A DNA stretch of 64,000 nucleotides from an uncultured Bdellovibrionales bacterium. Lineage in GTDB: Bacteria > Patescibacteriota > Minisyncoccia > Moranbacterales > UBA1568. The translations under genes were made by a program, and so were the position numbers. The stretch is taken from positions 176-64,175 of the forward strand of contig CAZCNN010000003.1 of assembly GCA_964500505.1 (NCBI GenBank), read 5' to 3'. Below, one piece after another: positions 1 through 64,000 of the stretch. The notes beneath the pieces are model-generated. The model was given only the letters and a program-made list of their open reading frames with translations, did no database searches and was not told where the DNA came from. Numbering within the stretch: position 1 is the first letter of the stretch; each line of letters begins with the position of its first letter.

Positions 1-55
1 TGGAAGTCCGAGGAGCAGGGAGACAGGCTCTCTCTCGTCGGGCGACCCACGTCCG

Positions 56-859
56 GTGACGGTTGAAAAGAATAGGTACGCTATGGGTGAATTTTGGGGA
101 GAGAGGCTGTTTCGATTACTCTCACAACTGAAGCACATTTCGCGCTTTATGCCTTTTTCTCTGAGAAAGGGCTTTTCGTCATTGGCTCTCTTGTTTCTGG
201 GAGTAGGCGCCTTTCCAGCCTTGCCCATAATCGATACTAAGGAACTAGCCACTCCCGACCCTTCTGAGACGGCCGTAGCTATTGATCCTGTCGAACTCTG
301 CCGTTGGCAGAAGGACTTTTCTTTTTTTCAGGAACTTGTGGTTGGTGCGGAAAAGAAAGAAATAGAAGATTGTCACTTGGCAGTCCCAGAGGTGAGTGCG
401 ACACAAGAAGCGCCGGCTACCCCGAAGGATGGAACGCTTGAGACGACTATCGCTACTATGGCCTCAGGCTATCCACTCGAAGTGATGGCGCCGACTATTG
501 CCGAGTATGATCGAGAAGTGGCGGCACTTATCGTCGGTATTGCCAAAAAGGAGAGTAATTGGGGTAAGCGGGTCCCCGTCGATACGGCAGGAGCAGACTG
601 CTTCAACTACTGGGGATTCAAAGGAGCGGGGACTCGTGGCGTCGCTATGGGTCACGGTTGTTTCGGTAGCCCCGAAGAGGCAGTCCATGCGGTAGGCAAT
701 CGCATCGCCGAACTGGTGACGCTTCGGAAGACGAGCGAACCCAAGAACATGATTATCTGGAAGTGTGGCTCAAGTTGTGCCACGCATAGTCCCGAGAGTG
801 TCCGCAAGTGGATTGCGGACGTTGATCTCTATTACCGGCAGATTGTCGGGACGAACTAG
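56..859 (+). CDS. hypothetical secreted/membrane-anchored protein (GTG start); weak lysozyme-like ESNWG segment
   Basis: 267-aa ORF from the track. An N-terminal hydrophobic stretch LALLFLGVGAFPALPII looks like a signal peptide or TM anchor. No family is recognisable with confidence by eye. Confidence 0.4.
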   Translation: MTVEKNRYAMGEFWGERLFRLLSQLKHISRFMPFSLRKGFSSLALLFLGVGAFPALPIIDTKELATPDPSETAVAIDPVELCRWQKDFSFFQELVVGAEKKEIEDCHLAVPEVSATQEAPATPKDGTLETTIATMASGYPLEVMAPTIAEYDREVAALIVGIAKKESNWGKRVPVDTAGADCFNYWGFKGAGTRGVAMGHGCFGSPEEAVHAVGNRIAELVTLRKTSEPKNMIIWKCGSSCATHSPESVRKWIADVDLYYRQIVGTN

Positions 860-954
860 TAGGTCTGTTGAGACGTATACATATTTTTCAGGTATAATAA
901 AAAAAGACATACATAATCAAAAAGCTTGAGGCTTTTTTACTTGGCGCTTTTCAG

Positions 955-993
955 AAAAAGCTAAAAGCTAAAAGCTAAAAGCTAAAAGCTAAA
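955..993. repeat. heptanucleotide tandem repeat (AAAAGCT)x5 ending 3 nt before the ATG of the next gene
   Basis: Direct reading: aaaaagctaaaagctaaaagctaaaagctaaaagctaaa, immediately 5' of the start codon at 996. Confidence 0.9.
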
Positions 994-995
994 TT

Positions 996-1928
996 ATGAC
1001 TTGGGCCCTCGTTGCTCTCCTCGGGTATTTTTTCAGCGCCATTTCGGCTGCGTTTGATAAATTTTTGCTTTCTGATCGCATACCGACTCCGGCCGTGTAT
1101 GCTTTTTTTGTATCCTTGTTCAGTCTCTTTGCGCTCGGATTTGTGCCCTTTGGCGTGCGTTTCCTCGATCTTTCCTCCACGCTCACACTTCTCCTCTCAG
1201 GGATGACCTTTGTGTATGGTCTGGTGGCTTTTTATGCCGCGGTCAAACGCCATGAGATCTCTCGGGTGGCACCACTCGTGGGGACGATTATTTCGTTGGT
1301 CGCGTTCTCGGCCGTCTTTTTGCCTGGTATGGACGGTGCCGTAGTGGATGGCTGGTTTATCCTCGCTCTCCTCCTCCTCATTTTCGGTGGTCTCCTTATT
1401 TCCTTTGACTTGCCTCTGAGGCGGGGTGAGCATATCTCTTGGTATATTGTCCTGGCTGGTATCCTCATGGGTCTGTCGTTCCTCCTCCTCAAGGGTGGCT
1501 ATGCTAGCTCTGACTTTGTGAACGGTCTCGTCTGGTCGCGTCTCGGGATGACGCTCGCCGGACTGACACTTTTCATCGTGCCACTGTTTCGTCGGCAGAT
1601 TTTGGCCCAATTTGATGGCTTTGGGCATCGTTCCCCGCGAGCAGCGAGTACCGGAGGACTTTTTGTTTTGAACAAGGTAACGGCAGGACTCGCCACGTTT
1701 CTCGTATCCTACGCGACGTATCTCGGGTCAGTCTCTTTCGTCCAGGCCCTTTCTGGGATGCAGTACGTCTTTCTTTTGATGTTGACTTTCCCGCTTTCGT
1801 TCCGTTACCCGCAGGTCTTTGGTGAGCGACTCCATTTCTGGGATTGGATGCAGAAGGCGGTAGCGATTGGTATTATCGGTTTGGGCCTGTGGCTCGCGAC
1901 GCAAAGCGGCATATCACTGCTCATGTAA
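996..1928 (+). CDS. polytopic inner-membrane permease, DMT/EamA-like (about 10 predicted TM helices)
   Basis: 310-aa ORF. It is strongly hydrophobic with alternating helices, and its two-half architecture is typical of the drug/metabolite transporter superfamily. Confidence 0.5.
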   Translation: MTWALVALLGYFFSAISAAFDKFLLSDRIPTPAVYAFFVSLFSLFALGFVPFGVRFLDLSSTLTLLLSGMTFVYGLVAFYAAVKRHEISRVAPLVGTIISLVAFSAVFLPGMDGAVVDGWFILALLLLIFGGLLISFDLPLRRGEHISWYIVLAGILMGLSFLLLKGGYASSDFVNGLVWSRLGMTLAGLTLFIVPLFRRQILAQFDGFGHRSPRAASTGGLFVLNKVTAGLATFLVSYATYLGSVSFVQALSGMQYVFLLMLTFPLSFRYPQVFGERLHFWDWMQKAVAIGIIGLGLWLATQSGISLLM

Positions 1929-1936
1929 CTTTCCCT

Positions 1937-2947
1937 ATGAAAAAAATACTCAAATTTTTGGCCGGTACCGTTCTCTCTCTGCTCCTTATGGCGCTCCTCC
2001 TCTTTGGCTACTTCAATATGCCGGCGCCTGCCCCACGCGAGGATGTGAGTCTCGGGATGACCTTCTCGACGCGGTATGCCGAAGGGCTAGGACTCGACTG
2101 GCGAGAGACCTACCTGGCCCTTCTCGATGAGGTCGGAGTGAAGAAGATGCGTATCCCAGTGTACTGGGACCTGGTAGAAACAACCAAAGGGACCTATGAC
2201 TATGCCGATGTGGATTGGCAGGTGGCTGAGGCGGGCAAGCGGGGAGCCGAAGTCATCCTGGCGGTTGGCATCAAGGTGCCTCGTTGGCCAGAGTGTCATA
2301 TCCCCACATGGGTAGGCGACGAAAAGGAGGCCCGTCGAGCTGGTATCTTGGCTCTCATTGAGACTACCATCCGTCGCTATGAGGGCAATCCAGTGGTTAC
2401 CAAGTGGCAGGTTGAGAATGAACCCTTTTTGTCATTTGGAGTGTGTCCAGAATTTGATGTAAAGATACTCGACGAAGAGATAGCGCTGGTGAAGCGCCTC
2501 GATACTGCGCGCCCGGTGGTGGTGACGGATAGTGGCGAGCTCTCGCTCTGGGTGCATGCGGCGTCTCGAGGGGATCAGTTTGGGACGACACTCTACCGTG
2601 ATATCTATAGTCCCAAAGTGGGCGGATACTTTGAGTATCCTATTGGACCTAACTTCTTCCGTTTCAAGGAAAAAATGGTCCGTCTCTTCACTGATCAAGA
2701 GCACTTCTCGGTCATCGAGCTCCAGGCTGAGCCGTGGGCCAGTGGCTGGATCGCTGAGGTGCCACTGGAAGAACAGTTCCGAACTATGAATGAGGATCGC
2801 CTCAGGGAGAATGTCGATTATGCGAGGCAGGTCGGGTTTGAAGATATCTATCTCTGGGGTGGAGAATGGTGGTACTGGATGAAGACCAAGAAGAATTATC
2901 CGGCCGTCTGGGAGACCGCCAAGGATCTCTATCAGGAACACAAATAG
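1937..2947 (+). CDS. secreted glycoside hydrolase, clan GH-A TIM-barrel (GH5/GH113-like)
   Basis: Start taken at MKKILKF, a signal peptide inside track ORF 1844..2947. The WQVENEP motif carries the NEP acid/base catalytic Glu typical of clan GH-A. Confidence 0.5.
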   Translation: MKKILKFLAGTVLSLLLMALLLFGYFNMPAPAPREDVSLGMTFSTRYAEGLGLDWRETYLALLDEVGVKKMRIPVYWDLVETTKGTYDYADVDWQVAEAGKRGAEVILAVGIKVPRWPECHIPTWVGDEKEARRAGILALIETTIRRYEGNPVVTKWQVENEPFLSFGVCPEFDVKILDEEIALVKRLDTARPVVVTDSGELSLWVHAASRGDQFGTTLYRDIYSPKVGGYFEYPIGPNFFRFKEKMVRLFTDQEHFSVIELQAEPWASGWIAEVPLEEQFRTMNEDRLRENVDYARQVGFEDIYLWGGEWWYWMKTKKNYPAVWETAKDLYQEHK

Positions 2948-2955
2948 GAGAATGT

Positions 2956-3489
2956 ATGAAGGCACCACTCATTCTTATCCTACACGATATCCGGAGTGCA
3001 CATAATGTCGGGTCTATTTTTCGGACCGCTGATGGAGCCGGACTTGCCCGCCAAAGCTACGCGGGGAGCGTTTCGGGTGGGGGTGTGAGTATTTACCTCA
3101 CGGGATATACGCCATGCCCGCCGAAACCGGGTGCCCTCTATCTTTCTGATGCTGACAAAGCGCTTCAGAAGACCGCGCTCGGTGCTGAGACATCGGTATC
3201 CTGGAGGCAGGTGGCCTCACTTTCGCGGCTACTCACGAGACTACGCAACGAGGGATATGAGCTGGTGGCACTCGAGCAGATGCCGGGAAGTATCGACTAT
3301 CGAGAGTATCGACCTGGGAAGCGCGTGGCCCTCATCCTTGGGAATGAAGTGGGTGGGGTAGCACCTGAGATACTCAAACGCTGTGACCATGTTATCGAGA
3401 TACCGATGTATGGCGCCAAGAATTCGCTCAATGTCTCAGTCGCGACGGGCATTGCTCTCTATCAGATAATCAGTACAATGAAGGAATGA
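2956..3489 (+). CDS. SpoU/TrmH-family RNA 2'-O-methyltransferase
   Basis: Internal start MKAPLILILHDIRSAHNVGSIFRTADGAG within track ORF 2866..3489. The SPOUT-class motifs are present, including GNEVGGV and IPMYG. Confidence 0.7.
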   Translation: MKAPLILILHDIRSAHNVGSIFRTADGAGLARQSYAGSVSGGGVSIYLTGYTPCPPKPGALYLSDADKALQKTALGAETSVSWRQVASLSRLLTRLRNEGYELVALEQMPGSIDYREYRPGKRVALILGNEVGGVAPEILKRCDHVIEIPMYGAKNSLNVSVATGIALYQIISTMKE

Positions 3490-3620
3490 CATGGTTGTAT
3501 GGCTTTATTGTTGAATGGTTGGGGGACCGGATGCATTTCTAACAGTATAACCATAAAACCATGGAGCAATTTCTTTCCAGAGAGAAAAGTATCAAAAAGT
3601 AACCTGACGATTACTACAAT

Positions 3621-4340
3621 ATGTCTGTAAAAAAGAAGACCAAGATAGCCATTTTCGATATCGATGGCACTATATTCCGCAAGAACCTTCATTTTGAGCT
3701 CATCAACGAGCTGACCTGGATGAAGGTGTTTCCGCGGGAAGCGCGGGATGAGTTGGCTGATATCTATGCTGGGTGGCTCACGCATGAGGGTACCTACGAG
3801 GATTATCGTAAGGCGCTCGTCAAGCTCTACTCCGAGCACATCAAGGGGTGCTCGAAGGAGGCGGTCCTCAAAGCGAGTAAGATGCTGGTGCCTTTTCATG
3901 CCAAGCGGACCTATATCTACGCGGAGCAGCTCATCAAGAAACTGCGAGCAGAGAACTATCACCTGTTGGTTATCTCGGGATCACCCATCGAGGTGGTAGA
4001 GGAATACAATCGGCAATACCTCAAGTTTGATGGGTCTTTTGGAAGCGTCTATGCAGTGGATGCGGAGGGGAACTATACAGGCGAGGCGTCGTTTGAACCC
4101 TCCAAGAACAAGGGGAGTCTCGTAGAACAGTACCTTTATGAGCACAAGCTCTCGCTCAAGGACTCCTATGGTATCGGGGATACCGAGTCTGATACGAGTT
4201 TTCTCAAGATGGTTGAGCATCCTATAGCATTCAACCCGAATCAGAACCTCAAGGCTGCCGCCGAAGAACATGGGTGGAAAATTGTGGTCGAAAAAAAGGA
4301 CGTGATCTATGAAATCAGTGATCACTGCGCTCATCCCTAA
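3621..4340 (+). CDS. HAD-superfamily hydrolase, subfamily IB (phosphoserine-phosphatase-like)
   Basis: Motif I FDIDGT, motif III K, and GDTESD as the acidic motif IV. Confidence 0.7.
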   Translation: MSVKKKTKIAIFDIDGTIFRKNLHFELINELTWMKVFPREARDELADIYAGWLTHEGTYEDYRKALVKLYSEHIKGCSKEAVLKASKMLVPFHAKRTYIYAEQLIKKLRAENYHLLVISGSPIEVVEEYNRQYLKFDGSFGSVYAVDAEGNYTGEASFEPSKNKGSLVEQYLYEHKLSLKDSYGIGDTESDTSFLKMVEHPIAFNPNQNLKAAAEEHGWKIVVEKKDVIYEISDHCAHP

Positions 4341-4351
4341 AAAGTAAAAAT

Positions 4352-4462
4352 ATGAACCTCAACGTATCCCTCGACAATTTTCTCAAGAAGACGGTGTGGC
4401 TCTGGCTCCCGTTTTACGCCCTCTTCCACCTCATCGAAGAGTTTGGTGAGCGTAAAAAGTAG
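4352..4462 (+). CDS. small ORF (36 aa) immediately upstream of vanZ-like gene; possible small membrane protein
   Basis: ATG..TAG ORF read directly from sequence: MNLNVSLDNFLKKTVWLWLPFYALFHLIEEFGERKK. It is below the ORF-track size cutoff and ends 3 nt before the next start. Confidence 0.25.
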   Translation: MNLNVSLDNFLKKTVWLWLPFYALFHLIEEFGERKK

Positions 4463-4465
4463 TGT

Positions 4466-4879
4466 ATGCTCTTGACCCGTCTCAGCGTAGTTTGGCATTC
4501 TCGGTATACGGCTTTCACGTTGCTCCTCGTGTGGATGGCGGTTATTTTTGCTTTTTCGACGTTGCCCGGTAAAGAGATGGCTGGCCCGCCACCACTCTGG
4601 TACTTTATCGAGCGGAAGGGGGCGCACGTGGTCGAATATGCGGTCCTCACATTGCTGGCATTCCGTTTCTTCCAACTATCATTTTATCGGGAGGCGCTTG
4701 GTCGCGTTCTTCTCCTGTCCGCTCTGTTCGCACTCATGTATGGAGCGACCGATGAACTCCACCAGTATTTTGTGCCCGGTCGTGGTGCGCGATTTTCGGA
4801 TGTCGTGATTGACGGGCTCGGGGTACTCCTCTCGGCCTTCCTCATAGTACTCTTCTACCGAAACAAAAACCGCTCCTGA
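4466..4879 (+). CDS. VanZ-like family membrane protein
   Basis: 137-aa protein with 4 TM helices and the DELHQxFxPGR...DVxxD pattern typical of VanZ. Confidence 0.7.
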   Translation: MLLTRLSVVWHSRYTAFTLLLVWMAVIFAFSTLPGKEMAGPPPLWYFIERKGAHVVEYAVLTLLAFRFFQLSFYREALGRVLLLSALFALMYGATDELHQYFVPGRGARFSDVVIDGLGVLLSAFLIVLFYRNKNRS

Positions 4880-4892
4880 AGGAGCGGTTTTT
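4865..4892. terminator. bidirectional intrinsic terminator between convergent vanZ-like (+) and rplT (-)
   Basis: aaaaaccgctcc-tgaa-ggagcggttttt: a GC stem flanked by an A-run and a T-run. Confidence 0.7.
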
Positions 4893-4905
4893 AGCGAGTG
4901 CGTTC

Positions 4906-5250
4906 TTAGCGAACTGACTCAATAAACTTGGTGAAGACGGCCGGGTTCTCCATAGCGAGTTCCGAGAGGACCTTGCGATCGAGAGCGATATTCTTCTTGG
5001 CTTCGAGGGCAATGAAATCTCGGTAGACGAGCCCGTGGAGACGGAGCGCCGTGTTGAGCCGGGTAATCCAGAGACTGCGGAAGGTGCGCTTCTTGGCGCG
5101 CCGGTCACGACGGGCATACTTACCGGCCTTGATGACGGCTTCTTTGGCCTTGGTAAACAAATTCTTGCGTCCCCAGCGGTAGCCTTTGGCAGCCTTGAGC
5201 ACGTTCTTGTGGCGTTTCTTGGTCATGACGCCACGCTTGATTCTGGTCAT
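4906..5250 (-). CDS. rplT: 50S ribosomal protein L20
   Basis: MTRIKRGV...KKRHKNVLKAAKGYRWGRK is a classic L20 N-terminus. The gene ends a canonical infC-rpmI-rplT operon. Confidence 0.95.
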   Translation of the reverse strand: MTRIKRGVMTKKRHKNVLKAAKGYRWGRKNLFTKAKEAVIKAGKYARRDRRAKKRTFRSLWITRLNTALRLHGLVYRDFIALEAKKNIALDRKVLSELAMENPAVFTKFIESVR

Positions 5251-5274
5251 ATGGGTGAAAAACTGAAGGGTGAG

Positions 5275-5475
5275 TTAGAACGAGTAAGGAAGGGAAGCTT
5301 TGATATTCTTGGCGACGGCTGGGTAGACATCGTTGTCGTTGCGCTTGGAACGAGTCTCGTCTCCGGTGTTGCGGGAGTTGTAGTGGTTTTGGCCAGAGGC
5401 GCGGGTCTTTAATTTTCCGCTCCCTGTGATTTTCACTTTCTTTACAACGGACTTGCGGGTCTTGAGCTTTGGCAT
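5275..5475 (-). CDS. rpmI: 50S ribosomal protein L35
   Basis: 66-aa basic protein MPKLKTRKSVVKKVKITGSGK...LPY, sitting between infC and rplT. Confidence 0.9.
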   Translation of the reverse strand: MPKLKTRKSVVKKVKITGSGKLKTRASGQNHYNSRNTGDETRSKRNDNDVYPAVAKNIKASLPYSF

Positions 5476-5510
5476 ATCGATACGAGGTTAATGCAATTAA
5501 TGGTGAGATT

Positions 5511-5635
5511 CTAGAACTTCAGATTTTGATACAGTTCGAGGCGCAGGTGAGGAGCAGAGTAAGCGATACTGTTCAGTTATCGTGTCGAGCACCGGAGCCT
5601 GCAACGATGAAATGGGTCAAAATCTGAAGTTCTAG
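5511..5635 (-). promoter_or_regulatory. perfect 19-bp inverted repeat (ctagaacttcagattttga) enclosing 87 nt in the infC-rpmI intercistronic region; candidate L20 translational operator or processing stem
   Basis: Arms at 5511-5529 and 5617-5635 are exact reverse complements. The structure starts right after the infC stop and ends about 35 nt before the rpmI start. Confidence 0.5.
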
Positions 5636-6184
5636 TTATTCGGGGACGATCAGGGCATTGAACCCCATAGGTCCACGCTTCACCTCTTCTTCAAAACGAT
5701 GAGGAACCGTGATGCTCGTGATAAAGGCGCTCAGGTTTTCTTTGGCTTTGTCCTGCATGGCCTTTTCGCGACCACGGAGTACGATTTCGATTTTTACTTT
5801 GTTCCCCTTGGTCAGAAATTTCTCAGCCTGTGTCTTTTTGAAGAGGAGATCATGAGTATCAGTGCGGAAACCGAGACGGATGCCCTTGGTTTCAACCTTT
5901 TTCTGCTTGGCCTTCTGTTGCTGCTCCTGCTTAGCGGCCTTGTACTGGAGCTTGCCGTAGTCAGTGATTTTGCAGACAGGAGGCTTGGCCAGAGGGGACA
6001 CTTCAACGAGGTCAGCTTCTTGCTCTTGAGCGAGTAAGATAGCTGCTGAGGTATCCATGATACCGCGATTCTCGCCATTCTGGTCAATGACCATGACCTG
6101 AGGCACGAGAATCTTCTCGTTGATACGAGCATGCTCTTTGACCTGGACCTTTGGTTTCGGTCGATTGTGTCTTCGTCGTCTCAT
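5636..6184 (-). CDS. infC: translation initiation factor IF-3
   Basis: Conserved IF-3 N- and C-domains (INEKILVPQVMVIDQNGE...). The operon context is infC-rpmI-rplT. Confidence 0.9.
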   Translation of the reverse strand: MRRRRHNRPKPKVQVKEHARINEKILVPQVMVIDQNGENRGIMDTSAAILLAQEQEADLVEVSPLAKPPVCKITDYGKLQYKAAKQEQQQKAKQKKVETKGIRLGFRTDTHDLLFKKTQAEKFLTKGNKVKIEIVLRGREKAMQDKAKENLSAFITSITVPHRFEEEVKRGPMGFNALIVPE

Positions 6185-6308
6185 TTTCAGCTTTTTTAAA
6201 AAAAGTGGACCCTGTTAGAAAACTGTCAAAACCGCCTCCTAGTAATTTTCGGCTGTCAGTACCTGAGATATTCTCATATATCAAGTATCGTTGGCAGACT
6301 TCTAACGG

Positions 6309-6710
6309 GGTGGAGTTGATGGGAATTGCACCCATGTCCAGAGAAGTTTTTCCAAAATAGTCTACAAGCGTAGTCAACCTTGTGTACGGGCAGGAGGTAG
6401 AAGGGAGACAAAATCCTCAAGCGAGTTCTTCTTTTGCAATACGTTCGGAGGGTAAAAGAAAAAGAAATTCCCTGGTCACGTCTCGATAATATGACACCAG
6501 TGGTTCCTTACCGAGAATCAGGATACTGATGGCGTCGCCAGTAATTAGGCGAGCGCAAGACTGTAAGAAGGGGCAAAAGCTTGCGCGATTGCATTCTTGG
6601 TCTTTGTGATGAAGTTTGCATTTATCATCGTGAGAACGAGATTTACGACCGTGTTCTCAAGGTCGGCTTGCGTATTTTGAAAGTACAACCTGTCGAGTCT
6701 AAACAACCCC
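6309..6710 (-). ncRNA. ssrA: tmRNA (SsrA), one-piece; about 402 nt
   Basis: On the minus strand the 5' end GGGGUUGUUUAGACUCGACAGG matches the tmRNA 5' consensus (compare B. subtilis GGGGACGUUACGGAUUCGACAGGG). The 3' end carries a T-arm-like hairpin AUGGG-UGCAAUU-CCCAU, then CAACUCC-A-CC, which pairs with the 5' GGGGUUG and gives the diagnostic G3:U70 wobble. An internal tag frame GCA AAC ... CUU GCG CUC GCC UAA encodes ...SYSLALA*. The gene lies downstream of smpB. Confidence 0.7.
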
Positions 6711-6830
6711 GCCTACACTACAAACAGAGTTTGTAGAGTATGGCGGGGCTTGCCTATACCCGCCACACTTCGATTCGCGATGTGGGCGGGCCTAGCCGCC
6801 TCCATCTGCTGAAAGTGTAAGCGCGATCCT

Positions 6831-7088
6831 CTAGCGGAGGTCGCTTATGCGTCGTTTGAGGTACTGTCTACCGAAGCCCGTCTTCAACTGAAGTTCTCTT
6901 TTCAGAGCATCTCCTTTTTGATTGCAGGCTTCGTAGTACAAAAGAATGAATGGTTTTCTTTCTTTTGTTACCTCGTTTCTTCCAGCATTGTGCTCTTGGA
7001 AGCGACGTTTTAAATTATTCGTGTATCCAATGTACAGCTTCTGATCTTTGAGACTTTGTAATACGTAAACGTAGTACATACATTTCAA
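6831..7088 (-). CDS. GIY-YIG nuclease family protein (stand-alone, 85 aa)
   Basis: YVYVLQS...KLYIGYTNNLKRRFQEHN is a canonical GIY-YIG motif. The start overlaps the smpB stop. Confidence 0.8.
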   Translation of the reverse strand: MKCMYYVYVLQSLKDQKLYIGYTNNLKRRFQEHNAGRNEVTKERKPFILLYYEACNQKGDALKRELQLKTGFGRQYLKRRISDLR

Positions 7089-7549
7089 CTTGTTCGCATC
7101 GCTCGCTCTATTCGGCGCTTGGCTTCGCGGGTACCAATATCGGCCCGACGGTCATATTCCTTTTTTCCCTTGCCAATAGCAAACTCAAGCTTCACAAGTT
7201 GCTTCTTAGTATACAACCGAATCGGGACTAAAGTCAAGCCTTCCGTGCGGTATTTCCCTATGAGAGAGGCAATTTCACGCTTGCGGAGAAGGAGTTTTCG
7301 TGGTCTGCTATCTTCGTGCTTGGTGTCGCGGTGGGCTTGTTTGTAGCGGGGTATGAGGGCGTTCGTCAGGTAGAGTTCACTCCCGCGGACGGTCACATAG
7401 GCTCCCTTGAGGCTCGCATGGCCGGTTTTCACTGATTTTACTTCGGCCCCGGTCAATACCAAACCGGCCTCATAGCGTCCTAGGAGGGCATAGTCGAACC
7501 CGGCTCGTTTGTTGTGGGCAATAGTAGTCATATGCTCATACTGTCCCAC
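7085..7549 (-). CDS. smpB: SsrA-binding protein SmpB
   Basis: 154-aa protein with SmpB hallmarks (IAHNKRAGFDY, LTGAEVKS, C-terminal basic tail). Confidence 0.85.
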   Translation of the reverse strand: MGQYEHMTTIAHNKRAGFDYALLGRYEAGLVLTGAEVKSVKTGHASLKGAYVTVRGSELYLTNALIPRYKQAHRDTKHEDSRPRKLLLRKREIASLIGKYRTEGLTLVPIRLYTKKQLVKLEFAIGKGKKEYDRRADIGTREAKRRIERAMRTS

Positions 7550-7667
7550 ATTTGGCTCAAATAAGCAAGTTTTTTGATTTTACATTGACGAAGTGGCAAA
7601 AGAATGATTTACTAGCGAGTCGCATGACGATAGGGTATGCACGTAGCTTTCCAACGAGGAGAAGTCA

Positions 7668-8159
7668 ATGAACCGCTCTCTCAAGATTGTTCTGACAGTT
7701 CTGCTGCTGGCTTTGAACGGCTCAGCAGTATTTTCGCAGGACGTGGTGATTTCAGGGAGCTCTGGAAAGAACTCAAGAGATCCCGTTTTGGTCAAGCGCC
7801 AGGGAACGTCACCGATTCTTACGGTGCAGCTGAAGGCTTCGGAGGCTGATACCGAAGCGCGTGAACTTCATCGCGAGATCCTCCGGGTGTTGAGTGATGG
7901 GTACGAAGAGAGGTTTTTTCCCTTGAAGAAAGACGGTGACAACCGGATAAATCAAACAATCTGGTGCACGGTCGTTGTGGCAAGTGACCTTGTTGCTTCT
8001 TCGATTGAAGTCCGGTGCGGAAGGCGCTTTCCGCGCCAAATCTTCGTGGGACTCACTGATGCTGGCATCGGTACATCTGAGTTCAGTGCTGTTGCCAAAC
8101 GTCTCCCGGCGATGATCGATGAGTTGTATAACTTGGCCACGAAGCTGCCTGACAATTAG
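7668..8159 (+). CDS. hypothetical secreted protein (signal peptide)
   Basis: N-terminus MNRSLKIVLTVLLLALNGSAVFSQ looks like a Sec signal. No family recognised. Confidence 0.5.
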   Translation: MNRSLKIVLTVLLLALNGSAVFSQDVVISGSSGKNSRDPVLVKRQGTSPILTVQLKASEADTEARELHREILRVLSDGYEERFFPLKKDGDNRINQTIWCTVVVASDLVASSIEVRCGRRFPRQIFVGLTDAGIGTSEFSAVAKRLPAMIDELYNLATKLPDN

Positions 8160-8176
8160 ATCCACAGAGGTCAAAT

Positions 8177-8216
8177 CTGCCGAGTCCCCAAAGAGGGTGC
8201 CGGCAGTTTTTCTTTT
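8177..8216 (+). terminator. intrinsic terminator downstream of secreted hypothetical gene
   Basis: ctgccg...cggcag stem with an internal ccc/ggg pairing, followed by tttttctttt. Confidence 0.5.
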
Positions 8217-8250
8217 ATAACATAATTCCACGGTCGTGGAATTATGTTAT
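8217..8250. promoter_or_regulatory. perfect 15-bp inverted repeat ATAACATAATTCCAC-ggtc-GTGGAATTATGTTAT; candidate operator for a dimeric regulator upstream of trhO
   Basis: Exact palindrome with a 4-nt spacer, 45-80 nt upstream of the predicted start at 8295. Confidence 0.5.
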
Positions 8251-8294
8251 ATTTTTATCGCAATAACTTCACTTTTTACGAACTTTCCGATAGG

Positions 8295-9338
8295 ATGGTA
8301 TGTATGACAAATATTCCCCACCAGCTCCGCAATCACATATCCAAAGAAGAAGCTCTCAAAAAATTGTCTGAGGAGTCGTTTTCGCGTCGAGTCATTTCTT
8401 TTTACCGCTACGTTATCATTGGTGACCCGGTGGCTCTGCGGAACGAATTGTTTGCCGAATGGCAAGATCTCGGGTGTTTGGGGCGGATCTACGTGGCCAA
8501 AGAAGGGATTAATGCTCAAATGAGTGTGCCCGAGCCAAATTTTGAGAAATTTCGTGAACTACTCTATGCGCGGAAAGAGTTTACTGATGTGCCGTTCAAA
8601 GTGGGGGTAGAGCAAAATGATGAAGCCTTCTGGAAGCTGACTATCAAAGTGAAGCGTCAGATTGTGGCTGACGACCTTAAACCCGAGGACTACGATGTCA
8701 CCAATGTTGGGACACATCTGTCAGCCCGAGAATTTAATGAGCTGCTCGAAGAACCAGAGACGGTGGTGGTGGACATGCGTAACAACTATGAATCAGCTAT
8801 CGGACGCTTTGAGAAAGCGATAACGCCAAATGCTTTTACGTTTCGGGAGGAGTTACCTCTGGCAAAGGAGGTGCTTCAGGGTAAAGAGGACAAAAAAGTA
8901 CTCCTCTATTGTACTGGTGGAATTCGTTGTGAGAAGGCGAGTGCCTATCTCAAACACCACGGTTTCAAGAACGTATACCAGCTCCATGGTGGCATCATTG
9001 ACTACAAGCACCAGATAGAGCGTGAGGGCTTGCCATCGAAATTCAAGGGCAAGAATTTTGTGTTTGATGAGCGCCTCGGTGAGCGGATCACGGATGATGT
9101 CCTCGCCCACTGCTACCAGTGCGAGACGGTTTGTGATGACTATACTAACTGCGAGAATCTGGAGTGTAACCTCCTCTTCATCCAGTGTGCTTCTTGCAAA
9201 GACAAATTTTCTGGTTGCTGTAGTGTCGAATGCCAAGCCATTGTTGCTTTACCTGAGGCTGAGCAAATAAAACGACGCAAGGGTAAAGTGTTCCCCAAAA
9301 ACGCCCACGTTTTCAAGAAAAAAATTGCTCTTGTATAA
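8295..9338 (+). CDS. trhO: rhodanese-domain tRNA U34 hydroxylase TrhO (YceA/UPF0176) with Cys-rich C-terminal extension
   Basis: Rhodanese active-site loop LYCTGGIRCEKAS, plus a C-terminal CxxC-rich tail. The start is an internal Met in track ORF 8244..9338. Confidence 0.65.
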   Translation: MVCMTNIPHQLRNHISKEEALKKLSEESFSRRVISFYRYVIIGDPVALRNELFAEWQDLGCLGRIYVAKEGINAQMSVPEPNFEKFRELLYARKEFTDVPFKVGVEQNDEAFWKLTIKVKRQIVADDLKPEDYDVTNVGTHLSAREFNELLEEPETVVVDMRNNYESAIGRFEKAITPNAFTFREELPLAKEVLQGKEDKKVLLYCTGGIRCEKASAYLKHHGFKNVYQLHGGIIDYKHQIEREGLPSKFKGKNFVFDERLGERITDDVLAHCYQCETVCDDYTNCENLECNLLFIQCASCKDKFSGCCSVECQAIVALPEAEQIKRRKGKVFPKNAHVFKKKIALV

Positions 9339-9368
9339 GGAATCTTCCTTTTTTGGCTTGGTTCGGCT

Positions 9369-11018
9369 ATGCTAATAAGTATGAAACAAGCCCTTCAGAA
9401 GAAAATTGAAATGGCTCTCCAGGCGCTCCAAGAGGCAGGAGCCTTGCCTGTTTTCGTGCTTCCTCCGGTTTCGGTTGAACGACCCAAGGATGATCGGTTC
9501 GGAGAATATACGACGAACGTCGCTTTGGTCTTGTCCAAACTGGCCAAGAAGAGTCCAGTGGATATCGCGGAACTTCTGAAAGAAAAGATCCTGAATCAAC
9601 CTGCCCGAAACGCTTCGCGTAACGATGCGGGCGGGGCTCAGGATGACGAAGCGTTATTTCAAAACATTGAGATTGCTGGGCCTGGCCATCTCAACTTCTA
9701 CTTGGCGCAACATGAAATTGGAAAAGGAGTTGCTACGATTCTCAAGGAAGGGAAAGAGTATGGTGGGAGCACGCTCGGTCAGGGCATCAGAGTGAACAAT
9801 GAATTTATTTCTGCCAATCCGACGGGACCACTGACGGTAGGGAATGGTCGCGGAGGGTTTTATGCTGATAGCGTGGCACGAGTACTTCGCAAAGCAGGCT
9901 ATGAGGTGACCAACGAATACTACGTGAACGATGCTGGCGAACAGATCATGAAGCTTGGTCATAGCGTCCTTAAGGATGCCGAAGCGGTCTATGGTGGAGA
10001 CTACATCGAACAGTTAGCAGGAGCGAACCAGCAAACGGGTGTACGAGAGACGGGTGAATGGGCCGCCAACGAAGTACTGGAAAACATGATCAAGAAGTCG
10101 GTCGCAGAAAAAATGCAGATTCATTTTGATATGTGGACCTCGGAGAAGAAACTGATTGCGGATGGCTACGTCGAGCGGGCTATCAGTATCCTGAAAGAAA
10201 AAGCATTGACCTTTGAAGAGGACGGTGCCCTGTGGCTTCGGACGACAGAGTTCGGTGATGACAAGGACCGGGTGCTCGTGAAGAGTGACGGATCCAAAAC
10301 CTACTTTGCTTCTGATGCGGGCTACATTCTCCATAAGATGGAGCGGGGATTTACGGTGTTCATTGAAAGTTGGGGGGCCGATCACCATGGCTATATCAGT
10401 CGCTTCAGAGCGGTTGCACAGGCGCTCGGCTTTACTGGTGACATCCGGTTTCTCATCGTACAGCTGGTCAAGGTAGTGAAAGACGGCGTCGAAGTGAGGA
10501 TGAGTAAGCGCGCGGGCAATGTTGTGACCATAGATGAACTGATCGAGACAGTCGGGCATGATGTGGCCCGCTTCTTCTTCCTCATGTACGCCCCAGAGAC
10601 GCACATGAACTTTGATCTTGGTCTCGCCGAAGAACGCTCGCAGAAGAATCCGGTCTACTATGTGCAGTATGCGCATGCGCGACTCTCGAGTATCCTCAGG
10701 AAAGCAGAAGAGGAGGGAATTTCTGGTCGTGGTGACCCCTCGCTTCTCGTACATGTCAAAGAGCGTGAACTCATTCGGGAGCTGATGTTTTTCCCAGAGC
10801 TCGTAGAGACGGTGGCGACGGACTACTCTGTTCACAAGCTCCCTCAGTACGCGATGAAGCTGGCTGACAAGTTCCATTCGTTCTATGATGCTTGTCGAGT
10901 GATTGATAGTGAAGAGAAGGAGCTCAGTACTGCTCGATTGGAGCTGGTGCGAGCGACGCGAATCGTCCTCGCCGAGACGCTCACGCTTATGGGTATCAGT
11001 GCGCCAGAAACAATGTAA
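9369..11018 (+). CDS. argS: arginine--tRNA ligase
   Basis: Arg_tRNA_synt_N-like N-terminus, the core SANPTGPL...YYVNDAGEQ, a DALR anticodon-binding C-terminus (YVQYAHARLSSI) and a terminal Met. The class I HIGH position reads TVGN rather than HxGH (see findings). Confidence 0.85.
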   Translation: MLISMKQALQKKIEMALQALQEAGALPVFVLPPVSVERPKDDRFGEYTTNVALVLSKLAKKSPVDIAELLKEKILNQPARNASRNDAGGAQDDEALFQNIEIAGPGHLNFYLAQHEIGKGVATILKEGKEYGGSTLGQGIRVNNEFISANPTGPLTVGNGRGGFYADSVARVLRKAGYEVTNEYYVNDAGEQIMKLGHSVLKDAEAVYGGDYIEQLAGANQQTGVRETGEWAANEVLENMIKKSVAEKMQIHFDMWTSEKKLIADGYVERAISILKEKALTFEEDGALWLRTTEFGDDKDRVLVKSDGSKTYFASDAGYILHKMERGFTVFIESWGADHHGYISRFRAVAQALGFTGDIRFLIVQLVKVVKDGVEVRMSKRAGNVVTIDELIETVGHDVARFFFLMYAPETHMNFDLGLAEERSQKNPVYYVQYAHARLSSILRKAEEEGISGRGDPSLLVHVKERELIRELMFFPELVETVATDYSVHKLPQYAMKLADKFHSFYDACRVIDSEEKELSTARLELVRATRIVLAETLTLMGISAPETM

Positions 11019-11027
11019 AACAAAAAA

Positions 11028-11192
11028 ATGATCAATCGTTTGCCGAAACAGTATCGGGAAAAGTACAAGAAGAAACGTGGTTGGGATGAAGAGCTCATCA
11101 TGTTCGCTTTCAAGGTGGTCGGTTCGACGGCGCTTGTGTTTATCGTAGCGGCCGGAGTAGATGTCTATCATCTCATTCATTAAGGGTATGCC
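11028..11192 (+). CDS. small ORF (54 aa), single-TM hypothetical protein
   Basis: Read directly: MINRLPKQYREKYKKKRGWDEELIMFAFKVVGSTALVFIVAAGVDVYHLIH. It is below the track cutoff and fills the gap between argS and the next gene. Confidence 0.3.
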
Positions 11193-11754
11193 CCAGATCA
11201 CGTTTTATCTTGTGCGTCATGGCGAAGCGGAAAACAATGTGCTTCATATCTTAAATTCGGCCGGGGCTAAGAAGGAATACTCTTTGACTGAAAAGGGCCG
11301 AGCGCAGGCGAAACAAGTAGCGGCGTATTTGGCGACTGTAGGGGCCGATGCACTCTATAGTTCGCCAATCCTCCGGGCTAAAGAAACCGCCGAGGCGATT
11401 GCCGAGACGACGGGACTCTTGATCCAGTTCGATGACCGGTTGTGGGAGGTGGGAATGGGGCGTTTTAACGAGCAATCGCAGGAGGAGCTTCTCAAGAAGT
11501 ATCCCGAGCCACAGATGCGCCTCACGCCTGACACCGAGGATGAGATGGAGAGTATACTCCTGGTCCATGGTCGCCTGGGATCCTTTCTCAAGGAGATCAA
11601 GGACAAACATACTGGCCAAAAAGTAATCTTGGTATCACATGGGGACCCACTCGAACAACTGCACGGCATCCTCACTCGCGAGGGACCGGGGCGAGCAGCT
11701 GAAGGGTGGTACCCTGAGAAGGGATCTTGTACGGAAGTGGTCTGGCAATACTGA
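11188..11754 (+). CDS. histidine phosphatase family protein (phosphoglycerate-mutase-like)
   Basis: RHG catalytic motif in YLVRHGEAENN, a later H in VSHGD. Start taken at MPQITFY. Confidence 0.7.
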   Translation: MPQITFYLVRHGEAENNVLHILNSAGAKKEYSLTEKGRAQAKQVAAYLATVGADALYSSPILRAKETAEAIAETTGLLIQFDDRLWEVGMGRFNEQSQEELLKKYPEPQMRLTPDTEDEMESILLVHGRLGSFLKEIKDKHTGQKVILVSHGDPLEQLHGILTREGPGRAAEGWYPEKGSCTEVVWQY

Positions 11755-11768
11755 GAGAGGCGTCGCGG

Positions 11769-11794
11769 GACGCTTCTTTTCTTTTGCCTCTGAG
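11769..11794 (+). terminator. intrinsic terminator
   Basis: gcgtc-gcgg-gacgc hairpin followed by ttcttttctttt. Confidence 0.6.
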
Positions 11795-11838
11795 AGTGGT
11801 ACGGTTGAAGCATCTTGGCTTCTCAGAGGAGAATCACC

Positions 11839-13158
11839 ATGCAGTTCCTTATCATGCTGTTGATGGGACTCCTTACGGGGAGTGCCGTAGCGTACGAGAT
11901 GAACTCGGTACCTGACCAGTCGTTTGTGGCGCATCCGTGTGATCGCTACACCCGCTACTTTACGGAGTGCCTGCGACTGTATGAAGCAAGAGACCGAGCG
12001 CAAGCGGAGTCACTTCGCATCGTGCGGGTGGTGGATACTCGGGGTCGTGCTACTTTGGTACGCGAGTTCGTGCTCATTGCTTATGACCTCGAAGGGGAAG
12101 GATGGCACACCATCAGGCTCACGATGCCCCTGGTGGGGAATAGCACCTTTCAGCCGACGGTGCTCACGCCTGGGTATACGGTGCGTCGGATCAAGGGTCA
12201 GAGCTTCAACAAGATGTTTTTTCAGGTGACCTGGGCGGGACGTGAACTCCGGACCTATGGAGCGAAGCATCTCTCGCTTCCCGAGGACTTTCGGATCAAG
12301 CACCCGGATGCGATGACTCTCGAGGCCATAGAGGTGATCTATCTCTCGACACCCCCTCACCTCGTAAACCCCGAGTTTGTCCAAGCAGGGCAGGAGTTCG
12401 TCGTGAGGAAAACAGAAGAGGTACTGGCTGAACTTAAAGCGGAAGGAGTGCTGTCACGTGCTTATCCGGGCCGCCTCGTGTCAGCCGTCATCCATCCGTG
12501 GGTGCCACTTCACCTCGTCCTGGCTGAACAGGTTGACCCATGCCTCCTCAAGAGCCGTAGTCGCGTCTGTCAGCGGTTGATACCGGAGAACCCATTCCGA
12601 AGCGATGACGAAGTGATGCAGGCAGTGCTGACCGAGTTTGTCGTGAATGGCGAAGACGCCTTTCGCTATCTTGTCTCGAGTGGCAAGGCTCGGGGAGCGC
12701 TCCAATTCACCAACACCTATCGGGGCACAGCTCCCGGGACCTATGACATAGTGCGTCTTGCCTATCCACAGGCAGTGCTCGATCCTGATTTCCGGAGCGG
12801 GACTGAGGATTTTCGGAATAGCCTCAAGATGGCCATCCTCTTGATAGACATGGAGCTCGCGTATGGGAGCACACCAGCGTGGGTGCGCCAGGCGTTCCTC
12901 GAGGACTATCGACTGGGACTCCTCTGTCCGGCCGCCGCCTACAACGGTGGGGCGCAACAGTGTCGCAAGTTTGGGACACTGGTCGCTGAGTACCGGAGAG
13001 CACGGAGTCTCAGGGAAGTGACGTTTCATACGCTCACTGATGGCCATTTTCTCTCTTGGGTGGCACGGAGTCCCTGGGCCTTCAATCCGGAAACACACGT
13101 ATATCTCGAGAAGATTCTCCAGGTCTTCGGATCGGGACTCCTCCGAGAGACCAAGTAG
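11839..13158 (+). CDS. hypothetical secreted protein, GC-rich and Arg-rich, no recognisable domain
   Basis: Start at MQFLIMLLMGLLTGSAVA (signal peptide) preceded by a gaggag RBS. Local GC is visibly higher than in neighbouring genes. Confidence 0.5.
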   Translation: MQFLIMLLMGLLTGSAVAYEMNSVPDQSFVAHPCDRYTRYFTECLRLYEARDRAQAESLRIVRVVDTRGRATLVREFVLIAYDLEGEGWHTIRLTMPLVGNSTFQPTVLTPGYTVRRIKGQSFNKMFFQVTWAGRELRTYGAKHLSLPEDFRIKHPDAMTLEAIEVIYLSTPPHLVNPEFVQAGQEFVVRKTEEVLAELKAEGVLSRAYPGRLVSAVIHPWVPLHLVLAEQVDPCLLKSRSRVCQRLIPENPFRSDDEVMQAVLTEFVVNGEDAFRYLVSSGKARGALQFTNTYRGTAPGTYDIVRLAYPQAVLDPDFRSGTEDFRNSLKMAILLIDMELAYGSTPAWVRQAFLEDYRLGLLCPAAAYNGGAQQCRKFGTLVAEYRRARSLREVTFHTLTDGHFLSWVARSPWAFNPETHVYLEKILQVFGSGLLRETK

Positions 13159-13225
13159 GACACGCGGTTTTGTCACTGACAGACCGCTTTTTTCTTGCCC
13201 AAATTGCCCATGGTATGATGGGGGT

Positions 13226-14296
13226 ATGAATACGATCATCAAAGAAACTTTGGACCTGCTCCCGGGCGGACTCCTCATCACAGACTTGGATTCTCGGGTC
13301 CTCTATGCCAGTGCGGCGCTCGAACGTCGGACAGGTTTTGCGGTAGCGGAAATCGTCGGAAAAAAGCCAGGCGAGCTCTGGGGTGGTCGGATGCGGAAGC
13401 AGTTTTATACAGCACTCTGGCACACCATCGGCGGTGAGTGTCAGCCCTTTGTCGGTGAAGTAGCGAACACCCGGAAGAATGGCGCCAAGCATGACGAGCA
13501 CATCTATATCCTCCCTATCCGCGATGGTAGAGGCACTACCCGATACTTTGCCGAGGTCCATCCTGAACTCACCTCGAGAGAGAGCGAGCTCATGTTTGCT
13601 CATGAATTTCTCGGCCGGACCAAGGGTCAGTCTCAAGACGCTCCATTTTTCGACTGGCTGTTCACCCGTCTCGCTCGGAGAGAAAATGGGGAAACACGAT
13701 CATTCCCTGCGCTTGGTACCGATACGCTCATTGATCCCGCGACCTTTCTCTATCAGTCATTGATCCTCCCGACCGAACAGTTGTATGCTCGGCGACGTGA
13801 TGACGCACTCCTCATCGCTCGAGCCAAGGAAGACCCAGAGCAGTTCTCGGCCCTCTACAAGAAGTATGCCCCTTCGCTTCGAGAATATTTCTTGAAGCGT
13901 CTCTCTGGAGAGCGGATCTTGGCTGAGGATCTTCTCCAAGAGACGTTTCTCCGGGCCTTTCGTTATCTCCCGACGTTTCGCTCGGCCAATGCTTCGTACT
14001 ATACCTATCTCCTCCGGGTGGCGCACAGCGTCCTCGTCAATCAATTTCGGAAGGAACGATATGAAACGGTAGCGCTCACTGGGAACGAAGAAGAGAGAGT
14101 GGCTGAGGAAGGTCGGGTGTGGCCAGACCTCGAGTCTCTCCTCCTCAACCTGTCACCGCTTGAGCGTGAGATTATGCTCATGAAGTACCGAGATGGGCTC
14201 AAGGTGCGAGCTATCGCCACGGAGGTCGGGAAAAGCGAGAATGCGGTCAAATTGATTCTTTCCCGGACCCGGAAAAAGCTAAGAGTAAGGAGCTAG
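13226..14296 (+). CDS. PAS-domain / ECF-type sigma-70 fusion protein (N-terminal PAS, C-terminal sigma regions 2 and 4)
   Basis: The N-terminal roughly 120 aa has a PAS-like pattern (LLITDLDSRVLYASAALERRTGFAVAEIVGKKPGELW). The C-terminus has sigma region 2 (EDLLQETFLRAFRYL) and region 4 HTH (LSPLEREIMLMKYRDGLKVRAIATEVGKSENAVKLILSRTRKKLR). Confidence 0.7.
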   Translation: MNTIIKETLDLLPGGLLITDLDSRVLYASAALERRTGFAVAEIVGKKPGELWGGRMRKQFYTALWHTIGGECQPFVGEVANTRKNGAKHDEHIYILPIRDGRGTTRYFAEVHPELTSRESELMFAHEFLGRTKGQSQDAPFFDWLFTRLARRENGETRSFPALGTDTLIDPATFLYQSLILPTEQLYARRRDDALLIARAKEDPEQFSALYKKYAPSLREYFLKRLSGERILAEDLLQETFLRAFRYLPTFRSANASYYTYLLRVAHSVLVNQFRKERYETVALTGNEEERVAEEGRVWPDLESLLLNLSPLEREIMLMKYRDGLKVRAIATEVGKSENAVKLILSRTRKKLRVRS

Positions 14297-14324
14297 ACTC
14301 TCGGCGTCGGACAAGCTAATAGGT

Positions 14325-14355
14325 AAGGTGTCATGATGACACCTTTTTTGCTTTT
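14325..14355 (+). terminator. intrinsic terminator after sigma-fusion gene
   Basis: aaggtgtcatgatgacacctt hairpin followed by ttttgcttttt. Confidence 0.7.
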
Positions 14356-14408
14356 TGGTGTTTCATAAGGAGCAAGTCACAGTTTACAAAATGTAATAGC
14401 AAAGCACT

Positions 14409-16523
14409 ATGCCACTCTACAAAGTCCAGAAGCGGAACGGCTCCATTGTCGACTTTGAGCTCGAGAAGATACATGATGCCATAACCAAAGCGGCGGAGGC
14501 AGTGGGGAATCTCGATAAAGCGGTGCCCGAGGCTCTCCTTATGGAGACCGAGGTCACCCTCGAAGAACTCTATGGAGAGGAAATCCCAACGGTCGAGCAG
14601 ATCCAGGACGTTGTCGAGGACGTCCTTATCCGGTTTGACTACGCTGAGATGGCCAAGGCCTACATCCTGTACCGAGAGAAGCGTCGAGAAGTTAGGGCGG
14701 ACAAGAACGTGGTGGTGGAGGTACAAAAGACCATCGATGAGTACCTGGGCAAGCTCGACTGGCGCGTCAATGAAAATGCCAATCAGGGGTATTCGCTTGG
14801 GGGGCTCATCTTGAATACGGCCGGGAACGTGGTCGCCAACTACTGGCTGTCCCATATCTACCCCAAAAATGTCGGTGAAGCTCATCGCAATGGTGACTAT
14901 CATATCCACGACCTCGCTATGTTTTCGGGTTACTGCGCCGGCTGGAGTCTCCGGGCGCTCCTCGAAGAAGGATTCAATGGGGTACCAAACAAGATAGAGT
15001 CAGCACCACCCAAGCACTTGTCTTCGGCTGTTTCTCAGATGGTGAATTTCCTCGGGACACTCCAGAACGAATGGGCGGGTGCCCAGGCATTTTCGAGCTT
15101 CGACACCTACATGGCACCGTTCGTGAAGAAGAAAGAGCTAGAGCTCCGAGAGAAGATCGCCAAGTATCATATTACCTTTGCCGGGAAAAAGGCCAAGGAG
15201 CAGTACATCGCCGATGAGGTGTACAACTATGTCTATCAGAACCTCCAGTCATTTGTCTTCAACCTGAACATCCCGTCACGCTGGGGTACCCAGACGCCCT
15301 TTACCAACATTACGCTTGATTGGGACTGCCCAGCGGATATGAAGGACAAACGTCTCCTCCTCGGAGGCCAACCGTTTGAGTATACCTTTGGCGAACTCCA
15401 AAACGAGATGGATATTGTCAATCGCGCCTTTATCGAGGTGATGTCGCGAGGCGACGCCAAAGGGCGGACCTTTACCTTTCCGATCCCGACTTACAACATC
15501 GGCAAGGACTTTGATTGGGAGAGTGAGAAGAATCTGCCACTCTTTGAGATGACCGCCAAATATGGCACACCGTACTTCCAGAACTTCGTCAATTCTGAGC
15601 TCAATCCGAGTGATGTCCGCTCCATGTGTTGTCGGCTCCAGCTCGATCTCCGTGAACTGCGGAAGCGGGGTGGGGGACTCTTTGGGTCGGCGGAGATGAC
15701 GGGCTCAATCGGGGTGGTGACGATCAATGCTGCCCGTATCGGCTACCTCGCCAAGGGCGACAAGGACAAATTCTTTGCCCAGGTGGATCGACTCATGGAA
15801 CTGGCCAAAACCTCGCTTGAGATAAAGCGTAAAGAAATTCAGAAGTGGATTGATGCCGGACTGTTCCCGTATACCAAGCGCTACCTCGGCTACCTCAAGA
15901 ATCACTTTTCGACTATCGGGGTGAATGGCCTAAACGAAGCAATCCGAAATTTTACCGACGACCAAGAAAACATCACGACGGACTGGGGTCATGACTTTGC
16001 CCTTGAGGTGCTCACGCACATGCAGGAAAAGATTAAGTCGTTCCAGGAGGAGACACACAACTTCTACAACCTCGAGGCGACACCAGCTGAGGGCACAACA
16101 AATCGCTTTGCCAAGGAAGACAAGAAGCGCTTCCCGGATATCCTCCAGGCTGGGACCCCTGACGCTCCCTACTACACCAACTCTTCCCAAGTACCGGTTG
16201 GCTATACGGACGATGTCTTTGAGGTACTCGACCTCCAGGATGACCTCCAGACCAAGTACACCGGGGGCACAGTCCTTCACTGTTATATGAACGAGCGGAT
16301 ATCGACGCCGGAGGCCTGTCGCAATCTGGTCAAAAAAATCCTGACCCACTATCGACTACCGTACATCACTATCACTCCGACGTTTTCGATCTGTCCCAAG
16401 CATGGCTACCTTTCAGGCGAACACGACTTTTGTCCGAAGTGTGACACCGAGCTCGGTATCACCGGCGAACGCTACGACGAAAGCTATCGGAAGACGTACG
16501 CGAGCGATACTGCCCACAAGTAA
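14409..16523 (+). CDS. nrdD: anaerobic ribonucleoside-triphosphate reductase (class III RNR) large polypeptide, lacking the glycyl-radical domain
   Basis: ATP-cone-like N-terminus and an NrdD core. It ends inside the C-terminal Zn-ribbon (CPKHGY...CPKC), so the RVxGY glycyl-radical motif is absent from this ORF. Confidence 0.85.
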   Translation: MPLYKVQKRNGSIVDFELEKIHDAITKAAEAVGNLDKAVPEALLMETEVTLEELYGEEIPTVEQIQDVVEDVLIRFDYAEMAKAYILYREKRREVRADKNVVVEVQKTIDEYLGKLDWRVNENANQGYSLGGLILNTAGNVVANYWLSHIYPKNVGEAHRNGDYHIHDLAMFSGYCAGWSLRALLEEGFNGVPNKIESAPPKHLSSAVSQMVNFLGTLQNEWAGAQAFSSFDTYMAPFVKKKELELREKIAKYHITFAGKKAKEQYIADEVYNYVYQNLQSFVFNLNIPSRWGTQTPFTNITLDWDCPADMKDKRLLLGGQPFEYTFGELQNEMDIVNRAFIEVMSRGDAKGRTFTFPIPTYNIGKDFDWESEKNLPLFEMTAKYGTPYFQNFVNSELNPSDVRSMCCRLQLDLRELRKRGGGLFGSAEMTGSIGVVTINAARIGYLAKGDKDKFFAQVDRLMELAKTSLEIKRKEIQKWIDAGLFPYTKRYLGYLKNHFSTIGVNGLNEAIRNFTDDQENITTDWGHDFALEVLTHMQEKIKSFQEETHNFYNLEATPAEGTTNRFAKEDKKRFPDILQAGTPDAPYYTNSSQVPVGYTDDVFEVLDLQDDLQTKYTGGTVLHCYMNERISTPEACRNLVKKILTHYRLPYITITPTFSICPKHGYLSGEHDFCPKCDTELGITGERYDESYRKTYASDTAHK

Positions 16524-16546
16524 TATAAACATTCACACACACTGTT

Positions 16547-16735
16547 ATGAGCCAGGAAGCAAACAATGAGAAGCGCACCCGCTGTGAAATCTGGACGCGC
16601 GTCATGGGCTATCATCGCCCCGTCTCGCACTTCAATATCGGCAAAAAGGCGGAGCACTATTCACGGAAGCACTTTGAGGAATGCGTCGCAGACAATACGT
16701 CTTTTGAGGCGCGCTATGGTGAACAAGCGGCCTGA
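16547..16735 (+). CDS. stand-alone NrdD C-terminal glycyl-radical domain (62 aa)
   Basis: TRVMGYHRPVSHFNIGKKAEHY matches the NrdD glycyl-radical signature RVxGYxRPVxxxNxGK. It sits 23 nt downstream of the nrdD stop, in a different frame, with stops in between. Confidence 0.65.
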   Translation: MSQEANNEKRTRCEIWTRVMGYHRPVSHFNIGKKAEHYSRKHFEECVADNTSFEARYGEQAA

Positions 16736-16741
16736 TCAATC

Positions 16742-17449
16742 TTGATGAAGCTCTCAGCTATCCAACGGTTCACGATGCTCGACTACCCCGACAGGGTGGC
16801 CTGTATCGCGTTTACTCCCGGATGCAGTATGCGTTGTGGCTTCTGTCACAACCCCGAGTTTGTGGTGCCGGAGCAGATTCGAGCGCTTGAGTCGGGGTTC
16901 ATCGCGACAGAGACGTTTTTCAATTTTCTCGACCAGCGTAGCGGACTCCTCGAGGGAGTAGTGGTCTCTGGTGGCGAACCGACTATCTGGCCGGACCTCC
17001 CTGATTTCATGCGGGAGATCCAGGCCCGAGGCTTTCTCACCAAACTCGATACCAATGGACGACACCCGGAGATGCTCGAGCGACTCCTCAGCGAGGGACT
17101 CGTTGATTATGTCGCCATGGATGTCAAAACATCGCTCTCAGAATATCCCAAGTTAGTCGGCGGTGGCGTCACCGGGGAGCAGATCATGAGAAGTATCGAG
17201 CTTTTGAAGACAGCAGGAATTCCCTATGAGTTTCGCACCACCCTTATCAAAGAAGTGCATACAGTGGAGGTGCTCGAGGATATGGCCGAGCTCCTCACCG
17301 GCGCCGAGCGTTACTATCTTCAGACCTTTCGTCCGGGACACACGCTTCATCCAACCTTTGCCAAGTACCATCCATTTTCGCGCGCTCTGATGGAAAAGTG
17401 GTGTCTCATGCTTGCTCCGCGGGTGGGCCAGGTGATGATTCGGGACTAG
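16742..17449 (+). CDS. nrdG: anaerobic ribonucleotide reductase activating protein (radical SAM)
   Basis: CxxxCxxC radical-SAM cluster motif CSMRCGFCHN, directly after the nrdD pieces. Confidence 0.85.
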   Translation: MMKLSAIQRFTMLDYPDRVACIAFTPGCSMRCGFCHNPEFVVPEQIRALESGFIATETFFNFLDQRSGLLEGVVVSGGEPTIWPDLPDFMREIQARGFLTKLDTNGRHPEMLERLLSEGLVDYVAMDVKTSLSEYPKLVGGGVTGEQIMRSIELLKTAGIPYEFRTTLIKEVHTVEVLEDMAELLTGAERYYLQTFRPGHTLHPTFAKYHPFSRALMEKWCLMLAPRVGQVMIRD

Positions 17450-17493
17450 GGAGGATGAGAAAGGAGAATATGCGTCACTCATAATACAATCCT

Positions 17494-17901
17494 ATGGTAG
17501 CGATCGAATGGAGCAAGAAGTACAGTGTCGGTGTGGAGATGTTTGACGAACAACACAAGGTGTTTTTTGGTATCATCAATGATCTCTATGCCTCGATCAT
17601 GGAGCGCAAAGAACGAGCGGTGCTCGGTGATATCTTTGATCAGTTGCTCAAGTACACGGATTTTCATTTTGAATCCGAAGAGCGTTACTTCGATGAGTTT
17701 CACTATGAGCATGCGGTCGAGCACAAAGAGGCACATCGACTTTTGACCGAGCGACTCCTCGCGCTCAAGGCACGCTGGGACGATGACGCGCTCGATAATC
17801 CCTATGAGCTCCTCGATTTTCTCGAAGACTGGCTGGTAGAACACATCATGGGTATGGACCGGCAGTATCACGAGTGCTTTCATACTCATGGTCTGAAATA
17901 G
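17494..17901 (+). CDS. hemerythrin-like (bacteriohemerythrin) protein
   Basis: His/Glu/Asp diiron ligand pattern of the HHE cation-binding domain: H...HFxxEE...H...H...D. Confidence 0.8.
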   Translation: MVAIEWSKKYSVGVEMFDEQHKVFFGIINDLYASIMERKERAVLGDIFDQLLKYTDFHFESEERYFDEFHYEHAVEHKEAHRLLTERLLALKARWDDDALDNPYELLDFLEDWLVEHIMGMDRQYHECFHTHGLK

Positions 17902-18260
17902 CCAGGGACGCTTGATTTTTGCGTTTTTGGATGGTATCCTCTCACTACAAGCGCTGAAGGAGACCCGTTCGAATTGGTCGGCATCACTCCCTCGTCACCG
18001 TCGCTCGCGAGCGACGTGACTAGCCCCAAGAAGAAAATCATTGCGATGAGTAGAACTTGGCGGGATACCCTCCCACAGTGCTTTGCACAGTGTGGCGGGC
18101 AGGGGCCCGTAATAGCCCACGAATAAGGTTCACTGCAAGGTGGACGAAGCAAGGTGGTACCGTCCCGAGCAATAGTCGAGGGGCCCTTAGCACAGTTTTT
18201 GTGTTAAGGATTTTTTTATTTTCATGGTCAAATTGATGTATTGATTCATTGTTATAAACT

Positions 18261-18638
18261 ATGACTCAAGAGTATCTTACTTTGAACAAGATTAGTTCAT
18301 ACAAGAAAGCCTTTGCGCTTTCCAATGTGGTTTGGGACATTGTGACGTTGTGGGAAGTATTCGCACGTCAGACAGTTGGTTCACAGTTTGCCCGAGCGAT
18401 TGACTCGGTATCGGCAAATATTGCCGAAGGATTCGGGAGATATGGGAAGAAGGATAAGGTATTCTTCTATCGAATTGCCCGAGCCTCTGTATATGAGTCG
18501 CTTGATTGGCTCGAAAAATCCAAGAGGCGGAATCTTATAGAAGAAAAAGATTACGAGTATATCTTCAAAAGCTTGAAGGAGCTACCAAAAGATATCAATA
18601 CATTGATTAAATATACAAACGACCATTTGAGTGACTAG
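18261..18638 (+). CDS. four-helix-bundle protein (TIGR02436 / 23S rRNA intervening-sequence protein family)
   Basis: 125-aa protein with the family pattern ...SVSANIAEGFGR...FYRIARASVYESLDWLE. Confidence 0.7.
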   Translation: MTQEYLTLNKISSYKKAFALSNVVWDIVTLWEVFARQTVGSQFARAIDSVSANIAEGFGRYGKKDKVFFYRIARASVYESLDWLEKSKRRNLIEEKDYEYIFKSLKELPKDINTLIKYTNDHLSD

Positions 18639-18664
18639 CCATAAAACAGTTTAGCAATAAAGCC

Positions 18665-21600
18665 ATGAAAACTTTCAAAAAGGTAGAGTCGCAGGTGAGT
18701 TTTCCGAAGATGGAGGAAGAGATCCTCAAGTTTTGGGACGCGGAAAAAATCTTTCAGAAATCTATCGACCAACGACCGGCTGATAAGTTGTATAGCTTTT
18801 ACGATGGCCCACCGTTTGCCACAGGGACACCGCACTATGGCCATATCGTGGCGAGCGCCATCAAGGACACTGTCCCGCGTTACTTCACCATGAAGGGCTA
18901 CCGAGTAGAGCGCAAATGGGGCTGGGATTGTCATGGTTTGCCTATTGAGAATATTGCTGAGAAGGAGCTCGGGATTACACACAAGAAGCAGATTGAAGAA
19001 CTCGGGGTGGCCAAGTTCAATGAGATCTGTCGTTCCAAGGTGCTCGAGTATGTCGCTGAATGGAAGAAAGTGATCGGTCGTTTCGGCCGGTGGGCCGATA
19101 TGGAGCATCCCTACAAGACCATGGACCGTGACTTTATGGAGTCCGTCTGGTGGGTGTTCAAGGAACTTTGGGACAAGGGTCTCGTCTACGAGAGCTATCG
19201 CACCATGCATATCTGTCCGCGCTGTGAGACAACCCTTTCTCAGTCGGAAGTGGCCGAGGGGTACAAAGATGTGAAGGACCTGGCCGTGACAGCAGAATTT
19301 GCACTGCTCGGGGAACCAGTGAAGACTTCAGTTCTGGCCTGGACGACGACTCCGTGGACTTTGCCAGGGAACGTGGCGCTCGCGGTCAATGAAAACCTGG
19401 ACTACGTCACGATTGAGAAGAAAGATGAAGGTACTGGTGAGCTAGTACGATTTATTGTTGCCAAAGCACTGCTTTCAAAAATCTTTGGTGAAGAAGGGTA
19501 CACAGTAGTGGAAGAATACAAAGGCGCAAAGCTCGTAGGAAAATCCTACAAGCCACTCTTTGACTATTATTCAAAACAGTGTGAAGTGATTGGGGAGAAT
19601 GCCGCGCCCGCAACGCTTTCGCGTAGCGAATGCGGGCGGGGCTGGAAGATTTACCATGCCGATTTTGTCACGACTGACATGGGAACGGGCATCGCCCATG
19701 AAGCCCCGGCCTTTGGTGAGGACGACATGCAGCTCGGCAAAACCAACAACTTACCCTGGGTCCAGCATGTGAACATGGACGGGACGATGAAACCTGAAGT
19801 GACGGACTTCGCCGGGCGACAGGTCAAACCGACCGAGAATCCACAAGAGATGGATGTAGAAATTATCAAGCATCTGGCCAAGGAGGGGACGCTCTTTGCC
19901 AAGGAAAAATATGAGCACAGCTACCCACACTGCTGGCGTTGTGATACGCCACTTCTGAACTACGCGACGTCATCGTGGTTCGTCCGGGTGACCGAGATCA
20001 AGCCCGAGATGCTCGAGCTCGCCAAGAGCATTCATTGGTCCCCGGAGCACATCAAAGATGGTCGCTGGGGCAAGTGGCTCGAGGGTGCGCGGGATTGGTC
20101 CATCAGCCGCCAGCGTTACTGGGCTTCTGTCATGCCGCTTTGGAAGTGTACCTGTGGTGAGCTGAAAGTGATTGGATCGGTCGCTGAACTCGAATCACTG
20201 TCTGGGCAGAAGGTGGAGGATCTCCACAAACACATCGTCGATGAGGTGACGTTTCCGTGCGAGAAATGTGGCGAAACGATGCATCGCATCCCGGACGTGC
20301 TCGATACGTGGTTTGATAGTGGCTCGATGCCGTACGCTCAGAATCATTATCCGTTTGAGCACAAGGAGCAATTTGAGCAAACTTTCCCGGCTAATTTTAT
20401 TGCTGAGGGAGTGGATCAGACACGGGCCTGGTTCTACTATCAGCATGTGATTGGGACAGGGATCAAACACAGTAACGCTTTTCAGAATGTGATCGTAAAC
20501 GGCATCGTCCTCGCCGAGGATGGTAAGAAGATGTCGAAGCGCCTCAAGAACTATCCAGACCCGATGGACATTCTCAATAAGTACGGAGCTGATGCTCTCC
20601 GTTACTATCTCCTTTCGTCGCCAGTAGTGGCCGCTGAGAATCTCAATTTTTCTGAGCGTGACCTCTCCGACATCGTCCGCAATGTCTTCCGCATGCTCTG
20701 GAACTCGTACTCGTTTTTCACGACCTATGCGAGTATCGACAACTGGACGCCCAAGACGGATGCCAAGCCGTCGGATAATCTGATGGACCGCTGGATTCTC
20801 TCGGAACTCCAGCTCCTGATACAGGAAGTGGATGGTGCCATGGAGCAGTACGAACTAAACAAAGCAACACGTGCCTTTGCGCCATTTGTCGATAATCTCT
20901 CCAACTGGTACATCCGACGTGGACGCAAGCGTTTCTGGAAGAGTGAAGATGATGGTGATAAAGAACAGGCCTACCAGACCCTCTATACCGTCCTTGTCAC
21001 GCTCTCGAAATTGATGGCGCCATTCACGCCGTTTCTTGCTGAGGAAATTTACAAGAATTTAACAGGTGAAAGTTCTGTTCATCTTGCGGATTATCCGGTG
21101 GCTGATGAGGCCTTGATAGACGTGGATGTTATTAACCAGATGATTACAGCTAGAGAAGCAGTTAAGCAAGGGTTGGCGGTTCGTTCTGAAAAGAAAATAA
21201 AAGTTAGGCAACCACTTGCTGACGCGTTTGTTCTAACAACAGTAGATTTATCGAATGATGTTCGAGAAATTATTGAAGATGAATTGAATGTAAAAAAAGT
21301 TACCCTGTTTAAAGATAGAGATCTTTTTGTACAGGAGATTCTAAAAGAGTTTGGAGGAAATCGTAAACACTTCGTGGCTGAAGATGACGAGAGAGAACTT
21401 GATAGATTGGTTGCTGGAACTGCTTTAAATGTTGAAATCACTCCCGAGTTGAAACTCGAAGGAGAGATGCGGGAAGTGGTACGGGCTATCCAAGAGGGTC
21501 GCAAGAAGGCCAAGTTCAATGTGGAGGACCGCATCATCCTCGGCTACATCGGCAAGGATGAAGTCTTCGCCAAGTTCGAAACCGAAATCGCTCATGAAGT

Positions 21601-21703
21601 CCTCGCCACAACTGTACAAAAAGGCGCTCTCACCGATGCCGAGTATCAAGAAACCGTTACTCTCGATGACGAAGAATTTACTTTGAGTCTCAGACGAGTA
21701 TGA
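18665..21703 (+). CDS. ileS: isoleucine--tRNA ligase (type 2, about 1012 aa)
   Basis: HYGH (HIGH) and KMSKR (KMSKS) motifs and an editing-domain insertion. The length is typical of IleRS. Confidence 0.95.
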   Translation: MKTFKKVESQVSFPKMEEEILKFWDAEKIFQKSIDQRPADKLYSFYDGPPFATGTPHYGHIVASAIKDTVPRYFTMKGYRVERKWGWDCHGLPIENIAEKELGITHKKQIEELGVAKFNEICRSKVLEYVAEWKKVIGRFGRWADMEHPYKTMDRDFMESVWWVFKELWDKGLVYESYRTMHICPRCETTLSQSEVAEGYKDVKDLAVTAEFALLGEPVKTSVLAWTTTPWTLPGNVALAVNENLDYVTIEKKDEGTGELVRFIVAKALLSKIFGEEGYTVVEEYKGAKLVGKSYKPLFDYYSKQCEVIGENAAPATLSRSECGRGWKIYHADFVTTDMGTGIAHEAPAFGEDDMQLGKTNNLPWVQHVNMDGTMKPEVTDFAGRQVKPTENPQEMDVEIIKHLAKEGTLFAKEKYEHSYPHCWRCDTPLLNYATSSWFVRVTEIKPEMLELAKSIHWSPEHIKDGRWGKWLEGARDWSISRQRYWASVMPLWKCTCGELKVIGSVAELESLSGQKVEDLHKHIVDEVTFPCEKCGETMHRIPDVLDTWFDSGSMPYAQNHYPFEHKEQFEQTFPANFIAEGVDQTRAWFYYQHVIGTGIKHSNAFQNVIVNGIVLAEDGKKMSKRLKNYPDPMDILNKYGADALRYYLLSSPVVAAENLNFSERDLSDIVRNVFRMLWNSYSFFTTYASIDNWTPKTDAKPSDNLMDRWILSELQLLIQEVDGAMEQYELNKATRAFAPFVDNLSNWYIRRGRKRFWKSEDDGDKEQAYQTLYTVLVTLSKLMAPFTPFLAEEIYKNLTGESSVHLADYPVADEALIDVDVINQMITAREAVKQGLAVRSEKKIKVRQPLADAFVLTTVDLSNDVREIIEDELNVKKVTLFKDRDLFVQEILKEFGGNRKHFVAEDDERELDRLVAGTALNVEITPELKLEGEMREVVRAIQEGRKKAKFNVEDRIILGYIGKDEVFAKFETEIAHEVLATTVQKGALTDAEYQETVTLDDEEFTLSLRRV

Positions 21704-22227
21704 GTCGAGTGATTATTTTCTGCGGGTTGCCAGCGTCAGGGAAGACAACGCTAGCCAAAGAAATCTCAAGGAGGCTGAACATTTTTTGCCTGCACAAAGA
21801 TGCCATGAAAGAAAGGATGTATACACTGCTTGAGGGCAAAACACTCGAAGACAGTCACCGGTATGGAGAGTGTGTTATTAAAATGATGATTGCTTTGGGT
21901 GAGGACTCAATTGAGAACGGTATTGATGTTATGTTAGAGGGTCCGTTCAATCATCCTGATAATCCCAAGCGATTCCAAGAATGGTTAGAAAAGTACGATA
22001 TAGACCTTCGGATGATCATTTGCTCCATTGATGAGGAAGAACGGAAACGTCGTCATGAGACGCGTGCTCGGCATCCTGGGCATCATGATCAGGAGAGGCT
22101 GAATTTGCACCCTTTTAATCCTGGATCGTTCGACTATACACAGATGCCAGGGAGGAAACTGTTTCTTGAGACCAATAAGCCCACGGAGGAACTCGCGAAA
22201 ACAGTCATCGAATTTCTCCAATCATAA
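21700..22227 (+). CDS. P-loop NTPase / AAA-family kinase-like ATP-binding protein
   Basis: Walker A GLPASGKTT in a 175-aa protein. The start overlaps the ileS stop. Confidence 0.55.
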   Translation: MSRVIIFCGLPASGKTTLAKEISRRLNIFCLHKDAMKERMYTLLEGKTLEDSHRYGECVIKMMIALGEDSIENGIDVMLEGPFNHPDNPKRFQEWLEKYDIDLRMIICSIDEEERKRRHETRARHPGHHDQERLNLHPFNPGSFDYTQMPGRKLFLETNKPTEELAKTVIEFLQS

Positions 22228-22260
22228 ATCAAAAATTGTAAATCTTGATTCATCTCCAGA

Positions 22261-22983
22261 GTGGAACTCCGCTATAACGCTATTGTGCTCAGGAAGAAAG
22301 AGGTTGGTGAGACGGATCGGCTCTATACGCTGTATACCGAATCGGCCGGCAAATTGCAGTTGGTCGCGAAGGGCGTACGCAAGCCCGAGGCCAAGCTCGC
22401 CGGTCAGCTCGAGACCCTCATGCAGGGTCTGGTCATCGTGGTGAAGGGGCGGGGGGCTGGCAAGATCGCCGGAGCTGTGGCTGAAAAAAGTTACATCCAC
22501 CTCCGGAACAACCTCGATATCCTCCGCCGGACGATGGAGGCGGTGAGTATCTTTGAGCGCCTCGTGGGCTGGGAAGAACAGGACAAGGTTCTCTTTACTC
22601 TCCTTGGTGAGTACCTCGATATCGTGAATGATCTGGCGAAGGAGGGGAAAACTGACAAGGTTCTCCTCGTGACGGAGGGTTTCCTCTTTCAACTCTACGC
22701 CCATCTCGGCTACGAAATCGAGACGGGGATATGTGTAGTATCAGGGGAAAAACTCTCCACGGGGGAGCGGCACTTTTTTAGTCCGAGCGCCGGAGGCATC
22801 CTCAGGAGTGAGCACGCCCATACGACCCATGGTGCCCTCCCAGTGAGCGAGAGTGTGATCAAACTCATTCGACTGTTTCTCAAAAACAAATTGGTCACGC
22901 TTCCCAAGGTAGCGGTGTCGGCGGAGGATGTCCGTGAGGCACGGCGGGTAGCGACACGCTTTTTTCAGTGGATTGAGAGCTAG
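22261..22983 (+). CDS. recO: DNA repair protein RecO
   Basis: RecO N-terminal OB-fold signature (AIVLRKKEVGETDRLYTLYTESAGKLQLVAKGVRK). Length 240 aa. Confidence 0.8.
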   Translation: MELRYNAIVLRKKEVGETDRLYTLYTESAGKLQLVAKGVRKPEAKLAGQLETLMQGLVIVVKGRGAGKIAGAVAEKSYIHLRNNLDILRRTMEAVSIFERLVGWEEQDKVLFTLLGEYLDIVNDLAKEGKTDKVLLVTEGFLFQLYAHLGYEIETGICVVSGEKLSTGERHFFSPSAGGILRSEHAHTTHGALPVSESVIKLIRLFLKNKLVTLPKVAVSAEDVREARRVATRFFQWIES

Positions 22984-24973
22984 TTTCTTGCTACAATGGA
23001 AGAAACAAACCCCTATGGGACTCACCGAACTCAATGACAGACTGCATAGTCGAGACCTCCATCTCGATCGCACCCGCAAGCCGGACACTTTTCGTCCGGA
23101 GAGTGCTGTCGCCGATACTGATACCCTCGCTCAGTTTCAGAAGACCGAAGGCTGGGGCAATGAATCTTTGCCGTCCAAAGTCGACCTCGTGATTCCTGAA
23201 CCGGTGGAGGCCATCATCTCCTCCGATGATCGCGCCCGCAAGCGTCGCAAGACCCTGGCGATAGTCTTGGGTGGTGTGGCCGCGCTCCTTCTCATCGGAG
23301 GTATCCTCATGAAACTCCGGGCCAATATCTTTTCCCAGGACAACATCACACTCGAATTTACTGGTCCAGCTGATGTGGCTGGAGCCGAGCTCAGTACGTT
23401 TGATCTCGAGTACGCCAACACGAACTGGATGGGTATCGAAAACGCGACTCTCGTCTTTGAGTATCCGGAGACCTTTCGTCCAGAGCCGGCCCTCGGTCTC
23501 GATATCAAAAAGTCGCGAGCGGAACTCGCCGTAGGTGACGTCGCTTCCAATGCCCGGGTCAAAACCAAACTCTCCGGCAAGTTTTATGGCGCCAAAGGGG
23601 ACGAAGTCAAAATCGCCGTGACGCTCCGCTATAGTCCGAACAATATCTCGAGTAGTTATGAAAAGAAGGCAGAGCGCTCGGTCCGTATCGTCTCGTCGCC
23701 GATATTCTTTGAGATTGATGCTCCGTTTGAACTGACCTCCGACCAAGAAATTCAGTATGACATCCGCTATGGTAACCCGGGCGACATCCCATTTTCTGGT
23801 CTCAAGATAAAGCTTGAGTATCCAGCGGGGTTCATCTTTACCGGAGCGACCCCTCGTTCGACTGATCAGAAAAACGTCTGGGATATCGGAGCTCTGCCAC
23901 CTGGTGCAGAAGGTACCATAGCCGTGAGAGGCAGACTCACCGGATCACGTGATGAACAGAAATTAATCGAAGGAGGCATCGGAATCATTCAAGGCGATGG
24001 GACATTTGTCGCTTACGGTGAGAATCAGCGCAAGACCAAGATGGTGGCGTCGCCATTTTCTATCCGACAGTCTGTGAACGGTGCGACTGAGGGGGATGCC
24101 AACCCAGGTGAACCACTCCGCTATGATATTGAGTACCGCAATGATGGCAACGTCGGTATCCGTGATGCCATCGTGACCGTCGAGCTCGACTCACCGTTTC
24201 TTGATCTCGGGACGCTCCAGTTTGAAAATGACAACGTCAAAGGTGCCTATAGTCAGTCCCGCAAGTCGATTATCTGGAAGGCATCCGATGTGCCCTCACT
24301 CGCTCGCGTCGATCCGGGTCAGACGGGACGCCTCGCTTTTAGTGTAAAGACCTATCCCAACCCGGAGCAGGGTGTCGCCGGCGCGCGCAATCCCGTCGTC
24401 CGATCCATCGCCAAGATAGACAGTCCTGATATCCCGGCAATCGTCGGTGTGACCAAAGTCGTTGCGAGCAACACGCTTATCGTAAAGTTAAACACGATGC
24501 TCTCGAGTGACCTCCGGGGTTACTATCAGGATGCTCTCATCCCAAATACTGGTCCGATACCGCCACTCGTCGATCAAGAAACTACCTATACCCTCCATTT
24601 GGTCCTCGCCAATTCCTCAAACGAAATCAAGGACAGTCGTATGAGTGTCCTTCTCCCGAGTGGTATCCGCTATACCGGACAGACCAATGCTCCTGGCGAA
24701 AAGCTCTCCTTCAATGAACGGACCAATGAATTGGTGTGGGATATGGGGACGTTTGCCCCTGGTATCACCCGGCAGATTGTCTTCCAGGTGGGTGCGACAC
24801 CCGATGCCTCACTCGTCAACAAAGAAGTGACGTTCGTGAGCAAGATGGTGTTTACCGGCAAGGACGTATTTACTGAACGGGACCTCCGACTTGAAAAAGC
24901 TGGGAAAACGAGTAGTATTCCTGAGGATGCCTCGGTCCCTGACAGCGGGTACCGCGTCCGAGCCACCCCTTAG
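22973..24973 (+). CDS. membrane-anchored large protein with DUF11/CARDB-like beta repeats (cell-surface)
   Basis: One TM (LAIVLGGVAALLLIGGILM) followed by repeated segments of the pattern ...RYDIEYRNDGNVGIRDAIVTVELD... / ...TYTLHLVLANSSN... The start may be the internal Met at 23015. Confidence 0.5.
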   Translation: MRASFLLQWKKQTPMGLTELNDRLHSRDLHLDRTRKPDTFRPESAVADTDTLAQFQKTEGWGNESLPSKVDLVIPEPVEAIISSDDRARKRRKTLAIVLGGVAALLLIGGILMKLRANIFSQDNITLEFTGPADVAGAELSTFDLEYANTNWMGIENATLVFEYPETFRPEPALGLDIKKSRAELAVGDVASNARVKTKLSGKFYGAKGDEVKIAVTLRYSPNNISSSYEKKAERSVRIVSSPIFFEIDAPFELTSDQEIQYDIRYGNPGDIPFSGLKIKLEYPAGFIFTGATPRSTDQKNVWDIGALPPGAEGTIAVRGRLTGSRDEQKLIEGGIGIIQGDGTFVAYGENQRKTKMVASPFSIRQSVNGATEGDANPGEPLRYDIEYRNDGNVGIRDAIVTVELDSPFLDLGTLQFENDNVKGAYSQSRKSIIWKASDVPSLARVDPGQTGRLAFSVKTYPNPEQGVAGARNPVVRSIAKIDSPDIPAIVGVTKVVASNTLIVKLNTMLSSDLRGYYQDALIPNTGPIPPLVDQETTYTLHLVLANSSNEIKDSRMSVLLPSGIRYTGQTNAPGEKLSFNERTNELVWDMGTFAPGITRQIVFQVGATPDASLVNKEVTFVSKMVFTGKDVFTERDLRLEKAGKTSSIPEDASVPDSGYRVRATP

Positions 24974-24983
24974 TTTTCTTCGC

Positions 24984-26147
24984 ATGAGCCATTGGCGAGA
25001 TCGCACCGAGCACGATGGGCGTCGCATCGGTCATATACAGACCAGAAAAGGGAGTCTCGCGACGCCCTTTTTTATGCCGGACGCCACGCGCGCGACGGTG
25101 CGTGGTTTGACGCGCGAGGATCTGGAGCGAGCCGGTGTCGAGGCGCTCGTGGTGAATACCTATCATCTTTTTCTACAACCTGGTGAAGCACTCATCCGGG
25201 ATGTCGCAGAGCTCGCCCGACATAACTACGGTGAAGGCGTTGTGGTCGGGGGTATTCACGAATTTATGGACTGGCCACATCCTGTCCTCTCTGATTCGGG
25301 CGGCTACCAGGTCTACTCACTTATTCACCAGAATCCCGACCTCGGACGAATCACCGAAGAAGGAGCGGAGTTTCGTTCGGTCCTCGATGGTTCCAAGCAC
25401 CTCCTCACTCCAGAACGTTCTATCCAGGTCCAGTTTGATCTCGGGGTGGATATGATGGTGGTGCTCGATGATCCGCGCCCGAATGATGCCTCCGAGGAGG
25501 ACATTGTCTCGGCAGTGGACCGGACCCTCCGCTGGGCCAAGCGTTGTCGAGAGGAGTATGATCGACAGGTAGGAGCACGAGGACTGACTGACCAGAACCG
25601 GCCACTCATCTTTGGCGTGGTGCAGGGTGGCAAGATGCTCTCGGAACGAAAGCGCTGTGCCGAGGGGCTCGTCGCTATCGGGTTTGATGGCTATGGTCTC
25701 GGTGGGCGCCATATCGATACCGACGGGACATTTCTTGAGGACATTATCACAGCCATTCCGACGTATCTCCCCGAAGACAGTATCCGCTTTGCCCTCGGTG
25801 TGGGGACGCCGGATGACATTGTACGCTTCCATCGGGTGGGTTGGGATATGTTTGATTGTGTTATCCCGACCAGGGAAGGAAGGCATGGTCGTCTTTTTAT
25901 TTGGAAAAGCGAAATGCCGGAGTTATCGGAAGATTTTTATGAAACAATTAATATCAAAAACGAGCAGTTTACGAGTGATTTCACTCCCGTCGATCCGACC
26001 TGCGACTGCACGCTCTGTACTCGCTACACGAGGAGCTATCTCAAACATCTTTTGAAAGTGGGCGAACCCCTCGCCCTCCGCCTCGCGTCCGAGCACAACC
26101 TGCGTTTCTATATGCGTCTCATGGAGCGACTCCGCGCTGAGGCATAA
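24984..26147 (+). CDS. tgt: queuine tRNA-ribosyltransferase
   Basis: TGT core with the Zn site CDCTLCTRY...H. Start is an internal Met (MSHWRDR) of track ORF 24891..26147. Confidence 0.85.
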   Translation: MSHWRDRTEHDGRRIGHIQTRKGSLATPFFMPDATRATVRGLTREDLERAGVEALVVNTYHLFLQPGEALIRDVAELARHNYGEGVVVGGIHEFMDWPHPVLSDSGGYQVYSLIHQNPDLGRITEEGAEFRSVLDGSKHLLTPERSIQVQFDLGVDMMVVLDDPRPNDASEEDIVSAVDRTLRWAKRCREEYDRQVGARGLTDQNRPLIFGVVQGGKMLSERKRCAEGLVAIGFDGYGLGGRHIDTDGTFLEDIITAIPTYLPEDSIRFALGVGTPDDIVRFHRVGWDMFDCVIPTREGRHGRLFIWKSEMPELSEDFYETINIKNEQFTSDFTPVDPTCDCTLCTRYTRSYLKHLLKVGEPLALRLASEHNLRFYMRLMERLRAEA

Positions 26148-26156
26148 ATTTGAGTA

Positions 26157-26193
26157 TGAAAAAAGCGCGGCCGGATTGGTTCTCCGTACGCGC
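26157..26193 (-). terminator. intrinsic terminator for the minus-strand small-protein pair
   Basis: On the minus strand: cgcgcg-loop-cgcgc followed by tttttt. The + strand reading has no T-run. Confidence 0.55.
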
Positions 26194-26224
26194 GTGATTG
26201 TGGCCTACTTGAGCTCGGTTGGCC

Positions 26225-26428
26225 CTACTTGTGCTGTTTGTGGTGCCGAGCCATGTCTTCCTCCGTCATGACCTGCAACGTGCAACCGCACGGACCGTGG
26301 CCGGCCAGAGGAGTGACGTTGCCGTCACAGGGACACTGCGTGACCCCTCTCCTTGCCCTCAACAGCATCTTGCAGATGAGAAGAGCAGGTACGCCGACGA
26401 TGACAACGATGATGAGGATGTTCAGCAT
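26225..26428 (-). CDS. small Cys/His-rich single-TM protein B (67 aa)
   Basis: ATG start with an aggggt RBS-like sequence, a TM segment LNILIIVVIVGVPALLI, then CPCDGN...HGPCGC and a His-rich tail. A paralogue lies immediately upstream. Confidence 0.45.
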   Translation of the reverse strand: MLNILIIVVIVGVPALLICKMLLRARRGVTQCPCDGNVTPLAGHGPCGCTLQVMTEEDMARHHKQHK

Positions 26429-26436
26429 GCTGACCC

Positions 26437-26685
26437 CTAATTCATCTTGATCGTGCGGGCAGGATCGGCTGGTTGGCAGTCATCAACCGCCCAGACATGA
26501 TGACAGGCCCAGCACTGGTAGCGCCGGCGTCCCGTCATGTCGGGTCCAAGCTGGTCGGATTCCGAACAGCCACACTCAGGGACGGGACAGCTGGGACTCT
26601 TGGTCCGGAACACCCAGTACAAGAATGCAACCACCATGAGGAAGATTGCCAACTTGGCCAAAACTTCCCACGCGATGCTCTCCAT
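26437..26685 (-). CDS. small Cys-rich single-TM protein A (82 aa from internal ATG; track ORF extends to 26727 with TTG)
   Basis: gaggag RBS before the ATG at 26685, a TM segment IAWEVLAKLAIFLMVVAFLYWVF, then CPVPECGC...QCWACHH...C. Confidence 0.45.
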   Translation of the reverse strand: MESIAWEVLAKLAIFLMVVAFLYWVFRTKSPSCPVPECGCSESDQLGPDMTGRRRYQCWACHHVWAVDDCQPADPARTIKMN

Positions 26686-26802
26686 GACGTTCTCCTCGGG
26701 CGATATGCCCTTCTTGGGTTGAAACAACAGGCGTTTGCCTGTACACTGAAAATGTCAAACAACTTGTATACTATACAGGAGAATATTACTTTTGTCAACC
26801 AT

Positions 26803-28149
26803 ATGGCTGAGACCAAAAACGATTTGATGGAGAAAATAGTGTCGCTCTGTAAGCGCCGAGGTTTTGTGTTTCCCGGAAGTGATATCTACGGTGGCCTCGC
26901 CAACAGCTGGGACTTTGGTCCTTACGGTTCTCAAATGAAAAAAAACATCCGTGACCATTGGTGGAGATTTTTTGTGGAGAGTCGCGAGGATGTCGTTGGC
27001 ATCGATGCTGCGCTCATCATGAATCCCAAGGTATGGGAAGCGAGCGGACATGTCGGAAATTTCTCGGATCCTCTCGTAGAGTGTAAGCAGTGTCATGCGC
27101 GCTTCCGAGCGGATCATCTTGGTTTTACGGATGGGACTGGTAAGCCGACTGGCAGAACAGATATGAGTTGTCCTGAGTGTGGCAAAAATGACTGGACAGA
27201 AACTCAGCAGTTCAATACGATGCTCAAGACTTTTCTTGGTCCCGCTGAAGAAAGTGCCAACGTGGCATACCTTCGTCCTGAAACTGCCCAAGCGATGTTT
27301 GTGAATTTCGTGCAGGTCCAGCAGACCAGTCGCAAGAAGTTACCGTTTGGTATCGCGCAAAATGGTCGGGCCTTCCGCAATGAGATTACTCCCGGGAATT
27401 TCATTTTTCGGACACGAGAATTTGATCTGATGGAGTTTGAGTATTTCTTTGATCCGAAGAAGTCTAATTGGGAAGAAATTTTTGAGTTTTGGAAGAAAGA
27501 AATGGAGCAGTGGATGAGCGAGGTGGGTATTGATGTCAAGAAGACGCATGCGGTGGATATCCCAGATGGAGAACGGGCCCATTATAGTAAACGGACTATT
27601 GATTTCGAATTTGATTTTCCATTTGGTCAGAAGGAATTATTTGGATTGGCCTATCGCGGAGACTTTGATTTGGAGCAACACGAGAAAGCGAGCGGTCAGG
27701 AACTTCGCTTTATGGATGCGGAGACGAATGAGAAGATTCGTCCACATGTCATCGAACCGGCATTTGGTGCAGATCGTGCGATGCTCGCTATCCTTGCTTC
27801 GGCGTTTGAAGATCAAAAACTGGATGGTGACGATGTTCGGACAGTGCTTCATCTGAAGCCGGTAATTGCCCCAGTGCAAGTTGCTGTGTTTCCACTCATG
27901 AAGAACAAGCCAGAGCTCGTAGAAAAGGCGAGAGAGATATTTGCGACGCTCAAGAAGGACTTCCGCTGTGAGTTTGATGACAATGGTAACGTCGGCAAGC
28001 GTTATCGTCGCCAGGACGAAATCGGGACGCCGTACTGCGTAACGGTCGACTTCGATACCCTCACCGATGGCGCCGTCACCGTCCGCGACCGCGATACGAT
28101 GCAGCAAGAGCGAGTGAAGATTGACGAACTTCATAAGTATCTTTCGTAA
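26803..28149 (+). CDS. glyQS: glycine--tRNA ligase (alpha2 dimeric type)
   Basis: Class II core (FPGSDIYGGLANSWDFGPYG, ...RAFRNEITP...). Start at MAETKND; the upstream part of track ORF 26473..28149 is antisense to the small-protein pair. Confidence 0.9.
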   Translation: MAETKNDLMEKIVSLCKRRGFVFPGSDIYGGLANSWDFGPYGSQMKKNIRDHWWRFFVESREDVVGIDAALIMNPKVWEASGHVGNFSDPLVECKQCHARFRADHLGFTDGTGKPTGRTDMSCPECGKNDWTETQQFNTMLKTFLGPAEESANVAYLRPETAQAMFVNFVQVQQTSRKKLPFGIAQNGRAFRNEITPGNFIFRTREFDLMEFEYFFDPKKSNWEEIFEFWKKEMEQWMSEVGIDVKKTHAVDIPDGERAHYSKRTIDFEFDFPFGQKELFGLAYRGDFDLEQHEKASGQELRFMDAETNEKIRPHVIEPAFGADRAMLAILASAFEDQKLDGDDVRTVLHLKPVIAPVQVAVFPLMKNKPELVEKAREIFATLKKDFRCEFDDNGNVGKRYRRQDEIGTPYCVTVDFDTLTDGAVTVRDRDTMQQERVKIDELHKYLS

Positions 28150-28158
28150 GCCTCTCCA

Positions 28159-28187
28159 AGATTCTAGATTCAAGATTCTAAATTCTA
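28159..28187. repeat. heptamer tandem array (AGATTCT-like x4) ending 5 nt before start codon
   Basis: agattctagattcaagattctaaattcta, read directly. Confidence 0.8.
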
Positions 28188-28192
28188 TCCAC

Positions 28193-29464
28193 ATGAAATA
28201 CCAGAAACACACCCTGAAGAATGGACTCCGGATTTTGCTCGCGCCGATGCAAGAGACCCAGACGGCGACAGTGATCGTCATGACCGGGGTAGGGTCACGC
28301 TATGAGACGCGGGCTGAGAATGGTCTGGCGCATTTCCTCGAGCACATGTTCTTCAAGGGGACAGCCAAGCGTCCGACGGCGATGGATATCTCTAAGGAAC
28401 TCGATGCCATCGGCGCCGAGTACAATGCCTATACCGGCAAAGATCGCACCGCCTACTATGCCAAAGTCGAGGCTCATCACTGGGACACAGCACTGGATGT
28501 GGTCAGTGATCTGTTTCTCAATGCCAAGATTGAGCAAGAAGAAATCGACCGTGAGCGCGGACCAGTTCTCCAAGAGCTCAATATGTACGAGGATATGCCC
28601 ATGCGCCATATCGGTGACCTCTGGGAGCTCCACCTCTATGGGGATACGCCGCTTGGCTGGGAGATCATCGGCCCCAAGGAAAACCTCAAGCGGTTTCAGA
28701 GGCGTGACTTTATCAAGTACCTCAATCGTGGTTATGTCGCCGAAAACGTGGTGATTGGCGTCGCTGGCAAGATTGATCCCAAGGTGGTGAAGAAAGAAAT
28801 CGAAAAGCACTTTGCGGGTATCAGAACCGGCAAGAAACCCGTGTTCAAGAAAAACACTAAGAAGCAGTCAGTCCCCGAGGTCTACGTCCAGAACAAGAAA
28901 ACTGACCAGACTCAGCTCATCCTCGGCGTCCGGTCGTACGATATGTATCACCCGGACCGCTATGTGCTCGCAGTCCTCTCGACCCTCCTCGGGGGCGGGA
29001 TGTCGAGCCGACTCTTTATGGCGGTGCGGGAACGGCGCGGACTGGCCTATAATGTCCACACCATGACCGAGAGCTATCATGACGCTGGCTATCTCGCTAC
29101 CCAGGCAGGAGTGGAGCACGAGAACCTGGAGCAGACTATCACGGTCATCCTCGATGAGTACCGGAAAATCGCGACCGAAAAAGTGGATACGGAGGAACTC
29201 AAGAAAGCCAAAGAATATATCAAGGGCAAGCTCGCTATGGGCCTCGAGGGCTCGGACGACGTGGTGGAGTATCTCGTCAGTCAGGAGACCATCCGCGGTG
29301 AGATCACCCTCCCCGAAGAAAAGCGGAAGCACATTGATCGTGTGACGGCCGACGACATTCTCCGCGTGGCTCAGGATATCTTCGTAAATAAGAAGTTGAA
29401 CTTGGCAGTAATAGGACCAAAGGCATCCGAAGCTAAGCTTCGGAGAATGTTGAATGTTGAATGA
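28193..29464 (+). CDS. M16-family zinc metallopeptidase (pitrilysin/insulinase-like)
   Basis: Inverted zinc motif HFLEH near the N-terminus. Two-domain length of 424 aa. Confidence 0.8.
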   Translation: MKYQKHTLKNGLRILLAPMQETQTATVIVMTGVGSRYETRAENGLAHFLEHMFFKGTAKRPTAMDISKELDAIGAEYNAYTGKDRTAYYAKVEAHHWDTALDVVSDLFLNAKIEQEEIDRERGPVLQELNMYEDMPMRHIGDLWELHLYGDTPLGWEIIGPKENLKRFQRRDFIKYLNRGYVAENVVIGVAGKIDPKVVKKEIEKHFAGIRTGKKPVFKKNTKKQSVPEVYVQNKKTDQTQLILGVRSYDMYHPDRYVLAVLSTLLGGGMSSRLFMAVRERRGLAYNVHTMTESYHDAGYLATQAGVEHENLEQTITVILDEYRKIATEKVDTEELKKAKEYIKGKLAMGLEGSDDVVEYLVSQETIRGEITLPEEKRKHIDRVTADDILRVAQDIFVNKKLNLAVIGPKASEAKLRRMLNVE

Positions 29465-29493
29465 AGATGTCGATTCAACAGTGGATGTAGCCT

Positions 29494-29523
29494 ATATTCA
29501 AAATTCTACATTCTAAATTCATC
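29494..29523. repeat. heptamer tandem array (ATTCTA-type) ending 6 nt before start codon
   Basis: tatattcaaaattctacattctaaattcatc. Confidence 0.75.
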
Positions 29524-29529
29524 ACACAT

Positions 29530-30561
29530 ATGACTGTAAACGAACACGTCGAAGTAGGGACGAGGGTGCTCATTCGAGCCGCACTTCTCTTGGCAGTGGC
29601 CTATGTCCTCTATCTCCTCCGAGATGTGGTCGTCTTGGTGCTCCTTGCTGTGCTCACGTCTGCGGCCCTGGTCCCGGCAATCGCCCGACTTCAGAAATTT
29701 GGCCTGTCTCGGACGGCCTCGGTCGTCATCTCGTACTCGCTCCTCTTTTTTGCAGGAGTACTCCTTTTGGCAGTGTTCTTCCCGCTCTTTTTCTCGGAAA
29801 TTAAACAGTTTCTCTTGAATTGGCCGGAGTATGCCAAGCGCCTTGATAGCTTTATGAGTGGACTCCAGAGCTATGCCCAAAGTATTGGAGTCGAGTTCCG
29901 TCAGGATGAGTTCTCGCAGAATATCGAGGGCAACATCTCGCAGTGGTTTACTCAGATTTTCTCGACCACTCTCGATCTTTTCCAGAGCTTTATCCACTTC
30001 ATTGGATACTTCTTCCTCGCTCTCTATCTGTCACTTGAAGAAAAGGGTATCGAAAAATTTTTCCTCCTCATGACTCCCAAGGAGTATCATGCTCAGGCTC
30101 TCTCGATTGCTAGTCGCATGCAGGGCAAGGTCAGTCAGTGGCTCTTTGGTCAGATGCTCCTCATGCTCATCGCGTTCGGAATTTACTACATCGGACTTTC
30201 ACTCCTCGGTGTGCCGTATGCGCTCGCCATCGCTCTCTTCGGGGGGCTGATGGAGATCCTCCCGTATGTCGGCCCAGTCCTCGCTGCCGTCCCAGCCATT
30301 GTCATCGGGCTCCTCTCTTCACCAGTCCTCGGTGCCTCGGCCCTCGCCTTTTATATCGTGGCCCATCAGGTAGAAGCTCATATCGTCGCCCCTCAGGTGA
30401 TGAAGCACTCGGCTGGTCTCAATCCGGTGGCTCTTATCGTCGCTATCCTCATTGGGCTCGAGCTCGGTGGTCCAATCGGTATCATCCTCGCGGTGCCTAT
30501 CACGATGATCCTCTCGGTGTTCGTGGAAGACCTCCTCCTCAAGAAAAGCAATCAGGCCTAA
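29530..30561 (+). CDS. AI-2E family transporter (PerM/UPF0118)
   Basis: 343 aa with about 8 TM helices and the architecture typical of AI-2E permeases. Confidence 0.7.
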   Translation: MTVNEHVEVGTRVLIRAALLLAVAYVLYLLRDVVVLVLLAVLTSAALVPAIARLQKFGLSRTASVVISYSLLFFAGVLLLAVFFPLFFSEIKQFLLNWPEYAKRLDSFMSGLQSYAQSIGVEFRQDEFSQNIEGNISQWFTQIFSTTLDLFQSFIHFIGYFFLALYLSLEEKGIEKFFLLMTPKEYHAQALSIASRMQGKVSQWLFGQMLLMLIAFGIYYIGLSLLGVPYALAIALFGGLMEILPYVGPVLAAVPAIVIGLLSSPVLGASALAFYIVAHQVEAHIVAPQVMKHSAGLNPVALIVAILIGLELGGPIGIILAVPITMILSVFVEDLLLKKSNQA

Positions 30562-30565
30562 TACT

Positions 30566-31252
30566 ATGGATGCTGGAATTTTGTACATCGTCGCGACTCC
30601 TATCGGCAACCTCGGCGATATCACCCTCCGCGCCTTGGAGACACTCAAGAGCGTAGATACGGTGCTTTCCGAAGATACGCGCGTGACTGGGAATCTCCTC
30701 CGGCACTTTGAAATCTCAAAGCCCCTCGTTTCGTTTCATGAGCACACCGAGACTGACAAAGCCGGCAAGCTCATCGCCCGGATGCTCGCGGGTGAGAGTA
30801 TGGCCCTCGTGACGGACGCTGGCACTCCAGGGATATCTGATCCCGGGAATGTCCTGGTAGCCTTGGCGATCGAGTCAGGTGTCCGAGTGGTGCCGATACC
30901 GGGAGCGAATGCTCTCGGGGCCATCGTCAGTGTAGCGGGGATTGATATGCGGGAGTTTGCGTTCCTCGGGTTTCCGCCTCACAAGAAAGGTCGGGAGACA
31001 TTCTTCCGGGGTGTGGCCGAGACTACGATGCCGGTCATCTATTATGAGTCTCCTCACCGGGTGATCAAGAACCTCGAGCTCCTGATGGAACTCGGTCCCA
31101 ACAAAAAACTCGTCCTAGGACGAGAGCTAACCAAAATATTTGAAGAAGTGGTGCGCGGGAGCGTCAGTGAAGTAAAGAGGTATCTTGAGAGTAAAGCAGG
31201 GAAAATGAAGGGGGAGTTTACGATAGTAGCGTATGAAGAAAGAAGAATGTAG
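30566..31252 (+). CDS. rsmI: 16S rRNA (cytidine1402-2'-O)-methyltransferase
   Basis: Tetrapyrrole-methylase fold with the N-terminal motif YIVATPIGNLGDITLRALETL. Confidence 0.85.
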   Translation: MDAGILYIVATPIGNLGDITLRALETLKSVDTVLSEDTRVTGNLLRHFEISKPLVSFHEHTETDKAGKLIARMLAGESMALVTDAGTPGISDPGNVLVALAIESGVRVVPIPGANALGAIVSVAGIDMREFAFLGFPPHKKGRETFFRGVAETTMPVIYYESPHRVIKNLELLMELGPNKKLVLGRELTKIFEEVVRGSVSEVKRYLESKAGKMKGEFTIVAYEERRM

Positions 31253-31323
31253 AATGTGGAATGTCGGACAGAACGTTTAAAAATGACGCGGACCCGACTG
31301 CGTTTGCAATCAGGTCCGGGGGC

Positions 31324-31653
31324 CTAGCGGGGAGTCAGCCACTCCCGTACGCCGGGGCTGAACTGGCCGGCCAGCAGAAGGGCGGTGGAGCCAGCGATGA
31401 TGACCAGCATCACTCCGAGGGCGATAGTGGCCGTACGCGAGTGAATCGCGCGGTCGACCAGGTTGGAAAACCTGGTCCAGCCTTGGAGGATGGCTCGTCC
31501 AACGGCCCGATCAGTCTTGCTCCAGACACTGGAGCCAGCCAACCAGACAGTCAGCTGGACGGTCCAGGTAAATAGCTGGACAAAAGCAAGTCCGATGACC
31601 AGGATGGCCCATTCAGGACCGGAGAATTCCTCTTCGATGATGGGGGCGTCCAT
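31324..31653 (-). CDS. small membrane protein (110 aa, 3 TM), hypothetical
   Basis: Start at an ATG preceded by a ggaggt RBS. Strongly hydrophobic; the competing + strand ORFs lack any features. Confidence 0.45.
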   Translation of the reverse strand: MDAPIIEEEFSGPEWAILVIGLAFVQLFTWTVQLTVWLAGSSVWSKTDRAVGRAILQGWTRFSNLVDRAIHSRTATIALGVMLVIIAGSTALLLAGQFSPGVREWLTPR

Positions 31654-31754
31654 GGGACCTCCTGTTGGGGGGGAACTGACAGCACCGGCGGCACTGTTCA
31701 ATGCAGTATACACCATAAATCCAGTTTTGTCAATAATAATCACTAAAAAATGCC

Positions 31755-33185
31755 ATGAACAAGCCATTTTTTATCACTACGGCTATCGACTATGTGAACG
31801 CGGCGCCCCATGTCGGCCATGCCGTCGAGAAGGTATTGACCGACGTCGTGGCTCGCTATGCCCGCCAGTCACGTCCGACCTACTTCCTTACTGGTTCGGA
31901 CGAGAATAGCCTCAAAAACGTCCAGGCAGCGGAAAAGGCTGGCCGTGAGACGGCTGAGTTTGTAGCCGAAAATGCCGAGGCATTCAAGGCACTGGCTCAG
32001 TCGCTCGATCTTTCATTTGATCAGTTCATTCGGACGACCGAAGAGCGTCACTTTGTTGGGGCTCAAAAGATGTGGTCCGCTTTCAAACCCGAGGACGTGT
32101 ACAAGAAAACATACCGCGGGCTCTACTGTGTCGGCTGTGAAGAATTCAAAAATGAAAAAGACTTGGTGGACGGCAAGTGTCCCGACCATCTGAAGGAACC
32201 AGAAGTCGTTGAAGAAGAGAACTGGTTCTTCAAATTGTCGAACTATGGCGACCGACTCCTCGCCTTGATCGAGAGTGGTGACCTCGCGATCTATCCTGAC
32301 TACCGCAAGAACGAAGTCCTCTCATTTATCAACATGGGACTCGAGGACTTCTCTATCTCGCGCTCGGTGGCTCGCGCTCGGAACTGGGGCGTGCCTGTCC
32401 CAGGGGATGAGTCGCAGATCATGTATGTGTGGGTAGACGCGCTCTCGAACTACATCACGGCGCTGGATTACGCCACAGGCGGGGATTTGTATCAGCAATT
32501 TTGGGCAAATGGGGGGGATAGGGTCCATGTCATCGGCAAGGGCATCCTTCGTTTCCATGCTATCTACTGGCCGGCGATGCTCCTCTCGGCCAACCTCCCA
32601 CTCCCGACCACTATCTACGCCCATGAATACTTGACCATCAATGGTCAGAAAATGTCCAAGTCCCTGGGGAATGTCATCTATCCGAGTGACCTGGTCGCGA
32701 AATACGGTATCGATGGGACGCGCTATCTCCTCCTCACCGCGCTCCCGTATACTCGCGATGGTGATCTGTCATGGGACAAGATGACTGAGAAGTACAATGC
32801 GGACCTCGCCAATGGCCTGGGGAACCTGGTCTCACGTATCGTGAAGCTCAGCGAGAAACTCACGACCGAAGAGGCGAAGCAGATTGAAGTATCCGAAGAG
32901 GGGGTGTCGGGTGCACTCGCACCATTCTTTGCCAAGTTTGATCTCTCGAGTGCCCTCGTCCATATCTGGACCAGCGTCCAGATGCTCAATGAATACCTCG
33001 GCAAAGAAGAACCATGGAAACTTGAGCCGGACACGGAGAAGTTTGTCGAAGTGATGAAGTATGCCAGGCACCAGCTCGCCCAGATCAGTGCTGAGGTGCG
33101 TCCATTTCTCCCCGGGACGTCAGACAAGATAGCGACTGCTCTCGTGACAGGCAAAGTCGAGCCGCTCTTTCAACGAATTGTATGA
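31755..33185 (+). CDS. metG: methionine--tRNA ligase
   Basis: HVGH and KMSKS motifs (KMSKSLGNV). 476 aa. Confidence 0.9.
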   Translation: MNKPFFITTAIDYVNAAPHVGHAVEKVLTDVVARYARQSRPTYFLTGSDENSLKNVQAAEKAGRETAEFVAENAEAFKALAQSLDLSFDQFIRTTEERHFVGAQKMWSAFKPEDVYKKTYRGLYCVGCEEFKNEKDLVDGKCPDHLKEPEVVEEENWFFKLSNYGDRLLALIESGDLAIYPDYRKNEVLSFINMGLEDFSISRSVARARNWGVPVPGDESQIMYVWVDALSNYITALDYATGGDLYQQFWANGGDRVHVIGKGILRFHAIYWPAMLLSANLPLPTTIYAHEYLTINGQKMSKSLGNVIYPSDLVAKYGIDGTRYLLLTALPYTRDGDLSWDKMTEKYNADLANGLGNLVSRIVKLSEKLTTEEAKQIEVSEEGVSGALAPFFAKFDLSSALVHIWTSVQMLNEYLGKEEPWKLEPDTEKFVEVMKYARHQLAQISAEVRPFLPGTSDKIATALVTGKVEPLFQRIV

Positions 33186-33727
33186 AGCTCTCAAAGGAAA
33201 ATTTTGCTTTCGGCGTCCAAGTAGTCATCAAGCAGGGGAACCAGGTATTGCTCACCAAGCGTGAGGATTTTGAGGTCTGGTGTTTGCCTGGAGGGAGTCT
33301 CAATTCACATGAGACGTTTGTTGAGGCAGCGGTCCGCGAAGTTCGTGAAGAAACAGGATTGGAAGTGCGAGTCACCCGTTTGATTGGCGTCTATTCGCGA
33401 CCAAATGAAAATTGCTACAATATGGCGTTTGAGGCAGAGATCGTGAGTGGTACACTTCAGACCTCGAGAGAAGTTATTGAGCTAGACTTTTTTGATCCGA
33501 TGACCTTGCCGGATTACACCATTCACTTTTACCAGAGGATGATAGCGGATGCATTTAGTGGTACAGAGGCGCCGACTGCGTGGAAACTTATTACCCCTGC
33601 GCCATTCGGAGCCATGCATTACCTAGAGCTCTATGCTTTGCGGGATGCTTCGGGTTTGTCGCGCAAGGATTTCTATATGAAACACTTTGGCAATTCGGAT
33701 GAGTACCAAGAGATTCGAGAAGTCTAG
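33182..33727 (+). CDS. NUDIX hydrolase
   Basis: Nudix box GGSLNSHETFVEAAVREVREETGL. Confidence 0.8.
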   Translation: MKLSKENFAFGVQVVIKQGNQVLLTKREDFEVWCLPGGSLNSHETFVEAAVREVREETGLEVRVTRLIGVYSRPNENCYNMAFEAEIVSGTLQTSREVIELDFFDPMTLPDYTIHFYQRMIADAFSGTEAPTAWKLITPAPFGAMHYLELYALRDASGLSRKDFYMKHFGNSDEYQEIREV

Positions 33728-33786
33728 GTGGTAGAAAATGAAAAACGACCGTGGTTCCGGTCGTGAGTGGGTGACACGAGGCTGAC

Positions 33787-33927
33787 TTAGCGCCACATGC
33801 CGGCGAGAGTCTCGCCAATCTCCTGCCAGTAGAACGTTGGGGCAATCAGGCCGACAGCGATGAGCACGACGGAACCCAACAGAAAGTGCAGAATGGCCTT
33901 GGCTCCAAACCTGAGAATTTCTTCCAT
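33787..33927 (-). CDS. small ORF (46 aa) single-TM hypothetical protein
   Basis: Read directly: MEEILRFGAKAILHFLLGSVVLIAVGLIAPTFYWQEIGETLAGMWR. A gggag RBS-like sequence precedes it, and it sits in a 280-bp gap between + strand genes. Confidence 0.3.
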   Translation of the reverse strand: MEEILRFGAKAILHFLLGSVVLIAVGLIAPTFYWQEIGETLAGMWR

Positions 33928-34009
33928 GGGTACTCCCATATGGTTGGTGCCGACATCCTAGCAGAGAAGTATTGTCACCGCAACCCTTTCCCATAAGCCA
34001 ATCCGCCAG

Positions 34010-34939
34010 ATGGCGGACTATAAGCTATCAGCTATGCATGACATCCACACTCACCTCTACTGGCAATCGTACGACACGGATCGGGACGAGGTGGTTCGGC
34101 GTGCCCGCGAGGCCGGGGTGGACAAGATGCTCGTCATCGGCTGTACGGTAGAGGAGAGTCGGCAGGCGATCACGGTGGCAGAGCAGTACCCACAGGTATA
34201 TGCTTCTGTTGGTATCCACCCAAGCTTTTTTAACGAACTGGTTGAAAAATCACCAACGACCAAAATCCAAGATACAAATAATCACCAATCACCAATATCC
34301 AATCTCAAAGGGCTCACGAGTGAGCTACGGGAAATGGCCAAGCACGAGAAAGTAGTGGCGATAGGGGAGTGCGGGTTGGAATATTACGCACATAACTCGG
34401 AACAACCCATTACTGAAGCGCAGAAAGCTGCTCAAAAAGCAGGATTATTGGCTCAGATAGCCCTGGCTGAAGAGCTAGAGCTCCCGATGATCCTTCATTG
34501 TCGTGCCTCTACCGGCAGTGCTGATGCCTACGAGGACCTCTTCGAAATCCTTAGTAATCAACATTCTATATTCGATATTCAACATTCTTCCTGTATCCTC
34601 CACTGCTACATGGGCGATACCGAGGTGACGGAGAGGTTCCTGTCTCTCCCCAATGTTTACTTCTCCTTTACCGGCAACATCACCTATCCGGTGAAGCAGG
34701 TCGTTGTGGGGACGAGGGATGATTTGACCGAAACAGTGAAGATGATTCCGCTTGAGCGGATATTTACCGAGACGGATTGTCCATTTCTCACCCCCCAGTC
34801 CCATCGAGGGGAGCGGAACGAGCCGGCCTATGTGGCCGAGGTACTCGAGTGTATTGCCAGGCTCCACGGGGTCGAGCCAAAAGTGGTCGAACAGTTGACA
34901 GAATCAAATTTCAAAAAGGTCTTTCCCATGGTACAATAG
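34010..34939 (+). CDS. TatD-family metal-dependent hydrolase (DNase)
   Basis: HTHL at the N-terminus and the conserved HCR/HCY metal ligands. It contains a low-complexity insert and an in-frame copy of the intergenic ATTCTA repeat. Confidence 0.8.
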   Translation: MADYKLSAMHDIHTHLYWQSYDTDRDEVVRRAREAGVDKMLVIGCTVEESRQAITVAEQYPQVYASVGIHPSFFNELVEKSPTTKIQDTNNHQSPISNLKGLTSELREMAKHEKVVAIGECGLEYYAHNSEQPITEAQKAAQKAGLLAQIALAEELELPMILHCRASTGSADAYEDLFEILSNQHSIFDIQHSSCILHCYMGDTEVTERFLSLPNVYFSFTGNITYPVKQVVVGTRDDLTETVKMIPLERIFTETDCPFLTPQSHRGERNEPAYVAEVLECIARLHGVEPKVVEQLTESNFKKVFPMVQ

Positions 34940-35030
34940 GGGCACAAACAAGCCTCAATTGTTACCTTGACTTTTACACTAAAAAGGTGTATAATAACAA
35001 GAAGTATTAAGTCTATCTTTCTATAAATCT

Positions 35031-35531
35031 ATGAGCGAGACTGAACTATTAGAACGACAAGGGGTTAAGAAGTCAGTAGATGCAGGTGTTGCGGATGCCT
35101 TACTCCAAGGCCAGCAAGTAGGTGTGGCCGAAGCGAGAGCAAAGCGTGAGGAACAAGAGGCGCGAGAGCGCGCCGAGGTACAGGAGAAACTGGAGTCGTT
35201 TCCGGAAGTAGTTGAGCGAATAAATAAAGAAATCGCACAGGTCAAAGTTGACTTGTTAGATCTCAAGAAGAGAGGCGAGGCTCTTAAGGATCAGATTGAG
35301 AGTAATAATGATCGAATGACTGGTATGAGGGCAGCTCTTGAGAAGCTCGGGAAAAATAAGATTGACTCTCAGGTGGTTGAAGAACACACGAAAACACAAG
35401 AAGCTTTGACTGCGGAGGCTTGGAAGATTAAGGCTGGTTTTGATGCCAAAAGAAAACAATTTGAAGCATTAAGCCAAGAGTTGGCGGATGCTAAGGCTTT
35501 TCAAGAAGCAGTAGAGGGCTCAGGTCAATAA
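35031..35531 (+). CDS. coiled-coil hypothetical protein
   Basis: 166 aa, charged, heptad-like composition (EARAKREEQEARERAEVQEKLE). Confidence 0.45.
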   Translation: MSETELLERQGVKKSVDAGVADALLQGQQVGVAEARAKREEQEARERAEVQEKLESFPEVVERINKEIAQVKVDLLDLKKRGEALKDQIESNNDRMTGMRAALEKLGKNKIDSQVVEEHTKTQEALTAEAWKIKAGFDAKRKQFEALSQELADAKAFQEAVEGSGQ

Positions 35532-35574
35532 TTGATTAAAAATGTTCCCTCAATAATTATTCACACGCAGAACT

Positions 35575-36261
35575 ATGAATCACGCTGAGCAGGCATTTTT
35601 GAAGCCATCAGTAGCGAAACCAACCGAAAAATCTCTCAAGGATGCTACGCTTGTGGCTCTTTCTCTCGAGAAACAGGCAGCGGTAACTGGTGGGCTCTCG
35701 GATAATCAGAAGGATGCCATTGTAAAGAGGCTCGCCGAACAGAATAGGGCGGGTCTGTACGCAGAGGCAAATGGAGGCGATGTGATTGATACAGATTTTG
35801 ATTCATTGTCGGACGAAGAAAAGTTGGCCCAGTTCGATATGGCCAGCGCGGTTTTTCAGGAAGTAGTAGTACCAACGAGTCTTGAGACTAAACAGGCGGG
35901 AGATGAGCAAGTATTAAATCAAATGAATCGTGCGCAGGAGATTTTGAACTTGGATCCGGAAAAACTGAAGTTCGCAAGGGATACCATCCGAACCTATCGT
36001 GAAAAAATAGTCACGGCAGAGGCTGCCGCGCAGAAATCTTTTGAGCGGATACAGCAATTGCAAGCACAGCATGCTCAGGCTGTAGAAAGTAACAGTCCAG
36101 ATGCAGGAAAGATCGATGCACAACTCTCAGCTGAAATCATCAATAACGAGGCATTAGACGCAGCAGTGAGGCGACATGAAACATTTGTTGCTGCGGCTGA
36201 AGTTGCATTTGAAAAGGCATTTAATATCCCGTCTGGAAGCACGACCAAAGAAAAGGCGTAA
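35575..36261 (+). CDS. hypothetical protein, acidic/coiled-coil
   Basis: 228-aa ORF. No family recognised. Confidence 0.45.
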   Translation: MNHAEQAFLKPSVAKPTEKSLKDATLVALSLEKQAAVTGGLSDNQKDAIVKRLAEQNRAGLYAEANGGDVIDTDFDSLSDEEKLAQFDMASAVFQEVVVPTSLETKQAGDEQVLNQMNRAQEILNLDPEKLKFARDTIRTYREKIVTAEAAAQKSFERIQQLQAQHAQAVESNSPDAGKIDAQLSAEIINNEALDAAVRRHETFVAAAEVAFEKAFNIPSGSTTKEKA

Positions 36262-36395
36262 AATTTTTGAAATTTTCAGGGTTTGACCCCGCACCTTTCT
36301 TTGGGAAAATACGCTCTATTTCGAACTTGAGCCAATAGGCGACTGCGTCTTGTGGCGTGACTTGAACAGAGACTTCCTTGGAAAAAGTGCGGGGT

Positions 36396-36424
36396 TTGAC
36401 CTTTCGGAATTTCACTGATACAAT
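36396..36424 (+). promoter_or_regulatory. sigma-70-type promoter of the ATP synthase operon (-35 TTGACC, 17-nt spacer, -10 TACAAT)
   Basis: TTGACC at 36396-36401 and TACAAT at 36419-36424 with exact 17-nt spacing, about 35 nt upstream of the atpB start. It is followed by a GGCGC-tgtaaa-GCGCC-TTTTTT hairpin in the 5' UTR (36427-36449). Confidence 0.45.
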
Positions 36425-36458
36425 AGGGGCGCTGTAAAGCGCCTTTTTTGTTATCAAA

Positions 36459-37211
36459 ATGGAAATATCAATTGCTGCGGAAAAATTGTTTAGTATCGGG
36501 GCGATGCCTGTGACCAATGCTCTTCTCATTGGTGTGATGGTAAGCGCCCTCCTCATCTGGGTCATCACTCGGGCGACGCGAAATCGCACGCTTGTGCCAC
36601 GAGGCGTGCAGAACGTGATCGAGATCGTCTTTGAAGCACTCCTCAATCTCGTGGAGAGCGTCACTCAGGACAAGAAGCAAGCCCGCCAGTTTTTCCCTCT
36701 CATCGCGACGATATTTCTCTTTGTCCTCATCTCGAATTGGGCGGGACTCCTCCCGGGCCTCGGGACCGTCGGCGTCTACGGTGAGCACAATGGTCACCAC
36801 ACCATCATCCCGTTTCTTCGGAGTACCTCGGCCGACCTCAACTTTACCCTGGCGCTCTCACTCATCGCGGTATTGTCAGTACAGTTTGCTGGGATCGCCG
36901 CTCTCGGAATCATGAAGTATGGCAAAAAGTTCTTGATCAGTCCGTTTCACAAGCCCTATGGCATCGGGACGGCGGTCGGAATCCTCGAGCTCATCTCTGA
37001 GATAGGCAAGATCATCTCCTTTACCTTTCGTCTCTTTGGGAACGTCTTTGCGGGGGAAGTCCTCCTCACCGTCATGCTCCACCTGGTACCCTATTTCTTG
37101 CCCCTGCCGTTTATGTTCCTCGAGGTGTTCGTGGGGTTCATCCAGGCGGTGGTATTTGCCATGCTGACTCTGGTGTTCCTCAAGATGGCGACGCTCGAGC
37201 CAGAACATTAG
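36459..37211 (+). CDS. atpB: F0F1 ATP synthase subunit a
   Basis: 250 aa, polytopic, with the conserved essential Arg region (...FRLFGNVFAGEVLL...). Confidence 0.9.
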   Translation: MEISIAAEKLFSIGAMPVTNALLIGVMVSALLIWVITRATRNRTLVPRGVQNVIEIVFEALLNLVESVTQDKKQARQFFPLIATIFLFVLISNWAGLLPGLGTVGVYGEHNGHHTIIPFLRSTSADLNFTLALSLIAVLSVQFAGIAALGIMKYGKKFLISPFHKPYGIGTAVGILELISEIGKIISFTFRLFGNVFAGEVLLTVMLHLVPYFLPLPFMFLEVFVGFIQAVVFAMLTLVFLKMATLEPEH

Positions 37212-37272
37212 GGAAAGTAGACAAAAGTGCGATTTCGGTGTAGAATAGGTCAGTTTCATCAAGAAGAATTAA

Positions 37273-37521
<249 letters not shown>

Positions 37522-37562
37522 ACGAACTCACAACTGACAACGAACAACCAACAACGAAAGGA
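37522..37562. repeat. heptamer tandem array (NACAACN x5) between atpE stop and 4HB gene start
   Basis: acgaact cacaact gacaacg aacaacc aacaacg, read directly. It is the inverse complement of the array downstream of the 4HB gene. Confidence 0.8.
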
Positions 37563-37564
37563 AT

Positions 37565-37924
37565 ATGAATAAGTTCCGATTTCTTGAGTGGAAAGTGTAC
37601 AAGGATGCACAAGGGTTGTTTCTCGTAATAGTAGAGATTCTGAAGAGGCTCTCAAGAGAACAAAGATACGAGTTAGGAAGCCAAGTGAGTCGATCATCTC
37701 TATCAGTTGTGCTCAACATTGCAGAAGGAAGCGGAAAGACTTCGGATAAAGAGATGAATCGCTATTTCGAAATTTCACTCGGTTCTTTGTATGAAACACT
37801 GGCAGCTATTGATACACTGAAACAGATGAAAGTGGTGAGTGAATCAGAATGGTCGATAGTCTATGAGAAAGTCGAAGAAATAGCACGTCAACTGGGTGGT
37901 TTTAAGAAAAAGTTGAACAAGTAA
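37565..37924 (+). CDS. four-helix-bundle protein (TIGR02436 family) inserted inside the atp operon
   Basis: Same family pattern as 18261..18638 (...SLSVVLNIAEGSGK...YFEISLGSLYETLAAID...). Confidence 0.7.
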   Translation: MNKFRFLEWKVYKDAQGLFLVIVEILKRLSREQRYELGSQVSRSSLSVVLNIAEGSGKTSDKEMNRYFEISLGSLYETLAAIDTLKQMKVVSESEWSIVYEKVEEIARQLGGFKKKLNK

Positions 37925-37926
37925 AA

Positions 37927-37974
37927 GGTTTAAGTTGTAGGTTGTAGGTTGTAAGTTAATGGTTGTAGGTTAAC
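37927..37974. repeat. heptamer tandem array (GTTGTAG x6) between 4HB gene stop and atpF start
   Basis: ggtttaa gttgtag gttgtag gttgtaa gttaatg gttgtag gttaacg. Confidence 0.85.
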
Positions 37975-37977
37975 GAT

Positions 37978-38463
37978 ATGGAAGTGCTCGCAAAACTCGG
38001 TGTTGATTGGAAACTCCTCCTCGCGCAGGCAGTGAACTTTGCTATTCTTTTTTGGGTGCTCCGTCGCTATGCGTATCAGCCGATGCTCGACTTTCTTGAG
38101 AAGCGGACAGCCCGTATCGAGCAGGGACTGAAAGACGCTGAGGCAGCCACGGCCAAGCTCTCAGAGGTCGCAGCCAAAGAAGAGACCGTGCTCATGACTG
38201 CCCGGAAAGAAGCCAAAGCCATCATCGCTTCGGCTGAGGCGGGAGCCAAAAAGCGTGACGCCGAGCGAGCGGAGGAGACCGAGGCCAAAGTAAAGCAGCT
38301 CCTCACTGAAGCAGAGGCAAAGATTCGTGAAGAAAAGGAGAAAGCCATGATGAGTGCCAAAGCGGAAATCGGCGAGCTCGTCATGCTTTCGGTCGAAAAA
38401 ATCCTCAAGGAGAAGATAGATTCAGCCAAAGAAAAGGAGCTTTTGGATAAAATAGCTCGGTAG
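37978..38463 (+). CDS. atpF: F0F1 ATP synthase subunit b
   Basis: N-terminal TM then a long charged helix. Its operon position is standard. Confidence 0.85.
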   Translation: MEVLAKLGVDWKLLLAQAVNFAILFWVLRRYAYQPMLDFLEKRTARIEQGLKDAEAATAKLSEVAAKEETVLMTARKEAKAIIASAEAGAKKRDAERAEETEAKVKQLLTEAEAKIREEKEKAMMSAKAEIGELVMLSVEKILKEKIDSAKEKELLDKIAR

Positions 38464-38493
38464 CTTTGGAAATTGTAATTTGGAGTTTGGTGT

Positions 38494-38904
38494 TTGATTG
38501 GTAGTATGCATCCGACTGTCACGCAATACGCACAAGCGCTCGAGGAGCTCTCACTCGGGACATCGCCATCGCCTTTGACACTGGTGAAGAATTTGGTGCG
38601 GTTGCTCAAGCGTGATGGTCGATCTTCACTTCTCCCCGCTATCCTCGGAGCGCTCGAATCTCGTGAAGCGGAGCACAGTGGAGTGCTCGCGGTCCGGATC
38701 GTCACAGCACACACAGCAGATGGTACCACCGAGAAACTCCTCAGGAAGAAGGCAGAGGCGCTCTTCTCGGGGAAAAAGATAGTGGCTACGTTTGGAGTGG
38801 ACCCATCAGTCATCGGTGGCGTGCGCTTTGAGACGGAGGAAGCGGTGTATGACGCGACGGTTGCGACAGAACTCGCCAAATTGAGGAAGAGTATAAGCAA
38901 ATAA
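38494..38904 (+). CDS. atpH: F0F1 ATP synthase subunit delta (OSCP)
   Basis: Operon position between atpF and atpA. Short delta-like protein. Confidence 0.7.
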   Translation: MIGSMHPTVTQYAQALEELSLGTSPSPLTLVKNLVRLLKRDGRSSLLPAILGALESREAEHSGVLAVRIVTAHTADGTTEKLLRKKAEALFSGKKIVATFGVDPSVIGGVRFETEEAVYDATVATELAKLRKSISK

Positions 38905-38907
38905 TGT

Positions 38908-38975
38908 ATTAGAATCTATAATTTGGAATGTTGGTTTCAAAATTCCACATTCGACATTCTAATCCGAACATCTTA
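38908..38975. repeat. imperfect inverted pair of heptamer arrays (TAGAAT / ACATTC type) in atpH-atpA spacer
   Basis: attagaatctataatttggaatgttgg ... ccacattcgacattctaatcc. The arms are reverse-complementary. Confidence 0.7.
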
Positions 38976-38980
38976 TCACT

Positions 38981-40480
<1,500 letters not shown>

Positions 40481-40502
40481 TATTTTTTGAGAATTTCAAA
40501 CG

Positions 40503-40580
40503 AAGAATGTTGAATGTAGAATGAAGAATGTAGGTTTCGATGCATTTCTCAATATTCTATATTCGAAATTCAAGATTCAA
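40503..40580. repeat. inverted pair of heptamer arrays (GAATGTA x4 / ATTCTAT-type) in atpA-atpG spacer
   Basis: aagaatgttgaatgtagaatgaagaatgtagg ... aatattctatattcgaaattcaagattcaa. Confidence 0.75.
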
Positions 40581-40585
40581 TTGTT

Positions 40586-41512
40586 ATGGCAAGTGCACGA
40601 GACATCAGGAGACGCATCAAAGGCGTGAAAGGCACGGGTAAGATTACCCGGGCCATGGAGATGATTTCGGCTGTCAAAATGCGCAAAGCTGTAGGGAACG
40701 TCCTTGCTATTCGTCCATATGCACAGAGTGCTATCGAACTCCTCCGTCAGCTCGACCGAGCCGTCGGCGAAGAGCGTCATCCGCTCGTGACTGAGCGTCC
40801 GGTGAAGAAGGAACTCTACGTAGTAGTGACGAGCAATCGTGGACTCTGTGGGGCGTTTAATGCTCAGATCGTGAAGCGCCTGCGTCAGGTACTGAAAGAA
40901 GATGAAGGTCGGGAGCGCGCGTTTATCACCATCGGCAAGAAGGGCGAGAACGCGGTCCGGCGGATGAATGGTGAAATCGTCGCTTCATTCCCAGATGTTC
41001 TCACGTCACCGACCGCCGAGGGGATGCGCGGAGTAGCACACGTCATTATGGATGAATTCACCTCACTTCGAGTGGATCGTGTCGTGGTTATCTACACTGA
41101 CTTTATCTCGATGCTTTCCCAGGAGGTCAAAGTGCGAGCGCTCCTCCCGGTGGCCCTCAGTGATACCAAGAAGGCCATGCATGAAATCACGTCGCTCACG
41201 AGCGACGGTGACGAGATGAGACAGAACAATAGTAGGGGTACCACTGAAACATCGGAGTATACGATAGAACCATCCCCACAGAGCGTACTCGAGCAGATGA
41301 TCCCGCGCTTGATTGAGATGGAGCTCTACCATGCTATTCTCGAGTCCAATGCCTCGCAGGAGTCGGCTCGCATGATGGCGATGCGGAACGCGACAGATGC
41401 CGCCAAGGATATGGTGTCTGACCTGACGCTTGCCTACAACCAGCTCCGCCAGGGCAAGATTACTCAGGAAATTGCTGAGCTCTCAGCTGGTATGGCAGCA
41501 GTGCAAAAGTAG
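40586..41512 (+). CDS. atpG: F0F1 ATP synthase subunit gamma
   Basis: MASARDIRRRIKGVKGT... is a gamma N-terminus. 308 aa with an insertion. Confidence 0.9.
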   Translation: MASARDIRRRIKGVKGTGKITRAMEMISAVKMRKAVGNVLAIRPYAQSAIELLRQLDRAVGEERHPLVTERPVKKELYVVVTSNRGLCGAFNAQIVKRLRQVLKEDEGRERAFITIGKKGENAVRRMNGEIVASFPDVLTSPTAEGMRGVAHVIMDEFTSLRVDRVVVIYTDFISMLSQEVKVRALLPVALSDTKKAMHEITSLTSDGDEMRQNNSRGTTETSEYTIEPSPQSVLEQMIPRLIEMELYHAILESNASQESARMMAMRNATDAAKDMVSDLTLAYNQLRQGKITQEIAELSAGMAAVQK

Positions 41513-41582
41513 AATGTAGAATTTTGAATTTAGAATTTTGGAACCCAAAACCGACATTCTGCATTCTAAATTCTATATTCTT
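41510..41582. repeat. inverted pair of heptamer arrays (TAGAATT x4 / NCATTCT x4) in atpG-atpD spacer
   Basis: tagaatgtagaattttgaatttagaattttgg-aacccaaaacc-gacattctgcattctaaattctatattctt. Confidence 0.8.
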
Positions 41583-41612
41583 CAAGGAAAGAGGAAGGGG
41601 ATATGTAATTGA

Positions 41613-43043
<1,431 letters not shown>

Positions 43044-43045
43044 GT

Positions 43046-43492
43046 ATGATTAAGCTCAAAGTCGTAACTCCCGAAAAGATGGTGGTGGAGCAGGACGTCT
43101 ATCAGGCGACTCTGCCGGTTCTCCATGGCGAGGTGACGCTTCTCCCGAACCATGTGCCGTATATCGGCGCTCTTTCGGCTGGGGAGATTATGCTCCGATC
43201 CGAACCAAATGGGCCCGAGACGAGTCTCGCGACCTCGGGTGGCTTTGTGGAGTTTCATGACAATGTCCTTTCGATTCTCGCTGATACGGCCGAACGCGCC
43301 GAAGATATTGACGTCACACGTGCCGAAGAGGCTCGCAAACGTGCCGAGGACTTGAAGAAAGAACGAGTCACTATGGACGATGAAGAGTATGCTCGGACCG
43401 CGGCTATGATCGAGAAAGAGATGGCTCGGGTCAAGGTCGCTCGTCGTCACCAGGCCCGTCGTGGACTGAGTCCCGAGAGTTTGGGGCAGTAG
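43046..43492 (+). CDS. atpC: F0F1 ATP synthase subunit epsilon
   Basis: Beta-sandwich plus C-terminal helices. It is the last gene of the operon. Confidence 0.85.
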   Translation: MIKLKVVTPEKMVVEQDVYQATLPVLHGEVTLLPNHVPYIGALSAGEIMLRSEPNGPETSLATSGGFVEFHDNVLSILADTAERAEDIDVTRAEEARKRAEDLKKERVTMDDEEYARTAAMIEKEMARVKVARRHQARRGLSPESLGQ

Positions 43493-43564
43493 AGGTATTT
43501 TGTGAGAATATTCAAAACTCATCTTTCCACGGTCGTGAGAGGATGGGTTTTTTTGTTGAGATTG

Positions 43565-43647
43565 GTGCGGGGTTGACCCCGTTAGAGAACGCTGCGCCCT
43601 TGGCGCGACTTCAGTCGCTCCTAGCGACTTTTCTCTAACGGGGTTGA
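43565..43647 (+). repeat. structured repeat element copy 1 (about 80 nt): 13-bp outer inverted repeat CCCCGTTAGAGAA/TTCTCTAACGGGG enclosing two small hairpins; preceded by GCGGGGTTGACCCC motif
   Basis: Read directly. A second copy lies at 53878..53968 with compensatory changes in the first inner hairpin. Confidence 0.8.
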
Positions 43648-43697
43648 AAAAATCGCTTGTTTAAAGTACAGTGGGGAGGTAACGACCAGAAAATACT

Positions 43698-46133
43698 ATG
43701 AAAAATGGCTACGAACCGAAGAAAATCGAAGGGAAATGGCAGAAGTACTGGGAGAAAAATGGTACCTATCGCCAGTACAAGCGGTCCAAGAAACAGTATG
43801 TTTTGGATATGTTTCCGTATCCTTCCGGGGCGGGACTCCATGTGGGTCATCCCAAGGGCTATATTGCGTCGGATGTCTATGCCCGTTTCAAACAACTGGA
43901 AGGGTATGGTGTGCTCCATCCAATGGGCTGGGACGCCTTTGGGCTCCCTGCCGAGCAGTATGCCATCAAGAACAAAGTGCATCCGAGTGTCGCGGTCAAG
44001 AAAAACATCGCGACGTTCAAAAAACAATTGGAAAAAATTGGCTTTACCTATGATTGGGATCGGGAAATCAATACGACCGATCCAGAGTACTACCGTTGGA
44101 CGCAGTGGATATTCCTCCAGATGTACCACAAGGGCCTGGCCTATCAATCTTTTGATCCGATTAACTGGTGTCCATCATGTCAGACGGGACTGGCCAACGA
44201 AGACTTGGAGCAGGGTCACTGTGAGCGCTGTGGCACTCTCGTAGAAAAGCGTCCGATGCGCCAGTGGGTGCTCAAGATTACAGCCTATGCTGACAAGATG
44301 CTCCGAGATCTCTCGAAACTGGATTGGCCGGAGGGGATCAAAGAAGCCCAGCGGAACTGGATTGGCCGTTCCGAGGGGATGGTGTTCACTTCGCCCGTGA
44401 AAGATACCAAGCTCAAGATAGAAACGTTCAGTGCACATTTTGAGGCCTTTGCGGCTGACACCTTTGTGGTGATTGCTCCTGATCATCCACTCCTCCCGAA
44501 ACTGCTCGACGGTATCGCTGAAAAGGAAGTAATTCTGAAGCAGTGTGAGGAGATGGTGCGCAAGCGAGAAGCGGCGGGGTACGAGACAGAAAAGGAATCT
44601 GAGGGCATTTTTACTGGCCGTTACACGATTGACCCGGTGGGCAATGGCGAGCTCCCGATATGGGTCGCGAGCTATGCGTTGGCGGACTATGGTACCGGTA
44701 TCGTCAAATGTTCGGCCCATGACGAGCGCGATTTTGCTTTTGCTAAGAAATACGGTATTCGATTGAAGCCGGTTTTGTTTCCGGAGGATCAGGCTAAACG
44801 AGAGCAAGTGAAAAATCTCGAATACTGCTACACCGATATGGAGGCGGGTATCCTCATGGAGCCTGCTGCTTTCCAGGGGAAAAAATCAGGAGAAAGTCGT
44901 AAGGATATCATAGCCTATCTGGTCAAGAACAAACTGGCACGCAAGAAAACCACCTATAAGATGCGGGATTGGGTATTCTCTCGTCAGCGGTATTGGGGTG
45001 AGCCCATCCCGATTATTCATTGTGAAGCGTGTGGCGTGGTACCAGTGCCTGAGAAAGATTTGCCAGTGATGCTCCCCAAAGTGAAAGCCTACGAGCCCGC
45101 TGGTACTGGTGAGTCACCACTCGCTACAATCGCTTCATGGGTCAATGTGAAGTGTCCCAAGTGCAAGGGTCCGGCCAAAAGAGAAACCAACACCATGCCT
45201 CAGTGGGCTGGGTCGTCTTGGTACTATCTGCGATTTATTGATACCGAGAACCAGAAGGCACTCGTCGATAAGAAGAAAGAAGAGAAGATGATGCCAGTGG
45301 ATGTCTATGTCGGTGGCGATCATGCAACACGGCATCTTATCTATGCCCGGTTTTGGCATAAATTTCTCTATGACCAGGGGAGAGTGAGTACACCCGAGCC
45401 ATTTAAGCGTCTGGAATTCCTTGGTCTTATCCTAGCATCGGACGGTCGTAAGATGTCCAAGCGCTGGGGGAATGTCATCAATCCGAACGACGTGATTGAT
45501 CAGTTTGGGGCCGATGCCTTCCGTCTGTACGAGATGTTCATGGGACCGTTTACTCAGCACATTGCCTGGAATACAGATGGTGTAGTGGGGACACGGCGGT
45601 TTTTGGAGAAAGTATGGCGATTGCAGGAGAAAGTAGTAGGGAGTAAGCAGAAGGGTGTAAGCGAAGACAAAAATATCGAGAGCCTGCTCCATCAGACCAT
45701 CAAGAAAGTGGGGGAGGATATTGAAGAGTTCAAGTTTAATACTGCCATCAGTAGTCTGATGATACTAGTGAATGCTCTTGAGAAAGAGACCGAGATTCAA
45801 AAAGCTAGATTCGAAACTCTCCTCATTCTCCTCAGTCCCTTTGCTCCACACATGACCGAAGAACTGTGGACCGGGATGGGAGAGAAGAAGTCTATCTTTC
45901 TTGCAGAGTGGCCCAAGTATGACAAGAAAAAAATCGTGGCCGAGTCAGTCAATGTCGCGGTCCAGGTGAATGGCAAAGTACGGGCCGTCCTCGCTATCGA
46001 GAGTGGTATGAATGAAGACGAAGTGAAGGCCATGGCTCTCGCTGATGCCAATGTCCAAATCTATCTCGCTGGTAAATCAGTCCGCAAGATTATCTACGTC
46101 CCTGGTAAAATCGTGAGTATTGTGGTCGGATAA
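43698..46133 (+). CDS. leuS: leucine--tRNA ligase
   Basis: HVGH and KMSKR motifs. 811 aa with a CP1 editing domain. Confidence 0.95.
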   Translation: MKNGYEPKKIEGKWQKYWEKNGTYRQYKRSKKQYVLDMFPYPSGAGLHVGHPKGYIASDVYARFKQLEGYGVLHPMGWDAFGLPAEQYAIKNKVHPSVAVKKNIATFKKQLEKIGFTYDWDREINTTDPEYYRWTQWIFLQMYHKGLAYQSFDPINWCPSCQTGLANEDLEQGHCERCGTLVEKRPMRQWVLKITAYADKMLRDLSKLDWPEGIKEAQRNWIGRSEGMVFTSPVKDTKLKIETFSAHFEAFAADTFVVIAPDHPLLPKLLDGIAEKEVILKQCEEMVRKREAAGYETEKESEGIFTGRYTIDPVGNGELPIWVASYALADYGTGIVKCSAHDERDFAFAKKYGIRLKPVLFPEDQAKREQVKNLEYCYTDMEAGILMEPAAFQGKKSGESRKDIIAYLVKNKLARKKTTYKMRDWVFSRQRYWGEPIPIIHCEACGVVPVPEKDLPVMLPKVKAYEPAGTGESPLATIASWVNVKCPKCKGPAKRETNTMPQWAGSSWYYLRFIDTENQKALVDKKKEEKMMPVDVYVGGDHATRHLIYARFWHKFLYDQGRVSTPEPFKRLEFLGLILASDGRKMSKRWGNVINPNDVIDQFGADAFRLYEMFMGPFTQHIAWNTDGVVGTRRFLEKVWRLQEKVVGSKQKGVSEDKNIESLLHQTIKKVGEDIEEFKFNTAISSLMILVNALEKETEIQKARFETLLILLSPFAPHMTEELWTGMGEKKSIFLAEWPKYDKKKIVAESVNVAVQVNGKVRAVLAIESGMNEDEVKAMALADANVQIYLAGKSVRKIIYVPGKIVSIVVG

Positions 46134-46215
46134 GCCCCAGCTTATAGCTGATAGGGAATAGCTCATAGAAAAATTCAGGGTACCCATTCGACAGGCTTAG
46201 AGTTGTCTGCTGACA

Positions 46216-46254
46216 AGAAAGAAGCCCCGGCGCGGTTGTGCGCAAGGGCGGGGT
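46216..46254 (-). terminator. intrinsic terminator for minus-strand small membrane protein gene
   Basis: Minus-strand ccccgccc...gcgccgggg stem followed by cttctttctt. Confidence 0.5.
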
Positions 46255-46263
46255 TGTGGGGGG

Positions 46264-46446
46264 TCAGAAGGCCCGGAAGTAGAGCTTGGCTCCGCTGGTC
46301 AGGAACAGGCCACCCAAGATGAGCGCCAAGGGCGACCACACAGGTACTGAAGCGAATGCTCCAGCGAGAATGAGGAACACGCCAATGCCGGCGACGATGG
46401 CGCTAGACGCCAAGTACCCTGCTATCTGTGGGTCGATACGAGTCAT
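46264..46446 (-). CDS. small membrane protein (60 aa, 2 TM)
   Basis: aggaggg RBS before the ATG. MTRIDPQIAGYLASSAIVAGIGVFLILAGAFASVPVWSPLALILGGLFLTSGAKLYFRAF. Confidence 0.55.
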   Translation of the reverse strand: MTRIDPQIAGYLASSAIVAGIGVFLILAGAFASVPVWSPLALILGGLFLTSGAKLYFRAF

Positions 46447-46631
46447 GATGACCCTCCTGTTGTGTGCCAGAATCTGGCACGGGGTGAATTTTTAAGGCAC
46501 TGGTAACGACCCATTATAGCAGAAAAATGATAAAAAGTCAAGTGTCGATGTTCAGCAAGGAAAAGTGCTAGAATACGGGTAAGAATGGATTTAACCTAAA
46601 AGCTATAAGCTAACTCCTAATTCCTACCCCT

Positions 46632-48461
46632 ATGTGTGGCATCGTTGGCTATATCGGCAAGCGTCAGGCGAAGGATCTCTTGATCGAGGGATTGCATCGG
46701 TTGGAGTATCGTGGCTACGACAGTGCTGGCGTGGCGCTCGTTGGTGGTAACAAACTGAAACGAGTGCGTGCCTTGGGGAAAGTAGGAGAGCTCGAAAAGA
46801 AAACAGAGGGGATGACACTCGATGCGACGCTCGGTATTGCCCATACGCGTTGGGCCACACATGGCAAGCCGTCTGAGAAGAACGCTCACCCGCATGCTGA
46901 CTGCGCCGGGGCGATTTCACTCGTCCACAATGGGATCATCGAAAACTATACTGAACTGAAAGATGAACTGACCAAGAAGGGTCACCGTTTCTCATCCGAG
47001 ACCGATACCGAGGTAGTAGCCCATCTCATCGAAGAACATACGAAGAAGAGTCAGGATATGGAAGAAGCTTTTGCGCGCACGCTCAAGGATCTCCGGGGGA
47101 CGTACGGCATCGCCATGGTCGCCGTGGCCGAACCAGAACGGCTCTATGTGGCCCGGATGGGGAGTCCACTCCTTATCGGCGTCGGCAAGGACGAATATTT
47201 CGTGGCGTCTGATGTCTCAGCTATCCTCGCTCATACCAAAAAGGTGGTGTATCTCGAAGACGGTGAGCGCGCCGTCATCACCCGTGACGGCTATGTCGTC
47301 CGGTCGGGCCAGGTAGTGCAGAAGAAGACTGTCTCGGATATCGAATGGTCCGAGAAAGAGGCTAAGCGGGGTGGCTTTCCGCATTTTATGCTCAAGGAAA
47401 TATTTGATCAGCCGGAGAGCTTTGCTGATGCGCTCCGCGGGCGACTCCTCCCAGATGAGGGGTCAGTTCGGCTCGGTGGACTGCGCGCCGTAGCAAAGCG
47501 TTTGGAGGGTATACGGCGTATTGTGATCGTGTCATGTGGTACGTCGTACCACGCGGGCCTGGTCGGTGAGTATATGCTCGAGGAATACGCAGGGATCCCG
47601 GTCGAAGTCGAGTACGCTTCGGAGTTTCGCTACCGCAAACCACTCCTCGATAAATACACCGCGGTGCTCGCGCTCTCGCAGTCAGGAGAAACCGCCGATA
47701 CCCTGGCCGCTATCCGTGAGGCCAAGAACAAAGGGGCGCTTGCCCTCGGCATCGTGAACGTCGTCGGCTCGACTATCGCTCGGGAGACTGACGCTGGTGT
47801 CTACAATCATGCAGGGCCAGAGGTGTCGGTGGCATCGACCAAGGCCTTTACCTCGCAACTCGCCGTGCTCTCGCTCCTCGCCCTCTATCTCGGTCGCAAG
47901 CGTGGCATGTCACTCGTCACGGGTCAGCGGATTGCGCGGGAGCTCCTCAAATTGCCACGCCTCATGGAACGGATATTTGAACAGTCCGGTACGATCAAGA
48001 AGCTGGCCAAAAAGTATGCCAATCGCAAGAATTATCTCTACCTGGGACGGAAGTACAATTTCCCGATTGCTTTTGAAGGAGCCCTCAAGGTAAAAGAAAT
48101 CGCCTATGTGTCAGCCCAAGGGTATCCGACCGGTGAGATGAAGCATGGTCCGATCGCCCTCATTGATCGAGAAGCACTCGCGCTCTTTATCATGCCGGTT
48201 GATAGCGTCTACGAGAAAAGCGTGAGTGGTCTCGAGGAGATCAAAGCGCGTGGAGGAACCGTGCTCGCTATCACGACGGAGGGCAACACGGCGCTCGAGA
48301 AGAAGGCTGATGCGGTAGTGTATATTCCGAAGACCCTCGAGATGCTTACCCCTATCCTCTCTGTTATCCCGCTTCAGCTCTTTGCCTACCACATGAGTGT
48401 CGCACTCGGCTACGAGGTGGATCGGCCGCGAAATCTGGCAAAGAGCGTGACGGTGGAATGA
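46632..48461 (+). CDS. glmS: glutamine--fructose-6-phosphate aminotransferase
   Basis: N-terminal MCGIVGY (Ntn Cys), two SIS domains, C-terminal ...TVE. Confidence 0.95.
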   Translation: MCGIVGYIGKRQAKDLLIEGLHRLEYRGYDSAGVALVGGNKLKRVRALGKVGELEKKTEGMTLDATLGIAHTRWATHGKPSEKNAHPHADCAGAISLVHNGIIENYTELKDELTKKGHRFSSETDTEVVAHLIEEHTKKSQDMEEAFARTLKDLRGTYGIAMVAVAEPERLYVARMGSPLLIGVGKDEYFVASDVSAILAHTKKVVYLEDGERAVITRDGYVVRSGQVVQKKTVSDIEWSEKEAKRGGFPHFMLKEIFDQPESFADALRGRLLPDEGSVRLGGLRAVAKRLEGIRRIVIVSCGTSYHAGLVGEYMLEEYAGIPVEVEYASEFRYRKPLLDKYTAVLALSQSGETADTLAAIREAKNKGALALGIVNVVGSTIARETDAGVYNHAGPEVSVASTKAFTSQLAVLSLLALYLGRKRGMSLVTGQRIARELLKLPRLMERIFEQSGTIKKLAKKYANRKNYLYLGRKYNFPIAFEGALKVKEIAYVSAQGYPTGEMKHGPIALIDREALALFIMPVDSVYEKSVSGLEEIKARGGTVLAITTEGNTALEKKADAVVYIPKTLEMLTPILSVIPLQLFAYHMSVALGYEVDRPRNLAKSVTVE

Positions 48462-48480
48462 AAGAGGAGAATGGGTTAGA

Positions 48481-49188
48481 ATGGGTAATAGACAGAAATT
48501 TAATGCTGTGCGTATGCTTCGTAGTACCATCCCTGACTATCTCCCGCTTGACCGGCCGCTCATCATCTTTGACCTCGAAACGACGGGATTGTCGAGTGGG
48601 GAAGACAAGATAGTCGAGCTTGCCTATGAGAAAATCATGCCGAGTGGCGAGGTTATCGCCTACTGCGAACGGATCAACCCAGGGATGCCGATGCCGGAGG
48701 ATGCCAGTCGTATCAATGGCATCTATGATAAAGACCTCGTTGATTGCCCGAGTTTTGCCAAGCTCTCGTACGAACTCTGGAACATGTTTGATGGGTCAGA
48801 TGTCGGGGGATTCAACATCACGGGGTTTGACCTGCCATTTTTGCGGGGAGAGTTCGCCAGTGTCGGCAAGAACTTTGACTATACCAAGAAGAAGGTGCTT
48901 GATGCCAAGATCCTCTATCACAAGATGACGGCCAAAAACATGTTTGCACCGCGCAATCTCTCGGCTGCCTACAAGCTCTACTTTGGTAAAGAGCATACGA
49001 CGGCCCATACTGGGGCTGGGGATGTGCGGGTCACGGTAGAAATCCTCGAGAAGCAACTGGAGCAACATCCGGAATTCCGAAATTGGGAGTACCTCGCTGA
49101 GCTCCACGGGAACAAAAAACTCCTAGAGTCCGCCAAAACCGAGCACGCCCCACTCATCACTTCTCAATCAGCCGGAACACTTTTTTAA
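48481..49188 (+). CDS. 3'-5' exonuclease, DnaQ/DEDDh family (DNA Pol III epsilon-like)
   Basis: Exo I FDLETTGL and Exo III HxxxxD (HTGAGD). Confidence 0.75.
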   Translation: MGNRQKFNAVRMLRSTIPDYLPLDRPLIIFDLETTGLSSGEDKIVELAYEKIMPSGEVIAYCERINPGMPMPEDASRINGIYDKDLVDCPSFAKLSYELWNMFDGSDVGGFNITGFDLPFLRGEFASVGKNFDYTKKKVLDAKILYHKMTAKNMFAPRNLSAAYKLYFGKEHTTAHTGAGDVRVTVEILEKQLEQHPEFRNWEYLAELHGNKKLLESAKTEHAPLITSQSAGTLF

Positions 49189-49192
49189 ATCT

Positions 49193-49687
49193 ATGGAACA
49201 ATTGATTATTTTTGGTGCCGAATATCTCTACCTGGCAGTAGTCATCTTGGCTCTTTTCTATCTCCTTATCGTGCCGAAGAAGCAGTCGTCGGAGGTGATT
49301 GTGGCGGCACTCATCGCACTCCCACTCACGTATCTTGTCGCCAAGGGATTGAGCGCGCTCTACTATGATCCGCGACCGTTTGTGGTCGGGCAGTTTGTAC
49401 CACTTATCCCACACGCACCAGACAATGGCTTCCCATCAGATCACACCCTCTTTGTCTCAGCGATCGCAGCGGTAATTTTTGCTTTTGAGCGGCGGCTCGG
49501 CACAGCACTCTTTGTCATTGCCTTCTTGGTGGGGTGGTCTCGGGTCGGGGCTGGCGTCCATCACCTGACGGATATCTTGGGGAGTATGGTCATTGCGAGC
49601 GTGGTGACGTACATTGTCGTCCGTCTGGTACTTTCTCGAGTGTGGCGTCATATGCCACGCGCTCTCAATCATTTTCTCACGCACTAA
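49193..49687 (+). CDS. PAP2-family membrane phosphatase
   Basis: PSDH, SRV and GVHHxxD motifs. 164 aa, polytopic. Confidence 0.7.
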   Translation: MEQLIIFGAEYLYLAVVILALFYLLIVPKKQSSEVIVAALIALPLTYLVAKGLSALYYDPRPFVVGQFVPLIPHAPDNGFPSDHTLFVSAIAAVIFAFERRLGTALFVIAFLVGWSRVGAGVHHLTDILGSMVIASVVTYIVVRLVLSRVWRHMPRALNHFLTH

Positions 49688-49688
49688 C

Positions 49689-50522
49689 ATGGCGCTGCTC
49701 TCAGGAAAATTGATAGCCGAGCGCATTCTTGCTGATACCAAGGAGCGGATAGCTTCATCTCATGTGACTCCGGGTCTGGCGGTCATCCTCGTTGGTGACT
49801 ATATCGAATCACAGAAGTACGTGGCGCTCAAGGAAGAACGGGCCAAAGAAGTAGGAATCCTCTTTGAAAAGCAGGTATTCCCCACGACGGTAAGTCACGG
49901 TGAACTCATTTCGGCCATCTCAGCCTTCAATGATCGACCGGATATCCATGGTATCATCGTCCAGCTCCCGCTCCCCGCTGGGATGCCGACGGATGAAATT
50001 ATCGCTCAGATTGATCCAAAGAAGGACACGGATGGTTTTCATGAGGAAACACTCAAGCGCTTTCTCGGGGGTGATGCCACGGCCTGCCCAGTTTTCCCGC
50101 GAGCGATCGTCGAGCTCATCCGTGAGACAGAGATCGCTTTTCATGGCGAAAAGGCGATTGCGGTTGTGAACTCCAATATCATCGGGCGAGTGCTCGCTTT
50201 TGCACTGTCACTTGAAGGTCTCAAGAGTAAGTACATTCTCCGCGCTGAGGGGAAAGAGGCTATTACTCATGAAATCAAGGAGGCACGAGTGGTGGTGACG
50301 GCCTGTGGTATCCCGGATCTCATCACGGCCGAGATGCTCAGTCCTGACGCTATCGTCATAGATGGAGGCAATGTCCATGTTGATGGCAAGGTGCAGGGCG
50401 ATGTGGCGCGAGCGACAGTAGAACCGAAGATAGCGTATCTCTCACCGGTCCCTGGTGGAGTCGGTCCAGTCACTGTCGCGACCCTCCTCGCTCGTGTCAC
50501 CGATGCCGCGTTGACAAAGTGA
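49689..50522 (+). CDS. folD: bifunctional 5,10-methylene-THF dehydrogenase / cyclohydrolase
   Basis: FolD N- and C-domains (VILVGDYIESQKYV...PVPGGVGPVTVA). Start at MALLSGK. Confidence 0.85.
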   Translation: MALLSGKLIAERILADTKERIASSHVTPGLAVILVGDYIESQKYVALKEERAKEVGILFEKQVFPTTVSHGELISAISAFNDRPDIHGIIVQLPLPAGMPTDEIIAQIDPKKDTDGFHEETLKRFLGGDATACPVFPRAIVELIRETEIAFHGEKAIAVVNSNIIGRVLAFALSLEGLKSKYILRAEGKEAITHEIKEARVVVTACGIPDLITAEMLSPDAIVIDGGNVHVDGKVQGDVARATVEPKIAYLSPVPGGVGPVTVATLLARVTDAALTK

Positions 50523-50569
50523 GGGTGATTCCCTATGCTTCTTTTGTGTTCTTTTGGGATGAGAAATAG

Positions 50570-50652
50570 GCCGAGGTGGTGGAATGGTAGACACACGGGA
50601 CTCAAAATCCCGCGATAGCAATATCATGAGGGTTCAAGTCCCTCCCTCGGCA
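50570..50652 (+). tRNA. tRNA-Leu (anticodon CAA), long variable arm, CCA not encoded
   Basis: Acceptor GCCGAGG/CCTCGGC, anticodon stem CGGGA/TCCCG with loop CTCAAAA, a long variable arm, T-arm GAGGG-TTCAAGT-CCCTC, discriminator A. Confidence 0.85.
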
Positions 50653-50743
50653 CTGGGAATTAACGGAAAACAGGCATTTCGAAGCCTGTTTTTTGTATGA
50701 AAAATTGATAATCAGGGGTCAATGGACTATAATAGAAGCAATG

Positions 50744-50818
50744 GAATTGGGAATATCGAATGGAGAATTTCGAATGAAAAATTCTACCCTATATTCAACA
50801 TTCTATATTCAACATTCT
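50744..50818. repeat. inverted heptamer arrays incl. direct 14-mer TATATTCAACATTC x2, ending 10 nt before parA start
   Basis: gaattgggaatatcgaatggagaatttcgaatg ... attctaccctatattcaacattctatattcaacattc. Confidence 0.75.
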
Positions 50819-50827
50819 TGCAAACAA

Positions 50828-51619
50828 ATGGCCAAGGTGATCGGATTCGTCAATCAGAAAGGTGGCGTGGGTAAAACCACGTCGACTATTAACGTCGCCA
50901 CGTATCTTGCCGAAGCTGGAAAAAAAGTACTCCTGGTGGACCTCGACCCGCAGGGCAATGCTTCATCGGGCCTCGGGATTGATGCGAGGCGACTTGAGAA
51001 GAATCTCTACCACGCCATGATCCTCGGCCTCCCGACGCAAGAGCTCATCCTCCGGACCGAGACGGAAAGACTTCATATCGTACCGGCTGCTCAGGATTTG
51101 GCCGGGGCTGAGATTGAGATGGTGCATATCGAGAATCGTGAATTTCGTCTGCATAATGCTCTTCGCCAGGTTCGTCCCTACTACGACTATATCCTGATCG
51201 ATAGTCCACCGTCACTTGGTCTCCTCACTGTGAATGGGCTCGTCGCATCGGACGAAGTCATTATCCCTGTCCAGACCGAATACTATGCGCTTGAGGGACT
51301 TTCTCAGCTCCTGGGGACCATCGAGCTCGTCAGGGAGCATCTCCAGCCCAATCTGAAAATTGGCGGGGCGCTCCTCACGCTTTTTGATCGGCGCAACCGT
51401 TTGGCGCGCCAGGTGGTGTCCGAAGTCCGCTCGCATTTTCCCGGACCCGTATTTGAAAACGTGGTGCCACGCTCCGTCCGACTCGCTGAGGCGCCGTCGT
51501 TTGGTAAGTCCATCCTCGATTTTGATGCCTTTTCGAAAGGTGCTCGGGCCTACAAGGGGGTAGTGAAGGAGATCCTCGCTCGTGAGGAAGAGGAGAAGAA
51601 AAAACCGAAAGTTTTGTAA
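50828..51619 (+). CDS. parA: chromosome partitioning ATPase ParA/Soj
   Basis: Deviant Walker A KGGVGKTT. Start is an internal Met of track ORF 50693..51619. Confidence 0.9.
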   Translation: MAKVIGFVNQKGGVGKTTSTINVATYLAEAGKKVLLVDLDPQGNASSGLGIDARRLEKNLYHAMILGLPTQELILRTETERLHIVPAAQDLAGAEIEMVHIENREFRLHNALRQVRPYYDYILIDSPPSLGLLTVNGLVASDEVIIPVQTEYYALEGLSQLLGTIELVREHLQPNLKIGGALLTLFDRRNRLARQVVSEVRSHFPGPVFENVVPRSVRLAEAPSFGKSILDFDAFSKGARAYKGVVKEILAREEEEKKKPKVL

Positions 51620-51630
51620 TTTTTATACTT

Positions 51631-52584
51631 ATGGCATCACAACAGTACGGGCTCGGTCGGGGATTGGCATCGCTCATTCCACCCAAAAAAACAGGGACGA
51701 CTCCAAATGGAGCAGGAACTTCACCGTTTGTCATCAATCCCATTTCGCAGGGAGGTCAAACTCACGAGGCTCCTGTAGCGACTGAAGCGCCGATACCGAC
51801 CAGTACGACTCCCTCGGGACTCACTGAGATCCCGGTCGGGAGCATTGTGCCCAATCCGCACCAGCCCCGCCTTCATTTTGATGAAGTGAAACTCCAGGAA
51901 TTGGCTGATTCGATCAAAGAGCATGGCATCCTCCAGCCGATTGTAGTGAGTAAAAACGGTGAGCAGTATGAGATTATCGCTGGTGAGCGGCGGTTTCAGG
52001 CGGCCAAGCGGATTGGCCTCGCCACTGTACCTGTAGTCATCCGTGATGTCACGGAGCAACAAAAACTCGAGCTCGCCATCATCGAAAACGTTCAGCGTCA
52101 CAACTTGAATCCTATCGAAGAAGCCAAAGCGTACCTCCGTCTCGTCGATGAATTTAGCCTGTCTCAGGAGGGCGTGGCCGAGAAAATGGGCAAGAGTCGC
52201 AGTGTGGTAGCGAATACTCTCCGTCTCCTCCAGCTCCCGATCGAGATCCAGCGGGCCGTCGCTGAGGGCAAGATCAGTGAAGGACATGCCAAAGCGCTCC
52301 TCGCTATCGAAAATCCCGAGAAGCAACGCGCGGTTTTTGATCTCATTATCAAAGAGGAGCTCACCGTCCGGGAAACGGAGCAGAAAGTACGCAGTATCAG
52401 TGTCAAACCCTATGTACGAAGTGCAGTCTCACTCAATCCTGAGATTCTCGAGCGGACAGAGCATCTGACCCAGGTGCTCGGGACGAAAGTCAAAATCGCT
52501 CCCTCAGGTAAGGGCGGCAAGGTTATCATCGAGTACTATGCGCCAGAGGATCTCGATGGACTTCTTCGGAGGCTAGAAGATTAA
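51631..52584 (+). CDS. parB: chromosome partitioning protein ParB/Spo0J
   Basis: GLGRGLASLIP box and the ParB HTH. It follows parA. Confidence 0.9.
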   Translation: MASQQYGLGRGLASLIPPKKTGTTPNGAGTSPFVINPISQGGQTHEAPVATEAPIPTSTTPSGLTEIPVGSIVPNPHQPRLHFDEVKLQELADSIKEHGILQPIVVSKNGEQYEIIAGERRFQAAKRIGLATVPVVIRDVTEQQKLELAIIENVQRHNLNPIEEAKAYLRLVDEFSLSQEGVAEKMGKSRSVVANTLRLLQLPIEIQRAVAEGKISEGHAKALLAIENPEKQRAVFDLIIKEELTVRETEQKVRSISVKPYVRSAVSLNPEILERTEHLTQVLGTKVKIAPSGKGGKVIIEYYAPEDLDGLLRRLED

Positions 52585-52614
52585 TATTTATGACAGATAC
52601 TTTCTCTTTTTTAT

Positions 52615-52644
52615 CAAAAAATCACTGAGACGAGTGATTTTTTG
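52615..52644. terminator. bidirectional intrinsic terminator between convergent parB (+) and manC-like (-)
   Basis: aaaaaa-tcactgagacgagtga-tttttt. Confidence 0.75.
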
Positions 52645-52655
52645 ATACACAGTGT

Positions 52656-53768
52656 TTAGAGGTAGGATTCTTCTTTGTTTTCTTTCAATTGCTCAATCAA
52701 TTTCTTGATGTCGCCAGAGACTTGGTCACGTCGGGCGACAAGGAGAGCATCATCGGTATCGATGATGACAAGGTCTTCGACTCCGATCGTCGCTATGAGG
52801 CGATGTTCACTCTGAATGAGCAAATTTTTGCTTCCGAGGTCGATGTGTTTGCCGTGGATGACCGAATGAGTACCAGATTTCTCTGCGAGAAATTCGTAGA
52901 GGGTGCCCCAGCTCCCGACATCACTCCATTTGAGGGGAGAGGGGATGACCAGTCGGTGCTCACGATCAAGTTTCTCGACGATCAGGGGTTCGATTGGCTG
53001 ACTTTCTGCTTGGGCATAGATGGTGGTGAGAGTGGCCTCATCGAGGGTACCGAGAGCGATAGACTCGGTGATTTCGGCCATCACGGCGTGAAGTGTTGGC
53101 GCATACGTCGCAGTCCAGGTAGCAAAGGTGGCAGCGGAAAAGATGAAGTAACCAGCGTTCCAGAGGTAGTCCCAGGAGGCAAGGTATTGTTCGGCGGTTG
53201 TTCGATCAGGTTTTTCTTTGAACGCATCGACCTCAAAAATTCGCTTCTCTGCGATAGTTCCGAACTCCTGACCCATCTTGATATACCCGAGGCCCGTATC
53301 GGGCTTGGTGGGGTTAATTCCTATCGTTACGAGCTTGTCAGGATGAGCATCTATGGTCGCTAAAGCCGCGGAAATAGTAGCTCGAAATTCGTCGGGATTG
53401 TCGATGGCGTGGTCGGAGGCGATGGTAGCAATCACGGCCTCCGGATCGAGGATGCGGAGGGTGGTCGCAACGAGCGCAATAGCAGGGGCAGTATTCCGGG
53501 CTTCGGGCTCCACAATGATACATTCTTCCTTTATTTCAGGGATCTTTTCGAGTACCAAGGAGCGATAACTCTCGGTCGTGGAGACAAAAATATGCCCCTC
53601 TGGGACAAGGGATTTGACCCGGTCATAGGTCTCCTCAATCATAGTTTTTTCGGAGACAAACGACTGAAATTGTTTGGGTCGCGACTTGCGTGACAGGGGC
53701 CAGAGACGGGTGCCGGAACCGCCGGCCATGATGACGATGTAGTGGTGGTCTGAACGAGCTTCGTTCAT
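52656..53768 (-). CDS. mannose-1-phosphate guanylyltransferase (GDP-mannose pyrophosphorylase)
   Basis: N-terminal nucleotidyltransferase motif IVIMAGGSGTRLWPLSR. 370 aa. Confidence 0.8.
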   Translation of the reverse strand: MNEARSDHHYIVIMAGGSGTRLWPLSRKSRPKQFQSFVSEKTMIEETYDRVKSLVPEGHIFVSTTESYRSLVLEKIPEIKEECIIVEPEARNTAPAIALVATTLRILDPEAVIATIASDHAIDNPDEFRATISAALATIDAHPDKLVTIGINPTKPDTGLGYIKMGQEFGTIAEKRIFEVDAFKEKPDRTTAEQYLASWDYLWNAGYFIFSAATFATWTATYAPTLHAVMAEITESIALGTLDEATLTTIYAQAESQPIEPLIVEKLDREHRLVIPSPLKWSDVGSWGTLYEFLAEKSGTHSVIHGKHIDLGSKNLLIQSEHRLIATIGVEDLVIIDTDDALLVARRDQVSGDIKKLIEQLKENKEESYL

Positions 53769-53877
53769 AGAATTCTTGAGTCAAAGTTAAATTTTAGTAT
53801 AGCAAAAGAAAATCATTTCGACAATTTTTTTATCTCCGTTAGAACATATACTCTAGCGGAGTAAGTAACTTTTTTGC

Positions 53878-53968
53878 GAGGGTTTTGACGCGGTGGACCC
53901 CGTTAGAGAACGCTGTGCCTTCGGCACGACTTCAGTCGCTGGGAGCGACTTTTCTCTAACAGGGTGGA
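53878..53968 (+). repeat. structured repeat element copy 2 (same family as 43565..43647)
   Basis: accccgttagagaacgctgtgccttcggcacgacttcagtcgctgggagcgacttttctctaacaggg: same architecture, with covarying base pairs. Confidence 0.8.
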
Positions 53969-54078
53969 TAACTCGGATTGCTGAGTTTCTTTATAGAGTA
54001 TTTCGTGGTAAAATAAAACTGTGCTGAAAGAGAAACAAAAGACCTCTTTTGAGGCCCTATCAAGACTCAAATTGCTTT

Positions 54079-54792
54079 ATGGCAGGAGGGGAAAATTTTG
54101 AAATATTCGCCCCCGAAACGGAGAAGGGCTGGCTCCAAAAAATCGGGCGGAAAAATATCATCATCCTTGTCGTAATCTTACTCCTCTTGGGGGGAGGGGG
54201 GTATGCTTTTTTTTCTTGGAACCAGAACCGTGGGAGCGTCGTGGAAACTCCCCAGGTAGCGACACCAACGACCAAAACCAGCCTGCTCCAGGGGAGCACA
54301 CCGGAACAGACGACGAGTCCTGAGGTCGCTCTCTTTGGTGACGCCAATTTCCAGAGTGAAAACTTCCGGGTCGGTGATATCTCCATCGGAGGTGAAGCCG
54401 AGTTCCTCCTCTCCGAAGACAATCCGGATCCGCTCGAAGTGAGTTCGATCAGAGGTGAGGCCTTTACGGAAAAAAACAAGCAGGAGGTCAAGCTCGTGGT
54501 GAGTTGGCGGACCAATAAACTGGCCAAGTCGACCATTTTGTATTCGAAGGGTGTGGGTCAGGCCAAAAAGAGTGTTTCGGAAGAGGATTACAGCCTGAAT
54601 CACAGCATTATCATCCCGGGTCTCGATCAGGCTTCGACCTATGTCTACGAGATCGTTTCCGAAGACCGCTACGGGAGCCAGGTGACGAGTGAATCGCATG
54701 CGGTGTACACGGGCTCGAGATCAGTGTCACTCTTTGATTTGATTGCCAATGCCGTAGGTGAAGTTTTTGGCTGGGCTGTAACGAAAAAATAG
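54079..54792 (+). CDS. hypothetical membrane-anchored protein
   Basis: One TM (IIILVVILLLLGGGGYAFF) then a Ser/Thr-rich extracytoplasmic region. It lies immediately upstream of the giant gene. Confidence 0.45.
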   Translation: MAGGENFEIFAPETEKGWLQKIGRKNIIILVVILLLLGGGGYAFFSWNQNRGSVVETPQVATPTTKTSLLQGSTPEQTTSPEVALFGDANFQSENFRVGDISIGGEAEFLLSEDNPDPLEVSSIRGEAFTEKNKQEVKLVVSWRTNKLAKSTILYSKGVGQAKKSVSEEDYSLNHSIIIPGLDQASTYVYEIVSEDRYGSQVTSESHAVYTGSRSVSLFDLIANAVGEVFGWAVTKK

Positions 54793-54848
54793 CTTGGGAA
54801 ATACGCAAGATTATGATAAAATATAAGAGATATTCGGTGTAAAAAGTC

Positions 54849-57800
54849 ATGCCGTTATATGTAAAAAACAAAAAACGAAAAACAGCATATAGCTCTTTGG
54901 CCACCGCACTGGTGGTAGGGGCGCTCGTACTAGGGTGGTTAGATCTACGACCCAGTTTTGCGCAGTCCACGGTCAACCAAATCGAGCAAATTAGCCTCTC
55001 CGCATCGCTTTTTGGCAAGGATAATCGCATTATCAAGAACGGTACCTACCAGGTGCGTTTTGTTATCTACGCGACTGATCGCGCTACCGCGGATCCTTAC
55101 CCATCGAACACCGACACTCGCATTTGGGAGGAAACACAGGAAGTGACGGTGAAGGGCGGTATGTTCCGCACCTTTCTCGGGTCCGTGACGCCACTGCCGG
55201 CGAGTCTCAACTTTGAAACGGGGAGCTACTACGTCGGTATCCGTATCGGGACGGATTCGGAAATGGTTCCTCGGAAAAAATTGGGATCAGTGCCGCGAGC
55301 TATCAATTCGCAATTTTTGCAGGGACGGAGTATCGGGACCAAACTAGGAGATATACCGCTACTCGGTAAGGGTGGCAAAGTAGATATCAAAAACCTACCG
55401 ACTGGAACAGGTCCGAAGCAGTTGGTCCTGGGCAATGACTCGCGGCTTGGTGATGCTCACCAACAAAACACGGACATTGGGACTGATTCAGAAGTGTTCA
55501 ACATCGGCTCGGGAACAGCGCTCTCTGGGACCAACTTTGATCTCACGGTATCAAGCGCTGCGACTGCTCCGGCCCTTCGCTTCAATGGCACGACTCAGGC
55601 CTGGCAGTTGTCAAACGACGGGACGACGTTTACCGACATTGGCTCTGGCAGTAGTGGACCGATTACTCTCGGGACGGATACGGATGGGAACTATGTGGCG
55701 AGTGTCGCTGATGGCGACGGCATCTCCGGTGGTTCAGCTGGGAGTGAGGGGGCAGCGCTGACCCTTGGTATCGACCTCCTCGATTCTGCCGATGGCACCG
55801 GAGCCACTTCAAGTAACTCGGGCTTCGAGTTTGGTGGTGCCGGCTCGGATGAACTCGCTCTTCTCCAAGGGTGTTCCAATGGTCAGGGTATCGCTTGGAA
55901 TGACACGACCAATGTGTGGGAGTGCACCAGTTTTTCAGCTGGCTTGGCAGGGAGTGGGAGTACCGGTTATGCCACCTACTGGAGTGGCACGAGCGCTCTC
56001 GGGTCCGAAGCCTATCTCCATCCGGTCCGTGGCGGTACCGGACTCGATGCCTCTTCGGCCAGTAATGGTTCGCTACTCATCGGCAACGGGAGTGGCTTTA
56101 GCTTGAACACTTTGGCTGGTGGGACAGGTGTCTCGGTCACCAATGGTTCTGGTGTTATCACTCTCGGTATCGATGCGACCACGAGCGGGACGACGGCGGT
56201 CACCTCGTCAAACTCTGGTATCGAAGCAACCGCGAGTGGCATCCGGCTCCTCGGTGGGTGTAGCAATGATCAGGTACTCGCATGGAATTCGGGATCGAGT
56301 GTTTGGGTCTGTTCTAACAAGAGTGGCGGGACGAGTGACTGGACTAGTACTGGATCGCTCACTTACCTCACCGATGTCAATGATGATCTCGTCATCGGTG
56401 GTACAGCGGTGGACGAGGGATTTGTCTTTGATGTTTCGGCTGGGACACTGTCGTTTGAGGGTAGTTCAGCCAATGGTTTTGAGACGGCTATCGGTGTCAT
56501 CAACCCGACCGCGGACAATGCTATCAATTTCCCAGATGTTTCTGGGACGGTGGTGACGACCGGCAACCTCACTGACATCACGGCCGTCGGGACGATTGCG
56601 TCAGGTACGTGGAACGGCTCGGTAATCGGGACGACCTATGGTGGGACTGGTGCGAGCTCGCTTAATAACTTGATTGCGCTCGGGACACACACCACTGGGA
56701 ACTATGTCGCCTCTGTCGGAAACGGGAACGGTATCACTGGTGGGGCCACTGGTTCTGAAGGAGGAACACTGACTCTTGGTATCGACCTCCTCGACAGTGC
56801 CGATGGCACAGGGAGTACCTCAAATAACTCTGGTCTTGAATTTCAGGGGGCTGGCTCAAATGAACTCGCTCTGCTTCAGGGTTGTGCCAACAACGAAGTC
56901 CTCTCATGGAATGATGGCTCTAGCGTATGGCAGTGTGCGTCGGTGACGGGTGTTGGTGGTATCGACGGGACTGGCTCAGCCAATGCGGTCGCGTATTGGA
57001 CCGACTCGAATACCCTTACGTATGAAGCAGAGCTCTCCGTCTCCCGTGGTGGTACCGGTATCGGCTCCTACACCATCGGTGATCTCCTCTATGCCTCAGG
57101 GAGTGGTACTCTCTCAGCACTCGCTGATGTGGCAACAGGTAACGTCCTCATCTCAGGAGGCGTCGGTATCGCTCCATCATGGGGTAAGGTCAACCTCACT
57201 ACCGCAGTCTCAGGAACGCTCCCAGTCGGAAACGGTGGTACGGGAGCCACTTCGCTCAATGATCTCATTACCCTCACGACTCACACCACCGGTAACTACG
57301 TCCAGTCCATCACCAATGGTTCTGGTATCTCAGGAGGCGATGGTGGCAGTGAAGGAGCAGCTCTCACTCTCGCCCTTGGCGCACTCTCCGCTGACTGGAA
57401 CCAAACCGGTGCGTTTGATATCTCTCTTAACAATGCCTCCTCAGAACTCAAGATTCTCGAATCAGCCGGAGCCACCTTCTTCGGTATCTTTGATGTGGCA
57501 GACCTCTCCAGTGCTGATAAGACGTATACGTTTCCGAATGCCTCTGGTACCGTTATCACTACTGGTAACCTCACTGATATCACGACGGTAGGAACAGTCG
57601 TCTCTGGTACTTGGAATGGTACGGCTATCGGAGCTCAGTATGGTGGGACGGGGATCAATACTTCTGCTTCAACAGGGGTGCCAGTTATCTCCTCTGGTAC
57701 ATGGAGCGTCGCTTCGCAACTAGGTGTTGCTCAAGGTGGGACCGGAGCAGCAACACTCACCAGTAACGGTGTCCTCTATGGCAATGGTACGAGTGCCATC

Positions 57801-60800
57801 CAAGCGACGACCGCCGGGACTGATGCTCAACTCCTCGTCGCCAATGGTAGTGGTGTCCCTGTCTTTGTCTCAATGAGTGGCGATATCACTATTACCAACG
57901 CAGGTGTGACGACGATTGGTGCCAATACGGTGGCTCTCACGACGGATACGACGGGGAACTATGTGGCTTCGGTCGGCAATGGTAATGGTATTACCGGTGG
58001 CGCTGCTGGGTCAGAGGGCGCAACTCTTACCCTAGGTCTTGATCTCCTCGACAGTGCTGACGGCACAGGCGGTACTTCTTCAAATTCAGGTCTCGAGTTC
58101 CAGGGGGCTGGCTCAAATGAACTCGCTCTGCTTCAGGGTTGTGCTAACAATGATGTGCTCGCGTGGGTAGATGCCTCCAATACCTGGGCCTGTACCAGCG
58201 TCGGGGGTGTGGGAGCTGGTGACATCACCGCTATCGGTGATGTGACGAGCGGCGCTGCTTTCGATGGGACGCAGGGGACGCAACTTATATTCAATGATGT
58301 TGATGGCGACGGCACACTCACGATAGCGAACCTCTCAGCTATCCGCACGTGGACCCTCCCTGACACAACAGGGACGCTGATTACCACGGGGGACACTGGC
58401 ACGGTGACGGGGACAATGATTGCTGATAACACTATTGAAGAAGTTGATTTTGAAGCCACGAATAGTCCAACCAATGGCTATATATTGTCATATGACAATA
58501 CCACGGGAGGCTTTACCTGGATTTCCAATACAGGCGGATCTGGGTCGTCCAAGTTTACTGACTCGGGGACAATTACCTATCTCACTGACACGACTGACGA
58601 CCTCGCTATTGGTGGCTCCACCTCGAATGCCTCCAAGTTCTTCTTTGATGTGAACACGGGTAACCAGATTATCTTTGAGGGCACTGGGGCTGATGATGCC
58701 AATGAGACAACGCTGGTGATTACCAACCCGACGACTGATAAAACGATTACTTTTGCAGATGCTTCTGGAACCGTTATCCTCTCTGGCCATACCTTTTCGA
58801 GTGATGTGACGGGGACACTTGGGTCCGGTGGGTCCACAGCTCTGACCATAGCATCTGATAGTGTAGCGCTTGGGACCGATACTACCGGGAACTATGTCTC
58901 CTCCGCTACCTCAAACGGTGGCCTCACCCTCACTGGCACCGAAGGAGCCTCTCTCGGTATCCTCCTCCCATCCGCTACTAATGGTCTCTCTGCCACGACC
59001 TCCTCTGGCTCAGGTCTTGAACTGACCTCAAGTGGCCTCTCACTCCTCCAGGGTTGTGCTGACAATGAAGTCCTCTCATGGGATGAAGCGGCTGACGTCT
59101 GGAAGTGTAACAGTGTGGGTGGTGTCGGTGCCGGTGATATCACCGCGGTAGGTAACGTCACGAGTGGTGCCGCCTTTGATGGTACCGCTGGTACTGAGCT
59201 GTACTTTAATGATGTGGATGGTGATGGTCTCCTCACGATTGCTAATCTCTCAGCCGCTCGGACGTATACATTGCCTGACGCTTCTGGTACCGTCGCGACG
59301 ATTAACGGCGGCCAGACGTTTACCAGTGCTACATGGAATGCGACGACTATCGCGGTCGCGTATGGTGGTACCGGTGCTACCACTCTCACCAGTAACGGTG
59401 TCCTCTATGGCAATGGTACGAGTGCCATCCAAGCGACGACCGCCGGGACTGATGCTCAACTCCTCGTCGCCAATGGTAGTGGTGTCCCTGTCTTTGTCTC
59501 AATGAGTGGCGATATCACTATTACCAACGCAGGTGTGACGACGATTGGTGCCAATACGGTGGCTCTCACGACGGATACGACGGGGAACTATGTGGCGAGT
59601 ATCACTGCAGGGAGTGGTGTCTCCGGGACAGTGGCAAGTGAAGGTGCTACGCCGACACTCGATGTGGATCTCCTCGACTCGGCTGATGGAACCGGTGGTA
59701 CCTCGAGTAACTCTGGTCTTGAATTTCAGGGGTCAGGAAGTGATGAACTGACTTTGCTTCAGGGATGTTCAAACAATCAGCTTCTTCTCTGGAATGACAG
59801 TACCAATGTCTGGTACTGTGGTTCTGTTTCTGGTGCGGGCGGTATCGATGGTGCTGGGGCGACTGGTCAGGTGGCCTACTTTACCGATGCCGATACTCTT
59901 TCATCCGAAGCAGAGCTCTCCGTCTCCCGTGGTGGTACCGGTATCGGCTCCTACACCATCGGTGATCTCCTCTATGCCTCAGGGAGTGGTACTCTCTCAG
60001 CACTCGCTGATGTGGCAACAGGTAACGTCCTCATCTCAGGAGGCGTCGGTATCGCTCCATCATGGGGTAAGGTCAACCTCACTACCGCAGTCTCAGGAAC
60101 GCTCCCAGTCGGAAACGGTGGTACGGGAGCCACTTCGCTCAATGATCTCATTACCCTCACGACTCACACCACCGGTAACTACGTCCAGTCCATCACCAAT
60201 GGTTCTGGTATCTCAGGAGGCAATGGTGGCAGTGAAGGAGCTGCTCTCATTCTCGCGCTTGGCGCACTCTCCGCTGACTGGAACCAAACCGGTGCGTTTG
60301 ATATCTCTCTTAACAATGCCTCCTCAGAACTCAAGATTCTCGAATCAGCCGGAGCCACCTTCTTCGGTATCTTTGATGTGGCAGACCTCTCCAGTGCTGA
60401 CAAGACGTATACGTTTCCGAATGTTTCGGGCACAGTAGCTACGATTGATGGTGGTCAGACCTTTACTAGTGCTACGTGGAATGCCTCCACGCTCACGGTC
60501 GCCTATGGCGGTACGGGTGCCACCACTCTCACCCCGAATGGTGTCCTCTACGGTAATGGCACGGGTGCGGTGCAGGCGACGAGCGCTGGTACCAATGGCC
60601 AGCTTCTCCTCGGTGTCTCGTCGAGCGCCCCAGTGTTCGCGACGATGTCCGGTGACGCTACCATCAATAATTCTGGAACAGTGACGATTGCCAGTAACGC
60701 TGTTGCCCTGACTACCGATACGACCGGGAACTATGTCTCTTCCGCTACGAGTAACGGCGGTCTCACCCTCACTGGTACCGAAGGTGCCTCTCTCGGCATC

Positions 60801-63800
60801 CTCCTCCCAGCCGCAACGGACGCTCTCTCATCGACGACCTCCTCTGGATCGGGTCTCGAGCTGACCTCAAGTGGCCTCTCGCTCCTCCAGGGTTGTGGTA
60901 ATAATGAAGTGCTTTCCTGGAATGAGACCTCTGATGTCTGGGCCTGCTCTTCTGTTTCTGGAGTGGGAGGTGTGACCGGGACTGGTGCTACCAATCAGGT
61001 GGCGTACTGGACCGGTACGTCGACACTGGCTGGCGAGAATCAGTTGAGTGTGTCACGAGGAGGGACCGGAGCAGCCACACTCACCAGTAACGGTGTCCTC
61101 TATGGCAATGGTACGAGTGCCATCCAAGCGACGACCGCCGGGACTGATGCTCAGGTGCTGGTCGCCAATGGTAGCGGTGTCCCTGTCTTTGTCTCGTTGA
61201 GTGGTGATGTCACTATCACCAATGCTGGTGTGGCAACTATTGGTGCCAATACCGTGGCTCTCGGTACTGATACCACCGGGAACTATGTGGCAACGCTCAC
61301 CTCCGGAAATGGTATCTCAGCAACTGCGACTGGTGAAGGCTCAACCCCGACTATCGCTCTTGGCGCACTCTCCGCTGACTGGAACCAAACCGGTGCGTTT
61401 GATATCTCTCTCAACAATGCTTCCTCAGAACTCAAGATTCTCGAATCATCTGGAGCGACCTACTTCGGTATCTTGGATGCTGGTGATCTCTCAGCAGATC
61501 GGACTTATACGCTGCCTGATGCAAGTGGTACAGTTGCCCTAACCTCTGATATTCACAGTGCCGTGACATTGTCCGGAGAGAACTATCTCTCGCTTGCTGG
61601 TCAGGTCATCACAGCTAATGCGGTCAATCTCTCTGGAACCAATGTAGCCGGAACACTGGCAGCTGCTCGTTTTGGGACGCTTACGGGAGATGTGACGACT
61701 GCAGGAGGGAGCTATGCGACAACTATTGCAGCAGATGCGGTCGCGCTCGGGACTGATACGACTGGGAACTACGTCTCTTCCGCTACGAGTAACGGCGGTC
61801 TCACCCTCACTGGTACCGAAGGTGCCTCTCTCGGTATCCTCCTCCCATCGGCAACAGACGCTCTTTCATCGTCGACTTCCTCTGGATCGGGTCTCGAGCT
61901 TCTCTCGGCAGGACTGACACTCCTTCAGGGTTGTGCTAATGATCAGGTTCTCGCGTGGAATGAGACGGCAGATACGTGGGCCTGTTCTGACAAGACCGGT
62001 GGAACCAGTAACTTTACTGATAGTGGTACGGTGACGTATCTCACTTCGACGACGGATGACTTTGCACTCGGTGGGACTGGCGTCGATGTATCATCGTACT
62101 TCTTCGATGTCTCTGCCGGGACAATTCAATTTGAAGGTACGAGTGCCGACGCTAATGAAACCACCCTGGTCGTGACCAATCCGACAGCTGACCAGACCAT
62201 AACCTTTGCAGACGCTTCCGGTACCGTTATCCTCTCTGGACATACTTTCTCTGGTGATGTGACTGGTACTCTCGGAACCGGTGGGACCACCGCTCTCACC
62301 ATTGCTTCCGACAGTGTGGCGCTTTCTACTGATACCACCGGTAACTACGTCCAGTCCATCACCAATGGTTCTGGTATCTCAGGAGGCAATGGTGGCAGTG
62401 AAGGAGCTGCTCTCATTCTCGCGCTTGGCGCACTCTCCGCTGACTGGAACCAAACCGGTGCGTTTGATATCTCTCTTAACAATGCCTCCTCAGAACTCAA
62501 GATTCTCGAATCAGCCGGAGCCACCTTCTTCGGTATCTTTGATGTGGCTGACCTCTCCAGTGCTGACAAGACGTATACGTTTCCGAATGCCTCTGGTACC
62601 GTTATCACTACTGGTAACCTCACTGATATCACGACGGTAGGAACAGTCGTCTCTGGTACTTGGAATGGCACGGCTATCGGAGCTCAGTATGGTGGGACGG
62701 GGTTGAATGGCTCTTCCGCCGCCAACGGTACGCTCCTTATCGGCAACGGAAGCGGTTATACGCTCGCCACCTTAACCGATGGAACGGGTATTACTATCAC
62801 TGAGGGATCAGGTACGATTTCGATTGCTTCTACTCTCGGAACAGACATCTCCGGATCAGAAATTGTTGACGGTACTATTGAAGAAGTAGACCTCGAAGTG
62901 ACCAATTCACCAGTGGGTGGATATGTCCTCACCTATGACTCAGGTACTGCCGGCTTTACCTGGGTAGATGGTGGAGGACTTGGTAATTCCAAATTCACTG
63001 ACTCCGGAACCTTTACCTATCTCACCAACACAGGCGATGACTTGGGTATCGGTGGTTCAACACTTACCTCTGCTCGTTACGTGTTTGATGTGAGTACCAC
63101 TGGTAATACCATCTCCTTTGAGGGCACTGGTGCTGATGATGCCAATGAAACAGCCCTCGTGGTGACTAACCCGACGGGAGACCGGACGATTACACTGCCG
63201 GATTCCTCCGGTACGGTCCTCCTTACTGGTGGTACCCTCCTCACTCTCGCTGGTACGAGCGGTTCTAACCAAACCATCTCTCAGGGTGACACGATTACTA
63301 TCGCCGCTGGGACCGGTATCACCACAACGGGTGGCACGACGGATACGGTAACCATCGCCAGTACTCTCGGCACTGCTATCGATACGACTGAAATTACTGA
63401 TGGCACGATTCTTGAAGTTGATCTGAATGCCACCAATGCCCCCGTTGATACCTATATCCTTTCGTACGATAACGCGTCTGGAGGCTTTACCTGGATATCG
63501 AATACCGGTGGTTCAGGGGCGTCCAAATTCACCGACTCTGGCACCATTACCTATCTGACCAATACAACTGATGATCTCGCTATTGGTGGCTCCACCTCGA
63601 ATGCCTCCAAGTTCTTCTTTGATGTGAACACGGGTAACCAGATTATTTTCGAAGGTACCGGTGCTGATGATGCCAATGAGACAACGCTGGTGATTACCAA
63701 TCCGACTGCCGATCGAACGCTCACTCTTCCGAACCTGACTGGCACGATTGCGACCATCGATGGAGCACAGACCTTTACCTCTGCTACTTGGAATGGTACG

Positions 63801-64000
63801 GCTATCGGGGCACAGTACGGTGGGACAGGGATCAATACCTCGGCCTCGACCGGTGTCCCAACCATTTCCTCGGGAACGTGGAGTGTCTCGGCTCAGCTCT
63901 CAGCTCTTCGTGGTGGCACCGGTGTGGATGGGTCGGCAGCGTCAAACGGTACTCTCCTCATCGGGAATGGCTCTGGCTATACGCTTGCCAATCTCACCGG
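54849..64000 (+). CDS. giant modular cell-surface protein, partial (>3050 aa, open at window end); Gly/Thr/Ser-rich repeats with conserved two-Cys module
   Basis: Frame 0 is open from the ATG at 54849 to the window end, which is why the ORF track misses it (it has no stop). N-terminal TM or signal MPLYVKNKKRKTAYSSLATALVVGALVLGWL. Repeated units of the form ...TDTTGNYVAS...SEGAxLTLGxDLLDSADGTG.TSSNSGLEFQGAGSxELALLQGCxNNxVLxWN...VWxC... A spot-check of the frame at 58128 and at 63900 gave consistent repeat peptides. Confidence 0.8.
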   Translation, partial: MPLYVKNKKRKTAYSSLATALVVGALVLGWLDLRPSFAQSTVNQIEQISLSASLFGKDNRIIKNGTYQVRFVIYATDRATADPYPSNTDTRIWEETQEVTVKGGMFRTFLGSVTPLPASLNFETGSYYVGIRIGTDSEMVPRKKLGSVPRAINSQFLQGRSIGTKLGDIPLLGKGGKVDIKNLPTGTGPKQLVLGNDSRLGDAHQQNTDIGTDSEVFNIGSGTALSGTNFDLTVSSAATAPALRFNGTTQAWQLSNDGTTFTDIGSGSSGPITLGTDTDGNYVASVADGDGISGGSAGSEGAALTLGIDLLDSADGTGATSSNSGFEFGGAGSDELALLQGCSNGQGIAWNDTTNVWECTSFSAGLAGSGSTGYATYWSGTSALGSEAYLHPVRGGTGLDASSASNGSLLIGNGSGFSLNTLAGGTGVSVTNGSGVITLGIDATTSGTTAVTSSNSGIEATASGIRLLGGCSNDQVLAWNSGSSVWVCSNKSGGTSDWTSTGSLTYLTDVNDDLVIGGTAVDEGFVFDVSAGTLSFEGSSANGFETAIGVINPTADNAINFPDVSGTVVTTGNLTDITAVGTIASGTWNGSVIGTTYGGTGASSLNNLIALGTHTTGNYVASVGNGNGITGGATGSEGGTLTLGIDLLDSADGTGSTSNNSGLEFQGAGSNELALLQGCANNEVLSWNDGSSVWQCASVTGVGGIDGTGSANAVAYWTDSNTLTYEAELSVSRGGTGIGSYTIGDLLYASGSGTLSALADVATGNVLISGGVGIAPSWGKVNLTTAVSGTLPVGNGGTGATSLNDLITLTTHTTGNYVQSITNGSGISGGDGGSEGAALTLALGALSADWNQTGAFDISLNNASSELKILESAGATFFGIFDVADLSSADKTYTFPNASGTVITTGNLTDITTVGTVVSGTWNGTAIGAQYGGTGINTSASTGVPVISSGTWSVASQLGVAQGGTGAATLTSNGVLYGNGTSAIQATTAGTDAQLLVANGSGVPVFVSMSGDITITNAGVTTIGANTVALTTDTTGNYVASVGNGNGITGGAAGSEGATLTLGLDLLDSADGTGGTSSNSGLEFQGAGSNELALLQGCANNDVLAWVDASNTWACTSVGGVGAGDITAIGDVTSGAAFDGTQGTQLIFNDVDGDGTLTIANLSAIRTWTLPDTTGTLITTGDTGTVTGTMIADNTIEEVDFEATNSPTNGYILSYDNTTGGFTWISNTGGSGSSKFTDSGTITYLTDTTDDLAIGGSTSNASKFFFDVNTGNQIIFEGTGADDANETTLVITNPTTDKTITFADASGTVILSGHTFSSDVTGTLGSGGSTALTIASDSVALGTDTTGNYVSSATSNGGLTLTGTEGASLGILLPSATNGLSATTSSGSGLELTSSGLSLLQGCADNEVLSWDEAADVWKCNSVGGVGAGDITAVGNVTSGAAFDGTAGTELYFNDVDGDGLLTIANLSAARTYTLPDASGTVATINGGQTFTSATWNATTIAVAYGGTGATTLTSNGVLYGNGTSAIQATTAGTDAQLLVANGSGVPVFVSMSGDITITNAGVTTIGANTVALTTDTTGNYVASITAGSGVSGTVASEGATPTLDVDLLDSADGTGGTSSNSGLEFQGSGSDELTLLQGCSNNQLLLWNDSTNVWYCGSVSGAGGIDGAGATGQVAYFTDADTLSSEAELSVSRGGTGIGSYTIGDLLYASGSGTLSALADVATGNVLISGGVGIAPSWGKVNLTTAVSGTLPVGNGGTGATSLNDLITLTTHTTGNYVQSITNGSGISGGNGGSEGAALILALGALSADWNQTGAFDISLNNASSELKILESAGATFFGIFDVADLSSADKTYTFPNVSGTVATIDGGQTFTSATWNASTLTVAYGGTGATTLTPNGVLYGNGTGAVQATSAGTNGQLLLGVSSSAPVFATMSGDATINNSGTVTIASNAVALTTDTTGNYVSSATSNGGLTLTGTEGASLGILLPAATDALSSTTSSGSGLELTSSGLSLLQGCGNNEVLSWNETSDVWACSSVSGVGGVTGTGATNQVAYWTGTSTLAGENQLSVSRGGTGAATLTSNGVLYGNGTSAIQATTAGTDAQVLVANGSGVPVFVSLSGDVTITNAGVATIGANTVALGTDTTGNYVATLTSGNGISATATGEGSTPTIALGALSADWNQTGAFDISLNNASSELKILESSGATYFGILDAGDLSADRTYTLPDASGTVALTSDIHSAVTLSGENYLSLAGQVITANAVNLSGTNVAGTLAAARFGTLTGDVTTAGGSYATTIAADAVALGTDTTGNYVSSATSNGGLTLTGTEGASLGILLPSATDALSSSTSSGSGLELLSAGLTLLQGCANDQVLAWNETADTWACSDKTGGTSNFTDSGTVTYLTSTTDDFALGGTGVDVSSYFFDVSAGTIQFEGTSADANETTLVVTNPTADQTITFADASGTVILSGHTFSGDVTGTLGTGGTTALTIASDSVALSTDTTGNYVQSITNGSGISGGNGGSEGAALILALGALSADWNQTGAFDISLNNASSELKILESAGATFFGIFDVADLSSADKTYTFPNASGTVITTGNLTDITTVGTVVSGTWNGTAIGAQYGGTGLNGSSAANGTLLIGNGSGYTLATLTDGTGITITEGSGTISIASTLGTDISGSEIVDGTIEEVDLEVTNSPVGGYVLTYDSGTAGFTWVDGGGLGNSKFTDSGTFTYLTNTGDDLGIGGSTLTSARYVFDVSTTGNTISFEGTGADDANETALVVTNPTGDRTITLPDSSGTVLLTGGTLLTLAGTSGSNQTISQGDTITIAAGTGITTTGGTTDTVTIASTLGTAIDTTEITDGTILEVDLNATNAPVDTYILSYDNASGGFTWISNTGGSGASKFTDSGTITYLTNTTDDLAIGGSTSNASKFFFDVNTGNQIIFEGTGADDANETTLVITNPTADRTLTLPNLTGTIATIDGAQTFTSATWNGTAIGAQYGGTGINTSASTGVPTISSGTWSVSAQLSALRGGTGVDGSAASNGTLLIGNGSGYTLANLT

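What the first reader, a model, noticed from the sequence alone, without database searches (positions are those of the whole stretch)
37522..37976. Four-helix-bundle (TIGR02436) gene inserted in the atp operon and precisely bracketed by inverted heptamer arrays
Between the atpE stop (37521) and the atpF start (37978) lies a 4HB-family ORF. It is flanked on the left by the array (N-ACAAC-N)x5 and on the right by its inverse complement (GTTGTAG)x6. This is a cargo-between-inverted-arrays layout that looks like a small cassette insertion. Members of this protein family were first noticed inside 23S rRNA intervening sequences, so an association with insertion-prone elements is plausible. A second 4HB gene (18261..18638) sits between a leader-like region and ileS.
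Basis: partly seen in the sequence, partly recalled or inferred. Interest (0 to 1): 0.55.

Follow-up and report, generated by a model that had tools for sequence, protein, structure and literature searches.

The report
Repeat-bracketed four-helix-bundle gene cassette
A small gene of unknown function sits inside the ATP synthase operon between two mirror-image runs of 7-base repeats, and this gene-plus-repeats layout proves to be a general property of the gene family across bacteria, linking it to the long-unexplained excess of 7-base repeats between bacterial genes.

Summary
A 119-aa PF05635/TIGR02436 four-helix-bundle (4HB) gene (37565-37924) fills the atpE-atpF spacer of a Candidatus Moranbacteria (CPR) genome. 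It lies between an (ACAACNN) array and a reverse-complementary (NNGTTGT) array, which can pair as a ~24-30 bp imperfect stem.

The gene and arrays behave as one unit. Homologs keep ACAAC-type arrays in 15 different genomic contexts, and the closest relatives have empty or differently filled atpE-atpF spacers.

The pattern is family-wide. In 146 distinct 4HB loci, period-7 arrays flank 53-60% of genes against 3% of random windows and 24% of other intergenic regions. No other period is enriched. The arrays are usually reverse complements, and the heptamer identity tracks the protein phylogeny. Hosts are always co-oriented transcripts: 16S/23S rRNA, tRNA clusters, and operon spacers such as groES-groEL and cas operons.

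The best reading is an rRNA-IVS-type cassette living in an mRNA operon. Its arms probably loop the ORF out of the transcript for RNase III-type processing; this step is inferred, not shown.

Cargo-less heptamer hairpins are also common in this genome. The library papers I read (full-text searches plus term look-ups within the papers) do not link heptamer repeats to this protein family.

The parts
37294..37521 (+). atpE (F0 subunit c), upstream host gene. Its stop codon TAA (37519-37521) abuts the left array.
   Evidence: PF00137 67.9 bits, TIGR01260 70.3 bits.
37522..37557 (+). Left arm: about 5 heptamer units (ACGAACT CACAACT GACAACG AACAACC AACAACG), with ACAAC cores at 37530, 37537, 37544 and 37551.
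   Evidence: Sequence. TRF period 7. Pattern search. Inverted repeat I1/I2.
37556..37564 (+). Purine-rich GAAAGGAAT between the left arm and the 4HB start codon. It is a likely ribosome-binding site that would lie on the loop side of the stem.
   Evidence: Sequence and position in the predicted fold. The function is inferred.
37565..37924 (+). Cargo gene: a 119-aa four-helix-bundle protein (PF05635 / TIGR02436) with the conserved motif Q..R...S...NIAEG.
   Evidence: AF2 model pLDDT 93.4. Foldseek TM 0.89-0.93 to Xcc0516, PDB 2GSC. 86% aa identity to L011 while synonymous-codon identity is only 0.50, which indicates purifying selection.
37926..37971 (+). Right arm: about 6.7 heptamer units (NNGTTGT), the reverse complement of the left arm. 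GTTGT cores are at 37934, 37941, 37948 and 37962. The last unit supplies an AGG 8 nt before the atpF start.
   Evidence: TRF. Inverted repeats. Duplex -30.4 kcal/mol, z = -3.2. The MFE and centroid folds both close the element with this stem.
37978..38463 (+). atpF (F0 subunit b), downstream host gene.
   Evidence: PF00430 81.2 bits, TIGR01144 86.5 bits.
38464..38505 (+). Cargo-less heptamer array (TTTGGNN-like, direct only) filling the atpF-atpH spacer. Strains differ by an exact 7-nt indel.
38905..38980 (+). Cargo-less hairpin with GAATNTN / NACATTC heptamer arms in the atpH-atpA spacer. Some strains carry a divergent version although the flanking coding sequence is the same.
40481..40585 (+). 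Cargo-less heptamer-arm hairpin in the atpA-atpG spacer.
   Evidence: z = -2.7.
41505..41585 (+). Cargo-less heptamer-arm hairpin in the atpG-atpD spacer.
   Evidence: z = -7.2, reached by 0 of 200 shuffles.
18261..18638 (+). Second 4HB gene (125 aa), lying just upstream of and co-oriented with a class I aminoacyl-tRNA synthetase gene (IleRS-like, 18665-21703). Its flanking repeats are degenerate.

Best explanation
The feature is an IVS-type cassette. It consists of a PF05635 four-helix-bundle gene plus its own two flanking arrays of about 4-6 heptamer units in mutually inverted orientation, sitting in the atpE-atpF spacer.

It has no detected promoter-like or terminator-like site of its own, so it is read as part of the atp polycistronic transcript. 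In that RNA the two arms can pair in any register, because they are repeats. This draws the 3' end of atpE next to the 5' end of atpF and loops out the 4HB ORF with its ribosome-binding site.

By analogy with the S23p-carrying intervening sequences of 23S rRNA, which have the same anatomy and are cut out by RNase III, the stem is probably a double-strand RNase processing site. That would release the 4HB message and separate the upstream and downstream atp segments. The insertion would then be tolerated in an essential operon.

Shown here:
- the anatomy of the element;
- its unit character (the arrays travel with the gene);
- family-wide recurrence;
- strict co-orientation with host transcripts;
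- purifying selection on the protein;
- gain/loss at this site and spread by homologous recombination of the conserved flanks.

Inferred only: RNA pairing in vivo, RNase III cleavage, and any binding of the 4HB protein to the arrays.
For: Anatomy and significance of the arms.

No terminator-like site, and no promoter-like site on the + strand, inside 37522-37977.

Unit character:
- L011 and L012 hold the cassette in the same slot with arrays.
- L013 holds it behind bacA with the same arrays.
- 26 cassettes with proteins at least 50% identical sit in 15 flank contexts. By Pfam these include after atpD, groES-groEL and T2SSE-T2SSF.

Empty or alternative sites.

Family-wide statistics (146 distinct loci):
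- Period-7 arrays lie upstream of 60% and downstream of 53% of 4HB genes, against 3.3% of random windows. Only period 7 is enriched.
- Inverted complementarity exceeds the control 99th percentile in 55% of loci.
- Intergenic regions next to 4HB genes have arrays in 57% of cases, against 24% of other intergenic regions (p = 3e-9).
- Heptamer identity follows the protein phylogeny (Mantel rho 0.357, 0 of 999 permutations).

Host transcripts and orientation:
- SSU and LSU rRNA hosts are on the same strand.
- All 41 adjacent tRNAs are on the same strand.
- The upstream neighbour is co-oriented in 89 of 102 loci.

RNA-level hint: sense-strand G.U mismatches outnumber the antisense equivalent 127 to 80, where arm composition predicts 108 to 99 (p = 0.008).

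The classical 23S helix-45 IVS of Azospirillum lipoferum shows the same inverted heptamer arrays.

For the Coxiella IVS, PMC4990558 reports an S23p ORF, tandem GACAGAT heptamers, a 28-bp terminal stem and RNase III excision.

The protein is under purifying selection. Its fold matches Xcc0516, BT_0352 and Avd. The presence/absence polymorphism coincides with a roughly 1.8-kb divergent recombination tract.
Against: - No transcript data exist for this organism.
- No RNase III gene was found among the window ORFs tested, and the rest of the genome is not available.
- The stem here is interrupted about every 7 bp by mismatched variable positions (20 Watson-Crick pairs and 4 mismatches in the best 24-nt alignment). 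That is not an ideal RNase III substrate.
- Across 43 loci, permuting the order of units in one arm does not reduce complementarity (mean z = -0.09, p = 0.66). Selection is therefore visible on the core motif and its orientation, not on unit-by-unit base pairing. This fits protein-binding sites as well as it fits a stem.
- The G.U excess is modest and the loci are not phylogenetically independent.
- About 27% of 4HB loci show no array. One plasmid example has direct, not inverted, arrays (Pseudanabaena). The window's second 4HB gene has only weak arms.
Confidence: 0.55

Rival explanations
1. DNA-level mobile cassette. The arrays are subterminal repeats in inverted orientation that act as protein-binding sites on DNA, as at the ends of Tn7, Mu or CACTA/Ac elements. 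The binding protein could be the 4HB protein or a host factor. The element would move or be copied as DNA, and the RNA stem would be incidental.
For: The same gene-plus-arrays unit is found in 15 unrelated contexts, and empty sites exist. The conserved 5-nt core with 2 variable positions, and the lack of unit-by-unit covariation between arms, look like binding sites rather than a precise helix. The heptamer type co-varies with the protein.
Against: No transposase, integrase or nuclease gene accompanies the cassette. No target-site duplication is visible at filled versus empty atpE-atpF sites. Orientation relative to host transcripts is nearly invariant (41/41 tRNAs, all rRNAs), which a DNA transposon would not show without strong selection. 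The only documented presence/absence event here is explained by homologous recombination. There is a sense-strand G.U excess.
Confidence: 0.2
2. The heptamer hairpins are a generic host feature of intergenic spacers in this genome, serving mRNA processing or stability, or arising as slippage-prone SSRs. The 4HB gene merely landed in, or was retained within, one of them, so gene and arrays are not a unit.
For: Cargo-less heptamer arrays or hairpins occupy the atpF-atpH, atpH-atpA, atpA-atpG and atpG-atpD spacers and at least five other spacers in the window. 24% of other intergenic regions in 4HB loci have arrays. Relatives have different cargo-less arrays at the same atpE-atpF site. Arrays change by exact 7-nt indels between strains. 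Papers read here report intergenic heptamer SSR excess in many bacteria without mentioning 4HB genes.
Against: The ACAAC-type heptamer is unique to the cassette within the window and differs from the GAATGTN type of the solo hairpins. It follows the 4HB gene into other contexts and other genomes. Arrays are 4.2-fold enriched (odds ratio) next to 4HB genes relative to other intergenic regions of the same loci. The heptamer type tracks the protein phylogeny.
Confidence: 0.15
3. The gene is an Avd accessory protein of a diversity-generating retroelement (or a remnant of one), and the repeats are unrelated.
For: There are weak matches to the Avd models (NF033474 23.1 bits; PF22296 23.1 bits) and a structural match to Avd (4DWL, 8UBE; TM about 0.78).
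Against: Both Avd-specific models score far below their cutoffs (80 and 40 bits). The immediate neighbours are atpE and atpF, with no reverse transcriptase and no template/variable repeat pair adjacent. The best structural matches are the stand-alone proteins Xcc0516 and BT_0352.
Confidence: 0.02

Closest known systems
Intervening sequences (IVS) of bacterial 23S/16S rRNA genes that carry an S23p / 23S_rRNA_IVP ORF (Leptospira, Coxiella, Brucella, Xanthomonas; CPR rRNA insertions)
   Same: The cargo protein family is the same (PF05635). Both have an ORF bracketed by complementary termini that form a stem. Both have tandem heptamers next to the ORF: Coxiella GACAGAT x2-3 with strain-variable copy number (PMC4990558), and Azospirillum 23S IVS GAGGACG/GATGACA with their inverse. 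Both are co-oriented with a highly transcribed host RNA. 4HB-bearing insertions in CPR 16S/23S genes were recovered here with the same arrays.
   Different: The host is a protein-coding operon spacer, not an rRNA helix, so nothing has to be removed for the host product to function. The ribosome-binding site lies inside the loop rather than in the cleaved stem as in Coxiella. RNase III excision is untested here.
Intergenic heptameric tandem repeats (cyanobacterial STRR; GGGAATC in Xanthomonas and GGGGA(T/C)T in Nostoc; TAACTGA in Beggiatoaceae; GGGACCG and MTYCTGA elements of Geobacter metallireducens)
   Same: Both are tandem 7-nt units, typically about 4-5 copies, that are intergenic, sometimes arranged as inverted pairs, and variable in length between strains (PMC4692102, PMC4679880, PMC2700814). 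The window's solo arrays behave the same way.
   Different: Term look-ups within those papers found no mention of a linked gene family. Here the arrays are statistically and physically tied to PF05635 genes, with a heptamer type specific to each protein lineage.
DGR accessory variability determinant (Avd)
   Same: Avd is a homologous four-helix-bundle fold. As a pentamer it is part of the DGR reverse-transcriptase ribonucleoprotein (PDB 8UBE title).
   Different: No reverse transcriptase or TR/VR pair is present here. The Avd-specific HMMs score below cutoff.
4HB (23S_rRNA_IVP) genes reported inside cas operons
   Same: This is the same situation of a 4HB gene wedged between co-oriented genes of an operon (PMC3936711). 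Examples re-examined here are cas6-4HB-cas4 in Anabaena sp. 90 and cmr2-4HB-cmr3 in Picosynechococcus. Both carry inverted heptamer arrays.
   Different: Those reports treat the gene as a candidate CRISPR-associated function. The present data suggest a generic operon-spacer cassette instead.
MITEs / REP-BIME-type intergenic palindromes
   Same: Both are short intergenic inverted repeats in operon spacers, with cargo-less copies abundant in the same genome.
   Different: The arms are built from tandem heptamers whose sequence differs from site to site. There are no conserved termini and no target-site duplications.

Membership tests
PF05635 / TIGR02436 four-helix-bundle (23S rRNA IVS protein) family | HMM score above the curated cutoff | tested here: met
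   TIGR02436 85.1 bits (cutoff 24); PF05635 88.8 bits (cutoff 33.8).
PF05635 / TIGR02436 four-helix-bundle (23S rRNA IVS protein) family | Four-helix-bundle fold like Xcc0516 (2GSC) and BT_0352 (2RLD) | tested here: met
   AF2 pLDDT 93.4, with four long helices preceded by a short 4-residue helix. Foldseek TM 0.89-0.93 to 2GSC and 0.76-0.86 to 2RLD.
PF05635 / TIGR02436 four-helix-bundle (23S rRNA IVS protein) family | Conserved motif GxxRxxxSxxxNxxE (PMC3936711) | tested here: met
   Q40, R43, S47, N51-I-A-E-G55 are invariant or nearly so in alignments A2 and A3.
PF05635 / TIGR02436 four-helix-bundle (23S rRNA IVS protein) family | Homopentameric ring | not tested
   Only a monomer was modelled. 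The pentamer is known for Xcc0516 (cited in PMC4990558).
rRNA intervening sequence (IVS) element | Inserted in a helix of a 23S or 16S rRNA gene | tested here: not met
   The host is the atpE-atpF spacer. Rfam finds no rRNA in the window.
rRNA intervening sequence (IVS) element | Complementary termini that form a stem enclosing the element | tested here: met
rRNA intervening sequence (IVS) element | Excision from the transcript by RNase III without religation | not testable with these tools
   No transcript data are available. Known for Coxiella.
rRNA intervening sequence (IVS) element | Optional S23p/4HB ORF in the loop, co-oriented with the host RNA | tested here: met
DGR Avd | Avd-specific HMM above cutoff | tested here: not met
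   NF033474 23.1 bits (cutoff 80); PF22296 23.1 bits (cutoff 40).
DGR Avd | Adjacent reverse transcriptase and TR/VR repeat pair | tested here: not met
   The neighbours are atpB, atpE, atpF and atpH in the window and in all 10 strain contigs.
Transposon / MITE | Terminal inverted repeats plus target-site duplication, with a transposase in cis or trans | tested here: inconclusive
   Inverted arrays are present. No duplication is seen at filled versus empty sites. There is no transposase in the cassette, and a trans-acting enzyme cannot be excluded.
Intergenic heptameric SSR (STRR-like) | Tandem 7-nt units, intergenic, with copy number variable between strains | tested here: met
   The 7-nt indels occur in the neighbouring solo arrays, whereas the cassette's own arms are invariant in 10 strains.
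Intrinsic terminator | GC-rich hairpin followed by a T run | tested here: not met
   No terminator-like site lies in 37522-37977.

The most novel reading that the evidence does not exclude
PF05635 four-helix-bundle proteins are sequence-specific binders of heptamer arrays. In this reading the homopentameric ring contacts about five tandem units, one 5-nt core per subunit with 2-nt variable linkers, much as TRAP reads spaced triplets. Each 4HB lineage would recognise its own heptamer, both beside its gene and at cargo-less arrays elsewhere in the genome. The family would then be the missing trans-acting partner of the unexplained intergenic heptamer repeats of bacteria (STRR and similar). It would define a new class of protein-plus-repeat elements that colonise transcribed spacers of rRNA, tRNA and housekeeping operons.
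Probability: 0.15. Interest if true: 0.9.

Novelty: new variant of a known kind. Interest (0 to 1): 0.7.

Why it matters
Two puzzles would be joined. PF05635/TIGR02436 is a very large bacterial protein family with solved structures but no known function outside DGR Avd. Heptameric tandem repeats are the over-represented class of long SSRs in many bacterial genomes, and one of the papers read here says no detailed study of them exists (PMC4692102).

Showing that the two are physically linked gives both problems a concrete experimental handle. The arrays are family-wide, period-specific and orientation-specific, and the heptamer co-varies with the protein. One can ask what the protein binds and whether the stem is cleaved.

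The result also changes how some 4HB genes should be read. 4HB genes found inside cas operons, tRNA clusters, groESL, atp and rRNA genes look like one kind of operon-spacer cassette rather than as functionally associated genes. Finally, it shows that IVS-type elements are not restricted to rRNA.

Tried and rejected
- Ten strain-level contigs were aligned to look for covariation in the arms. All are 100% identical over 37480-38000, so they carry no information.
- Rfam at gathering threshold on the window, and at E<=1 on 17850-18720, found no known RNA family at either 4HB locus. A T-box upstream of the second 4HB gene therefore remains only my visual impression of 'GGTGGTACCG'.
- RNAduplex energies without composition control were misleading in GC-rich loci. 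They were replaced by alignment scores and shuffles.
- A test for unit-by-unit complementarity of the variable positions was negative.
- I looked for RNase III among ten window ORFs and found none.
- tblastn of the window's own protein against PLSDB plasmids found nothing. A Bacteroidota-type homolog from L084 was used instead.
- The first multi-locus Rfam call failed and was repeated on fewer loci.
- The 'landing pad by homology' idea is not supported in this window. Solo hairpins here use GAATGTN, not ACAACNN. Across loci, though, solo arrays share the local cassette's heptamer more often than chance (22% against 5%).
- DGR/Avd, intrinsic terminator and chance explanations were rejected (see membership tests).
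- Ten full-text searches and term look-ups within the papers they returned turned up no statement linking heptamer repeats to this protein family. The library is incomplete, so prior description elsewhere cannot be excluded.
Full report
**1. What is in the window**

The region 36459-43492 is an F-type ATP synthase operon, all on the + strand, in the order atpB, atpE, [4HB], atpF, atpH, atpA, atpG, atpD, atpC. Names attached to close AtpF homologs place the organism in Candidatus Moranbacteria/Moraniibacteriota, a CPR/Patescibacteria lineage.

Between the atpE stop (37519-37521) and the atpF start (37978) lies one ORF, 37565-37924, of 119 aa.
- It scores 85.1 bits on TIGR02436 (cutoff 24) and 88.8 bits on PF05635 (cutoff 33.8).
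- It falls far below the cutoffs of the Avd-specific models.
- An AlphaFold2 model built on 39 homologs is confident (pLDDT 93.4), with four long helices preceded by a short 4-residue helix.
- It superposes on the stand-alone family members Xcc0516 (2GSC, TM 0.89-0.93) and BT_0352 (2RLD), and more loosely on DGR Avd.

The 43-nt left spacer holds four exact ACAAC cores spaced 7 nt apart plus one degenerate unit. The 53-nt right spacer holds four exact GTTGT cores plus three degenerate units.
- The arms are inverted repeats: 24 nt at 83% complementarity.
- As RNA they give a duplex of -30.4 kcal/mol, z = -3.2, matched by 1 of 300 dinucleotide shuffles.
- Both the MFE and the centroid fold of 37516-37982 close the whole element with this stem.
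- ACAACNNACAAC occurs five times here and only once (with a mismatch) elsewhere in the 64 kb.

**2. The arrays belong to the gene**

Ten strain-level contigs carry the identical protein in the same slot and are 100% identical over 521 nt, so they carry no covariation information.

More distant relatives are informative.
- L011 (4HB 86% identical, AtpF 62%) and L012 (4HB 75%) have the gene in the same atpE-atpF slot, again with ACAAC-type arrays on both sides.
- L013 carries a 74%-identical 4HB gene behind a bacA gene (PF02673), a different context. It still has (ACAACNN)n upstream and (NNGTTGT)n downstream.
- Among 26 cassettes whose proteins are at least 50% identical to the window's, the outer flanks fall into 15 unrelated contexts.
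- By Pfam these contexts include: downstream of atpD, the groES-groEL spacer, T2SSE-T2SSF, upstream of ndk, downstream of an RNase H gene, and upstream of holA.
- Others lie between tRNA genes or in 16S rRNA.

**3. Empty sites and mode of gain or loss**

AtpF homologs were used to fetch relatives without the gene.
- L095 (AtpF 80% identical) has a 10-nt spacer (TAA TTTTTCTGCC ATG).
- L098 (91%, the closest) has 64 nt containing a (TCATGAN)x4 array.
- L096 (AtpF 76-78% identical) has a 106-nt hairpin whose arms are (NAAACAG) heptamers.
- L097 (AtpF 66-68% identical) has a 64-nt spacer.

No target-site duplication is visible at any of these.

Between the window and L011, synonymous-codon identity at conserved residues is 0.50 for the 4HB gene. 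That is similar to atpE (0.57) and atpF (0.48). Amino-acid identity is 86% for 4HB, against 62% for AtpF and 39% for AtpH. The cassette is therefore old at this site, inherited vertically, and encodes a protein under strong purifying selection.

Against L098 the genomic background is 94-98% identical. A tract from about 36460 to about 38280 (atpB, atpE, the site, and the first 300 nt of atpF) drops to 77-85%. The presence/absence difference between near-identical strains thus coincides with an imported allele. This points to homologous recombination through the conserved flanking genes rather than to transposition.

**4. The pattern is family-wide**

Two collection scans returned 160 further 4HB loci with proteins 29-64% identical to the query. 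They are mostly Patescibacteria. They also include Bacteroidota, Desulfobacterota, Binatia, Ignavibacteria and MAGs labelled Gammaproteobacteria.

Results over 146 distinct loci:
- A period-7 tandem array (score >=7) lies within 100 nt upstream of 60% of 4HB genes and downstream of 53%. The figure for 670 random windows is 3.3%.
- Scanning periods 4-12, only period 7 is raised. The mean best score is 8.5, against about 3 for every other period and for the controls.
- Upstream flanks aligned to the reverse complement of downstream flanks exceed the control 99th percentile in 55% of loci. Alignment in direct orientation shows no shift in median score.
- Of 59 loci with arrays on both sides, 34 have consensus heptamers that are reverse complements at 6 or more of 7 positions. 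The figure for cross-locus pairs is 8%.
- Against the stricter control of other intergenic regions in the same loci, arrays are still enriched: 57% against 24%, Fisher p = 3e-9.
- The heptamer differs between lineages (ACAACNN, TTAACAN, GTTCATN, ATCGCNN, GGTCTNC, CAGACAA and others). It tracks the protein phylogeny (Mantel rho 0.357, 0 of 999 permutations reach it).
- Arrays have a median of 4.1-4.3 units. About five positions of each unit are conserved and two are variable.

The pattern is not an artefact of metagenome assembly. Complete plasmids of cultured organisms show it:
- Anabaena sp. 90: cas6-4HB-cas4 with GGTGACA / TGTCACC arrays.
- Nostoc sp. ATCC 53789, Nostoc punctiforme, Leptolyngbya and Riemerella.
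- Picosynechococcus: cmr2-4HB-cmr3.

A Pseudanabaena plasmid is an exception with direct arrays. The Azospirillum lipoferum 4B record is a classical 23S helix-45 IVS and has inverted GAGGACG/GATGACA arrays.

**5. Hosts are transcripts, and orientation is fixed**

- Rfam confirms SSU rRNA hosts (L031, L038, L118, L124, L125, L139, L156) and an LSU host (L159), all on the 4HB strand.
- 26 loci have a tRNA within 150 nt, and all 41 such tRNAs are co-oriented with the 4HB gene.
- The nearest upstream ORF is co-oriented in 89 of 102 loci, and the nearest downstream ORF in 55 of 82.
- In the window there is no terminator-like site, and no promoter-like site on the + strand, within the cassette.

The cassette therefore appears to depend on read-through transcription from its host.

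**6. How it probably works**

The anatomy matches the S23p-bearing rRNA IVS. In Coxiella, an ORF of this family is preceded by 2-3 tandem GACAGAT heptamers whose number varies between strains. It is enclosed by a 28-bp terminal stem and cut out of the 23S precursor by RNase III (PMC4990558). I therefore read the window's element as the same kind of element living in an mRNA.

In this reading the arms pair and loop out the ORF. The ORF's GAAAGGAA ribosome-binding site lies on the loop side of the stem. A double-strand-specific RNase probably cuts the stem.

Two tests bear on RNA pairing.
- Supporting, modestly: among transition mismatches between arms, those that are G.U in the sense transcript outnumber those that would be G.U only in the antisense, 127 to 80. 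Arm composition predicts 108 to 99 (p = 0.008).
- Cautionary: permuting the order of units in one arm does not lower complementarity (43 loci, mean z = -0.09, p = 0.66). What is conserved is the core motif and its inverted orientation, not a particular register.

The second result is compatible with a register-free, slippage-tolerant stem. It is equally compatible with arrays acting as protein-binding sites on RNA or DNA.

Three observations suggest, but do not show, that the 4HB protein recognises its own arrays. The heptamer type co-varies with the protein. A typical array has about 4-5 units. Solved family members are homopentamers (stated in PMC4990558).

**7. Cargo-less arrays**

Heptamer arrays without a 4HB gene are common in this genome.
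- atpF-atpH: 38464-38505, direct array only.
- atpH-atpA, atpA-atpG and atpG-atpD: hairpins.
- Also 28159-28187, 29441-29525, 31233-31264 and 50735-50820.

Most of these use GAATGTN / NACATTC units. They evolve quickly. Strains differ by exact 7-nt indels, and one hairpin has been replaced wholesale. The cassette itself is invariant across the same strains.

Across loci, distal solo arrays share the local cassette's heptamer type in 22% of cases, against 5% for cross-locus pairs (p = 2e-5, after excluding arrays near other 4HB genes). The simple 'generic host hairpin' rival is weakened by the specificity of the ACAAC type to the cassette. Still, solo arrays show that the repeats have a life beyond the gene.

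**8. Relation to the literature**

Already known from papers read here:
- S23p-bearing IVSs and their RNase III excision.
- 23S_rRNA_IVP ORFs in CPR rRNA insertions.
- 23S_rRNA_IVP genes inside cas loci.
- Unexplained over-representation of intergenic heptameric repeats in Xanthomonas, Nostoc, Beggiatoaceae and Geobacter.

None of these papers, as far as my term look-ups within them show, connects the repeats with the protein family. None describes the cassette in mRNA operons or tRNA clusters as an IVS-like unit. The library is incomplete, so I call this a new variant of a known kind, not categorically new.

**9. Verdict**

- The cassette interpretation is supported and generalised.
- The processing mechanism is inferred by analogy, with confidence about 0.55.
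- Interest is 0.7.

Noticed in passing
window 38464-38505, 38905-38980, 40481-40585, 41505-41585, 28159-28187, 29441-29525, 31233-31264, 50735-50820: Cargo-less period-7 arrays, mostly paired as hairpins with GAATGTN / NACATTC arms, fill many intergenic spacers, including four more junctions of the atp operon. Some overlap the last codons of the upstream gene.
   Followed up: yes
window 38479-38485 and 31233-31264 versus L001/L003/L006/L007 and L004: Strains differ by exact 7-nt indels in solo arrays (TTTGGAG; GAATGTG). The atpH-atpA hairpin is replaced by a divergent version in L001/L006/L007 although the flanking coding sequence is conserved. The 4HB cassette is invariant in the same strains.
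   Followed up: yes
window 46134-46631 (leuS-glmS spacer) and L001:18875-19801: A second 'cargo between inverted heptamer arms' layout. AGCTTAT AGCTGAT ... arms lie right after the leuS stop, and AAAAGCT ATAAGCT lies before glmS (duplex -22.6 kcal/mol). They bracket a strain-variable insert: 498 nt here with a small antisense membrane-protein-like ORF, and 927 nt with two antisense genes in L001. The cargo is not a 4HB gene.
   Followed up: partly
window 34268-34320 and 34556-34590 (inside the TatD ORF 34010-34939): Heptamer-like arrays lie in frame inside a TatD-family gene, encoding ...TTKIQDTNNHQSPISNL... and ...NQHSIFDIQHSS.... The second uses the same ACATTC/ATATTC units as the solo hairpin arms. 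Some strains also have a separate 12-aa insertion further downstream.
   Followed up: partly
window 17900-18664: The second 4HB gene sits between a structured GC-rich region and an IleRS-like gene. That region contains 'GCAAGGTGGTACCG', which looks T-box-like to my eye and is followed by a hairpin plus T run. If so, the gene lies in the 5' leader of a housekeeping gene. Rfam gives no hit even at E<=1.
   Followed up: partly
window ~36460-38280 versus L098: A roughly 1.8-kb tract spanning atpB-atpE-site-5' atpF is only 77-85% identical to the nearest cassette-free strain. The surrounding sequence is 94-98% identical. This looks like a homologous-recombination import that coincides with cassette presence/absence.
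   Followed up: yes
window 43575-43644 and 53896-53965: A 70-nt GC-rich palindromic element (…CCCCGTTAGAGAA…AGTCGCT…AGCGACT…TTCTCTAACGGGG…) occurs twice at 88.6% identity in two unrelated intergenic regions. It may be a MITE-like repeat unrelated to the heptamer arrays.
   Followed up: partly
window 956-993; L185 (Pseudanabaena galeata plasmid): A perfect (AAAAGCT)x5.4 array precedes an ORF start in the window. A near-identical heptamer (AAAGCTA / AAAGCCA, more than 10 copies each side, direct orientation) flanks a 4HB gene between cas6 and cas4 in a cyanobacterial plasmid.
   Followed up: no
L179, L185, L186 (cyanobacterial plasmids): 4HB genes wedged inside cas operons (cas6-4HB-cas4; cmr2-4HB-cmr3) carry flanking heptamer arrays, inverted in L179 and L186 but in direct orientation in L185. 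Published 'CRISPR association' of this family may reflect operon-spacer insertion rather than function.
   Followed up: partly
L032/L033/L121/L126/L130/L132/L147; L053/L069/L166/L170/L173: There are recurrent tRNA-cluster sites. tRNA-Thr-4HB-tRNA-Tyr occurs in seven loci and tRNA-Ser-4HB-tRNA-Ser in five. The cassette arrays fill the whole inter-tRNA spacer.
   Followed up: partly
L156:4041-4501: A group I intron (Rfam RF00028, 53.7 bits) lies in the same CPR SSU rRNA gene that also carries a 4HB cassette near its 5' end.
   Followed up: no
window 6308-6710 (-) and 50570-50653 (+): A tmRNA gene (tag ANFITKTKNAIAQAFAPSYSLALA) and a tRNA-Leu(CAA). These are the only Rfam/ARAGORN RNA genes in the window.
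   Followed up: no

Follow-up and report, generated by a model that had tools for sequence, protein, structure and literature searches.

Two copies of a short repeat lie in intergenic positions on the plus strand of the window, the 64,000-nt stretch of DNA analysed here. Copy 1 is placed between atpC and leuS, and copy 2 between a divergent nucleotidyl-transferase gene and a 247-aa open reading frame (ORF) (Table 1). An earlier note had described a two-copy repeat with inverted ends, both copies intergenic and in the same orientation, and this description holds: each conserved block has exactly two matches in the window, where shuffled sequence would be expected to give 0.04 and 0.00, and both copies are intergenic and on one strand. 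The two copies have the inverted ends CCCCGTTAGAGAA...TTCTCTAACGGGG in common, plus two internal hairpins. In copy 1, the arms are perfect over 14 nt (ACCCCGTTAGAGAA / TTCTCTAACGGGGT). However, the 13-bp outer inverted repeat said to be shared by both copies is imperfect in copy 2, where an overlooked change in the right arm (TTCTCTAACAGGG) gives a C.A mismatch on the plus strand and a G.U pair on the minus strand. The hairpins were as first described, with hairpin 1 showing a double compensatory change (GCGCC-CTT-GGCGC in copy 1 vs. GTGCC-TTC-GGCAC in copy 2) and hairpin 2 the same stem around a different loop (AGTCGCT-CCT-AGCGACT vs. AGTCGCT-GGG-AGCGACT). Copy 1 has a predicted folding energy of −38.0 kcal/mol with a z of −7.3; for copy 2 the values are −30.3 kcal/mol and −4.3.

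Table 1. Repeats and related elements in the window, with their target-site duplications.
Feature	Position	Strand	Details
Related element, ends CCCTGTTAGAAAA / ACTTCTAACGGG	6205-6314 incl. duplications; element 6210-6309	+	Duplication GTGGA
Second-family element, ends CCCCGCACCTTT / AAAAAGTGCGGGG	36282-36399 incl. duplications; element 36287-36394	+	Intact; 5-bp duplication TTTGA
Older second-family remnant: TTGA, GATTG, GTGCGGGG	43556-43572	+	Read from sequence; intact counterpart in L118
Copy 1, left target-site duplication TTGA	43573-43576	+	Same TTGA at 43644-43647; matches family-wide 4-bp direct repeat
Copy 1, whole	43577-43643	+	67 bp
Copy 1, left terminal inverted repeat CCCCGTTAGAGAA	43577-43589	+	100% complementary to 43631-43643
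Copy 1, interior	43590-43630	+	Hairpin 1 43594-43606, hairpin 2 43613-43629; interior type found in Patescibacteria
Copy 1, right terminal inverted repeat TTCTCTAACGGGG	43631-43643	+	
Copy 1, right target-site duplication TTGA	43644-43647	+	Overlaps promoter-like −35 hexamer TTGAAA upstream of leuS
Mini-palindrome CTCCGTTAGA-acatatac-TCTAGCGGAG	53834-53861	.	Degenerate; family-like ends; absent from L117
Copy 2, left target-site duplication TGGA	53894-53897	+	Repeated at 53965-53968; single GTGGAT in L117
Copy 2, whole	53898-53964	+	67 bp; arms 53898-53910 / 53952-53964, one mismatch; 80.7 bits, family covariance model
Copy 2, hairpins	Hairpin 2 53934-53950	+	Hairpin 1 GTGCC/GGCAC
Copy 2, right target-site duplication TGGA	53965-53968	+	

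The window contains two further elements of this kind. The motif GCGGGGTTGACCCC, which had been reported to precede both copies, lies 5' of copy 1 only. There it forms the right terminus of a second-family element that has decayed (GTGCGGGG, 43565-43572); TTGA and then copy 1 come next, and copy 1 is inserted into the right-hand duplication of this older remnant. The same motif is indeed present near 36279 and 36390, but these are the two ends of one second-family element. That element occupies the −35 box of the promoter for the atp operon (promoter-like TTGACC-17 nt-TACAAT, 36396-36424), and the insertion point of the other additional element in the window coincides with the 3' end of the tmRNA gene (6308-6710, minus strand). 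A promoter-like site upstream of leuS, TTGAAA-17 nt-TACAGT, spans 43644-43672. By eye, a stem and T-run 5' of copy 1 resemble atpC's own terminator, which the terminator scan did not list. The mini-palindrome at 53834-53861 matched the covariance model weakly (16.9 bits, E 0.03).

Related genomes differ in what they hold at these sites. L117, whose LeuRS is 97% identical, lacks copy 2 and has a single GTGGAT in its place, although this empty site matches cleanly on the right side only and the left side is a complex change. Neither copy is present in L119-L121 (LeuRS 78-82%), and the atp-upstream site is empty in L121 (aggTTTGAcgg...TATACT). In L118 (LeuRS 89%), the TTGA site of copy 1 is occupied by a different family, as an intact second-family TTGA/CCCCGCACC...GGCGCGGGG/TTGA, and the atp-upstream site holds a first-family-like element. 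A Moranbacteria genome carries an element 95.7% identical, with flanking DNA that does not align.

Scanning species-representative genomes with the outer-arm pattern yielded the additional copies that the earlier note had proposed to look for: more than 116 loci with the same ends, a lower bound, with ~2 chance matches estimated. Their record titles label them as Patescibacteria, Omnitrophota, Elusimicrobia, Nitrospirota, Planctomycetota, and others. The four bases adjoining the repeats were identical between left and right flanks in 103, 96, 90, and 94 of the 118 listed elements. At the central dinucleotide, the two sides repeat each other directly in 85 elements and are reverse complements in 6. 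Duplications that depart from the consensus (CACA, TGAG, CAAG, and CAAA) were direct repeats as well. The preferred target is the near-palindrome G/TNNA/C, and the base next to each arm, left free by the search pattern, was invariant in all 118. The ends are conserved at the DNA level across phyla. The window-type interior is common to 40 of 119 listed elements, while most members have wholly different interiors, and minimal units of 26 bp consist of two abutted repeats. Matches of the 110 nearest neighbour genes were spread over 111 Pfam families; no family dominated, and the 25 most frequent ones included no transposase. Our literature search found no match to the element, and the family is apparently an undescribed tiny mobile DNA element, present in numerous phyla of uncultivated bacteria.

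Copies often lie in frame within genes, and their most frequent location there is the removable leader encoded by type IV pilin genes. Eight of 119 listed elements sit exactly at the G/FT of prepilin genes, all 8 in frame, and an independent metagenome scan of prepilin junctions found 67 of 87 in frame, reading leader-GFTPLEK...SLTG/FTLIEL. The left-arm codons, unconstrained by the metagenome search, were near-invariant in the 67 (ACC 58, CCG 64, TTA 64, and GAG 64), and the flanking Gly codon varies in the pilin read-through copies. Therefore, conservation lies in the DNA and not in the peptide. In-frame copies also occur within G6PD, MurG, and CofD-family genes. Because two of the three reading frames through the element ends are free of stop codons on both strands, in-gene copies persist as in-frame peptide insertions.

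We consider it likely that the two repeats represent a miniature inverted-repeat transposable element (MITE), of which they are non-autonomous copies, and not a small RNA gene. Between the small RNA and the miniature element that the earlier note had offered, the latter is strongly supported by the inverted repeats, the target duplications, polymorphism between close relatives, and dispersal over many genomes that extends to insertions within coding sequences. The unit comprises a 13- to 14-bp inverted repeat, (A)CCCCGTTAGAGAA, a lineage-variable interior, the inverse repeat, and a 4-bp (sometimes 5-bp) target duplication, and it would move by cut-and-paste with a transposase supplied in trans. 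The target resembles the element's own joined ends, GGGG-TNNA-CCCC. This likeness explains why copies land beside older copies, as copy 1 did, in −35-like TTGAC boxes and, above all, on GGN-TTY-ACC, the Gly-Phe-Thr codons at the prepilin cleavage site. Pilin copies lengthen the leader to leader-GFTPLEK-x-SLTG/FTLIEL, and prepilin peptidase would presumably take the extended leader off. The window copies are an intergenic Patescibacteria subfamily, with a length that is not a multiple of three and two conserved hairpins; we saw no evidence that either copy benefits the host. Still, some observations run counter to a simple MITE. That close relatives carry different families at two shared intergenic sites could mean that recombination replaced the interiors and not that each family transposed independently, the 26-bp units would need later internal deletion because they are too short for ordinary end synapsis, and the covarying interior hairpins suggest constraint beyond the ends.

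This last point raises the possibility that the two-hairpin subfamily functions as a structured RNA, be it a small RNA or a cis-acting element such as a portable terminator or stabiliser, carried in or domesticated from a mobile shell. The fold is very stable in both copies, hairpin 2 followed by UUUUCUCU has a terminator-like score in both, and the covariance model favours the plus strand (84 vs. 38 bits). In a set of 36 members drawn from diverse Patescibacteria, many double changes leave the internal helices paired. The paired fraction is 90.5% for hairpin 2 and 96.4% for the 5' junction with the 3' half of hairpin 2, the latter with 14 double changes at one position; in a slid-partner control, pairing falls to ~50%. 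The claim that covariation reflects selection on a fold therefore stands as far as the internal helices covary. However, two mutually exclusive folds are equally supported (hairpin 2, or the CGCY 5' junction with the hairpin-2 3' half plus a GAC-UUCA-GUC hairpin), so no single structure is defined. The pairing pattern is also broken in the closest relative, L117, whose copy has three unpaired positions in hairpin 1 and its hairpin-2 loop flipped to the reverse complement. Moreover, templated repair in quasi-palindromes can yield paired changes without selection. Rfam returned no family match at E up to 10, and no promoter-like site was found upstream of either copy; copy 1 follows the likely atpC terminator and precedes the leuS promoter, and copy 2 sits between divergent genes. 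Family members showed no orientation bias relative to neighbouring genes in a rough ORF-based count, and most interiors differ. We consequently regard a functional RNA as unlikely, and the three-way-junction small RNA proposed earlier is not supported. Much less probable still are host regulatory sites at fixed positions, such as an operator palindrome or ordinary intrinsic terminators. A palindromic pair that is perfect over 14 bp is typically seen with dimeric regulators, and several copies adjoin promoter −35 boxes, but identical arms recur across phyla beside unrelated genes and within coding sequences, and positions are not kept between relatives at 78-97% LeuRS identity. The target duplications flanking the elements, together with this polymorphism, contradict a fixed site.

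If the repeats are MITEs, the leading candidate for the enzyme that moves them would be a trans-acting one of the IS1380/piggyBac type, a proposal that we make tentatively because this superfamily combines 4-bp T..A duplications with CCC termini. PiggyBac duplicates TTAA (with variants such as TCAA and TAAA) and has CCC termini, and IS1380 has served as its prokaryotic outgroup (PMC10813416). The left inverted repeat of ISEcp1, an IS1380-family element, reads CCTAGATTCTACGT. We found no full-length element bounded by the present repeats and no transposase between distant half-sites, in the window, or among nearest neighbours. A phmmer search with the ISEcp1 transposase against ORFs from ~1.4 Mb of flanking DNA returned nothing, in a test insensitive to distant relatives. 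TTAA, and palindromic central dinucleotides in general, hardly occur among the duplications (1 of 85), which fits piggyBac poorly. The same scarcity would suit site-specific recombination, whether through a tyrosine or serine recombinase or, as for integron cassettes, through a single-strand hairpin, with the flanking repeat as a shared crossover core; serine recombinases require a non-palindromic core for polarity. To this alternative we give a low but appreciable probability. It agrees with the target's likeness to the joined ends, with the bases just outside the duplication (direct identities in 62 and 58 of 118), which tend to match the element's terminal base, with insertions adjoining older copies (the copy 1 site) and in tandem arrays (L078), and with the copy at the tmRNA gene 3' end, a classic integrase target. 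Yet, the targets (TTTA, TTCA, TTGA, TGGA, CACA, TGAG, and others) are too varied for a classical attachment site, no recombinase gene was associated with the elements in half-site intervals or among nearest neighbours, double-stranded DNA of 26-150 bp is physically unlikely to form a circle, and the arm order is opposite to that of an integron attC site.

Among known systems, the family resembles prokaryotic MITEs (Correia of Neisseria, RUP of pneumococcus, and Nezha of cyanobacteria) in its short length (here 26 to ~150 bp), inverted repeats, short duplication, absence of a transposase gene, several dispersed copies per genome, strain differences, and hairpin-forming transcript or strand. By contrast, known MITE families do not extend beyond a genus or family, and their parent insertion sequence can usually be identified, whereas the present family keeps its 13- to 14-bp ends across several phyla, has its interior replaced wholesale, and yielded no parent element. 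A review of MITEs does not mention targeting of prepilin codons; it describes Rickettsia palindromic elements (RPEs) as palindromic repeats that insert in frame into protein-coding genes of unrelated kinds, where they persist as inserted peptides (PMC10969869). The in-frame insertions described here in G6PD, MurG, CofD-family, and pilin genes are similar. RPEs occur in RNA genes too, and one present element abuts the tmRNA gene. Compared by description, RPEs are ~100-150 bp long, restricted to Rickettsia, and without a clear target-site duplication or defined target, whereas in the present family the inverted repeats are sharply delimited, 4 bp of target are duplicated, and a hotspot defined by sequence lies at the cleavage motif of a leader peptide.

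A 4-bp T..A duplication and termini starting with CCC are shared with piggyBac/IS1380 elements (piggyBac TTAA/CCCTT...; PMC10813416), and the ISEcp1 end CCTAGATTCT may be compared with CCCCGTTAGA within the present ends, a possible link drawn from end and duplication features only. Here, however, the duplication is TNNA with TTAA nearly absent, and no such transposase was found near any copy. PiggyBac excises precisely, which would suit life within coding sequences. REP/REPIN sequences, mobilised in trans by RAYT transposases encoded elsewhere, likewise flank a less conserved spacer with two short conserved sequences in inverted orientation, and so form a long hairpin. REPs are self-palindromic and species-specific, with a conserved GTAG and no target duplication; by contrast, neither arm of the present elements is a palindrome in itself, and 4 bp of target are duplicated. 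Finally, integron attC sites are also imperfect palindromes of 60-140 bp, with a free centre and conserved ends bearing GTTAGAG / CTCTAAC-like boxes. An attC site has its RYYYAAC box at the 5' end and GTTRRRY at the 3' end, whereas in the present family the boxes come in the opposite order, cassette arrays are absent, and the target is duplicated.

Copies 1 and 2, the two first-family elements of the window, were found where the earlier note had placed them, intergenic and on the + strand, with their two internal stems (hairpins 1 and 2) differing in the way it described. Over a wider alignment the copies were 85% identical, and their conserved blocks each occurred exactly twice in the window against an expectation of about zero. 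The outer inverted repeat was perfect in copy 1, whose 14-nt arms (terminal inverted repeats) are 100% complementary, but not in copy 2, where a single change in the right arm (TTCTCTAACAGGG) leaves one mismatch. Each copy measured 67 bp, within a family range of 26 to ~150 bp, contained no transposase gene, and was flanked by a 4-bp target duplication. Both read into a stop codon and are not in-frame gene insertions. They are ordinary intergenic insertions with no evident host function, and their interest lies in the family that they reveal.

Positions of the elements and neighboring features, in the window or in loci from other genomes (L-numbers)
Feature	Sequence	Position	Strand	Ends	Target duplication	Location
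Copy 1	window	43577-43643	+		TTGA, 43573-43576 and 43644-43647	between atpC (43046-43492) and leuS (43698-46133)
Copy 2	window	53898-53964	+		TGGA, 53894-53897 and 53965-53968	between nucleotidyl-transferase gene (52656-53768, minus strand) and 247-aa ORF
Remnant	window	43556-43572				left of copy 1
Second-family element	window	36287-36394 (with duplications 36282-36399)	+	CCCCGCACCTTT / AAAAAGTGCGGGG	TTTGA	predicted atp operon promoter
Related 100-bp element	window	6210-6309 (with duplications 6205-6314)	+	CCCTGTTAGAAAA / ACTTCTAACGGG	GTGGA	3' end of tmRNA gene
Degenerate mini-palindrome, 28 bp	window	53834-53861
AT-rich imperfect palindromes	window	38908-38963; 41511-41584				within or adjoining atp gene cluster
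Inverted-repeat pairs	window	60211-60328; 62377-62494
Extra segment	L117	9687-9990				between copy 1 and leuS
DnaA-box-like inverted pair	L117	20500-20545				near parAB; corresponds to window 53963-53971 (empty copy 2 site)
Sites with swapped families	L118	2812-2928; 9861-9943				intergenic
DUF3800-IX RNA	L105	216-286				~760 nt from element

The repeat that the earlier note saw in two copies proved to have many more. We scanned one genome per species with the pattern CCGTTAGAGAA, 35-60 free bases and TTCTCTAACNGG, and recovered at least 116 loci with the same ends, against ~2 chance matches by our estimate. Judged by record titles, these came from Patescibacteria (many classes), Omnitrophota, Elusimicrobia, Nitrospirota, Nitrospinota, Planctomycetota, Aminicenantes, and others. 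The base beside each arm, which the scan pattern left unfixed, was invariant in 118 of 118 elements. Interiors were largely unrelated: 40 of 119 elements were of the two-hairpin type seen in the window, nearly all labelled Patescibacteria; 20 carried internal partial copies of the arm and came mainly from Omnitrophota, Planctomycetota, and Elusimicrobia; and the remainder were singletons. The smallest units, at 26 bp, were simply two abutting arms (GFTPLENSLTGFT). On either strand, the arm itself has two frames without a stop (TPLEK/SLTG and PVRE/FSNG) and a third that contains TAG. The window element shared 95.7% identity with an element of a Moranbacteria genome, set there in flanking DNA that gave no alignment at all. 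The window itself belongs to a Patescibacteria genome, and its named relatives by leucyl-tRNA synthetase (LeuRS) are Moranbacteria/Moraniibacteriota. No copies were detected in 2.9 million viral contigs or in a plasmid collection. At one locus (L105), a DUF3800-IX RNA (Rfam RF02968, 60.5 bits) lay near the element and had no sequence relation to it.

The four positions flanking the arms matched from side to side in 103, 96, 90, and 94 of 118 elements, giving a target consensus of T-N-N-A within G-TNNA-C. The central dinucleotide was a direct repeat in 85 elements and a reverse complement in just 6. Because off-consensus targets (CACA, TGAG, CAAG, and CAAA) were direct repeats too, these are true duplications rather than extensions of the palindrome. 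At its terminus the arm had C-G in 79% and T-A in 18% of elements, and this outermost pair was complementary in 96%. The target also resembles the joined ends of the element, and insertions were found beside older copies. Copy 1 provides one such case. To its left lies a remnant (TTGA, then GATTG, then GTGCGGGG) that looks, from its sequence, like a decayed element of a second family with different ends, and copy 1 landed in the right-hand duplication of this older remnant. That placement explains the motif GCGGGGTTGACCCC reported beside copy 1 in the earlier note, which is present but belongs to the remnant rather than to copy 1's own unit.

Contigs of relatives, obtained via their LeuRS proteins, allowed the same sites to be compared between genomes.

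Element content of three window sites in relatives of decreasing LeuRS identity
Locus	LeuRS identity	Copy 1 site (atpC-leuS)	Copy 2 site	Upstream of atp operon
Window		first family	first family	second family
L117	97%	first family, altered	empty	second family
L118	89%	second family	not covered	first-family-like
L119	82%	none	no matching region	not covered
L120	81%	none	not covered	none
L121	78%	none	none	none

Beyond the two closest relatives (L119-L121), no element was present at whichever of the sites each locus spans. In L117, copy 1 had three unpaired positions in hairpin 1 (ACGCA/GGCAC), and the loop of hairpin 2 had changed from CCT to its reverse complement, AGG. The copy 2 site of L117 (...atgtatGTGGATaactcgg) contained the target once, its left side not being clean and reflecting a more complex change. 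In L118, the copy 1 site held a different element, TTGA/CCCCGCACC...GGCGCGGGG/TTGA, and upstream of the atp operon first-family-like ends (TCCCGTTAGAAGT) abutted the atpB start codon, with the duplication TGGA lying inside ATGGAA. Two intergenic sites of L118 thus have the families swapped relative to the window, which points either to repeated insertion at the same targets or to recombination that exchanged the interiors. Inverted repeats, target duplications, this polymorphism, a target resembling joined ends, insertion beside older copies, and in-frame persistence (described below) were all demonstrated.

Two features of L117 were noted in passing. Some 320 extra bases between copy 1 and leuS, a segment missing from the window, contain a small putative GIY-YIG-like ORF (MPGSENSSKQAFHYVYVLES...) that runs into a stop, and a second such putative ORF lies 2.4 kb from the element in L015 (motifs identified by eye in both). 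As candidate mobilisers these genes were set aside, neither being among the 25 commonest neighbor-gene families. Near the empty copy 2 site, L117 also carries an inverted DnaA-box-like pair, TTATCCAC ... TGTGGATAA. The idea of a replication origin at this site was dropped because DnaA boxes are not clustered in the window (10 matches vs 11.1 expected).

The window also contains other repeats. The second-family element sits in the −35 box of a predicted promoter of the atp operon (TTGACC-17 nt-TACAAT), and its right-hand TTTGA duplication restores TTGACC 17 nt upstream of TACAAT; the empty counterpart in L121 reads aggTTTGAcgg. The related 100-bp element is inserted precisely at the end of the tmRNA gene, where the duplicated TCCAC is the end of the tmRNA acceptor arm. 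The gene now ends in ...UCCACCCG, and before insertion it would have ended in ...UCCAC with a U-run behind it. When the window was searched with a covariance model of 36 two-hairpin copies, only the two reported copies were recovered, plus a weak match to the degenerate mini-palindrome. Also present were AT-rich palindromes of ATTCTAAAT/AGAATTT-like units (arms of 26-31 nt, 81% complementary), unrelated to the element, and an inverted-repeat pair, TCTCAGGAGGCAATG ... CAATGCCTCCTCAGA, with 88 nt between its halves, which occurs identically at two positions ~2.2 kb apart and points to a further repeated unit or to duplication of a gene segment.

When the ORFs of the genome loci were clustered, the most recurrent family, at 11 loci, had the N-terminal sequence typical of type IV pilins. 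In 8 of 119 elements, the insertion site coincided exactly with the Gly-Phe-Thr codons at which prepilins are cleaved, and all eight were in frame and stop-free, reading leader-GFTPLEK-(17-19 aa)-SLTG/FTLIELL. An extended pilin leader of this kind is MGNRKRGFTPLEK...SLTG/FTLIELL. The duplicated TTTA or TTCA consists of the Phe codon and the first base of the Thr codon, which explains why TT/AA (45) and TC/GA (17) are the prevailing types in the set of 85 direct dinucleotides. An independent search of metagenomes for right arms joined to prepilin codons, with the left arm unconstrained, yielded 100 junctions in 93 loci, or 87 without duplicates. Among the 87, the native leader continued through the element in the T-P-L-E frame in 67, 6 were open but shifted with a conserved internal ATG (a 107-nt subfamily), 10 had a stop and then an ATG, and 4 had a stop without an ATG, mostly cut by the contig end. 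By our own estimate, an in-frame and stop-free junction would arise by chance in ~10-20% of cases. Left-arm codons in the 67 junctions were nearly fixed (ACC in 58, CCG in 64, TTA in 64, and GAG in 64). Since synonymous left-arm positions are kept while the adjoining host Gly codon varies (GGG 21, GGT 8, GGC 8, GGA 6), the ends are conserved as DNA rather than as peptide. The end codons ACC-CCG-TTA-GAG are one base from ACC-CTG-TTA-GAG (Thr-Leu-Leu-Glu). Further in-frame copies were found in glucose-6-phosphate dehydrogenase (G6PD), MurG, a CofD-family protein, and other large ORFs.

The 107-nt subfamily (metagenome loci L139, L149, L166, L169, L195, and others) was consistently out of the native-leader frame and carried, 21 codons ahead of the cleavage Gly, an in-frame ATG that is conserved (M-R-V/I-P-F...SLTG/FT). 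Elements of this type may supply both a replacement leader and a start codon.

These observations could be drawn together in a reading that we put forward tentatively and rate as somewhat short of probable, namely that the family is specialized for a landing site made safe at the protein level. The element ends would mimic prepilin coding sequence, and in type IV pilin genes the element would insert on the Gly-Phe-Thr codons. Its DNA would be translated as an added leader peptide and then cut away by prepilin peptidase, leaving the mature pilin unaltered, and some subfamilies would bring their own in-frame start codon, such as the 107-nt type with M-R-V-P-F...SLTG/FT. A transposase, either new or very divergent, would mobilize the element and be shared horizontally among Patescibacteria, Omnitrophota, Elusimicrobia, and others.

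An independent small RNA gene is an unlikely explanation for the two-hairpin copies, despite features that recommend it. Both window copies folded as RNA into a three-way junction, at −38.0 kcal/mol for copy 1 (z −7.3) and −30.3 kcal/mol for copy 2 (z −4.3), and hairpin 2 with UUUUCUCU, a U-tract, is predicted to be terminator-like. In a MAFFT alignment of 36 two-hairpin copies, the outer stem was paired in 99.6% of cells and hairpin 2 in 90.5%, one of its pairs being broken in 14 of 36. However, pairing of the 5' junction CGCY with the 3' half of hairpin 2, which excludes hairpin 2, reached 96.4% with 14 double changes at one position, and a GAC-UUCA-GUC hairpin belonging to this alternative fold reached 81%. 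Hairpin 1, which varies in length and was misaligned by MAFFT, was paired in 67%; when sequences were folded singly, many members formed a hairpin there, and the stems differed widely in sequence. The earlier note's proposal of a fold under covariation holds in that covariation is seen in the helices, but the support is equal for two folds that exclude each other, and L117 breaks hairpin 1. There is a real tendency to keep hairpins but no one defined structure. Neither the window nor 18 loci matched an Rfam family at the gathering score, with only sub-threshold noise up to E 10, so the known family that the note thought might end its novelty did not appear. A consensus scan found no promoter-like site upstream of copy 1 or copy 2. 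By a rough ORF-based count, the two-hairpin subfamily lies most often between divergent genes, a context in which a terminator has no role. It is the lack of a single structure, of an Rfam match, and of a promoter-like site, together with this unsuited terminator role, that makes a small RNA unlikely.

No parent element with the same ends was found in the window, the at least 116 genome loci, or the 93 metagenome loci, and only housekeeping genes, with no transposase, lay between distant half-sites. Among 35 window proteins scanned with Pfam, again only housekeeping genes and no transposase or recombinase were found. The 110 nearest neighbor genes gave 111 Pfam families, none dominant, with no transposase among the 25 most frequent. 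A phmmer search with the ISEcp1 transposase returned nothing at E up to 10 among 2421 + 1083 ORFs of flanking DNA (~1.4 Mb), a weak negative in a search that detects remote homologues poorly. IS1380 elements make duplications of 4-5 bp. All family ends read (C/T)CCCG, and the ISEcp1 end reads CCTAGATTCT and has CCTAGA. The piggyBac superfamily, of which IS1380 is a bacterial relative, combines a 4-bp T..A duplication with CCC termini; piggyBac itself duplicates TTAA, with reported variants such as TCAA and TAAA (PMC10813416). Our family shares the CC/CCC start of its termini with piggyBac/IS1380. Its duplications agree in length (4-5 bp) and keep T..A, but TTAA is nearly absent from them. By analogy, the 4-bp T..A duplication and CCC termini lead us to propose, tentatively, a piggyBac/IS1380-type enzyme. 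A site-specific recombinase nonetheless stays a live alternative, given the avoidance of palindromic cores (1 of 85 central dinucleotides) and a target that mimics joined ends.

Patescibacteria have very small genomes, usually considered poor in mobile DNA, and the family shows that these genomes do carry such elements, at about one per 16 kb in the window. For annotation, the element lengthens pilin leaders, as well as enzymes such as G6PD and MurG, by 10-50 codons, and shifts gene starts; it probably also breaks assemblies of uncultivated bacteria. Knowing the 13-bp ends, annotators could mask it. That several phyla have identical ends implies that the mobilizing enzyme either was exchanged horizontally in recent times or is widely shared, and the search for that enzyme is now well defined. 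The pilin-leader hotspot offers a natural test of how much extra leader prepilin peptidase tolerates, and leader removal, if confirmed, would give selfish DNA a novel means of staying harmless within a gene.

No description of the element was found in the literature by DNA string, peptide string, or keyword, and several known types were compared and rejected. In REP/REPIN and IS200/IS605-type elements each end is its own hairpin, and REP units make no target duplication; here, neither arm is a palindrome by itself, the left end pairs with the right, and 4-bp duplications flank the element. Integron attC sites (RYYYAAC 5', GTTRRRY 3') have the reverse box order to our GTTAGAG 5' and CTCTAAC 3' ends. 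The junction strands CGCU / GACUUC / U or their complements, inspected by eye on both strands, do not fit the hammerhead core CUGANGA / GAA / H. The second-family end AAGTGCGGG resembles the Haemophilus uptake sequence, AAGTGCGGT, which we treat as coincidence, since the copies are far too sparse and have duplications. There was no similarity to the arms of dif/Xer sites. A T-box or leader RNA for leuS was likewise rejected, with no Rfam match and the element lying upstream of the predicted leuS promoter.

The closest comparisons are with other small elements. With its inverted repeats, duplications, small size without a transposase, and presence/absence differences, the element has these defining features of a miniature inverted-repeat transposable element (MITE), although no parent with the same ends was found among the loci searched. 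Rickettsia palindromic elements also lie in frame inside genes (PMC10969869), and our family is like them in its in-frame, stop-free coding insertions, a likeness of function. What sets it apart from both is the identity of its ends across phyla and a sequence-defined hotspot at the cleavage site of a leader peptide. The logic would be similar to that of an intein, achieved here, as proposed, through a signal-processing step of the host.

Follow-up and report, generated by a model that had tools for sequence, protein, structure and literature searches.

A giant Candidatus Moranbacteria gene for a predicted secreted fibre protein with duplications in its module array

The locus and its genomic setting

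The window, that is, the whole 64,000-nt stretch of DNA analysed, is assigned to Candidatus Moranbacteria (Patescibacteria/CPR), as part of the genome of an uncultured ultra-small bacterium. Translation of its distal part yields 3050 codons in frame 1 with 0 stops, open past the window end. This confirms the single giant open-ended ORF of at least 9.15 kb described in the initial annotation, and the frame interruption that would mark a pseudogene occurs nowhere in the 3050 codons of the window part. The following features lie at this end of the window:

54079..54792, + strand, upstream partner gene, product of 237 aa with a single TM helix plus an FN3-like domain (Pur_ac_phosph_N-like; Pfam)
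54794..54822, + strand, putative promoter-like site, TTGGGA-17-TAAAAT with an extended -10 TG (consensus scan)
54849..64000, + strand, predicted giant fibre gene, 5' part of 3050 codons, open at the window end (translation)

The genes 5' of the giant gene (Pfam scan of ORFs) encode ATP synthase, LeuRS, GlmS, FolD, ParAB and ManC, and the region is a chromosomal housekeeping setting. The same scan found no phage genes in the 55 kb upstream, and a phage structural-cluster gene was rejected as a candidate given these neighbours. In other Moranbacteria species the giant gene keeps the same position adjoining parAB, and in relatives it is followed by genes for FG-GAP or LamG surface proteins. The upstream partner, the Pfam match of which is weak (PF16656, E=4e-4), lies directly 5' of the giant gene in the window and in the relatives L016 (59% identity) and L001 (53% identity), and is not present there in L017.

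A search with residues 1-275 recovered 397 cluster representatives at E<=1e-10, many of them 2000-5600 aa long; Moranbacteria homologues were found by database search, nearly all homologues being flagged 'partial'. Neither Pfam, NCBIfam nor the PDB has a match to this family, and no Pfam family reaches its cut-off in the window protein. The giant protein belongs to a large, unnamed family with a plan of four parts: a signal peptide (x-A|Q), a conserved N-terminal domain, a variable array of short modules and a conserved C-terminal region. The comparison with giant genes of related genomes that the initial annotation had proposed shows complete members, among them the single-contig homologues L016 and P0224, to share the same two ends while differing in module number and order. 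Complete relatives have 2358 aa with 5 modules and 2908 aa with 12; because the window alone carries at least 33 modules, the full length of the protein is extrapolated to about 4,600 aa.

The window protein consists of 15.8% glycine, 15.5% threonine, 11.2% serine and 10.2% alanine, which together make up 53% of its residues. Codon-level comparison of older repeat copies gave 24 synonymous and 2 non-synonymous codon differences, which argues for purifying selection on the gene. The gene is real and appears to be intact, and its predicted product is a very large secreted fibre protein.

Signal peptide, N-terminal domain and A-runs

54849..54959, + strand, predicted signal peptide, residues 1-37 (sequence inspection, AF2 helix, recurrence in the family)
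54863..54882, + strand, A6-C-A6-CG-A5 runs in Lys/Asn/Arg codons of the signal-peptide n-region
54960..55658, + strand, family-defining N-terminal domain, residues 38-270 (AF2; family search with residues 1-275)

By inspection, the N-terminus comprises an n-region (KNKKRK), an h-region of about 20 aa and a probable SPase I site, SFA|QS (P-S-F-A|Q), and AF2 places a helix at residues 8-32. A small-x-A|Q/A site recurs among family members with an N-terminal signal-type sequence. From its n-region, h-region and x-A|Q site, the N-terminal segment described as an anchor in the initial annotation is better explained as a Sec signal peptide with predicted cleavage. The domain that follows directly has a beta-sandwich core (residues 45-145, pLDDT 70-88 in AF2) and no Pfam or PDB match.

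The initial annotation had also proposed that A-runs in the first codons support slipped-strand phase variation. Three A5-A6 runs are indeed packed within 20 nt at codons 5-12, which is the feature that would suit on/off control of a contingency gene through mispairing. However, the runs read A6/A6/A5 identically in the window and in three other, independent assemblies (L002, L003 and L004), with no length variation among the four. They consist of AAA/AAC codons for Lys/Asn in the positively charged, Lys-rich n-region, which is kept as protein in homologues, and contingency tracts known so far are usually 8 nt or longer. A homopolymer contingency locus was rejected on the shortness and invariance of the tracts, and we give on/off switching at these runs almost no credence.

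The module array

55671..63974, + strand, module array: at least 33 short units (45-95 aa) that fall into 8 recognisable types (HMMs made from this protein's own sequence)

Modules span 85% of residues 275-3050, in the order A-A-D-g-A-B-C-g-b-A-e-F-D-A-e-b-A-B-C-b-A-b-C-A-D-C-g-F-D-F-D-g-g. All 16 cysteines fall into eight C-x16-C pairs at a spacing of exactly 17 residues (342/359, 471/488, 679/696, 1098/1115, 1403/1420, 1640/1657, 2016/2033 and 2362/2379), one pair in each of eight modules and every pair within an LLQGC...W.C motif, which bears out the recurring two-Cys unit reported earlier. The D modules of the window have no PDB match, and Pfam finds no lectin or other binding domain in the window part. 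Module number and order vary among L006, L001, L016 and P0224; counts in three relatives, the window gene included, are 5, 12 and at least 33. L006, an independent contig from another sample, has the largely collinear order C-b-A-B-C-A-D-C-D-g-g.

Near-identical blocks and the reliability of the assembly

57022..57540, + strand, block X, B-C cassette (equals 59905-60423, offset 2883)
59905..60423, + strand, block Y, copy of block X (self-blastn, codon comparison, 31-mer map)
62328..62702, + strand, block Z, C-g cassette (self-blastn, codon comparison)
57735..57967, + strand, 'b' module block (equals 59364-59596, offset 1629)
59364..59596, + strand, 'b' module block, second copy (self-blastn, codon comparison, 31-mer map)
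56844..56887, + strand, earliest exact repeat of 31 nt or more within the gene and short-read contig breakpoint (partner 58101-58144)

Self-comparison of the gene, for which a dot-plot had been suggested, recovered in-frame blocks of 215-519 nt that are 97.6-100% identical and whose edges follow module boundaries (self-blastn, codon comparison, 31-mer map). All block offsets are multiples of 3. Blocks X and Y differ at 7 of 519 nt, with 315 nt exact; block Z corresponds to 57279-57653 at offset 5049 (97.6%), and part of it, 62328-62589, to 60162-60423 (98.9%); the two 'b' copies are 97.4% identical, with 215 nt exact. Outside the giant gene, repeated 31-mers of this kind are limited to one small overlapping pair at 956-993. 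The repeat pairs quoted in the initial annotation are real, although two were out of register by 6-9 nt (57762 pairs with 59391, and 62330 with 57281). Likewise, the off-frame ORF pair 57089-57277 / 59972-60160 is duplicated, but trivially so, since the block of 100% identity at offset 2883 contains it.

Blocks so long and so identical rule out an origin by chance, and because the end points of block Z differ from those of the X/Y pair, the pattern is a mosaic. Together with the module-border edges and the variable module number in relatives, this supports the cassette-like recombination suggested earlier. The blocks are best described, on these comparisons, as recent in-frame, module-bounded duplications or gene conversions by which the array has grown longer. 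A DGR target gene was rejected: the positions at which repeat copies differ are not biased towards adenines, and no reverse transcriptase was found among the ORFs scanned with Pfam.

The risk of assembly collapse raised in the initial annotation is real, because contigs from short reads break off precisely at the first 31-mer that is repeated: L002 and L003, which are independent and were assembled with k=31, both end at 56873 of the window. It is thus conceivable that the repeats are genuine while their order and copy number in the window are partly a product of assembly (collapse, expansion or strain chimera), in which case the pattern of recent recombination would not be the true structure of any one genome. 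Repeated 31-mers cover 2.5 kb of the gene, exact repeats reach 315 nt with one 494-nt run of overlapping repeats, assemblies made from short reads of the same strain are interrupted at 56873 or 56692, the database homologues are mostly partial as noted above, and the source contig, being only 67,234 bp, probably ends inside the gene. However, the frame is open through all junctions with every offset in frame, L006 is largely collinear although assembled independently from another sample, and L016 and P0224 are complete on single contigs. We therefore regard an assembly construct as rather unlikely, and recent duplication within the gene as the better account.

A module shared with phage tail fibres

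57030..57257, + strand, phage-tail-fibre-like module, copy 1, residues 728-803 (homology to phage fibre proteins)
59913..60140, + strand, phage-tail-fibre-like module, copy 2, residues 1689-1764 (same homology)

Module B, which in copy 1 has the pattern SYTIGDLLYASG...LADVATGNVLISGG...APSWGK...GGTG, shares 75% identity with UOF78414.1, a tail fibre protein of siphovirus MW202545.1, and 82% with P0192, which is encoded in a 52.5-kb phage contig (L009); these identities span 68-76 aa. It also matches PHROG 31660 (tail fibre) at E=1.3e-8 and has 18 BFVD matches to Caudovirales proteins. Module B is thus homologous, by sequence, to shaft modules of tailed-phage tail fibres, and the tail-fibre likeness proposed in the initial annotation holds for this one module type. 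Modules A, C, D and F, which make up most of the array, were not found in phage records.

The protein similarity, the PHROG match and the presence of Peptidase_S74 in relatives would all suit a tail-fibre gene that belongs to a prophage or tailocin or derives from a phage, instead of one for a cellular surface protein. Against this origin, the 55 kb upstream hold housekeeping genes and no phage gene, the locus adjoining parAB is conserved in other Moranbacteria species, and downstream genes in relatives encode surface proteins. Moreover, a signal peptide stands where a virion-attachment N-terminus would be expected, and DNA identity to phage fibre genes is only about 70%. A phage gene is accordingly very improbable, and a giant extracytoplasmic protein of surface type, with one module type homologous to phage tail-fibre proteins, is the reading supported here.

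The C-terminal region in relatives

The C-terminal part of the protein lies outside the window, and its likely content comes from a contig of another sample that is 82-95% identical. About 1,500 further residues may follow, with GNVGIGT-type motifs, a coiled-coil stretch of some 120 aa and a terminal beta domain that is conserved. A profile of this region in relatives weakly matches the Bdellovibrio MAT fibre Bd2133 (8OND, E=5.3e-4), the match running through the GNxGxGTxxP..L.V motif (GNVGIGT), and also gives weak matches to the trimeric coiled-coil fibres reovirus sigma-1 and P22 gp26. Peptidase_S74 (PF13884) was detected only in the distant family members P0229 and P0259; it has no match in the closest relatives L006 and P0224 or in the window protein, whose C-terminus is outside the window. 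Complete relatives end in ...VDWLLIEQKETNLP or ...VDWWLVEQKDTAPVTP, with no LPXTG at these C-termini, and cell-wall anchors of a recognised type (LPXTG, S-layer homology) were not detected.

A proposed surface fibre

The window probably holds the first 3050 codons of a chromosomal Moranbacteria gene for a giant Sec-exported cell-surface fibre that was lengthened by module duplication. The chains of such a fibre would be exported unfolded, and a trimer would be nucleated by the C-terminal coiled coil or terminal domain, after which the module array could zip into a long, tail-fibre-like rod. The N-terminal domain may hold the rod at the cell surface, perhaps together with the conserved TM/FN3-like protein encoded upstream, and the distal end of the rod would contact a host cell or surface. 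Module duplication or conversion would then change fibre length and module order between lineages.

Alternatively, the protein may be a structural envelope or S-layer-type component (a coat, spacer or glycoprotein matrix) with no specific role in adhesion or in recognising a host, in which repeats only set length. Its Gly/Thr/Ser/Ala content is of the kind usual in glycosylated envelope proteins, the family occurs widely and is conserved in its position adjoining parAB, and the window part has no detected lectin or other binding domain. Such a role is nevertheless unlikely given the homology to phage receptor-binding fibre shafts and the resemblance of the C-terminal profile to MAT fibre Bd2133; because module content varies strongly between relatives, a diversifying interaction protein fits better than a lattice protein. 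The fibre may have a role in adhesion or host recognition. It may, as the initial annotation had it, serve host attachment in an episymbiont, and the episymbiotic host is itself an assumption because Moranbacteria have, to our knowledge, no cultured member.

Comparison with known systems

Phage tail fibres (UOF78414.1; P0192; S74-type fibres and endosialidases) have in common with the giant protein the module SYTIGDLLYASG...LADVATGN...APSWGK, of which the window has two copies, and distant family members end in Peptidase_S74 as S74-type fibres do. In contrast, the giant gene has a chromosomal housekeeping setting, and its product bears a signal peptide instead of a virion-attachment domain, is three to five times longer and consists mostly of module types (A, C, D, F) for which phage records gave no match.

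Many Gram-positive giant adhesins are LPXTG-anchored, whereas the C-termini of relatives of the giant protein are not. This class was rejected for the giant protein, there being no LPXTG in relatives and no Pfam-recognised tandem repeats. Such proteins, among them Ebh/Embp, the 7651-aa adhesin of Mobiluncus (PMC10619420) and Giant1-5 of Apilactobacillus (PMC12863079), resemble the giant protein in being extracellular, thousands of residues long and grown by internal domain duplication. They are strings of Ig-like or helical domains, however, whereas Pfam detects no Ig-type repeat families in the giant protein.

Two further systems come from CPR bacteria. The hypervariable surface gene of Gracilibacterium BD1-5 carries a 9-nt PTD tripeptide microsatellite with synonymous hypervariation, and its internal repeats broke assembly so that manual curation was needed (PMC6851277). 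Both genes encode CPR surface proteins with an N-terminal TM or signal segment and repeats that break assembly, but the units in the giant gene are protein modules of 135-290 nt duplicated as cassettes. Vampirococcus lugosii encodes giant membrane or surface proteins of 1392-4163 aa, for which a fibrous coat and host attachment were proposed (PMC8080830). In both cases a small CPR genome encodes predicted surface proteins of very large size; compared by description, those of Vampirococcus have PKD, DUF11, integrin, fibronectin and WD40 domains, whereas the giant family has no Pfam domain.

The mosaic adhesive trimer (MAT) fibres of Bdellovibrio bacteriovorus, of about 1000 aa (Caulton et al. 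2024, PMC10769870), comprise a signal peptide, directly followed by a conserved, beta-rich N-terminal domain (about 130 aa) that is homologous from member to member, an intertwined trimeric beta-helix/prism shaft with capping-loop motifs, and a C-terminal S74 chaperone/protease or alternative (NS74) tip domain (PMC10769870). The giant protein differs in its size (at least 3050 aa, extrapolated as above) and its array of at least 33 modules; its closest relatives are without the S74 domain, and its trimer is a prediction. Its carrier is a CPR bacterium, and CPR bacteria are usually described with a single membrane. The order of parts is nevertheless the same, running from signal peptide through a beta-rich N-terminal domain and a long fibre to a C-terminus with or without Peptidase_S74; the conserved beta-sandwich-core domain stands, as compared by position only, where MATs have their N-terminal domain. 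This likeness extends to the weak match of the relatives' C-terminal profile to Bd2133 and to the carrier itself, a member of a group whose presumed way of life is on other bacteria.

Architecture and recombination of the giant gene

The giant gene (54849-64000, forward strand) is open from its ATG through all 3050 of its codons up to the window edge, and no frame interruption of the kind expected of a pseudogene was found within the window. Older module copies diverge mainly at synonymous sites (between 58506-58732 and 63480-63706, for example, 24 codons differ synonymously and 2 non-synonymously), and this divergence argues that the gene is a coding sequence under purifying selection rather than a decaying pseudogene. 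Glycine, threonine, serine and alanine make up 53% of the translated protein. Its 16 cysteines all fall into eight pairs, the members of each exactly 17 residues apart and enclosed in the motif ...LLQGC(A/S)N..(V/L)L.W......W.C....

The near-identical blocks reported within the gene in the initial annotation were recovered by DNA self-comparison, and their pairing was correct apart from two cases that were 6-9 nt out of register. The duplicated off-frame ORFs noted there are also present; they lie within an identical block, however, and hence carry no additional information. In every pair the offset between copies is a multiple of 3.

Near-identical block pairs within the giant gene, from DNA self-comparison
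57022-57540 and 59905-60423: 7 nt differences in 519, 315 nt exact
57279-57653 and 62328-62702: 97.6%
60162-60423 and 62328-62589: 98.9%
57735-57967 and 59364-59596: 97.4%, 215 nt exact

Hidden Markov models built from the giant protein itself recognize at least 33 modules, which fall into eight related types, measure 45-95 aa each and account for 85% of residues 275-3042. Their order as assembled is A-A-D-g-A-B-C-g-b-A-e-F-D-A-e-b-A-B-C-b-A-b-C-A-D-C-g-F-D-F-D-g-g, and the cysteine pairs sit in A modules (n=8). The near-identical DNA blocks correspond to whole cassettes (B-C, C-g and b), with block edges at module borders. The match of 57022-57540 to 59905-60423 and its match to 62328-62702 end at different points, and each block copy is therefore a patchwork, a pattern that does not fit a single simple tandem duplication but is characteristic of homologous modules undergoing unequal recombination or gene conversion. 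The module-bounded edges and mixed end points thus bear out the cassette-like recombination first proposed for this gene, and the gene is a clear case of a protein growing longer through recent cassette duplication. Targeting by a diversity-generating retroelement (DGR) was rejected, as differences between copies show no adenine bias and no reverse transcriptase was found among the ORFs scanned with Pfam.

Residues 1-37 resemble a Sec signal peptide, in which KNKKRK precedes some 20 residues of hydrophobic helix (helix 8-32 in the AF2 model) and then P-S-F-A↓Q-S. A hydrophobic segment is present where an N-terminal anchor had been suggested; given the x-A↓Q site, inspection of the sequence makes a cleaved Sec signal peptide the more likely reading, and a small-x-A↓Q/A site closing the hydrophobic stretch recurs among family members with an N-terminal signal-type sequence. 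Slipped-strand phase variation at the A-runs in the first codons was rejected: the runs are short, form lysine codons of the signal peptide and are identical, with no tract variation, in four assemblies. Residues 38-270 form the N-terminal domain that defines the family. In an AF2 model of residues 1-600, confident structure is limited to the signal helix and a beta-sandwich core (residues 45-145, pLDDT 70-88), for which a Foldseek search of the PDB returned no significant neighbor.

Relatives and full length of the protein

Searches of Pfam, NCBIfam and PDB sequences with the 3050-aa protein and its continuation in a related contig gave nothing above threshold. An exhaustive search with residues 1-275 retrieved 5,829 cluster representatives with E<=1e-3; of these, 397 reach E<=1e-10 and 115 reach E<=1e-30. 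Giant proteins (2,084 to 5,603 aa) are numerous among them. The giant relatives come from this search only, because in searches with shorter queries the listed matches do not exceed about 1.75 times the length of the query. The family is large, unnamed and outside Pfam, and no description of it was found in the literature searched.

Comparison with related giant genes revealed the same family ends and a variable number and content of modules. Complete members share the signal peptide and N-terminal domain at one end and the C-terminus ...SRIFT.FK.NP..F.W.EK....Y.GF.I......V.VDW.L.E.K at the other. Two such members, P0224 (2,908 aa) and L016 (2,358 aa, contained in one 10.6-kb contig), contain 12 and 5 recognizable modules respectively, compared with at least 33 already in the window protein. 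In five further family members (P0304, P0323, P0328, P0346 and P0085), the conserved N-terminal domain begins 180-600 residues in, after an HTH/MerR-excisionase-like N-terminus (matching PF12728, PF00376 and PF13411 in P0085), an unexpected pairing for a surface fiber. In P0068, a 632-aa relative of the C-terminal region, an intein C-terminal splicing motif (PF14890) comes first, followed by Peptidase_S74 and the same terminal domain.

An exact 60-mer scan for sequence extending the window matched CAZGHY010000039.1 alone, a contig of a related strain which contains the last 60 nt of the window, is 82-95% identical in matching segments and is open throughout; no metagenome contig matched in an exact 40-mer scan. 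This contig runs on for 1,467 residues past the window end, and a further relative, P0061, supplies the final 66, so that by extrapolation from these relatives the full-length protein would be about 4,580 aa. In the shared region its module order is C-b-A-B-C-A-D-C-D-g-g, compared with C-b-A-b-C-A-D-C-g-F-D-F-D-g-g in the window, and module content therefore varies even among close relatives. The contig itself (7.6 kb, a single ORF) is filed under the MAG 'uncultured Gammaproteobacteria', where it is almost certainly mis-binned.

The closed Moranbacteria genome CP064975.1 contains a syntenic homologue (L001:10001-22403) annotated as four genes in succession, of 800, 2168, 236 and 2185 aa. At the one junction inspected, the first, the frame shifts at runs of C/G in a way that resembles a sequencing error, and two of the four pieces are near-identical tandem copies. 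Sequencing errors have probably split what is a single gene of 5,400 aa or more.

Repeats and assembly

Within the giant gene 2,564 nt lie inside repeated 31-mers, the earliest of which begins at 56844; elsewhere in the window the sole repeated 31-mers are a small overlapping pair at 956-993, offset by 7 nt. For the same strain, two independent k=31 assemblies stop at 56873 and a third stops at 56692. The suspected assembly hazard is thus real, the first two breaking at the first repeated 31-mer, and such breaks account for the 'partial' status of nearly all database homologues. The source contig of the window is only 67,234 bp and hence most likely also stops inside the gene. The frame stays open and the independent contig CAZGHY010000039.1 is largely collinear, both of which argue against a gross error in the repeat order as assembled. 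A repeat-bearing surface gene of a Gracilibacterium likewise broke its assembly (PMC6851277). The family is systematically broken by short-read assembly and hence under-counted in MAG-based surveys.

Chromosomal setting

Ordinary chromosomal genes occupy the 55 kb before the giant gene, including tmRNA, several aminoacyl-tRNA synthetases, NrdD, F-type ATP synthase, GlmS, FolD, tRNA-Leu, ParA, ParB and ManC. A near-identical LeuRS is found in the database under Candidatus Moraniibacteriota, and homologues of residues 1-500 of the giant protein are nearly all labeled Candidatus Moranbacteria, Moraniibacteriota or Parcubacteria. Individual features of the window are as follows.

6308-6710, reverse strand: tmRNA gene, predicted tag ANFITKTKNAIAQAFAPSYSLALA
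13040-14296, forward strand: 418-aa ORF with PAS domains and sigma-70 regions 2 and 4, a sensor-sigma factor fusion
22973-24973, forward strand: 666-aa protein with a DUF11 repeat, another probable cell-surface protein
52585-52655: 71-nt spacer
54794-54822: sigma-70-like promoter match ahead of the giant gene

The gene adjoining the giant gene on its upstream side encodes a 237-aa protein with a single transmembrane helix and a weak FN3-like match; it is kept at two further species-level loci (L016 and CP064975.1) and is absent from that position in L017. Where the window has only the 71-nt spacer, a locus of the same strain group from another sample (L012:2021-6014) carries genes for two proteins, 23S_rRNA_IVP (161 aa) and Laminin_G_3 (1149 aa), between parB and manC, and in CP064975.1 a Laminin_G_3 gene of 842 aa follows parB and precedes the giant gene. 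The parAB neighborhood looks like a variable surface-protein island. In a close relative (L008:2649-11310) the giant gene is directly followed by a gene for a 2028-aa FG-GAP repeat protein and then by another gene of at least 810 aa, which makes a cluster of several very large surface proteins.

Relationship to phage tail fibers

The fiber- or adhesin-like character first attributed to the protein is supported by the homology of module B (residues 728-803 and 1689-1764) to phage tail fibers. This module is 75% identical to an annotated tail-fiber protein of siphovirus MW202545.1, whose gene adjoins a Peptidase_S74 tailspike-like gene, and 82% identical to a 276-aa protein of a 52.5-kb phage contig with capsid, adaptor, S74 and lysozyme genes. 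In BFVD, its AF2 model (pLDDT 68, two beta-hairpins) has matches at E<=1e-3 to 18 Caudovirales proteins, among them Mtd-N, Stf-repeat and intramolecular-chaperone proteins. In addition, residues 2600-2680, of a neighboring Gly-rich module type, match PHROG 31660 ('tail fiber protein', E=1.3e-8); a D-module profile had no match in the PDB. Because DNA identity between module B and the phage genes is only about 70%, the similarity is better explained by a common module under strong conservation than by recent transfer. A prophage fiber was rejected, no phage genes having been found in the upstream 55 kb and the locus being kept next to parAB.

Two distant members with the same N-terminal domain (P0229 and P0259) carry Peptidase_S74 close to the C-terminus; it is absent from the closest relatives of the giant protein. 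A profile of the relatives' C-terminal region matches Bd2133 (8OND), a mosaic adhesive trimer (MAT) fiber of Bdellovibrio bacteriovorus, at E=5.3e-4 via the motif GNVGIGTxxP..L.V, and the predicted coiled coil of this region weakly matches trimeric viral fibers. An LPXTG adhesin was rejected, as the relatives lack LPXTG.

A candidate host-contact structure

To our knowledge, how Patescibacteria recognize and hold their hosts is largely unknown beyond the type IV pili of Saccharibacteria. The giant protein combines a predicted export signal, a conserved N-terminal domain and a modular array with phage-fiber homology, and its gene bears the marks of recent cassette duplication, with a module number that varies between lineages. 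The protein is probably a fiber, in which the C-terminal coiled coil or terminal domain would nucleate a trimer, and a long rod would be displayed from the cell surface, with the N-terminal domain, perhaps together with the upstream TM/FN3-like protein, as the proximal attachment and the distal region touching host or substrate. In its full form the proposal is that Moranbacteria and related Patescibacteria possess a CPR counterpart of the MAT system, a trimeric, phage-tail-fiber-like host-recognition fiber of more than 4,500 aa, with its length and module order re-dealt by frequent in-frame cassette recombination and with some cassettes drawn from the phage tail-fiber module pool; we regard this as rather unlikely. 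If true, it would give unculturable episymbionts a recombination-driven means to alter reach and host range.

Giant surface proteins have been proposed to mediate host attachment in Vampirococcus, another CPR bacterium (PMC8080830). The MAT fibers of Bdellovibrio have been characterized experimentally and are described as trimeric beta-helix fibers that are preceded by a signal peptide and a conserved, beta-rich N-terminal domain (about 130 aa) and end in S74 or non-S74 tips (PMC10769870), an order of parts that the giant family appears to share. This parallel layout and a module shared with phage receptor-binding fibers make the family a concrete and testable candidate for a Moranbacteria host-contact structure, one whose logic matches known kinds: MAT fibers, phage fibers and giant repetitive adhesins.
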